Shown here in pieces: positions 1-24,345 of a DNA stretch of 24,345 bases. The position numbers and the translations under genes were made by a program. Numbering within the stretch: position 1 is the first letter of the stretch; each line of letters starts with the position of its first letter. A model generated the notes under the pieces. It did not search any database, had not been told where the DNA came from, and saw nothing but the letters and a program-made list of their open reading frames with translations. Where the stretch lies: IMG/VR virus record IMGVR_UViG_3300033148_001615, positions 1 to 24,345 of that record, one strand, 5' to 3'. The stretch comes from a virus. Taxonomy: Duplodnaviria > Caudoviricetes.

Positions 1-280
1 AATCTTCTCTTTCTGTAATTCCTCTTTGTCTTAATTCTTGTTTAGCTTTTTGTTCTACTCCTCTTAGTCCTTTGAATAATGGATCTTTTGCTACTTCAGT
101 AGACCTTACACCTGTCCCACCCCTTGTTTTAAACGACTTACCCTCGTCACCTAATACTCGTCCTCCAGACACAGTAATACCTTTCTTCTTGGCTTTGTCA
201 GAAACCAAACCTAAGTCATGCGGATTTATTTTTACAGCCGCTAGCTTGTCTATTATTTTATCTAATTTACTTTTAGCCAT
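1..280 (-). CDS. Hypothetical virion/ejection-type protein, runs off the window edge
   Basis: ATG at 280, 1 nt after the TAA of the 282..635 ORF; open to position 1 (MAKSKLDKIIDKLAAVKINPHDLGLVSDKAKKKG...). Not in the ORF track because it has no stop. Function inferred from position after the tail genes. Confidence 0.7.
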   Translation of the reverse strand, partial: MAKSKLDKIIDKLAAVKINPHDLGLVSDKAKKKGITVSGGRVLGDEGKSFKTRGGTGVRSTEVAKDPLFKGLRGVEQKAKQELRQRGITERED

Positions 281-281
281 A

Positions 282-635
282 TTAAACTCCTGCTGCTTTT
301 ACTCTAGCTTTAAATTCCATTATTCCTACTGCCCTTCCAAGCCTACCCTCTAGTGCATTTCTTTGTCTTTGTTCTTCTACTCCACCAGATGAGCTACCAA
401 ACCTTGAAGTATCAGCATCTCTTCCTCTTTGTGCTGCTCCTGCTGCTTTTCCAAATAGTCCTAGCATATCAAAGTTAGATTTGCCTTGTGCGTAACCACG
501 AAATAATTTGAACGCATCTGGTTTGTGTTGTACTTCAACCCCTGCTGTTTTAAGCCGCCTAAAAAGACTGTCGTTTATCCCAGGTAACGTCCCCATAGTT
601 ACTACTCTTCCACCCCTTTTTTGAAATTGTTTCAT
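282..635 (-). CDS. Gly/Ala/Arg-rich putative internal virion (ejection/pilot) protein; start uncertain
   Basis: 117-aa ORF with helical low-complexity composition. The frame stays open upstream to 686 (LPGRSRQTYSGEEAWNR), so the true start may be the ATG at 690 via a +1 shift. Confidence 0.6.
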   Translation of the reverse strand: MKQFQKRGGRVVTMGTLPGINDSLFRRLKTAGVEVQHKPDAFKLFRGYAQGKSNFDMLGLFGKAAGAAQRGRDADTSRFGSSSGGVEEQRQRNALEGRLGRAVGIMEFKARVKAAGV

Positions 636-691
636 CCTGTTCCAGGCTTCTTCTCCAGAGTAAGTTTGTCTTGAGCGTCCTGGGAGTCATG

Positions 692-1049
692 TCATGTTAA
701 ACTAATAGACTGATTCCCCTTGAGTCTCCCTGCTGCAATTGCATCTTGGTAAAATCGTTTAGTAACTATAGCAACAGGAGCGTTAGCTCTACTTAGTACA
801 TTTCTCTCTTGTTCTTCTTGCCGTTTAATTGATTTACTAGCTGCTTCTCCAAAGGCCGTAGCTTTTCCAATATTAGTCTGTGTTAAAGCATCTGCTCTCA
901 ATCCTTCTCTGGTGTGCTGTAGATACAGCAGAACCAAGTGTAGGAAGATTGGCTCTTTGAACAGCTTGGGAGGTAAGCCCACTAGTACCCATTCCTCTAT
1001 TAATTAGTCTATCTCTAATTGAATCTAATCTTGCTAGGGGTGCGGCCAT
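692..1049 (-). CDS. Putative ejection protein split across two frames (+1 frameshift near 900-920)
   Basis: ATG at 1049 with AAGGAG 10 nt upstream gives MAAPLARLDSIRDRLINRGMGTSGLTSQAVQRANLPTLGSAVSTA..., stopping at 873. The protein-like continuation TREGLRADALTQTNIGKATAFGEAASK... is in the +1 frame and ends at TGA 692. Confidence 0.5.
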
Positions 1050-1053
1050 AAAA

Positions 1054-3405
1054 TTATAGCTCCTTTATTTCTTCCCAATCAATAGCATATGCTTGGATAT
1101 CAATTGGTGGATTTATTGTATTAGACGTATTATACACAAAACTTCTAAGCCCCCATTGAAACCAGTATTTAGTGGCTCCCATAGGGACGGATCTTTTACT
1201 TACAAACTTATCTAGCATGTCAATATTTTTTAAGTTTACTGGGTAGCTAGCTTTATTCTCATAACCCATAAGTTCAACGATTTGACTACTATCTGACTTA
1301 CTATGTACCAAATAGATATAGTCAATCTTAGCCCTACTAGGTGCTTCAGCTACAGCGTACTGTTTAGTTAAAGTATTATATATAATATACCCAACGTAGT
1401 AATCATCACTTGTAACTGGATTAACAGTCCAAGCTGGAGATACAGTAATAGTTGTGGTTGTGTTACTTTGAATCTGTCTGTGTTCTCCATTCTCGTTATC
1501 TACAAATACCCATGCCCCTGCTAATCCGTCATCTGTAGTATTAAATGTCGCTCCAGTATCTGTAAGAGTAGTGGAGGACGAGGATGTAGGCTCCCCAGTA
1601 GCAGATCCGCTAATTACTGCACTAGCATACCCATACCAATTCTTGTAGAAGAATCCAAGGTCATCTACCAGTATCCCCTGTCCTGCTGAGTTAGGACTTT
1701 TAACATACACACTACCAATCATCTCAGTAGCAGGAAGATGGCTCCATTGGTTGCTTTTATTGTTGAACATAAAAGCATGATCTCCAATATATAGCCAGTA
1801 AATATCTTTGTCTGAATCATAATAAGCATGAGACAAAGTATAGTCTGCTGGGTCTAAGCTGATACTAGTGTCAGTACCGTTAAATACGTTATCTAAAAAT
1901 GGAGAGGAAATTCTTACTGTGTTTGTATTGGGTTGGTCAATCACAGCACCAGTTAAATCATCTGTCGGACTTTGACCAATTCTAATCTTATAAACTCCTG
2001 TTGTACCAGCAAAAAATATTACATCTCCATTATTATCTGTTTCAATAGTCTCGTCTGAAACAGTACCAATCTGCTCAAATAAAACATTAGTCCTAAAGCT
2101 ATCAACTCCAAATCCACTCACACTTATAACTTTACTGCTTGTAAAAAGTAATAAATTATTGGATGTGCTATGTATACCAGTAAGAGGTTTTTTAGCTCCA
2201 GTTAAAATCTTATCTGTTTCTAACCAATACTTATCACCATTTGTGGTAGCTTCCACTGGAAGTCTAGTGAAGTTTATACTAGTACCTTCACTAGTAAACA
2301 AGACACCTTTGTACTCGTTGATGTATCTAAAACTAGGGGGATCTATAGTATTAATAGTTGTATCTAATGGTCTAGTTAAAGCCACATCTGGTGTACCATC
2401 TTTGAATGTACTAGTAGCCGAGTCCTGACACCCAACTAAGAAGTAGTCTGATCCACTTGCAACAGTTCTATATATGCAATGCTGGTCAAATGGAAGAGGC
2501 TCAGACCCAGAAAGAGTAGCTGTGGTAGAGGTACTTCCACCGTACACTATAACATCCCCAGTGGAACATCTAGCGGTATCCGCAAGAGTACAAGTACCAC
2601 TAGTCCAGGTAGGAAAACAATTTGACTGTACTAACGCTCTGCTTGATCCTCCAGAAAGAGTAGCAGAGTCTGAACTACTAGATTCAGATTCAATACCCCA
2701 CTTACTATTGTAAAATGTAGTTTTATATTTATATAAAGAACTAGTAGGTTGGGCTGCTAAGTCATGTGAAGCTACGTAGGAGTAGTATCGAACACAACTC
2801 CCTGTTCCAGTTGATCCTCGCCAGTATTTACCGCTTATTAAAAAGTTTACTTTTCCTACTCCATCTGCCCCCCCTGTCATACCTCCTACACTAGAACTGG
2901 AAGAGAAGTTTTGTACCGAAGGACTCCCAACTCCTGCGATAGCTGAAGCACTACCAGTACCAGCCCACTTATGTAGTCCGTCAGTAGAGCTATTAAAATA
3001 CATTGTGTCACCAATCTGTACACAGTCTGCTTTCTCATCTGTTAAAGACCCTAAAATAGAGGTACGATTAGTTCCATCTGTATCGTAAGTAACAATCTCA
3101 TCTGACTCTTTAACAACTAGTTTCTTAGTGGAGCCTGTACTATTTTCATAATAGCAAACCATACTTACAGTAGTATCAGTATGTGCAGTAGTGTTTAGTT
3201 TAACTCTTCCTTTAACTACTCTTATATTTCCTTCGTCCGTAATATAAGCGTTATTAAATACTGAGTGTGATCCATCCTCAATCTTATCGGCTGCTAACCG
3301 TTGAAGTCCTTTAAGATCAGATACAGAAGTAATCCCAGCAAACAATACTTGAGAGCAAAGAAATATAGATATTGTAAGTGAAGCTAGTATTTTTTTTATA
3401 AGCAT
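1054..3405 (-). CDS. Probable tail nozzle / DNA-stabilisation protein (P22 gp10 / T7 gp12 class) with N-terminal signal peptide
   Basis: 783 aa, beta-strand rich, directly after the adaptor gene. The mature N-terminus (DLKGLQ..DKIEDG...NNAY...GNIRVVKG) resembles the usual nozzle start. Leader is MLIKKILASLTISIFLCSQVLFA. Confidence 0.65.
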   Translation of the reverse strand: MLIKKILASLTISIFLCSQVLFAGITSVSDLKGLQRLAADKIEDGSHSVFNNAYITDEGNIRVVKGRVKLNTTAHTDTTVSMVCYYENSTGSTKKLVVKESDEIVTYDTDGTNRTSILGSLTDEKADCVQIGDTMYFNSSTDGLHKWAGTGSASAIAGVGSPSVQNFSSSSSVGGMTGGADGVGKVNFLISGKYWRGSTGTGSCVRYYSYVASHDLAAQPTSSLYKYKTTFYNSKWGIESESSSSDSATLSGGSSRALVQSNCFPTWTSGTCTLADTARCSTGDVIVYGGSTSTTATLSGSEPLPFDQHCIYRTVASGSDYFLVGCQDSATSTFKDGTPDVALTRPLDTTINTIDPPSFRYINEYKGVLFTSEGTSINFTRLPVEATTNGDKYWLETDKILTGAKKPLTGIHSTSNNLLLFTSSKVISVSGFGVDSFRTNVLFEQIGTVSDETIETDNNGDVIFFAGTTGVYKIRIGQSPTDDLTGAVIDQPNTNTVRISSPFLDNVFNGTDTSISLDPADYTLSHAYYDSDKDIYWLYIGDHAFMFNNKSNQWSHLPATEMIGSVYVKSPNSAGQGILVDDLGFFYKNWYGYASAVISGSATGEPTSSSSTTLTDTGATFNTTDDGLAGAWVFVDNENGEHRQIQSNTTTTITVSPAWTVNPVTSDDYYVGYIIYNTLTKQYAVAEAPSRAKIDYIYLVHSKSDSSQIVELMGYENKASYPVNLKNIDMLDKFVSKRSVPMGATKYWFQWGLRSFVYNTSNTINPPIDIQAYAIDWEEIKEL

Positions 3406-3408
3406 ATC

Positions 3409-4521
3409 TTAATCCCTTTCAAGTGGGTTAAACTGTGAAGCCCCTGATTTTCTTGCTTTAATCTCAGCTTCACTTTGCCATTTTAAGTTCTTAATAACTC
3501 TATACATTTCATCAAACTGTTTCAAACTGTCCCTAAAGTTAGCTTTAGATTGGTTAGTTTTGACTGGGTTCTTCTCAAACCTTTCATAGTAGCAAAGCCA
3601 TAAGCACCCAAACATCAGTGGTGTATGATCTGGAAGCAAAGAAATATCTGAAGGTCTAACTAGAGGTTGGGGTTTAATAAGAGCCTCAATCTCAACAAAA
3701 TAGGTGTCATCTGCAACAGGTCTACCATGAATTAATCCACTTCCTTTTGCTCCAATAGTGTAATCTTTTCCAGCACCACTATCCCCTTGGTAGGTGTCTT
3801 TAAGAGTTAACTGAGTCGCACTAACCACTTCCTGAATCCTGTAAGGAGTAGGATGTTCATTTATTCTAAAAGGCATACCCTCCATATCAGCAGTAAAGGT
3901 TGTTCCGCTACCAGTTACGGTAAGTGAATCCTGTGTCATTGTTACTGTACCGTCTGTGTAGTAACTATAATCTGTAAGTCCCCCAAAGAAGAATTCTTGA
4001 GGTTCACCCAAATCTGTTTTAATAAAGATTGACCTGTTAGCATTTAGTATATCTTTCTCGCTCTCTTCAATAAAGATGCTAACAATAGAAGAAATACTAG
4101 GGTCTAGATGTTTATCTGGAAATATGATTTTATAGTTCTTTCCAGAAGCACTACTTTTAGGATAAGAAGCAACTAACTTTAAGGACGTAGTAGAGATGGA
4201 GGCATGAGGATCTATTTTATAGACCTGGTTATCTACAATTACATACCCAAGTCTATCAATATCAGCCCAGCTAGTTCCAGATCCTGTTACTTCTCTGCCC
4301 CCGTTAGTTACAGAGATAGTTCCTGCTATTATCGGGGCTTTGGTAGTGAAGAAGAATCTTTGTTTACGCCACTCGTAAGTCTTTCTATAGAAAAGAAAAT
4401 CCTGAACCATATTAATTCTGGTTTTAATCTGTGCTAGAATGTTAGCATCCTCCACAGTATCCTCTGTAACATTCATAGTCCTAAGTATCTCTTTATATAA
4501 ATCTTGAAAAGTAACTATCAT
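3409..4521 (-). CDS. Probable head-tail adaptor / tail tubular protein A-like (P22 gp4 / T7 gp11 class) with two inserted beta domains
   Basis: Helical N-terminus (TFQDLYKEI...IN..Q...EW) and C-terminus (LP..H..L), typical of adaptors; two internal GT(I/V)xxT...VTGSGT(S/T)(W/F) repeats; SD AAGGAG. Confidence 0.65.
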   Translation of the reverse strand: MIVTFQDLYKEILRTMNVTEDTVEDANILAQIKTRINMVQDFLFYRKTYEWRKQRFFFTTKAPIIAGTISVTNGGREVTGSGTSWADIDRLGYVIVDNQVYKIDPHASISTTSLKLVASYPKSSASGKNYKIIFPDKHLDPSISSIVSIFIEESEKDILNANRSIFIKTDLGEPQEFFFGGLTDYSYYTDGTVTMTQDSLTVTGSGTTFTADMEGMPFRINEHPTPYRIQEVVSATQLTLKDTYQGDSGAGKDYTIGAKGSGLIHGRPVADDTYFVEIEALIKPQPLVRPSDISLLPDHTPLMFGCLWLCYYERFEKNPVKTNQSKANFRDSLKQFDEMYRVIKNLKWQSEAEIKARKSGASQFNPLERD

Positions 4522-4532
4522 GTGTATTCTCC

Positions 4533-4877
4533 TTAGTTAATCTGAGTCCAGGTAGTTTTTATATCTCTATCATTCTCACAACCAGCATGTCTTTGTATTA
4601 TCCATTCTCTATAGTTTATAACTTTAGAAGCTGTGGCTATATACCCTTCGCCACATTCTCCTTTATATTCGTGCATATAATAAACAATTTTATTTCCACC
4701 CATCTTTTGTTTAACTTGTTCATATCGTTTGTTTTTCTGGTGGAAAGTATTCTGGGTATTCACTAATGAATCTAGCAACTTGTTGGCGATAACTGTATCC
4801 CCATTTGTAGGAGAAGCTAGACATATACTAGATCCGAGTAACATATATGTTACCAACAAAAGTATAGAAAACCTCAT
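4533..4877 (-). CDS. Small hypothetical protein with signal peptide
   Basis: 114 aa; leader MRFSILLLVTYMLLGSSICLA; ATGA overlap with the upstream LamG gene. Confidence 0.75.
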   Translation of the reverse strand: MRFSILLLVTYMLLGSSICLASPTNGDTVIANKLLDSLVNTQNTFHQKNKRYEQVKQKMGGNKIVYYMHEYKGECGEGYIATASKVINYREWIIQRHAGCENDRDIKTTWTQIN

Positions 4878-5629
4878 GTTATCATCACCACCCTACTTCT
4901 TGGTACAGTAACATAGGCATCTAATCCGTTGTCCTTAATATCATCTATTTGAGCTTCACTAAGAGCTTCACTAAATATAAAAGCATCATCAACCAACCCG
5001 TCTGTAAAGTTAGTTGGTGCGTCATTAGCTCCTAGCATAAATACTGCTGTGCTATTGTTAATTGATCCGTTAGTTGTATCAGATCCAGTTTCTTGTGTGC
5101 CATCTATCCAGATAGTCATTGTTGTACTACTAATACGACAGACTATATGATACCAAGTACTTATTGTTAATGTAGTTGTTGAAAAAAATTGTCCATCAAA
5201 CGCACTTCCATCACTACTAGATAAACACAATACTGTGTTATCTGTTCTTGCTTGAAGGTTATACCCTTTTGAGGTTCCAGATTTACCTATAAGTGATGCC
5301 TGAATCCCCACTGTCTCAGGTTTATACCATAACCCAAAAGTAATATCACCAGTAACATCTAAACCTGATTGGCTCCCATCAGTGATGGAGAGGTATTCAC
5401 TATTACTTAGTTCAAAATCAGCAGCATTTCCAAACTGGCCTGTCCCAAATAAAACAGTATTATTATCTGTTAAATTATTAGTGTTAACAGATTCATCTGC
5501 TCTAGCCCCACTAGTCTCGTTTAAAAGCCAAGCCCCTTCAAGGTTAGTTGTGTCACCAGCATAAGCTAGATTTGAGAACGCTAGCATTGTACTAATAAGT
5601 ACAACTAGTTGTATGATTTTATACATCAT
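4874..5629 (-). CDS. LamG / concanavalin A-like lectin domain protein (candidate receptor-binding) with signal peptide
   Basis: LamG hallmarks: GAWLLNETSG, G.FGNAADF, TFGLWYKP, WYHIVC, IWIDG, F.LGA, F.DGLVDDAFIFSEALSEAQI. Likely start at ATG 5629 or 5626 after AAGGTGG; leader MYKIIQLVVLISTMLAFSNLAYA. Confidence 0.85.
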   Translation of the reverse strand: MMYKIIQLVVLISTMLAFSNLAYAGDTTNLEGAWLLNETSGARADESVNTNNLTDNNTVLFGTGQFGNAADFELSNSEYLSITDGSQSGLDVTGDITFGLWYKPETVGIQASLIGKSGTSKGYNLQARTDNTVLCLSSSDGSAFDGQFFSTTTLTISTWYHIVCRISSTTMTIWIDGTQETGSDTTNGSINNSTAVFMLGANDAPTNFTDGLVDDAFIFSEALSEAQIDDIKDNGLDAYVTVPRSRVVMIT

Positions 5630-7166
5630 CCACCTTATAGTCAATATGAATTCTAACAACTGTAGGACTACTAGCAGTTGCTGTAATTTGCAAGTTTAAT
5701 GGTACATCAGCAGCTATTCCTGCATTATCAAATCCAGTAGTTGATTGTGTATCATTATCACAAACTAGACCTGCCGAAAGAACATCAGTACCTGCACTAT
5801 TAGGTGTACCTTCTGCCCTTTCGTCTAACTGGATAGTGGCAGTTCCTGTATCGGTTGAGCAACTAACTCTGCTAATAGTAACTGCTGTTGCTAACTTAGC
5901 TTGTATTCTATTTGTATCCGCAGTTGTAGGATCAAAAATATTAATACTAAGCATATGAGTTACAACTTCATCGTCAAGATCCATATCATCATTAACAGTA
6001 TCATAAGTAGTGTATGATCCACCCACTAAAGCATCAAAGTCTCCTACTTCTGGAACGTCATCATCAGTAGTACAACTTTCAACAGCCCCTGCTGCGTCTA
6101 CACCAAGAGGGTACTGTCCTGCACCACAGTTAGCCCCGTTAGCAGAAAGAGCATCTGCTGTATCGGATGTAGGCCAATTATTGCCCATATCAATTCTTAG
6201 TTTATCTGCTGCTGGTTCAGTAAAAATTGAGTTAGTATCTCCAACAGTAGCAATCTCAACTAAATCGGCAGACTCATCTGCCCCGTCATCCCCTAGGTCT
6301 AAGATGTTAGGTGTACCTCCTGCCCCTGAAGCATCCGCACCGCAACTAGCAACACCTGTTCCGTCTGTATCTATTGTATCACAGCCTACAAGACCAGGAA
6401 ACTTGTAAGCACCAGCTCCTACAATATCTATAACTACATTAGTGCCGTCGTGAGAAATGCGAACTCCTTTAGTACCTCCGCTATCAGAGAGTTCAATTCC
6501 ATCACCATCAGTTTTGGGTTCTAGGTAAGCACCTACATCGTTCCACTCGCTAAGTGCTGTACAAGAAAGCACACCAGCTTCTGTAATAGTACAGTCACCT
6601 GACAAAGCTTTATTCTCCCATCTATTGTCTCCTACTCCATCCCAAAGAAGAACCTGGGCATTAGCTGGAGCAGTAGTGGTGATATCAGTTAAATCAGATA
6701 AGGAGTTATCTGATAAGTTATCATCATTTAAAGCTCCATCATTAGGAGTAAATACACCTACTCCTATCTGAGTCTCTAATTCTGCTTCAGTATCTAATTC
6801 TGTTTCTAAAATAACTGGAGAAAAGTCAAAAAGAACTTTATCTGCTGAGGGTTCTGTAACAATATTATCAGGATCATTAGAGGTAGCAAGTTCTGTAAAG
6901 GCAGTAGATTCATTATTACCATCGTCATCTAAGTCTAGAATAATACCTGAGCCTGAGGTTACAGCATTAATCTGGATAGACTCATCTCCTCCATTGTTGT
7001 TTTCAACGATAGTAGTGTTGGAGCCAGCAACGATCTTACCGTTAAGATAACCAGCAGTAGAGTCGTTACTACTCACTTTCACCTTTCTATCAAACTCTGC
7101 ATAAGCCACTGTGCTTACGAGGCATAAAGCAATTAGACTAATAAAGATCCGATTCATAGACTTCAT
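5619..7166 (-). CDS. Acidic fibre/spike-like virion protein with signal peptide, internal repeats and C-terminal beta-sandwich domain
   Basis: 515 aa, Asp/Thr/Gly-rich; fibre-type motif LSDLTD....PANAQVLLWDG...WEN; duplicated ILDLxDDG..ES segment; leader MKSMNRIFISLIALCLVSTVAYA. Confidence 0.7.
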   Translation of the reverse strand: MKSMNRIFISLIALCLVSTVAYAEFDRKVKVSSNDSTAGYLNGKIVAGSNTTIVENNNGGDESIQINAVTSGSGIILDLDDDGNNESTAFTELATSNDPDNIVTEPSADKVLFDFSPVILETELDTEAELETQIGVGVFTPNDGALNDDNLSDNSLSDLTDITTTAPANAQVLLWDGVGDNRWENKALSGDCTITEAGVLSCTALSEWNDVGAYLEPKTDGDGIELSDSGGTKGVRISHDGTNVVIDIVGAGAYKFPGLVGCDTIDTDGTGVASCGADASGAGGTPNILDLGDDGADESADLVEIATVGDTNSIFTEPAADKLRIDMGNNWPTSDTADALSANGANCGAGQYPLGVDAAGAVESCTTDDDVPEVGDFDALVGGSYTTYDTVNDDMDLDDEVVTHMLSINIFDPTTADTNRIQAKLATAVTISRVSCSTDTGTATIQLDERAEGTPNSAGTDVLSAGLVCDNDTQSTTGFDNAGIAADVPLNLQITATASSPTVVRIHIDYKVDDV

Positions 7167-7479
7167 ATCCTTTTCTCCTTAAGGTTTCTAAAATTTTTCT
7201 CCAACTTCTACAAAATATGTAACCACTCGTTTCATCAGACAATGTAAACTGAGGAATATGGCAAAGTCTACTAACACCACAAACAAACCCACTATCGTCA
7301 CAAATGGCAGCATGATCTTTAGCATAACGTATCCTTATCCCCCTGTGTTCATTTCTTTTACGGACAGCAGCAAGCAACCTGTCTCTAGAGATTGACCCAG
7401 AGAACCATCCTTTATTATAAGCATCTTGTAAGCTTTTGACTCCAACTGATACTGGTTTAGGGGTAAACTTAATTTTCAT
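7138..7479 (-). CDS. Hypothetical basic protein
   Basis: 113 aa, overlaps both neighbours in the operon; C-terminal RSWRKILETLRRKG motif. Confidence 0.7.
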   Translation of the reverse strand: MKIKFTPKPVSVGVKSLQDAYNKGWFSGSISRDRLLAAVRKRNEHRGIRIRYAKDHAAICDDSGFVCGVSRLCHIPQFTLSDETSGYIFCRSWRKILETLRRKGYEVYESDLY

Positions 7480-7852
7480 GTTCTATTCCACCTAGAATAT
7501 AAAAAACACTAGCGTTTTGAGTAGAGTTATTATTAGTTAACTTTATTCTCATCTTAGTATTACTTCCACCATTTAACCAAATGTCACATAGATCCCCCAC
7601 TATCGGAATATAAGCAGCGACAAATGCTTTTATAATTACAACTGCACTAGTATCCCAAGGGTTAGACCAAGTAGACCCACCATTAGTAGAGAATAAAATC
7701 TCTGCACAAATAGCATTTGTATCAGAGGAAATACAAATCTTTCTTAACTCCAAGATATGATTATCATCCAGAGTGTAATCAAGTGTATACACTCCTCCAT
7801 CTGCATCAATACTAGCCGTTCTTGCCCTAACAAATTTAGATTTAGTTGCCAT
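7469..7852 (-). CDS. Small beta-sandwich (jelly-roll-like) virion protein
   Basis: 127 aa with alternating strand pattern, ending VFYILGGIEHEN; 2 nt after the upstream stop. Confidence 0.7.
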   Translation of the reverse strand: MATKSKFVRARTASIDADGGVYTLDYTLDDNHILELRKICISSDTNAICAEILFSTNGGSTWSNPWDTSAVVIIKAFVAAYIPIVGDLCDIWLNGGSNTKMRIKLTNNNSTQNASVFYILGGIEHEN

Positions 7853-7854
7853 AG

Positions 7855-8319
7855 TTACGCCTCAAATCCTGTCCAAGTCCCGAACACTTCTCTAGCTGCA
7901 CCAGCGAAAGTTGATCTACGCATTACTATACGTCTGGTTCCGTCCCCTACAAAATCTAAGTCCACATCTATTTGGGAAGAACAACCGTTAATATAGATTA
8001 CACCTATAAGAACCATACCTGTTAAGTTACCATTAGGATCACTATAGAGAGTAACCTTACTCCCACCTACTGTACTATGTTCTGACCCAGCACCGAATCT
8101 CTGTACGGTTAAAGTTTTAGTATCAGTGATAGTATAGATGGTATCTGCATCAGAATTAATATCGCTAAGAGCGACTTGTTTTACTGGTGTAGTATCGGCT
8201 GGAGCAGATACCTCTTGAGAAACAAGAATTCTTCCAGCAGAATTAACCCTAGCAGAGTACTGGTTTATTTTATCTACTAATCTGAACTCTTGATCTCCTT
8301 TACGCTCAATATCACCCAT
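7855..8319 (-). CDS. Small beta-sandwich (jelly-roll-like) virion protein
   Basis: 154 aa; YTITDTKTLTVQRF ... VFGTWTGFEA; N-terminus MGDIERKGDQEFR. Confidence 0.75.
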   Translation of the reverse strand: MGDIERKGDQEFRLVDKINQYSARVNSAGRILVSQEVSAPADTTPVKQVALSDINSDADTIYTITDTKTLTVQRFGAGSEHSTVGGSKVTLYSDPNGNLTGMVLIGVIYINGCSSQIDVDLDFVGDGTRRIVMRRSTFAGAAREVFGTWTGFEA

Positions 8320-8324
8320 AACTA

Positions 8325-8513
8325 TTACTTCCCTTTTTCTATTTTTTCTACTACTTTACGAAACTCTGTAATTAAATCGTAGAGAAGTTTATTATTAGCC
8401 TCCATAAGCCTAATCTTAACTAATTCAGCGTTTCCAAAATGAATCTGAATCCCAAGATTTTCTTTCTTCTTCTCTTCTTTTTTAACTACCTTATCTTTTT
8501 TATTCTTAGGCAT
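8325..8513 (-). CDS. Small Lys-rich/coiled-coil hypothetical protein
   Basis: 62 aa, clear SD TAAGGAG 8 nt upstream. Confidence 0.7.
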   Translation of the reverse strand: MPKNKKDKVVKKEEKKKENLGIQIHFGNAELVKIRLMEANNKLLYDLITEFRKVVEKIEKGK

Positions 8514-8542
8514 TTTAAATTCTCCTTAGCGATTAAGAAGTA

Positions 8543-8560
8543 GGGGAGCCGAAGCTCCCC
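8543..8560 (-). terminator. GC-rich cUUCGg hairpin (weak terminator or mRNA-stabilising stem)
   Basis: GGGGAGC-TTCG-GCTCCCC on the minus strand just after the 8577..9731 stop, followed by a weak U-tract TACTTCTT. Confidence 0.7.
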
Positions 8561-8576
8561 CCTTATTCTTTAGTTA

Positions 8577-9731
8577 TTACACATCATTACCAATAATAGT
8601 ACTATACATATCCATAGTAGTATTATCGTCATTACGTTTAATCACTCTTACTGTTCCAGTAGAAGCAACAGGAACTTCAATCGGAGGATCGAAGATAACC
8701 TGTTCTGAAAGCTTGGAACCAGAAGTGAATACAACGGCCTTTGGGACTAACGCAGCCACAGGGCCGACACGAACTTCATACTTTCCTGCACCAGAAGCTC
8801 CAACAATTACACTCTTCAAAAGAAAAGTAGCATTTGTAACAGTATAATCATGGTTAGCAGAGCCATCTTTTGCAATAGCATCAGCTTGGTCATAATCATG
8901 GACTTCTGAAGCACTTACAGCAGTAGTGACAATCTGAACAGGAACTGGATTGGTTTGAGAAACATCCGTATCCGAGATCTGTAGATTGGCATTTGCATTT
9001 AAACTATCAGGAGTACTTTGTTCCACAGTAACAACATCTGTGTTATCCAAAGCTCTGATATCTAAGTTAACAGCATCTACCGTAATGGAATTTCCACCGT
9101 CTGCAATCGTAACATCGCTGGTAAGATCTAACTCCACCCACAATGCTCCTCTTGCATTAGAACGTAAAGAAACCCAATCACCCTCAACAGGGGTAAGTGC
9201 AGCAAGTACATCGTCACGCTCAATCATTACAGCATTACCAACAATTGCTGCTGGTGTTGCAACATCTTCTGTGTACGCAGTTCCACCTGGATTTGAGATG
9301 ATAAGCTTACCATCAGCATCCACCAGAGGGACATAAGCAGTACCAGATCCGTCTTTTGCAGTATTGGCGTAAATACGAACACTATCAGATGACTCAACAA
9401 GATCATCAATATCTAGTTGACTTGCATCAATAGTGATACTATTGCCACCGTCAGCGATGTTTACATCATTTGTGATACTGGTAAGTGTAGTAACAGTTCC
9501 AATATTCCATGCACCTGACTGTGTGGCTGCAACAGTACCATCAACGGTAATACTACTACCCCCGTCTATAACGGTTACTGTTCCACCAACTTGCAAATTT
9601 CCACTAGCATCAATTAAAGCGGTTTCTGTGCCATCTGTAATAGAGATAAAGAAAGGATTTGCGGCTGCAAGCCCTAAGTCATTAGTCCCATCATACAGAC
9701 GTACACGCTGAATAGAACGAAAATCTGCCAT
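8577..9731 (-). CDS. Fibre/decoration-like virion protein with DGGxSIT(V/I)D repeats and C-terminal beta-sandwich
   Basis: 384 aa; three repeats (IDGGSSITVD, ADGGNSITID, ADGGNSITVD); ends MYSTIIGNDV; no Cys and no signal peptide. Confidence 0.75.
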   Translation of the reverse strand: MADFRSIQRVRLYDGTNDLGLAAANPFFISITDGTETALIDASGNLQVGGTVTVIDGGSSITVDGTVAATQSGAWNIGTVTTLTSITNDVNIADGGNSITIDASQLDIDDLVESSDSVRIYANTAKDGSGTAYVPLVDADGKLIISNPGGTAYTEDVATPAAIVGNAVMIERDDVLAALTPVEGDWVSLRSNARGALWVELDLTSDVTIADGGNSITVDAVNLDIRALDNTDVVTVEQSTPDSLNANANLQISDTDVSQTNPVPVQIVTTAVSASEVHDYDQADAIAKDGSANHDYTVTNATFLLKSVIVGASGAGKYEVRVGPVAALVPKAVVFTSGSKLSEQVIFDPPIEVPVASTGTVRVIKRNDDNTTMDMYSTIIGNDV

Positions 9732-9991
9732 TATTTTTTACCTCCTTCTTCAAGTTTAATTTCAATAACGGACTCTTTTTGAATCGTAGCTTTTACTCTC
9801 ACAATTTCTTTTGCAAGAGTTGCTTTCTTTAGCTCAATCTGTTTCATCTCAACTGTCCGTAATCTGTCAAGATGAACATCTAATTGTTTTAGTTGATTAA
9901 GCTTTTCGCTAAGAATAACATTTAGATACTGTACTCTAAGTTCTTGATCTTCTCTTATTAGTTCATTTCCTGATCTGTCTATATCACCCAT
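9731..9991 (-). CDS. Small coiled-coil protein
   Basis: 86 aa with heptad pattern; TAATG overlaps on both sides; N-terminus MGDIDRSG. Confidence 0.75.
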   Translation of the reverse strand: MGDIDRSGNELIREDQELRVQYLNVILSEKLNQLKQLDVHLDRLRTVEMKQIELKKATLAKEIVRVKATIQKESVIEIKLEEGGKK

Positions 9992-10344
9992 TATTGCACC
10001 CTATGCCCTATAATAGTAGAGGAAAAGTTAGCTACATTTGAATCACAATGCTCTACTTTAATATCTATAAAATCATTTTTATTTAGCTTCCAAGAAGCAG
10101 GAAACTTAATTCTCATAGTACGGTTCTGTTCTGAGGTTTTATACTTAAGTTTCAATTCCCCATCTTTGTATACACTGTACTCTGCATCTACTTGTCCAGT
10201 GGCGATAATTTCGTCTACAAAGAAAAGACCTTTACTATCTGTGTTTGTAAATGTTTGTACAATAGTAATAGTTGTGGTAGGAACAGTTAGTTCCTCATCA
10301 AAATGTATTTCATTACTTGAAGCACTTCTTCCATCAAACCCCAT
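9991..10344 (-). CDS. Small beta-sandwich (jelly-roll-like) virion protein
   Basis: 117 aa, ends FSSTIIGHRVQ; SD AAGGAG. Confidence 0.75.
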   Translation of the reverse strand: MGFDGRSASSNEIHFDEELTVPTTTITIVQTFTNTDSKGLFFVDEIIATGQVDAEYSVYKDGELKLKYKTSEQNRTMRIKFPASWKLNKNDFIDIKVEHCDSNVANFSSTIIGHRVQ

Positions 10345-10370
10345 AACTACTCCTTTTAAAACCTAGCCAA

Positions 10371-10393
10371 GGGGACGTATATAATACGCCCCC
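10371..10393 (-). terminator. Intergenic stem-loop
   Basis: Minus strand GGGGGCGTAT-TAT-ATACGTCCCC: a 10-bp stem with one G-U pair that forms only in the minus-strand RNA. Confidence 0.6.
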
Positions 10394-10419
10394 AAGCACT
10401 AGAGTTAGTTTACTTAACT

Positions 10420-10785
10420 TTAAGACGTTGCTCCATCACAAATACAACTATCAGCAGTAGCATCATCAATAGCAACAAACAATCCACCTGTTGCTTCAAC
10501 TGCAACTAATGGTGTAGCAATCCCACAAGTCGTAACGCAGGACACATTCGCACTAGAAGCCACTACCCAAGCAGCCGTATCAGCAAGGACTTTATCCGCT
10601 ACAATTATATCAAGTTCCGCTAGTGTATCAATTTCTGTAACGTCAATCAACGTACCTGAATCACTAACAGTCGTACTCGACAAGTCAAGGATATTAGGAG
10701 CCGTTGTTGCTTCTGTATCAGCAGAGGCAAACACTGAAGTACTCAACGCAAAAACAGCGATGAGAGTAAGGATAAACTTTTTCAT
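10420..10785 (-). CDS. Small acidic protein with signal peptide, directly downstream of the capsid gene
   Basis: 121 aa; leader MKKFILTLIAVFALSTSVFA; four Cys in the C-terminal part (CVTTC...CIC); SD AGGAG. Confidence 0.8.
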   Translation of the reverse strand: MKKFILTLIAVFALSTSVFASADTEATTAPNILDLSSTTVSDSGTLIDVTEIDTLAELDIIVADKVLADTAAWVVASSANVSCVTTCGIATPLVAVEATGGLFVAIDDATADSCICDGATS

Positions 10786-10802
10786 TTATATTCTCCTGTA
10801 AT

Positions 10803-10829
10803 GGATAAGGGAGCCGAAGCTCCCCATCC
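10803..10829 (-). terminator. cUUCGg hairpin after the major capsid gene
   Basis: GGATGGGGAGC-TTCG-GCTCCCTTATCC; no real U-tract. Confidence 0.7.
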
Positions 10830-10842
10830 TATTTTTATTTTA

Positions 10843-11769
10843 TTAACCAGCGTTATACGCCCAAAGAACCTGAACTCTAGGAGCTTCAAGAACCTTAGCA
10901 ACAAAGCTGACTTTATAACCAACAGTCGCTCTCTGGTTGAGAGGATCTTCCGTACCAGCAGTCCCAAAAGGCTTACGGATAATTTCCAAACCAGCACTAG
11001 CAATATCAACCACACCGAAAGCATCACCACCTAAGAAAATGTTACCAAAGGTGTTAGTTTCCGTTTCATCTGCACGAACATTGGTAGAGAGCATAAGATC
11101 AATACCATACGCATTACCAATAGCACCTTTTTCCTGAGCAGTGTTAGATGTGTTAGCTGCAAGAATCACAAAACTATTCGTTGCAGTTTCACTCAACAGA
11201 TCAAACGCCATCAAAGGATGCAGAATACCTTTAAAGCTCCCACCAACAGAGGGAACATCGGCAACCTGAAATGCTTTCTGGATCTTACGGAGATCGGCTG
11301 ATGCAATATTCACAGTACCAGACTCAACGGCAGCTTTATTAGCCACACCGTTAGCATAATTCTGAGTACCATTCACATCAAGTTCATTCCGAGCAATACT
11401 ATCCAACGACAGAGCAGCCTGGTACGCCAAAAGATCCGTAGCATCCAAGAGAGTATCGTTAATAGCATTAAGCTGAAACCAATCTGACACTGTGACATAG
11501 TTACCATACTGCTTCACAGTTGCAGAAACCGCACCACTCGCCAAAGACTGACCATCAGGAGTTATAGCCTCTGACAACTCAGTAACATCAGCAGCGAAAT
11601 TCGTAAAGCGATTCCACTTAATCGTATTCCCACCATGAGCAGGAAGAGATTTCTTCTTTCCAAATTTAACTACATGTAGAGTTTTTACAAGACGATCAAG
11701 AAAGCGACTTTCAAGGTAGCTATCAATATGGTCACTGTAAGAACCCGACTTATTCGTATTTAAAGCCAT
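10843..11769 (-). CDS. Major capsid protein, N4-gp56-like family (HK97 fold)
   Basis: 308 aa; motifs FG.KK.LP...G.TI.W.R, L.E..TP.G..L....V.A..KQYG.....SD, DPLNQRATVGYK; SD GGAGG; follows the scaffold gene. Confidence 0.9.
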   Translation of the reverse strand: MALNTNKSGSYSDHIDSYLESRFLDRLVKTLHVVKFGKKKSLPAHGGNTIKWNRFTNFAADVTELSEAITPDGQSLASGAVSATVKQYGNYVTVSDWFQLNAINDTLLDATDLLAYQAALSLDSIARNELDVNGTQNYANGVANKAAVESGTVNIASADLRKIQKAFQVADVPSVGGSFKGILHPLMAFDLLSETATNSFVILAANTSNTAQEKGAIGNAYGIDLMLSTNVRADETETNTFGNIFLGGDAFGVVDIASAGLEIIRKPFGTAGTEDPLNQRATVGYKVSFVAKVLEAPRVQVLWAYNAG

Positions 11770-11796
11770 TGTATGTCCTCCACAAAGAATTTTTTA

Positions 11797-12858
11797 TTAA
11801 CTTCTAAACAGTCCTTTTTGTTTGAGTAGTTTCTCTTTCTCTTCAAGAGAGAGTTTATTGAACTTTTTAGACTCCATTAGATCCTCAGGTTTGGGCTTAC
11901 TAGTGTTGCCTTTTCCCATTCCCTTAGTCCGTTCAATCTCTGCATCTCGTTTAGAATTGTCCACTTCTCCAGCAGTTGTTTCTGCTTTTGTTTCCAACTC
12001 AGCGGCAAGTTTATAGTTTTGTGCAATCACCTTATCCTTAATTTTACCAAAGAAATTAGGAGCAGATGTTATTGCTGTAACTAGTTCTTCATCAGTTGGA
12101 AATTCCCTATCAAGAATTTCATTGACTTTCTCAACCAGTGGGGCTAAAGGGCTATTCTTAAACTCTTCAACATCCTTATTAAACTGGCTAATATTTGTCT
12201 GAGATTTTTCTTGTACAAGGTTCTGCTTTAAAGATTCAATGTCCTGGCCTACATACTTCTTAAATGCAGAAAAGATTTGTTCCCCAAAAGCACCAAACAT
12301 CTTTGCAGCCTCAGGGTTATCCTTCTTCATTTCTTCTACGATAGCCAGCTTCATTTCATCTGTACCAACCTGTTCTGATTTCTTACCTTTATCATCACCA
12401 GACTTAGCAAACTCTCGGAGTACATCATTTTCAGTTTCAAGTTTTTTAAGTCTCTGGGACTTACGAGTAAATTCAGCTTCCAGATTTTTATACGACTTTT
12501 CCATCTTAGCAAATCTATTCTCTAAGATAGAAAGTTTACCCTGCTTATCCGATTCTGTAGAAGATTCTGTCTCGGACTCAGGTTTGGACTGTTCCTCTTT
12601 ATTCTCGGAAGAACTATCCTGCTCATCAGTAGTTTTATCCTCTGGGGACTTCTCTTCTGAGCTAGCGATTTTAGTATCATCTTCAGAGTCCTGTACTACG
12701 TCTTGATCCACTGAAACCCGTTCATTAGTGATAACGCTATTCTCTTTAAGAAAAGCTTCTTTCTGCTCTAACGAAGCAGATTGAAAATTTTCCTTAACAC
12801 TAAGATCAGAGGCCTCTGAAGATTGACTTCCAGGTTGCTCTTTATTTTCTTCAGTCAT
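11797..12858 (-). CDS. Probable capsid scaffolding protein
   Basis: 353 aa; acidic disordered N-half, coiled coil (KSYKNLEAEFTRKSQ), position just before the capsid gene. Confidence 0.8.
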   Translation of the reverse strand: MTEENKEQPGSQSSEASDLSVKENFQSASLEQKEAFLKENSVITNERVSVDQDVVQDSEDDTKIASSEEKSPEDKTTDEQDSSSENKEEQSKPESETESSTESDKQGKLSILENRFAKMEKSYKNLEAEFTRKSQRLKKLETENDVLREFAKSGDDKGKKSEQVGTDEMKLAIVEEMKKDNPEAAKMFGAFGEQIFSAFKKYVGQDIESLKQNLVQEKSQTNISQFNKDVEEFKNSPLAPLVEKVNEILDREFPTDEELVTAITSAPNFFGKIKDKVIAQNYKLAAELETKAETTAGEVDNSKRDAEIERTKGMGKGNTSKPKPEDLMESKKFNKLSLEEKEKLLKQKGLFRS

Positions 12859-12859
12859 T

Positions 12860-13165
12860 TTATTTCTCCTTTTCGTTCTTTAAGAACTGCTGCTTATTGA
12901 AGTCTATTCTAGCAAGCAATTTCTTCAATTCAGCAATTCGTCCAGTATAGTCTATAAGTTCATAGGCTCTTTCTGGACTTGGTTTGACGTTCTTCTCCTC
13001 GATTTTTTTTCTCAAACTATCTAACGAGTTATTAATTAAATCGTAGATAACTTGAAACTCATCGGTTTTGAGTAAACGCCCCCACCTTTCTAGATCAATA
13101 ACTTTCTGATCTAGGATAACTTTTGTTTTAATATTAGATTCCTTCATTTGATCTGAAGTCCTCAT
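12860..13165 (-). CDS. Small helical hypothetical protein between portal and scaffold (start uncertain: 13180, 13165 or 13147)
   Basis: Helical ORF of about 100 aa in a slot commonly filled in P22-like head modules. Confidence 0.7.
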   Translation of the reverse strand: MRTSDQMKESNIKTKVILDQKVIDLERWGRLLKTDEFQVIYDLINNSLDSLRKKIEEKNVKPSPERAYELIDYTGRIAELKKLLARIDFNKQQFLKNEKEK

Positions 13166-15167
13166 CGTTTTGTTCCGCATCCTTAAATCCTGTGGTAACA
13201 ATTCTTATGGCAGCAAGTCTTTGTCCAACTGCCTCAATCAAATTCTTTCTAACATTAGAAGCAAGGTTACTATTTTGTACAGCATTAACAACTTCTTTGC
13301 TATATTCCTCAGATTCTGTGATTGGATCTGCTAGGATGACTCTATTTAATAGCGACTCATACGCTTTTAAATAAGCTACATGATCGTCATTAAGATTAAT
13401 TCTTACATTTTTTCCTAGCTGAAGAAGTTGAACCTCTCCTTCTGGAGACTCTTCTAAGTTAGATTCAGGTCGTTTATCAATTTCAGGGATCAAGTCTCCA
13501 AAACCCATAAGTTTAACTTGCTTAAGTACAATAGGAACAACATCAATTCCCTGATTTGTCAACGGAATTAGATTCTGTACCAAGTTATTCAATGCGTTAA
13601 TTTTAAATGCTTTCTCTCCTAGTTCTCTAATCCCAACAAAGTTAAGATCCATACCTTCCAAAGCAATCTCACTAGGAACAACCCTAATAATTTTATCTCC
13701 TACTAGGTTTACATCTCTACCTTCTGGTAAAAACTGCTGATTCAACATCCAGAATAGTCTAACTAAAGGCTTTAGAATCTCTTCTTCAAATTGTGTAACT
13801 ACTAATTCAAATCTTTCAAGACCACCTTGAGCTACTAAACTAACAGCAGTAGCGGTTCTATCTAAGCTACTACCAGTAGGTGAACCACCAAGTAACTTAG
13901 AAGCACCTGTACTGTCTTGAATATCTTGTTTAATAACTGCTCCTTGAGCTAAAGCAGTAGGACTAAAGTCAGCAGGAACTAAATCCTTAAGACCACTCAT
14001 ACTATCTGTTTCAATAATTGCAGTATGAAGATCCTGAAGTTGTGAATGATCTATATTAGCTTCTCTATCAATCAAGAACTTCTTTTTAAGAATAAAGCTT
14101 CTAAGATCCATTAACTGAGAACGAAGAGTATTAAGTTCTAACTGCAAGGGAATATTCACAGTCATAAGACTATGACCATACGCTTGACCATCAAGCTTAA
14201 TATACCTTCCTTTAAGGTAAGGTTTCTCTTGGTGATCGAATGGATTATCTTCTGGGGAACGAATAACAGTGGCAAAGTCTCCTACTACTCCTAACTCAAT
14301 AATGCCATCTTCTACAACTTCTTCACTTTCCTTGTCTACGTCACTACCAGTAATAAGCCATTTAGGAATATTGCCAATACATTTTAAGATTTCAATCTTG
14401 TGTTCATGTACACTATATTTATGGCCACCAAGTCCTTTAATATGGTCTGACTCTTGCTTAGTGGTATCTGTTTCCTCAGTTACTTTCTTATCTTTTAACT
14501 CCAGAATAGCTTCCTCGTCATAGATTCCTACATCATTTCCTTTTTCATTTCTCTTTCTTTTACCCCATAATGTATTATAATCTACTGTAGTTCTTTCAAT
14601 TACAAAGCCTTCTAAGTTAGCATCCTTAGGATCAATAAAAATATCCCATACAGAAGGAAAGTAAAAATCAGGGTTATCAAACATCGTTTCCCATACTTCT
14701 ATTCTTTTACCATTAATTCTTCTATATCTCTTCTTAACTTTCTTTTCCCAGTATGTAGAGATAAATACCGTACCATAGATACATAAGTTTCTATAAGCTC
14801 CAATAAGTTTAGACCTTACCCCCACATCTTTAAACTGTTCTGTAATAAGCTTCTTTACAATTAGAGCATCCTCAACTGCAAGGTCATCATTCTTGTCCTT
14901 AGCCACTACATCAAAGAACTCACCAGTAGGATCAAAAATAGTTTTATCCATTCTAGGAACTACAATCTCTGTAGCTTGGTTAAGAGCAGGAATCCTAACT
15001 TTAGCAACCCCTTTATAAAAATCTTCTAGGTCGTTATTATAAGCTCTCTCAGCAGATTTCCATTGTTCTTCAAGACCATTCTGCTCTCGGAGCATCTGAA
15101 AATGGTTTTTAAGTTCTTTAACTAGATTAACTGCAGCCTCATTTATTTCCTGTTTTGAAATAGCCAT
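13134..15167 (-). CDS. Portal protein (P22-like)
   Basis: About 677 aa after TerL; YGTVFI..YW, DIFIDP.A, YG.SL......Q.ELN, TG.S....G......TAT motifs; ATG at 15167 overlaps the TerL stop (TAATG). Confidence 0.88.
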   Translation of the reverse strand: MAISKQEINEAAVNLVKELKNHFQMLREQNGLEEQWKSAERAYNNDLEDFYKGVAKVRIPALNQATEIVVPRMDKTIFDPTGEFFDVVAKDKNDDLAVEDALIVKKLITEQFKDVGVRSKLIGAYRNLCIYGTVFISTYWEKKVKKRYRRINGKRIEVWETMFDNPDFYFPSVWDIFIDPKDANLEGFVIERTTVDYNTLWGKRKRNEKGNDVGIYDEEAILELKDKKVTEETDTTKQESDHIKGLGGHKYSVHEHKIEILKCIGNIPKWLITGSDVDKESEEVVEDGIIELGVVGDFATVIRSPEDNPFDHQEKPYLKGRYIKLDGQAYGHSLMTVNIPLQLELNTLRSQLMDLRSFILKKKFLIDREANIDHSQLQDLHTAIIETDSMSGLKDLVPADFSPTALAQGAVIKQDIQDSTGASKLLGGSPTGSSLDRTATAVSLVAQGGLERFELVVTQFEEEILKPLVRLFWMLNQQFLPEGRDVNLVGDKIIRVVPSEIALEGMDLNFVGIRELGEKAFKINALNNLVQNLIPLTNQGIDVVPIVLKQVKLMGFGDLIPEIDKRPESNLEESPEGEVQLLQLGKNVRINLNDDHVAYLKAYESLLNRVILADPITESEEYSKEVVNAVQNSNLASNVRKNLIEAVGQRLAAIRIVTTGFKDAEQNDEDFRSNEGI

Positions 15168-16798
15168 TAGCAAGGATACCCCATTTCGTTATCTTTAGAT
15201 TTTATATTCCCAAGTTGGTTAGGAAAAACTCTAGGAATTGGTTTTAATTGTCTAGCTTGTAGTGCAATAGCTAAGGCCATTACTCTATCATCGTGGCATC
15301 CCTTTAAGGCCTGGGCTTTACCATCTCTATCATAAATGAACGTAAGAAGCTCATCCACAGTTTCAAAATCATTAAGGATAATATGACCTTCACTTATAAA
15401 CTGTGCGAGTTCTTGTATCATTAATGGACGGGTTTTAGCATTGGTGTCCCATCCATACTTCTTCTCACCTGTTGCTCCATCAGGGTTTATGGTTTCTTGG
15501 ATCTGGTCATACTCGCTAAATAGACGCTTATATTTTTGCGATCTTATGCGGCTGACCACTCCGTAGCCATGAAAGTTTCTTTCAGGAGCTAAAATAGCTG
15601 TATTAAAGAACTTACCTAAATCTAATAATATACTCGCAAATATTTCAGGGTTTACCTTGCCCACCCATATTGCAACCTGTTCACAGGTCTTATGATCCAG
15701 TATTTGTGCTACTGAATAATCTCCTGATTCTAGACCCTGTGCTATATCAGCACCAATGACATAGTACCCATCATCCTTAGGCTTCTTCTCTTTGTAAAGT
15801 ATTAGTTTACCATTTGGATCAGATTTAAACTGACCATTAACTATATCTCCTCTTTTATATACGGCAGGGCATTTAGCTTGAATCTTCAATAGCTTTGCTA
15901 CATTAAAGGCACAGTTGTTAGTTATCTTAGCATACTTTCCTAAGATACGGGCTTGATACTGAGGAATGTCTAGCTGTAGCTTTCTTTCACTTCCTTGAAT
16001 CTCCACTGCTGAATCTTCCAAGAGAGTGTTGTCATACTTACTAATAATGAATACTTCTATATTAGGATCTGCTGTATCAGAAGGATTCTCTCTACATTGA
16101 AGCTCTCTATCTCTTAGGAGCTTTAACTCTTCTATAGTGTGTACTATCCCTATATCCTCTTTAATTCCATGTATATTCTTAGTAAAGAATACCTTCTTGG
16201 CCTTCTTAAACAATTCGTCATAGCTCCAAGTTAGTCCCTCAATAGGAGAGAAGGTAAAGAAGATCCACCCCTTAAGGGTAGTAGTACGCTCATAGATTTC
16301 ATCAAAGACTTTCTTGGTGTGTTCTTCATCCATCCATACACCCAAACGCTGCACACCCTGATACTTACTTTCACCTGACTCTTCTGACTTAAGACCTATC
16401 TGCCCTAATTCTCCTTTAAGATAGTATATCTTATCGTCCTTAGCATACCTCTCCACTAACCTAGGGGGGAGGATAGTATCTAACTTAAATCTAATAATAT
16501 CTCTAGCCCCACCAAAGTCCAAAGCTGAGCACCAATAGTTACCAGTTCGTAGGAGCTTCTCTGGGAATCTACCTTTCAAGCTATCAGGAACAATACCAGT
16601 GGAGCATATACCTATACGCATACCCCCCACTTCCGATTTACCTGATTGGTTCCCACCCACTACTACAACAATCTTAGCTGTAGAGCAAATTGCAGCTTCT
16701 TGAATTATAGAAGGTTTCCAAGTGCGGATATACTCCTTCAAGAGCTTTTCCTTTTGCTGGAGACTCTTTAGGAGTTGTCGTTTTTCATCTATATTCAT
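15167..16798 (-). CDS. terL: Terminase large subunit
   Basis: Walker A GGNQSGKS, Walker B VWMDEE, motif III TFSP, RNase H-like nuclease motifs GADIAQG..GDYS and HDDRVMALA. Confidence 0.95.
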   Translation of the reverse strand: MNIDEKRQLLKSLQQKEKLLKEYIRTWKPSIIQEAAICSTAKIVVVVGGNQSGKSEVGGMRIGICSTGIVPDSLKGRFPEKLLRTGNYWCSALDFGGARDIIRFKLDTILPPRLVERYAKDDKIYYLKGELGQIGLKSEESGESKYQGVQRLGVWMDEEHTKKVFDEIYERTTTLKGWIFFTFSPIEGLTWSYDELFKKAKKVFFTKNIHGIKEDIGIVHTIEELKLLRDRELQCRENPSDTADPNIEVFIISKYDNTLLEDSAVEIQGSERKLQLDIPQYQARILGKYAKITNNCAFNVAKLLKIQAKCPAVYKRGDIVNGQFKSDPNGKLILYKEKKPKDDGYYVIGADIAQGLESGDYSVAQILDHKTCEQVAIWVGKVNPEIFASILLDLGKFFNTAILAPERNFHGYGVVSRIRSQKYKRLFSEYDQIQETINPDGATGEKKYGWDTNAKTRPLMIQELAQFISEGHIILNDFETVDELLTFIYDRDGKAQALKGCHDDRVMALAIALQARQLKPIPRVFPNQLGNIKSKDNEMGYPC

Positions 16799-17079
16799 TG
16801 ATGGCTATCTCTGTCCTTAGGGTATATAGTGAATATCCTTGACCCTTCTCTATGTCTATCAATAAAATCCTGAAGGGATTTTTCGTCCATCAGCCAAAAC
16901 TTACCACACAATTTACAATGCCCAGTATATATAGGTTCCCTACCCCATGTCTTAGTTAGAGTACCGAACTCCACTATACCATGCCTTCCGTTGACTTCCA
17001 AACAGATTCTTTCGGAAAATGGAATAAAGTCCTTAGTTAAGTCTATTAAATTTTTTAAGTCTTTCTGGGTTGATGCCAT
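16795..17079 (-). CDS. Small putative Zn-ribbon protein between terS and terL
   Basis: 94 aa with C-x6-H and CKLC; its TGA overlaps the terL ATG. Confidence 0.65.
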   Translation of the reverse strand: MASTQKDLKNLIDLTKDFIPFSERICLEVNGRHGIVEFGTLTKTWGREPIYTGHCKLCGKFWLMDEKSLQDFIDRHREGSRIFTIYPKDRDSHQ

Positions 17080-17518
17080 AGCGATCCTTTAATACTTTAT
17101 CTATGTCAGCCTCAGACTTTTTATCTATTTCATCCCTAAGCTCATACCTCTCTTTAAACTCAGGAACAAGCTGTGTAAGTAGCTTTAAGGCCGAAACGTA
17201 CACATTACCTGTCTCTTCTCTATTAATATATCTCGCTACTACTAACTGTAGCATCTTTTCAAGATTATCCCTGTTAGTTTCCGCTATACGCTCCAGATCG
17301 AGTAGCTCCTTAACTGAGTCCAAAATCTCCTCATTAAGCATCCTCCTACAATTCTTCCGAGCGTTCTCTGGAGTGGTATTAGGATGCGTCTTAAGATAGG
17401 CTTCAGATAAGGTCTTGCTATCCATAATAGCCTTAGCCGATTTAAGGTTCTTTATATCTCTTGCTGTCGGCCTACCTCGTTTTCCATATCCTGCTGGTTT
17501 CTTAGGCATCTTACTCAC
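17033..17518 (-). CDS. terS: Probable terminase small subunit
   Basis: 161 aa; HTH-type LSEAYL.......NARKNCRRML segment, SALKLL oligomerisation helix, N-terminal KRGRP (AT-hook-like); upstream of terL. Confidence 0.75.
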   Translation of the reverse strand: MSKMPKKPAGYGKRGRPTARDIKNLKSAKAIMDSKTLSEAYLKTHPNTTPENARKNCRRMLNEEILDSVKELLDLERIAETNRDNLEKMLQLVVARYINREETGNVYVSALKLLTQLVPEFKERYELRDEIDKKSEADIDKVLKDRYGINPERLKKFNRLN

Positions 17519-17747
17519 CTTCCTTATGAGTCCATGAAATGTATATCCACAATCTTTTACCCTTGTATGCTACTGAAGAATAATTATATTTACTACTCTC
17601 ATTTAAGATATCTCTATAGCCATCTGACCTATTCTTAGTAATCCACTGAGAGTTAGGATAAGGCACATCCAATACTCCCCCACCAACCTCTACCCTACCA
17701 ACTCTAAATTTAGGGATAATAAAATCTTTTCTTACTCTAGGAATCAT
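17511..17747 (-). CDS. Hypothetical protein
   Basis: 78 aa; overlaps the terS start; TAATG coupling upstream. Confidence 0.6.
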   Translation of the reverse strand: MIPRVRKDFIIPKFRVGRVEVGGGVLDVPYPNSQWITKNRSDGYRDILNESSKYNYSSVAYKGKRLWIYISWTHKEGE

Positions 17748-17917
17748 TAAGATTTCTCCCTCTTCTTTTTCTTCTTGGGTCTAATACTACCCTCTACTAT
17801 AGTGACCCTACCCTCTCCGTCCACCTGCACCATCTGTCCAGACTTAAAAGGAGGAATGACGTTCTGCTGTTGATCCCCTAAGTATTGCCCTAGTTTGAAT
17901 TTCTTTTTCTTAGCCAT
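17747..17917 (-). CDS. Small basic hypothetical protein (56 aa, below the ORF-track cutoff)
   Basis: MAKKKKFKLGQYLGDQQQNVIPPFKSGQMVQVDGEGRVTIVEGSIRPKKKKKREKS; TAATG overlaps at both ends; AAGGAG upstream. Confidence 0.65.
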   Translation of the reverse strand: MAKKKKFKLGQYLGDQQQNVIPPFKSGQMVQVDGEGRVTIVEGSIRPKKKKKREKS

Positions 17918-18072
17918 TATATCTTATGCTCCTTATTTAATTGGTGGCGTAACTCTTTTAGTACACGCTTGTACCCTTTTATACACTTGCGGCATACACC
18001 CCTTTTATTAAGAGGAGGGTCTTTTATTAAGTCTTTTTTATTAAACTCTTCCATTATCATTAGGACTCTCAT
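17917..18072 (-). CDS. Small hypothetical protein with CxxC (up to 51 aa)
   Basis: (MRVL)MIMEEFNKKDLIKDPPLNKRGVCRKCIKGYKRVLKELRHQLNKEHKI; its stop overlaps the next ATG; start uncertain. Confidence 0.45.
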   Translation of the reverse strand: MRVLMIMEEFNKKDLIKDPPLNKRGVCRKCIKGYKRVLKELRHQLNKEHKI

Positions 18073-18469
18073 TATCTGTCATTGTCTCTCTCTCTGGAGA
18101 TAGAAAAGGTTTTAAAATACTCACACATATACTTGACTCACTTGATCCCATCCACACCCCCAATCTATTAAAATAGAGAATCTAATTAAGATTAAGTCTG
18201 AATAAGATTAATTCTTAACTGCATTATATCTGGGCTTAACTGGATGAATATAATTAAATCTATACCTCTAGCATGGGTAAGGCTTAACCTTTACGCTATA
18301 TCTCACTAGCTTGTATAGCTAGCGTATAGTCTCCCAGTCGTGATACACTTGCTATGCCTTAACCGTCAATAGCCGTATCTTACTCACTATATATAAATAT
18401 ACTCGCACATAATATTGGATATCTGCCCTATATTCAATATAAATGATATATTATGCTATGTTTTGTCCC

Positions 18470-18498
18470 TTGTAAGTGATATATACCTGCTGTATCCT
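18470..18498 (+). promoter_or_regulatory. Candidate sigma70 promoter for the first early genes
   Basis: TTGTAA-17 bp-TATCCT upstream of the SD GAGGT and ATG 18544. Confidence 0.5.
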
Positions 18499-18543
18499 TA
18501 AGGTATGAATATGATAAAGGGAAGTCAATCGAGAGGTAATAAA

Positions 18544-18711
18544 ATGAAAAGAAAATATAAGATAGGTGATACAATTAAGATAGGTGGTATTGAAGCAGAG
18601 GTAATAGACGTTCTATATGGTGGTGAATATGATTACAAGATTAAATGCGATGGTGAATACCCGTTTGTCATATGGGAAGATGAAATTGATAGGCAGGGGG
18701 AGGTAGCATAA
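18544..18711 (+). CDS. Small SH3/KOW-like early protein
   Basis: Start moved to the ATG after GAGGT; KYKIGDTIKI...AEVIDV...YKIK...IWEDEI pattern. Confidence 0.7.
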   Translation: MKRKYKIGDTIKIGGIEAEVIDVLYGGEYDYKIKCDGEYPFVIWEDEIDRQGEVA

Positions 18712-19115
18712 TGAATATAGATAGGCGTTTAAGTAGAAACTTGTCGAATAACCGTACGAATCCGAATAAAAATATATGTACCTCTAGCATTACCGGGTTC
18801 TTCAATTGTACTCACCTGGTAAGGTACCTACATAGGCACACGGATGTAGTAAGGGCTTTGCGTATAGGTGGATACCAAGTCAGGAGTAGGTCATCGCAAG
18901 TTAAGAATAGGACAATAGGTAGGGCAAGGGCAAGGTTTGCCGATATAACCCTGAGAGAGGGTAAACCTACTATGGGGTATCTTGTAAGGATACAAGGACA
19001 TGTCCTATTGCTAGACTGTAAAGGTAATACAATAGTGGATACAGATAGTAGAGTCAGAGACAAACGTAAGATTCTAAATGCGTATAAAATAACCCAAAAA
19101 GAGGTACTACAATGA
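18711..19115 (+). CDS. Early protein with papain-like Cys-His-Asp arrangement
   Basis: NIC at a helix start, YLVRIQGHVLLL, then IVDTD; SD GGAGGT; TAATG coupling. Confidence 0.6.
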   Translation: MNIDRRLSRNLSNNRTNPNKNICTSSITGFFNCTHLVRYLHRHTDVVRALRIGGYQVRSRSSQVKNRTIGRARARFADITLREGKPTMGYLVRIQGHVLLLDCKGNTIVDTDSRVRDKRKILNAYKITQKEVLQ

Positions 19116-19282
19116 GACAGAATACGATCAAGTTTCAATTAAACGGCAGGGAATTCAGACGGTCAACAAAGCATGTAAAGTATCGTGGTAATGCCTACAG
19201 TCAGGCTCATAAATGGAATGTGATACTAGGGCTTTACGGTTACGATCAAAAAGACATAAATCAAACCAAAAAGGGAGGGTAA
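19112..19282 (+). CDS. Small hypothetical protein (56 aa, not in track)
   Basis: MRQNTIKFQLNGREFRRSTKHVKYRGNAYSQAHKWNVILGLYGYDQKDINQTKKGG; SD GAGGT; ATGA overlap. Confidence 0.65.
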   Translation: MRQNTIKFQLNGREFRRSTKHVKYRGNAYSQAHKWNVILGLYGYDQKDINQTKKGG

Positions 19283-19286
19283 GACA

Positions 19287-19424
19287 ATGCTAAACTTGAA
19301 TGTACATCGAGTCAAATCTTGGAGTAAAGAGGATAGGGAAGCAACAGGTACAAAGTGGACAGTGATTAAAGTAGAAACAGTTGATCAAGGGGAAGTAGAA
19401 ATAACCTTGTTTCCAGAGAGATGA
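19287..19424 (+). CDS. Small hypothetical protein (45 aa, not in track)
   Basis: MLNLNVHRVKSWSKEDREATGTKWTVIKVETVDQGEVEITLFPER; SD GGAGG. Confidence 0.65.
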   Translation: MLNLNVHRVKSWSKEDREATGTKWTVIKVETVDQGEVEITLFPER

Positions 19425-19456
19425 TAAAGCAAGATATAGCAAGGTATAACATGCCC

Positions 19457-19485
19457 TTGGCAGGTAATAGGGCATGTGCTATCAT
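19457..19485 (+). promoter_or_regulatory. Sigma70 promoter with extended -10
   Basis: TTGGCA-17 bp-TATCAT with TGn before the -10; intergenic. Confidence 0.75.
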
Positions 19486-19522
19486 AAGATTATAGAAGAA
19501 AATAAAACTGGGAGGTAATAAA

Positions 19523-19786
19523 ATGTTATACAGAATCTTTACAGAGGATAAAGGGAACGTAAAAGAAATAGCAAAACTAGCTTCTAGGTACTTTGAAGGA
19601 TTTACTATCTTCAAGTCCTTAGGATACTATAAAGGGAAAGCAGAAAAAAGCTTACTTATAGAGGTAACTAGTCTAGATGAAAATATATGCTTAGATATAA
19701 ATGATCTAGCAGATGATATTAAAGTAGTAAACAAACAAGAGACAGTACTAGTCGAAAAGATAGCTTGCAGTAGTAAACTGATTTAA
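19523..19786 (+). CDS. Candidate SAM lyase (T3 SAMase / DUF3574-like fold)
   Basis: 87 aa; GFTI....GYYKG..E.S..IE ... LA..IK...KQETVLV matches the G-x-Y...E...Q[ED]xVL signature. Confidence 0.6.
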   Translation: MLYRIFTEDKGNVKEIAKLASRYFEGFTIFKSLGYYKGKAEKSLLIEVTSLDENICLDINDLADDIKVVNKQETVLVEKIACSSKLI

Positions 19787-19809
19787 AATAAAAATTAGGA
19801 GGTATTACA

Positions 19810-20127
19810 ATGTTAAGTCCAGAATATATCAGGGCAAAACAAGATAAAAAAACAAATAAAGCAAGACTAGAGGGTACTATACCCTACCTAGCAGAAAGCA
19901 ATGGAGATAAGAATGTAGTAAACCCACCTTTTATAGGTGTTTTCGTACCCTATGCTTATGAGGTAGTGGACACATTTTTTGTGGACAAAACAGGTATTGG
20001 AGCAGATTCAGAGCCTGCTTTAACTTTAGATCAATTTCTAGCTAAAGTCAAAAAGGGCTTTTACTATGCGATAAAAGAGGAGGGACAGTTTCAGATTTAT
20101 ATTAGGGAATTCAAGAAACTATATTAA
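19810..20127 (+). CDS. Hypothetical early phage protein
   Basis: 105 aa; FVD.TG.G...EPALT..QF and EEGQFQ.YI motifs; SD AGGAGGT. Confidence 0.75.
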   Translation: MLSPEYIRAKQDKKTNKARLEGTIPYLAESNGDKNVVNPPFIGVFVPYAYEVVDTFFVDKTGIGADSEPALTLDQFLAKVKKGFYYAIKEEGQFQIYIREFKKLY

Positions 20128-20134
20128 GAATAAA

Positions 20135-20174
20135 TGTTTAGTTTAGGCTAAACAAAGTCCCATAACTGGGACTT
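20135..20174 (+). terminator. Two adjacent hairpins between a stop codon and the next promoter
   Basis: TGTTTAG-N6-CTAAACA (20135-20154) abutting AAGTCCCA-TAAC-TGGGACTT (20155-20174). Confidence 0.5.
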
Positions 20175-20186
20175 ATCATTATAAAT

Positions 20187-20215
20187 TTGACATAAGGTAT
20201 CAAGTATGATACTAT
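20187..20215 (+). promoter_or_regulatory. Strong sigma70 promoter with extended -10
   Basis: TTGACA-17 bp-TACTAT preceded by TGn. Confidence 0.85.
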
Positions 20216-20241
20216 ATAAAATAGGGGAGGAGGTAGCTAAA

Positions 20242-20862
20242 ATGAATAAGGTACTTAGAAGAAACATAAAAAAACATTTAAAGACCTTGCCTAAAGCTTC
20301 AGTTATAGCTAGGGATTCTATAAAAGGGCAGGCTAAAAAGAATTGGTATATTCGGGCTTACGATAACATAAAAGCTAAATACCCAGAAGATTATAAGCTA
20401 TTTATAGGAATATTATCTAGTACAAGTCCGAGACAGCATGTAAAGCTAAACCTGAGAATGACAGAAAAGATATACAAGGAATACGTTAGGCAAAGTAGAC
20501 CTAAGGACTTGCAAGTTATAAAAAAGATAGCGGAGTTATCTGATTTGCCTGCTAGAACGTCAAATATTATAAGGACTTTTCAAGGTAAGCCCTTATCTGG
20601 AAATAAGGTTAAGTCCTTTAATGATAACCTTTTAGGACAAAGTGATAGCGTAACTATTGATACTTGGATGTATACTTATGCAGGAATACATAATGATTCA
20701 CTACAGAATAAATCAGGTTACATAGCCTATTCACATAGAATAAAACAGGCTAGCAGGATACTAAATTGGAAACCTTCACAAGTACAAGCTTCAATCTGGA
20801 GTTATACATACTCTATCGTGAATAAGTGTAGAGTAGAGGATGTACCAGAATTTAAAATCTAA
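20242..20862 (+). CDS. Helical phage protein resembling HhH DNA-glycosylase-like proteins (DUF7178-like)
   Basis: Start moved to the ATG after AGGAGGT; motifs WY, LS.TSPR....N, G.KV.SF..NL, VTIDTWM, Y......I, P.QVQA.IW. Confidence 0.6.
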   Translation: MNKVLRRNIKKHLKTLPKASVIARDSIKGQAKKNWYIRAYDNIKAKYPEDYKLFIGILSSTSPRQHVKLNLRMTEKIYKEYVRQSRPKDLQVIKKIAELSDLPARTSNIIRTFQGKPLSGNKVKSFNDNLLGQSDSVTIDTWMYTYAGIHNDSLQNKSGYIAYSHRIKQASRILNWKPSQVQASIWSYTYSIVNKCRVEDVPEFKI

Positions 20863-20878
20863 CAGGGAGGGTTATATA

Positions 20879-21118
20879 ATGAGTATAAATAAAACAGTTA
20901 AAAGAAACTTACCTATAGCAAAACAGATTTTAGGTAGGGTACATGTTTCATGCTCTAACAGGACAGCTATAAAAGAAGTTATCAAGGGTATGTCTCAAAA
21001 ATATAAGACTTGGCGTACACTTGGGATAAATCAGAGAAAGGGATTAATGAAAGCTTTCATTAAAGCCCATAGGGAGAATCAAAAATTGTATTTCTTAGTT
21101 AACTCAGGTATGATATAG
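20879..21118 (+). CDS. Basic helical hypothetical protein
   Basis: Start moved to the ATG after GGAGG; ILGRVHVS...H.EN..LY. Confidence 0.7.
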   Translation: MSINKTVKRNLPIAKQILGRVHVSCSNRTAIKEVIKGMSQKYKTWRTLGINQRKGLMKAFIKAHRENQKLYFLVNSGMI

Positions 21119-21144
21119 CAGAACATAGCATAATCTAGCCTAGC

Positions 21145-21173
21145 TTGACAAGGGCTGAGATACATGCTATCAT
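21145..21173 (+). promoter_or_regulatory. Strong sigma70 promoter with extended -10
   Basis: TTGACA-17 bp-TATCAT preceded by TGn. Confidence 0.85.
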
Positions 21174-21199
21174 TACAATTAGAGGGGAAGGTGAATAAA

Positions 21200-21379
21200 A
21201 TGAATGTCTGGGGGATACAGAGAAAGCTAGAAGAAAATAAACGGTTGACAAAAGAAGAAAAGACTTGGCTAGCTGAAGCCCTAAGGGTATATGTAGTAGG
21301 GGCTTACAACAGTGACAAGAGAGTAGTAGAGTTAAAAAGGGAATTACAGATAGCAAGTCATGGAAAACTAGGAAACTAA
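21200..21379 (+). CDS. Small hypothetical protein
   Basis: Start moved downstream of the promoter; SD AAGGTG. Confidence 0.65.
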   Translation: MNVWGIQRKLEENKRLTKEEKTWLAEALRVYVVGAYNSDKRVVELKRELQIASHGKLGN

Positions 21380-21395
21380 AAAGGAGGTAACTAAG

Positions 21396-21644
21396 ATGAA
21401 ACTTTTTAAAATAAACGACTCGTTAACTGTAGTCTGTAACTGGGAAAAAACTAGGTACGGTTTTAGGCACCTAGCAAGCCTATTAAGAAATGGTGGGCAT
21501 GAAGTAGCTAAAGCTAAAGCCTGCTATTACAACAGGGCTTGGGAAAGCTTCGAATACCAATCGGTTTTAAGAAACCTAAAAGAAAAATCAGGTCTAAATG
21601 ATTCTGAGATTAAAGACTTTGAATCTGTTATTAGAGGGGGATAA
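21396..21644 (+). CDS. Hypothetical early phage protein
   Basis: 82 aa; TR.GFRH...K.CYYNR.WE.F.YQSVL; SD AAGGAGGT. Confidence 0.75.
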   Translation: MKLFKINDSLTVVCNWEKTRYGFRHLASLLRNGGHEVAKAKACYYNRAWESFEYQSVLRNLKEKSGLNDSEIKDFESVIRGG

Positions 21645-21645
21645 T

Positions 21646-21891
21646 ATGAACTTTGAATATAGTGTAGACTGGTATCAAGAGAAAATAAATAATGGGTACG
21701 TTTGGAGATTGGAAGGATTTCATGGTAGACAGGCTATGGATTTAATCGAAGGGGGATACTGTACCCTAGGTGAAAAGGGTTGTCACGACTATTGGGGGAA
21801 TTATGTCCCTAGCAAAACAGAGGTACAGGCAGGGACAAAAGGAAGTCAGGAATATGTAGATCAAAAGACAGCAGAAAGGGATGGTGAGTAA
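21646..21891 (+). CDS. Small phage protein (DUF7417-like motif)
   Basis: Q..IN.G..W.LEG..GR.A..LIE.G motif; ATG 1 nt after the upstream stop. Confidence 0.65.
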   Translation: MNFEYSVDWYQEKINNGYVWRLEGFHGRQAMDLIEGGYCTLGEKGCHDYWGNYVPSKTEVQAGTKGSQEYVDQKTAERDGE

Positions 21892-21892
21892 T

Positions 21893-22063
21893 ATGAATAA
21901 CTGCCCAGATTGTGGAAGGACTTTAGAGCAAGGAGATACAGAGACAGACAAGCACAATATGTATGTGAGGGTTACTTACTATTGTGATTTCTGTCAGGTT
22001 ACTTGGTCTGCTACATATGATAACTATGAACAGACCGAGACAATCCAGAGAGGGGAGGGGTAA
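21893..22063 (+). CDS. Small Zn-ribbon protein
   Basis: CPDC...CDFC. Confidence 0.7.
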   Translation: MNNCPDCGRTLEQGDTETDKHNMYVRVTYYCDFCQVTWSATYDNYEQTETIQRGEG

Positions 22064-22068
22064 AGTCT

Positions 22069-22269
22069 ATGTGTGAATACAAAACAGAAGATGTAAAAGA
22101 ACTATGCTCCAACGTAAGGGCTTTACTAAAGGAATACAAGTATCTGTATGAAACATTTGACCCTGAGGGTACTCACGCTGTATGGGTTGAGTGGGAGGTA
22201 GATGTAAGAAGAAGCCTAAGAAATTTAAAAGAACTACGGGAGGTAGACGATGATAAACACGCTATGTAG
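22069..22269 (+). CDS. Small hypothetical protein
   Basis: 66 aa; SD GGAGG. Confidence 0.65.
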   Translation: MCEYKTEDVKELCSNVRALLKEYKYLYETFDPEGTHAVWVEWEVDVRRSLRNLKELREVDDDKHAM

Positions 22270-22438
22270 GGTATGTAAGGAAAAATGTAAGCAACAGGAC
22301 TATCAGTTGATAATTAAGTGTCCCCACTTTGTTCATTCAAAAACAGGGACTAAATCTGGAGCAAAGGGTTTATTACCTAAGGGGAAAGGTTCAGTCTTGG
22401 GTATCCAGAGGACAATAGCTAGCCATAAGGTAGGGTAG
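22250..22438 (+). CDS. Small Cys-rich protein
   Basis: CxxCxxxCKQ-x7-CP; SD GGAGGT. Confidence 0.6.
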   Translation: MINTLCRVCKEKCKQQDYQLIIKCPHFVHSKTGTKSGAKGLLPKGKGSVLGIQRTIASHKVG

Positions 22439-22457
22439 GGTACATCTACTCTACTTT
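22427..22457 (+). terminator. Candidate hairpin/terminator
   Basis: AAGGTAGGGTAG-GGTACAT-CTACTCTACTTT; 12-bp stem with G-U pairs, spanning the stop codon. Confidence 0.4.
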
Positions 22458-22487
22458 ACCCAGCTTAAAACTCAAATATGGAGGATT

Positions 22488-22700
22488 ATGGTGGATACTA
22501 ATATTTTATTTGATATATTCCTATTATGCTTGTGGTCTGCCATGTCCTTCCTTGGAGGGTATGTCAAGGCATCATGGGATAAGGAAAAAGAATTTGACAA
22601 GGAACGTAAAGGCATGTACACTACCTTTAGAGAACACATAGACAGAGTAAAAGATAATAACTCAAATTGGTGGAAAGGAGAAGAAAATGAAAAAGTATAA
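22488..22700 (+). CDS. Small protein with one N-terminal transmembrane helix
   Basis: ILFDIFLLCLWSAMSFLGGYV followed by a charged tail; SD GGAGG. Confidence 0.7.
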   Translation: MVDTNILFDIFLLCLWSAMSFLGGYVKASWDKEKEFDKERKGMYTTFREHIDRVKDNNSNWWKGEENEKV

Positions 22701-23409
22701 ACTAACAGAGAAACACACACATTTAGACATTTTCAGGATTGAGGCTCTGGTGAGTTTCGGGGCAGTTGTTAAAGGTGAAAAGGGAGGTTGGATTGAAAAA
22801 GAACAAAATTTAAGTCAAGGCGGTAAGGCTTGGGTGTTCGGTGATGCTAGGGTGTTCGGTAAGGCTTGGGTGTCCGGTGATGCTAGGGTGTCCGGTGATG
22901 CTGAGGTGTTCGGTGATGCTAGGGTGTTCGGTAAGGCTTGGGTGTCCGGTGATGCTGAGGTCGGTGATGCTAGGGTGTCCGGTGATGCTGAGGTGTTCGG
23001 TGATGCTGAGGTGTTCGGTGATGCTGAGGTGTTCGGTGATGCTGAGGTGTTCGGTAAGGCTTGGGTGTCCGGTGATGCTAGGGTGTTCGGTAAGGCTTGG
23101 GTGTCCGGTGATGCTAGGGTGTTCGGTAAGGCTTGGGTGTTCGGTGATGCTAGGGTGTTCGGTGATGCTTGGGTGTTCAGTGATGCTTGGACAAAATCGC
23201 CTTTACAGATACAGGGTTCTAAACACTTTGTTACTACTGCCACACACACCAAAATTGCTATAGGATGTAAAATTCACACAATAGCAAAGTGGAAAAAAGA
23301 GTACAAACAAATAGGAAAAGCTAACGGCTATACAAAAAAAGAAGTTAGAGAGTATAAGTTATGTCTTGACTTAGCTATTAAATATCTGAAAGGAAAATAT
23401 TATGAATAG
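22687..23409 (+). CDS. Hexapeptide-repeat (left-handed beta-helix-like) phage protein
   Basis: N-domain FRIEAL..FG.V.KGEKGGWIEKE.NLSQ, about 20 G(D/K)A(R/W/E)V(F/S) repeats, C-domain I.IGC..H....W. Confidence 0.85.
   Translation: MKKYKLTEKHTHLDIFRIEALVSFGAVVKGEKGGWIEKEQNLSQGGKAWVFGDARVFGKAWVSGDARVSGDAEVFGDARVFGKAWVSGDAEVGDARVSGDAEVFGDAEVFGDAEVFGDAEVFGKAWVSGDARVFGKAWVSGDARVFGKAWVFGDARVFGDAWVFSDAWTKSPLQIQGSKHFVTTATHTKIAIGCKIHTIAKWKKEYKQIGKANGYTKKEVREYKLCLDLAIKYLKGKYYE
22822..23190 (+). repeat. 18-bp coding tandem repeat, 20 units plus a partial unit
   Basis: Consensus GGT (GAT/AAG) GCT (AGG/TGG/GAG) GTG (TTC/TCC); one 15-nt unit at 22948-22962. Confidence 0.95.
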
Positions 23410-23593
23410 AGAACTAAAAATTGATTGGAGAGATTGGGAAACACGAAAGATTAAGTCTCATGGTATGTGGATTTTAGTAGGGAAAGACGTAAATATGCAT
23501 GACCTTGAGACTGGTAAGGTAGTTGGGGTAGAAGTAAGTCAACTTCTAAATGGAAAGTACATAGTTGAAAGGGTTATAAAGGAAGGGGAATAA
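23402..23593 (+). CDS. Small hypothetical protein
   Basis: 63 aa; overlaps the upstream stop. Confidence 0.65.
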   Translation: MNRELKIDWRDWETRKIKSHGMWILVGKDVNMHDLETGKVVGVEVSQLLNGKYIVERVIKEGE

Positions 23594-23597
23594 AACC

Positions 23598-23870
23598 ATG
23601 AAACACAAAGTCAGATTCAATAAGAAGTGTAGAGCATGTGGGGGGCAGGAGTTTGAAATTGAAAGGTCTACCGTAGTGGAGGATGAGTATTGGGTAGGTT
23701 GCGTGTCATGTAAGAAGCTAGTACTTACAAAGTGGTCTACCTTTGAAAAGTTTATTGAAAGATCGTCCGAGCTATGGGACAAGGACAGATTCACCAGTGA
23801 TAGCAAGATAACATCTGATGATGTAAAGTTTCTTAGGTGGTTACTGGAGAATAAGGGGGTGGAAGTATGA
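23598..23870 (+). CDS. Zn-ribbon protein (loosely Lar-like)
   Basis: CRACGG...YWVGCVSC. Confidence 0.65.
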   Translation: MKHKVRFNKKCRACGGQEFEIERSTVVEDEYWVGCVSCKKLVLTKWSTFEKFIERSSELWDKDRFTSDSKITSDDVKFLRWLLENKGVEV

Positions 23871-24289
23871 ATACAGTTAAGGCACTTAACATGCTAAAAG
23901 AAATATGCAGGAAAAACAAGATCAAGTTAGATTTAAAAATAAATAAAGACTACAGAAAGGAAGAAACATGGGAGTCAAGTGTTACTAGCATATACTACCC
24001 CTTTGCTATTAGGGTAATGGCTACTAATGACTTTGAGGGTACTATGATTTTAGCTCATGAACTAGGGCATGTCTTGACGGGTGGGATGTATGCTAGGACT
24101 TGGAGTCAAGAGGTAATAGACAATGAGTTTAGGGCTTCAAGGTGGGCGTTAAGATTTCTATGGAAGAATAAAGTAAGGGGTAGGAGGTTTAAGGCTGTTA
24201 AACTTACCTGTAGGGAGTGCTTAAAAAGTTATAAGGATGCTGTAGCTGAGTATAGCGACATAAGATCGAAAGAATTTTCTAGCTCTTAG
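23867..24289 (+). CDS. ImmA/IrrE-like zinc metallopeptidase
   Basis: ILAHELGHV (HExxH) plus downstream NEFRASRWA (ExxA) third-ligand helix; ATGA overlap. Confidence 0.75.
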   Translation: MNTVKALNMLKEICRKNKIKLDLKINKDYRKEETWESSVTSIYYPFAIRVMATNDFEGTMILAHELGHVLTGGMYARTWSQEVIDNEFRASRWALRFLWKNKVRGRRFKAVKLTCRECLKSYKDAVAEYSDIRSKEFSSS

Positions 24290-24345
24290 ACTTAAACTTC
24301 CTTTCAAAGGAGCGTATGTCTTTGTATTCTTTAAGTAGCAGTAGG

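Follow-up and report, generated by a model that had tools for sequence, protein, structure and literature searches.

The window, a stretch of 24,345 nucleotides that closes genome G001 into a circle, comes from an uncultured short-tailed (podophage-type) phage whose apparently complete genome of about 43.8 kb encodes its own terminase, portal, polymerase and primase-helicase. Features of the window, with the basis for each assignment, are as follows.

282..1049, minus strand: first likely ejection-protein gene, leaderless (position, size, weak PHROG matches)
1054..3405, minus strand: podophage nozzle, 783 aa, beta-propeller plus platform (AlphaFold model, fold matches)
nt 3337-3405, minus strand: predicted Sec/SPase I leader of the nozzle, residues 1-23 (custom screen)
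3409..4521, minus strand: head-tail adaptor, leaderless (PF24175, E 1.7e-4, below cut-off)
4533..4877, minus strand: 114-aa protein, predicted leader of 21 aa (leader in 4/4 homologs)
4874..5629, minus strand: LamG/ConA-like lectin domain protein, predicted leader, 2 mature Cys (PF13385, E 3e-21)
5619..7166, minus strand: fibre-like protein of 515 aa, acidic and with paired Cys, predicted 23-aa leader (custom screen)
7138..7479, minus strand: 113-aa protein without a leader (lies immediately upstream of the fibre in 4 loci)
7469..10344, minus strand: leaderless accessory cassette of 127, 154, 62, 384, 86 and 117 aa (common to other phages)
10420..10785, minus strand: 121-aa protein encoded next after the capsid, predicted 20-aa leader (custom screen)
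10843..11769, minus strand: major capsid protein, leaderless, no Cys (profile matches)
11797..12858, minus strand: likely scaffold protein, leaderless (acidic coiled coil; role inferred from position)
13134..15167, minus strand: portal (SU10-type), leaderless (domain/profile match)
15167..16798, minus strand: terminase large subunit (domain/profile match)

The genes downstream of the nozzle likely encode ejection proteins, on the same grounds as the gene at 282..1049, which reads as one frame of 264 aa in the genome's second copy but is interrupted in the window by small indels.

Leaders were called by a custom screen for a 10-residue window with mean KD of at least 2, an n-region net charge of at least +1 and a small-x-small site, run in loose and strict versions. 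The five ORFs in which the first-pass annotation had reported signal peptides were present on the minus strand with the N-termini quoted, each with a basic n-region, an uncharged hydrophobic h-region and Ala at -1; for 4874..5629 the leader stood but the quoted MYKII start did not, as the ORF reads MMYKII... and MYKII starts at 5626. By this screen, the features of Sec/SPase I substrates, including small residues at -3 and -1, were present in all five proteins. Lipoprotein (SPase II) leaders were rejected, since none of the five has a lipobox Cys at the predicted +1 and leader Cys positions vary. Capsid, scaffold, portal, adaptor and the 7469-10344 cassette showed no leader, as had been claimed, and the same was noted for TerL, the 7138-10344 genes and the ejection proteins; adaptor (8/8 loci), capsid and ejection proteins were leaderless in every locus read. 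Specificity of the screen was indicated by its results with the 35 homologs of the leaderless 113-aa protein, none of which passed, and with distant nozzle-like proteins, 2/104 of which passed. In the replication arm only two matches appeared, both short ORFs judged spurious. Judged from these sequence features, the leader-bearing proteins are very probably exported and cleaved.

The identity of the nozzle, claimed from the sequence, was borne out by an AlphaFold model (pLDDT 89.7) whose top fold matches were solved nozzles, ranks 1-27 of the Foldseek search of the PDB being podophage tail complexes throughout. Structural alignments gave VIA Z values of 20-28 (maximum 27.9) and rmsd values of 2.6-4.0 Å over 426-485 residues, with model residues 22-783 aligned to whole nozzle chains and with a beta-propeller and a platform of N- and C-terminal segments, as in podophage nozzles. 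The fold is thus shared at full length with T7 gp12, SU10 gp17, P22 gp10, Sf6 gp8, Pa223, VP1, Carin1 and cyanophage A4 (PDB 7ey9, 7z4b, 8eap, 7sg7, 9nwi, 8zkk, 8ck1, 9k09), as are the portal-adaptor-nozzle-ejection gene set and the N-terminal register after cleavage, whereas identity is only about 10% and the predicted 23-aa Sec leader and paired Cys are present here only. A PDB sequence search with the nozzle profile returned no match. Model residue 22-25 aligned with chain residue 1-3 of Pa223, SU10, VP1, P22 gp10, Sf6 gp8 and T7 gp12, and nozzle residue 24 directly follows the predicted cleavage site. Since six of the eight known chains align from residue 1-3 (Carin1 from 5, A4 from 16), those six have no leader in front, and cleavage of the present protein would therefore restore a normal N-terminus.

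Homologs had been proposed as a check on the leaders, and close nozzle homologs keep them in 54/59 cases by the loose screen and 53/59 by the strict screen, as opposed to the 2/104 noted above for distant homologs (Fisher p about 1e-34, the relatives not being independent). The six strict misses were three 5'-truncated calls (P0015, P0041 and P0058) and three over-extended starts, in which the leader was visible in the alignment. Position -1 was Ala in 50/55 aligned sequences and A, G or S in 55/55, while identity to the query nozzle was 26% in the leader and 51% in residues 24-80. Thus, the character of the leader is conserved rather than its sequence. In a quick tree with long branches, built from 38 rows (12 chosen close homologs and the 26/95 distant ones with enough coverage), the close leader-bearing nozzles, 18 rows, fell in one branch with SH-aLRT 99; the tree needs 2-3 changes of leader label, and the leaderless sister rows P0066 and P0067 are N-terminally truncated.

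The possibility that true starts lie downstream of the hydrophobic segments was rejected, along with dual starts, as an SD-preceded start near the cleavage site was found in 0/20 genes and six of the eight nozzle genes lack any start codon there. Eight Cys are present in the mature nozzle, with likely pairs 84-128, 204-272, 263-280 and 310-326. Columns 310/326 were both Cys in 16 sequences and single in none, with corresponding counts of 17 and 0 for 616/619, 10 and 2 for 84/128 and 23 and 5 for 263/280, all inflated by relatedness. Thus, nozzle Cys are gained and lost in pairs. Among fibre-like homologs the Cys count was even in 79/87. These results bear on the reading that the leaders are membrane tethers or weak signals and that the tail is built as usual on the cytoplasmic face of the membrane. 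Such a reading would accord with the total Cys count of the nozzle, which is even in 26/53 close and 52/100 leaderless proteins and thus not skewed in parity, but the Cys are paired, internal restarts are lacking and the active site of SPase I faces outwards, so that a basic n-region together with conservation at -3/-1 (A/G/S at -1 without exception) implies selection for SPase I cleavage, and we regard tethering as very unlikely.

Four further proteins carry predicted leaders. The 114-aa protein is likely a small outer tail part, a positional guess. The lectin domain protein, likely a receptor-binding part, matched PF13385 with 76.5 bits against a curated cut-off of 27.6, and a leader was found in 7/7 loci carrying this slot. 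The 515-aa protein is a candidate fibre on the strength of gene position, modular mosaicism and a 43-aa segment (residues 26-68) 65% identical to the tail fibre of Pelagibacter phage HTVC019P (YP_007517845.1); no Pfam or PHROG match was obtained that would point to the N-terminal adaptor-binding domain and trimeric shaft of T7 gp17-type fibres. Among the matches listed, 88/120 fibre-like homologs passed the strict screen. The shared segment is C-terminal in HTVC019P and lies right after the leader here, the remainder being unrelated. The 121-aa protein is a candidate head decoration protein, also a positional guess, and its slot retains a C-terminal four-Cys motif in 4/5 occupants.

The fibre modules are common to many secreted proteins, among them one of prepilin type labelled Candidatus Liptonbacteria, as might be expected if the exported proteins were not virion parts and instead formed a nozzle-derived surface or decoy complex, the particle being tail-less or completed by a helper phage. 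The nozzle itself speaks against this, as it has its full length, shows 42-62% identity from one end to the other, is located between adaptor and ejection genes, and is the sole nozzle of a genome that encodes the terminase, portal, polymerase and primase-helicase listed above. Nozzle-profile matches were one per genome in G001-G004; a second, leaderless nozzle was not found, and no unassigned ORF longer than 400 aa was seen in G001, the profile search reaching relatives only. Because this single nozzle gene serves an apparently complete genome, the earlier alternative that the proteins act only at the host surface is unlikely for the nozzle, and a non-virion role of the exported set is improbable. 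Given export, the nozzle very likely ends up in the virion.

Since the nozzle and four outer candidates bear predicted leaders and the head, portal, adaptor and ejection proteins bear none, assembly of the tail tip likely takes place outside the cytoplasm. The earlier proposal of export and late joining is supported by the nozzle fold, the kept leaders and the rejection of downstream starts, and the reading we favour, as reasonably probable, is that the nozzle, the fibre-like protein, the lectin and the two small proteins are exported and join cytoplasmic heads at a late breach of the inner membrane. The five proteins would cross the inner membrane via Sec, be cleaved by SPase I and fold oxidatively outside the cytoplasm; among the phage genes, none was recognised as disulfide-forming or as dedicated to assembly. 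DNA-filled heads would meanwhile stay shut, either through closure of the portal or through a temporary cytoplasmic plug. In T7, the portal is described as able to close and hold DNA before tail addition, although the valve holds DNA only briefly and is reopened by adaptor binding (PMC6702177). Thus, a leaderless, cytoplasmic adaptor, which here bears two inserted tail-fibre-like beta domains, would need an extra block. The 113-aa protein may be this plug and is a candidate cytoplasmic assembly or timing factor. It has no Pfam or atlas family, its best fold matches were HicA-like (Z 6.2, weak) and one unnamed viral protein, and no counterpart was seen in G003, whose nozzle bears a leader.

Under the favoured reading, a small membrane protein and a lipid-hydrolase-like enzyme, both from the end of the late operon, would open the inner membrane, and the two pools would mix while the envelope around them is still closed, ahead of release, with tail parts docking on heads built in the cytoplasm. 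In the lysis slot, G001 and L013 carry a putative permuted NlpC/P60 (YiiX-like) gene, L008 and L010 a PLA2-like gene (atlas score 0.79, TM about 0.55, weak) and L011 an alpha/beta hydrolase. The permuted NlpC/P60 type (YaeF/YiiX, C92) was defined by an N-terminal GD..F...S..I....THxG with His and a C-terminal catalytic Cys; matches were weak for the G001 gene (phmmer 3kw0, E 0.007; 2if6, E 0.08) and below cut-off for its L013 homolog (PF05708, E 0.012). Enzymes of this type are described as binding or cleaving lipids (PMC3142127; PMC12994826). The lysis-slot genes thus appear, from weak matches, to be interchangeable and lipid-hydrolase-like. No canonical endolysin or spanin was recognised in the late arm of G001-G004; the early arm of G002, a relative that bears an integrase, gave a weak cell-wall-hydrolase match (PF07486, E 2e-4, below cut-off). 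A lipid-hydrolase-like slot without a recognisable endolysin fits mixing of compartments at membrane breach. The same finding would suit a scheme with identical export in which heads dock at the inner membrane or pass to its periplasmic side (or into an internal compartment, if the host is compartmentalised), tails are completed there and release is slow or non-lytic, as lipid-acting enzymes could remodel rather than destroy the membrane. Against this scheme, which we consider unlikely, no extrusion ATPase, secretin or multi-pass membrane protein was seen in G001, and we know of no precedent for a 50-60 nm phage head passing through an intact membrane.

The accessory cassette occurs also in phages with leaderless tails, and its 384-aa protein (8577-9731) has a 22-aa leader in L010 only (1/7 loci, none in the other six). 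The presence of this leader in some loci and its absence from others fit a last step at which the two pools come together. The same pattern would also suit addition of the exported parts only once the cell has lysed, either in the medium or on its debris, as would the predicted solubility, acidity and disulfide stabilisation of these parts; P22 heads can take up tailspikes in vitro. Dilution would disfavour assembly of a hexameric nozzle that seals pressurised DNA, and addition after lysis thus seems scarcely probable.

By the established view, tailed phages complete their particles in the cytoplasm and lysis follows. With a Sec-exported nozzle this order would be broken, since the seal of the DNA channel would be unavailable until the membrane opens. 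M13 pVIII and pIII are examples of filamentous-phage coat proteins that use host export machinery. In the Inoviridae, coat proteins are described as passing through host membrane insertion or secretion machinery, with the particle finished at the envelope (PMC4823517). Predicted use of host export machinery by virion proteins is common to both cases, but the present phage is of the dsDNA head-tail kind and encodes a terminase and a portal, its predicted exported parts are soluble, and no second transmembrane anchor, pI-like ATPase or secretin was seen. Inovirus-type membrane assembly was ruled out by the terminase, portal and phage major head protein. Tailed-phage genes with leaders have been described for SAR and signal-peptide endolysins, superinfection-exclusion proteins and surface proteins (PMC7143992; PMC7150955; bioRxiv 10.64898/2026.10.24.761521). 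Those exports serve lysis or the host surface, whereas the present one is the essential central tail channel. Literature searches, mostly of titles and the starts of abstracts with subscription papers excluded, disclosed no tailed phage described as using such an assembly route. Novelty lies in the inferred route, the parts of the particle being of known podophage kind.

Extended to the clade, the scheme is tentative and somewhat short of an even chance: head, portal and adaptor would form in the cytoplasm, nozzle, fibres and decoration in the periplasm with host disulfides, and a lipid hydrolase, not a holin-endolysin-spanin set, would open the inner membrane and start final assembly inside the envelope. 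If so, membrane breach would be a part of morphogenesis rather than its end. This raises the questions of how DNA is retained in heads that lack a nozzle, how assembly and lysis are coordinated in time, and whether oxidative folding gives phages the use of disulfide-rich, cell-adhesin-like receptor-binding modules.

Relatives of the nozzle and capsid were not found in 185,579 species genomes, nor was a cultured-phage match for the nozzle; capsid matches from cultured phages were only 24-33% identical. The sole label returned by cluster look-ups, a 'Nitrososphaerales archaeon' MAG (33-kb contig), was not taken as a host call, and Omnitrophota/PVC as host was a guess without support in the searches. 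No tRNA genes were found, and promoter-like sites were not enriched (46 observed, 55.9 in shuffles). A look-up of sequencing runs listed none, which carries no information about expression. Genomes of the clade measured about 40-47 kb.

The window was a portion of a podophage-like genome, and the following genes were recognized in it:

15167-16798, minus strand, TerL
13134-15167, minus strand, SU10-type portal
minus strand, likely scaffold
10843-11769, minus strand, major capsid protein
7469-10344, minus strand, accessory cassette
5619-7166, minus strand, fibre-like gene
4874-5629, minus strand, LamG gene
3409-4521, minus strand, adaptor
1054-3405, minus strand, 783-aa gene (nozzle)
minus strand, likely ejection genes

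A second copy of this genome (G001, an IMG/VR record of 43,768 bases) matched the window at 99.7-99.95%. The window crosses a repeat and joins the end of G001 to its start, which makes a complete, circular genome of about 43.8 kb probable, even though the IMG/VR entry gives G001 as linear and 50% complete. DNA polymerase A and a primase-helicase were encoded on the other arm. A YdcK-type beta-solenoid repeat gene (22687-23409, plus strand) is broken within the repeat in G001, at the junction spanned by the window. Relative to G001, the first ejection gene (282-1049) was disrupted by 26-base and 1-base deletions and the fibre contained a 6-base insertion (6789-6794), reflecting either assembly error or strain variation. 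Near-identical GC hairpins with TTCG loops, at 8543-8560 (3' of the 384-aa gene) and 10809-10824 (3' of the capsid gene), are probably terminators of high-copy genes.

The first-pass annotation had described Sec leaders on five virion-module proteins, and these were borne out by a purpose-written screen for a hydrophobic 10-mer, a basic n-region and a small-x-small site, which flagged all five (one only from its upstream start). It flagged nothing among the head, adaptor and cassette genes, as had also been claimed, and no ejection gene. Retention of the nozzle leader was likewise evident among close homologs (n=59, 39-62% identity excluding the query), 54 of which passed the screen and 53 a strict version, the six strict misses being truncated or over-extended gene calls; among distant nozzle-like proteins of at least 500 aa, the screen was passed by 2/104. 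The nozzle leaders were only 26% identical to that of the query, and position -1 in 55 of them was Ala (50), Gly (3) or Ser (2). At the DNA level the nozzle leader was present in 8/8 loci, and a start codon preceded by an SD sequence near the cleavage site was found in none of 20 genes examined. The adaptor (8/8 loci) and capsid (5/5) had no leader. The leader pattern is genuine and greatly exceeds chance expectation. Two distant nozzle-like proteins, P0085 and P0109 (about 27-30% identical), bore leaders that are possible independent gains.

Assignment of 1054-3405 as a nozzle was upheld by an AlphaFold model built on a 55-sequence alignment (pLDDT 89.7), for which Foldseek PDB ranks 1-27 were podophage tail complexes and VIA-align Z scores were 27.9 for Pa223, 26.1 for SU10, 23.7 for P22 gp10 and 21.0 for T7 gp12. 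Nozzle-profile matches numbered one per genome in four genomes, and G001 contained no other unassigned ORF of more than 400 aa. By modelled fold and context, the 783-aa protein is a true nozzle. In the VIA-align register, model residue 22-24 lay opposite chain residue 2-3 of these four nozzles, indicating that the leader is an addition ahead of a complete nozzle; the predicted cut at A23|G24 would give the protein the usual nozzle N-terminus again. In SU10 and T7, as described in PMC9509320 and PMC6702177, the hexameric nozzle is seated on the adaptor and closes off the channel. Some nozzles (P0003, P0039 and P0059, L012:3520-6564) contained an inserted LamG domain, which links lectin to the nozzle itself.

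Among the other four proteins, the LamG protein passed PF13385, and a leader was present in 7/7 loci having this slot. The fibre-like protein, which had 43 residues in common with a pelagiphage tail fibre, had 218 homologs; 88 of the 120 listed passed the strict screen and many further listed homologs had a leader visible by eye. The 114-aa protein (4533-4877) had a leader in 4/4 homologs, and the slot after the capsid gene (121 aa, 10420-10785) in 5/5, four with a common four-Cys end; L009 had no gene in this slot. The C-terminal domain of the fibre also occurred in a prepilin-type protein labelled Candidatus Liptonbacteria (P0258, P0264).

Cysteine columns of the nozzle were gained or lost in pairs at 310/326 (16 both, 0 single) and 616/619 (17, 0), less strictly at 84/128 (10, 2) and 263/280 (23, 5), and leader-bearing fibre homologs had even Cys counts in 79/87 cases, whereas whole-protein parity counted against, close nozzles (26/53) being no different from leaderless ones (52/100); kinship among homologs inflates all of these counts.

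The large ejection gene was followed by a small membrane-protein gene in every readable locus except L013, and by an enzyme-like gene in all readable loci; in this lysis slot the lipid-hydrolase-like genes are interchangeable, differing among relatives:

L004:15851-16528 (G001, minus strand, outside the window) and L013:357-890, permuted NlpC/P60 (YiiX-like), weak match
L008:17113-17743 and L010:17204-17799, phospholipase-A2-like protein, weak match
L011:17650-18574, alpha/beta hydrolase, weak match

Weak as each call is alone, these three unrelated folds point towards lipids. According to PMC3142127 and PMC12994826, enzymes of the permuted NlpC/P60 type contain a lipid pocket, and one of them acts as a phospholipase. 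Most ORFs of G001-G004, picked by our own gene caller and mostly 60-450 aa, were scanned against Pfam, and no endolysin was found in the late arm; the same scan detected a peptidase-M15 gene in L026, a phage that shares the cassette, and, in the early arm of G002, a match to a cell-wall hydrolase that fell below threshold. The latter relative (L040:12974-14220, 19578-19862; L039:6797-9586) carried a tyrosine integrase, an excisionase-like gene, a GroES homolog and additional leader-bearing genes beyond the lysis slot; it is likely temperate, its integrase offering a route to the host. Database searches found no cultured relative or host genome.

Export of tail proteins is the best supported reading. 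The host Sec pathway would very probably export the nozzle, fibre, lectin and two small proteins, which would be cleaved by SPase I and undergo disulfide folding outside the cytoplasm. Two-compartment assembly in some form, as first proposed, is probable. In the particular route that is somewhat favoured, heads would be filled in the cytoplasm and then wait until, late in infection, the membrane is breached by the lipid hydrolase together with the small membrane protein; the pools would then mix inside the envelope, nozzle and fibres would dock on heads and virions would be released. The literature searched yielded no account of tailed phages exporting tail-core proteins. The weak point of this route is DNA retention in nozzle-less heads. 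In T7, PMC6702177 indicates, the closed portal retains DNA for a short time only and opens again when the adaptor binds, so that either adaptor docking would be delayed here or a temporary plug would be needed. A candidate plug is the 113-aa protein, whose leaderless gene (7138-7479), directly upstream of the fibre, was conserved (4 loci, 35 homologs; none seen in the relative G003) and which gave a confident model with weak HicA-like similarity only and no known family.

The 384-aa cassette protein (8577-9731) was leaderless and Cys-free. Its homologs came from 7 viral loci, some belonging to phages whose tails lack leaders. It was leaderless in 6 loci, whereas in the L010 homolog (L010:2804-3931) a leader of 22 aa followed the Met as an insertion and the mature part stayed in register. 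Leaders are thus modular, and one accessory protein, if not more, can apparently function on either side of the membrane. The cassette also occurred in podo- and sipho-like phages that are unrelated (L026, L028-L030). G003 (L041:737-13461) had a leader-bearing nozzle, 51% identical, yet a different SU10-type capsid; its head genes were surrounded by glycosyltransferase, methyltransferase and kinase-like genes, and its capsid gene was followed by one for a TPR-glycosyltransferase. Virion glycosylation is possible in this phage.
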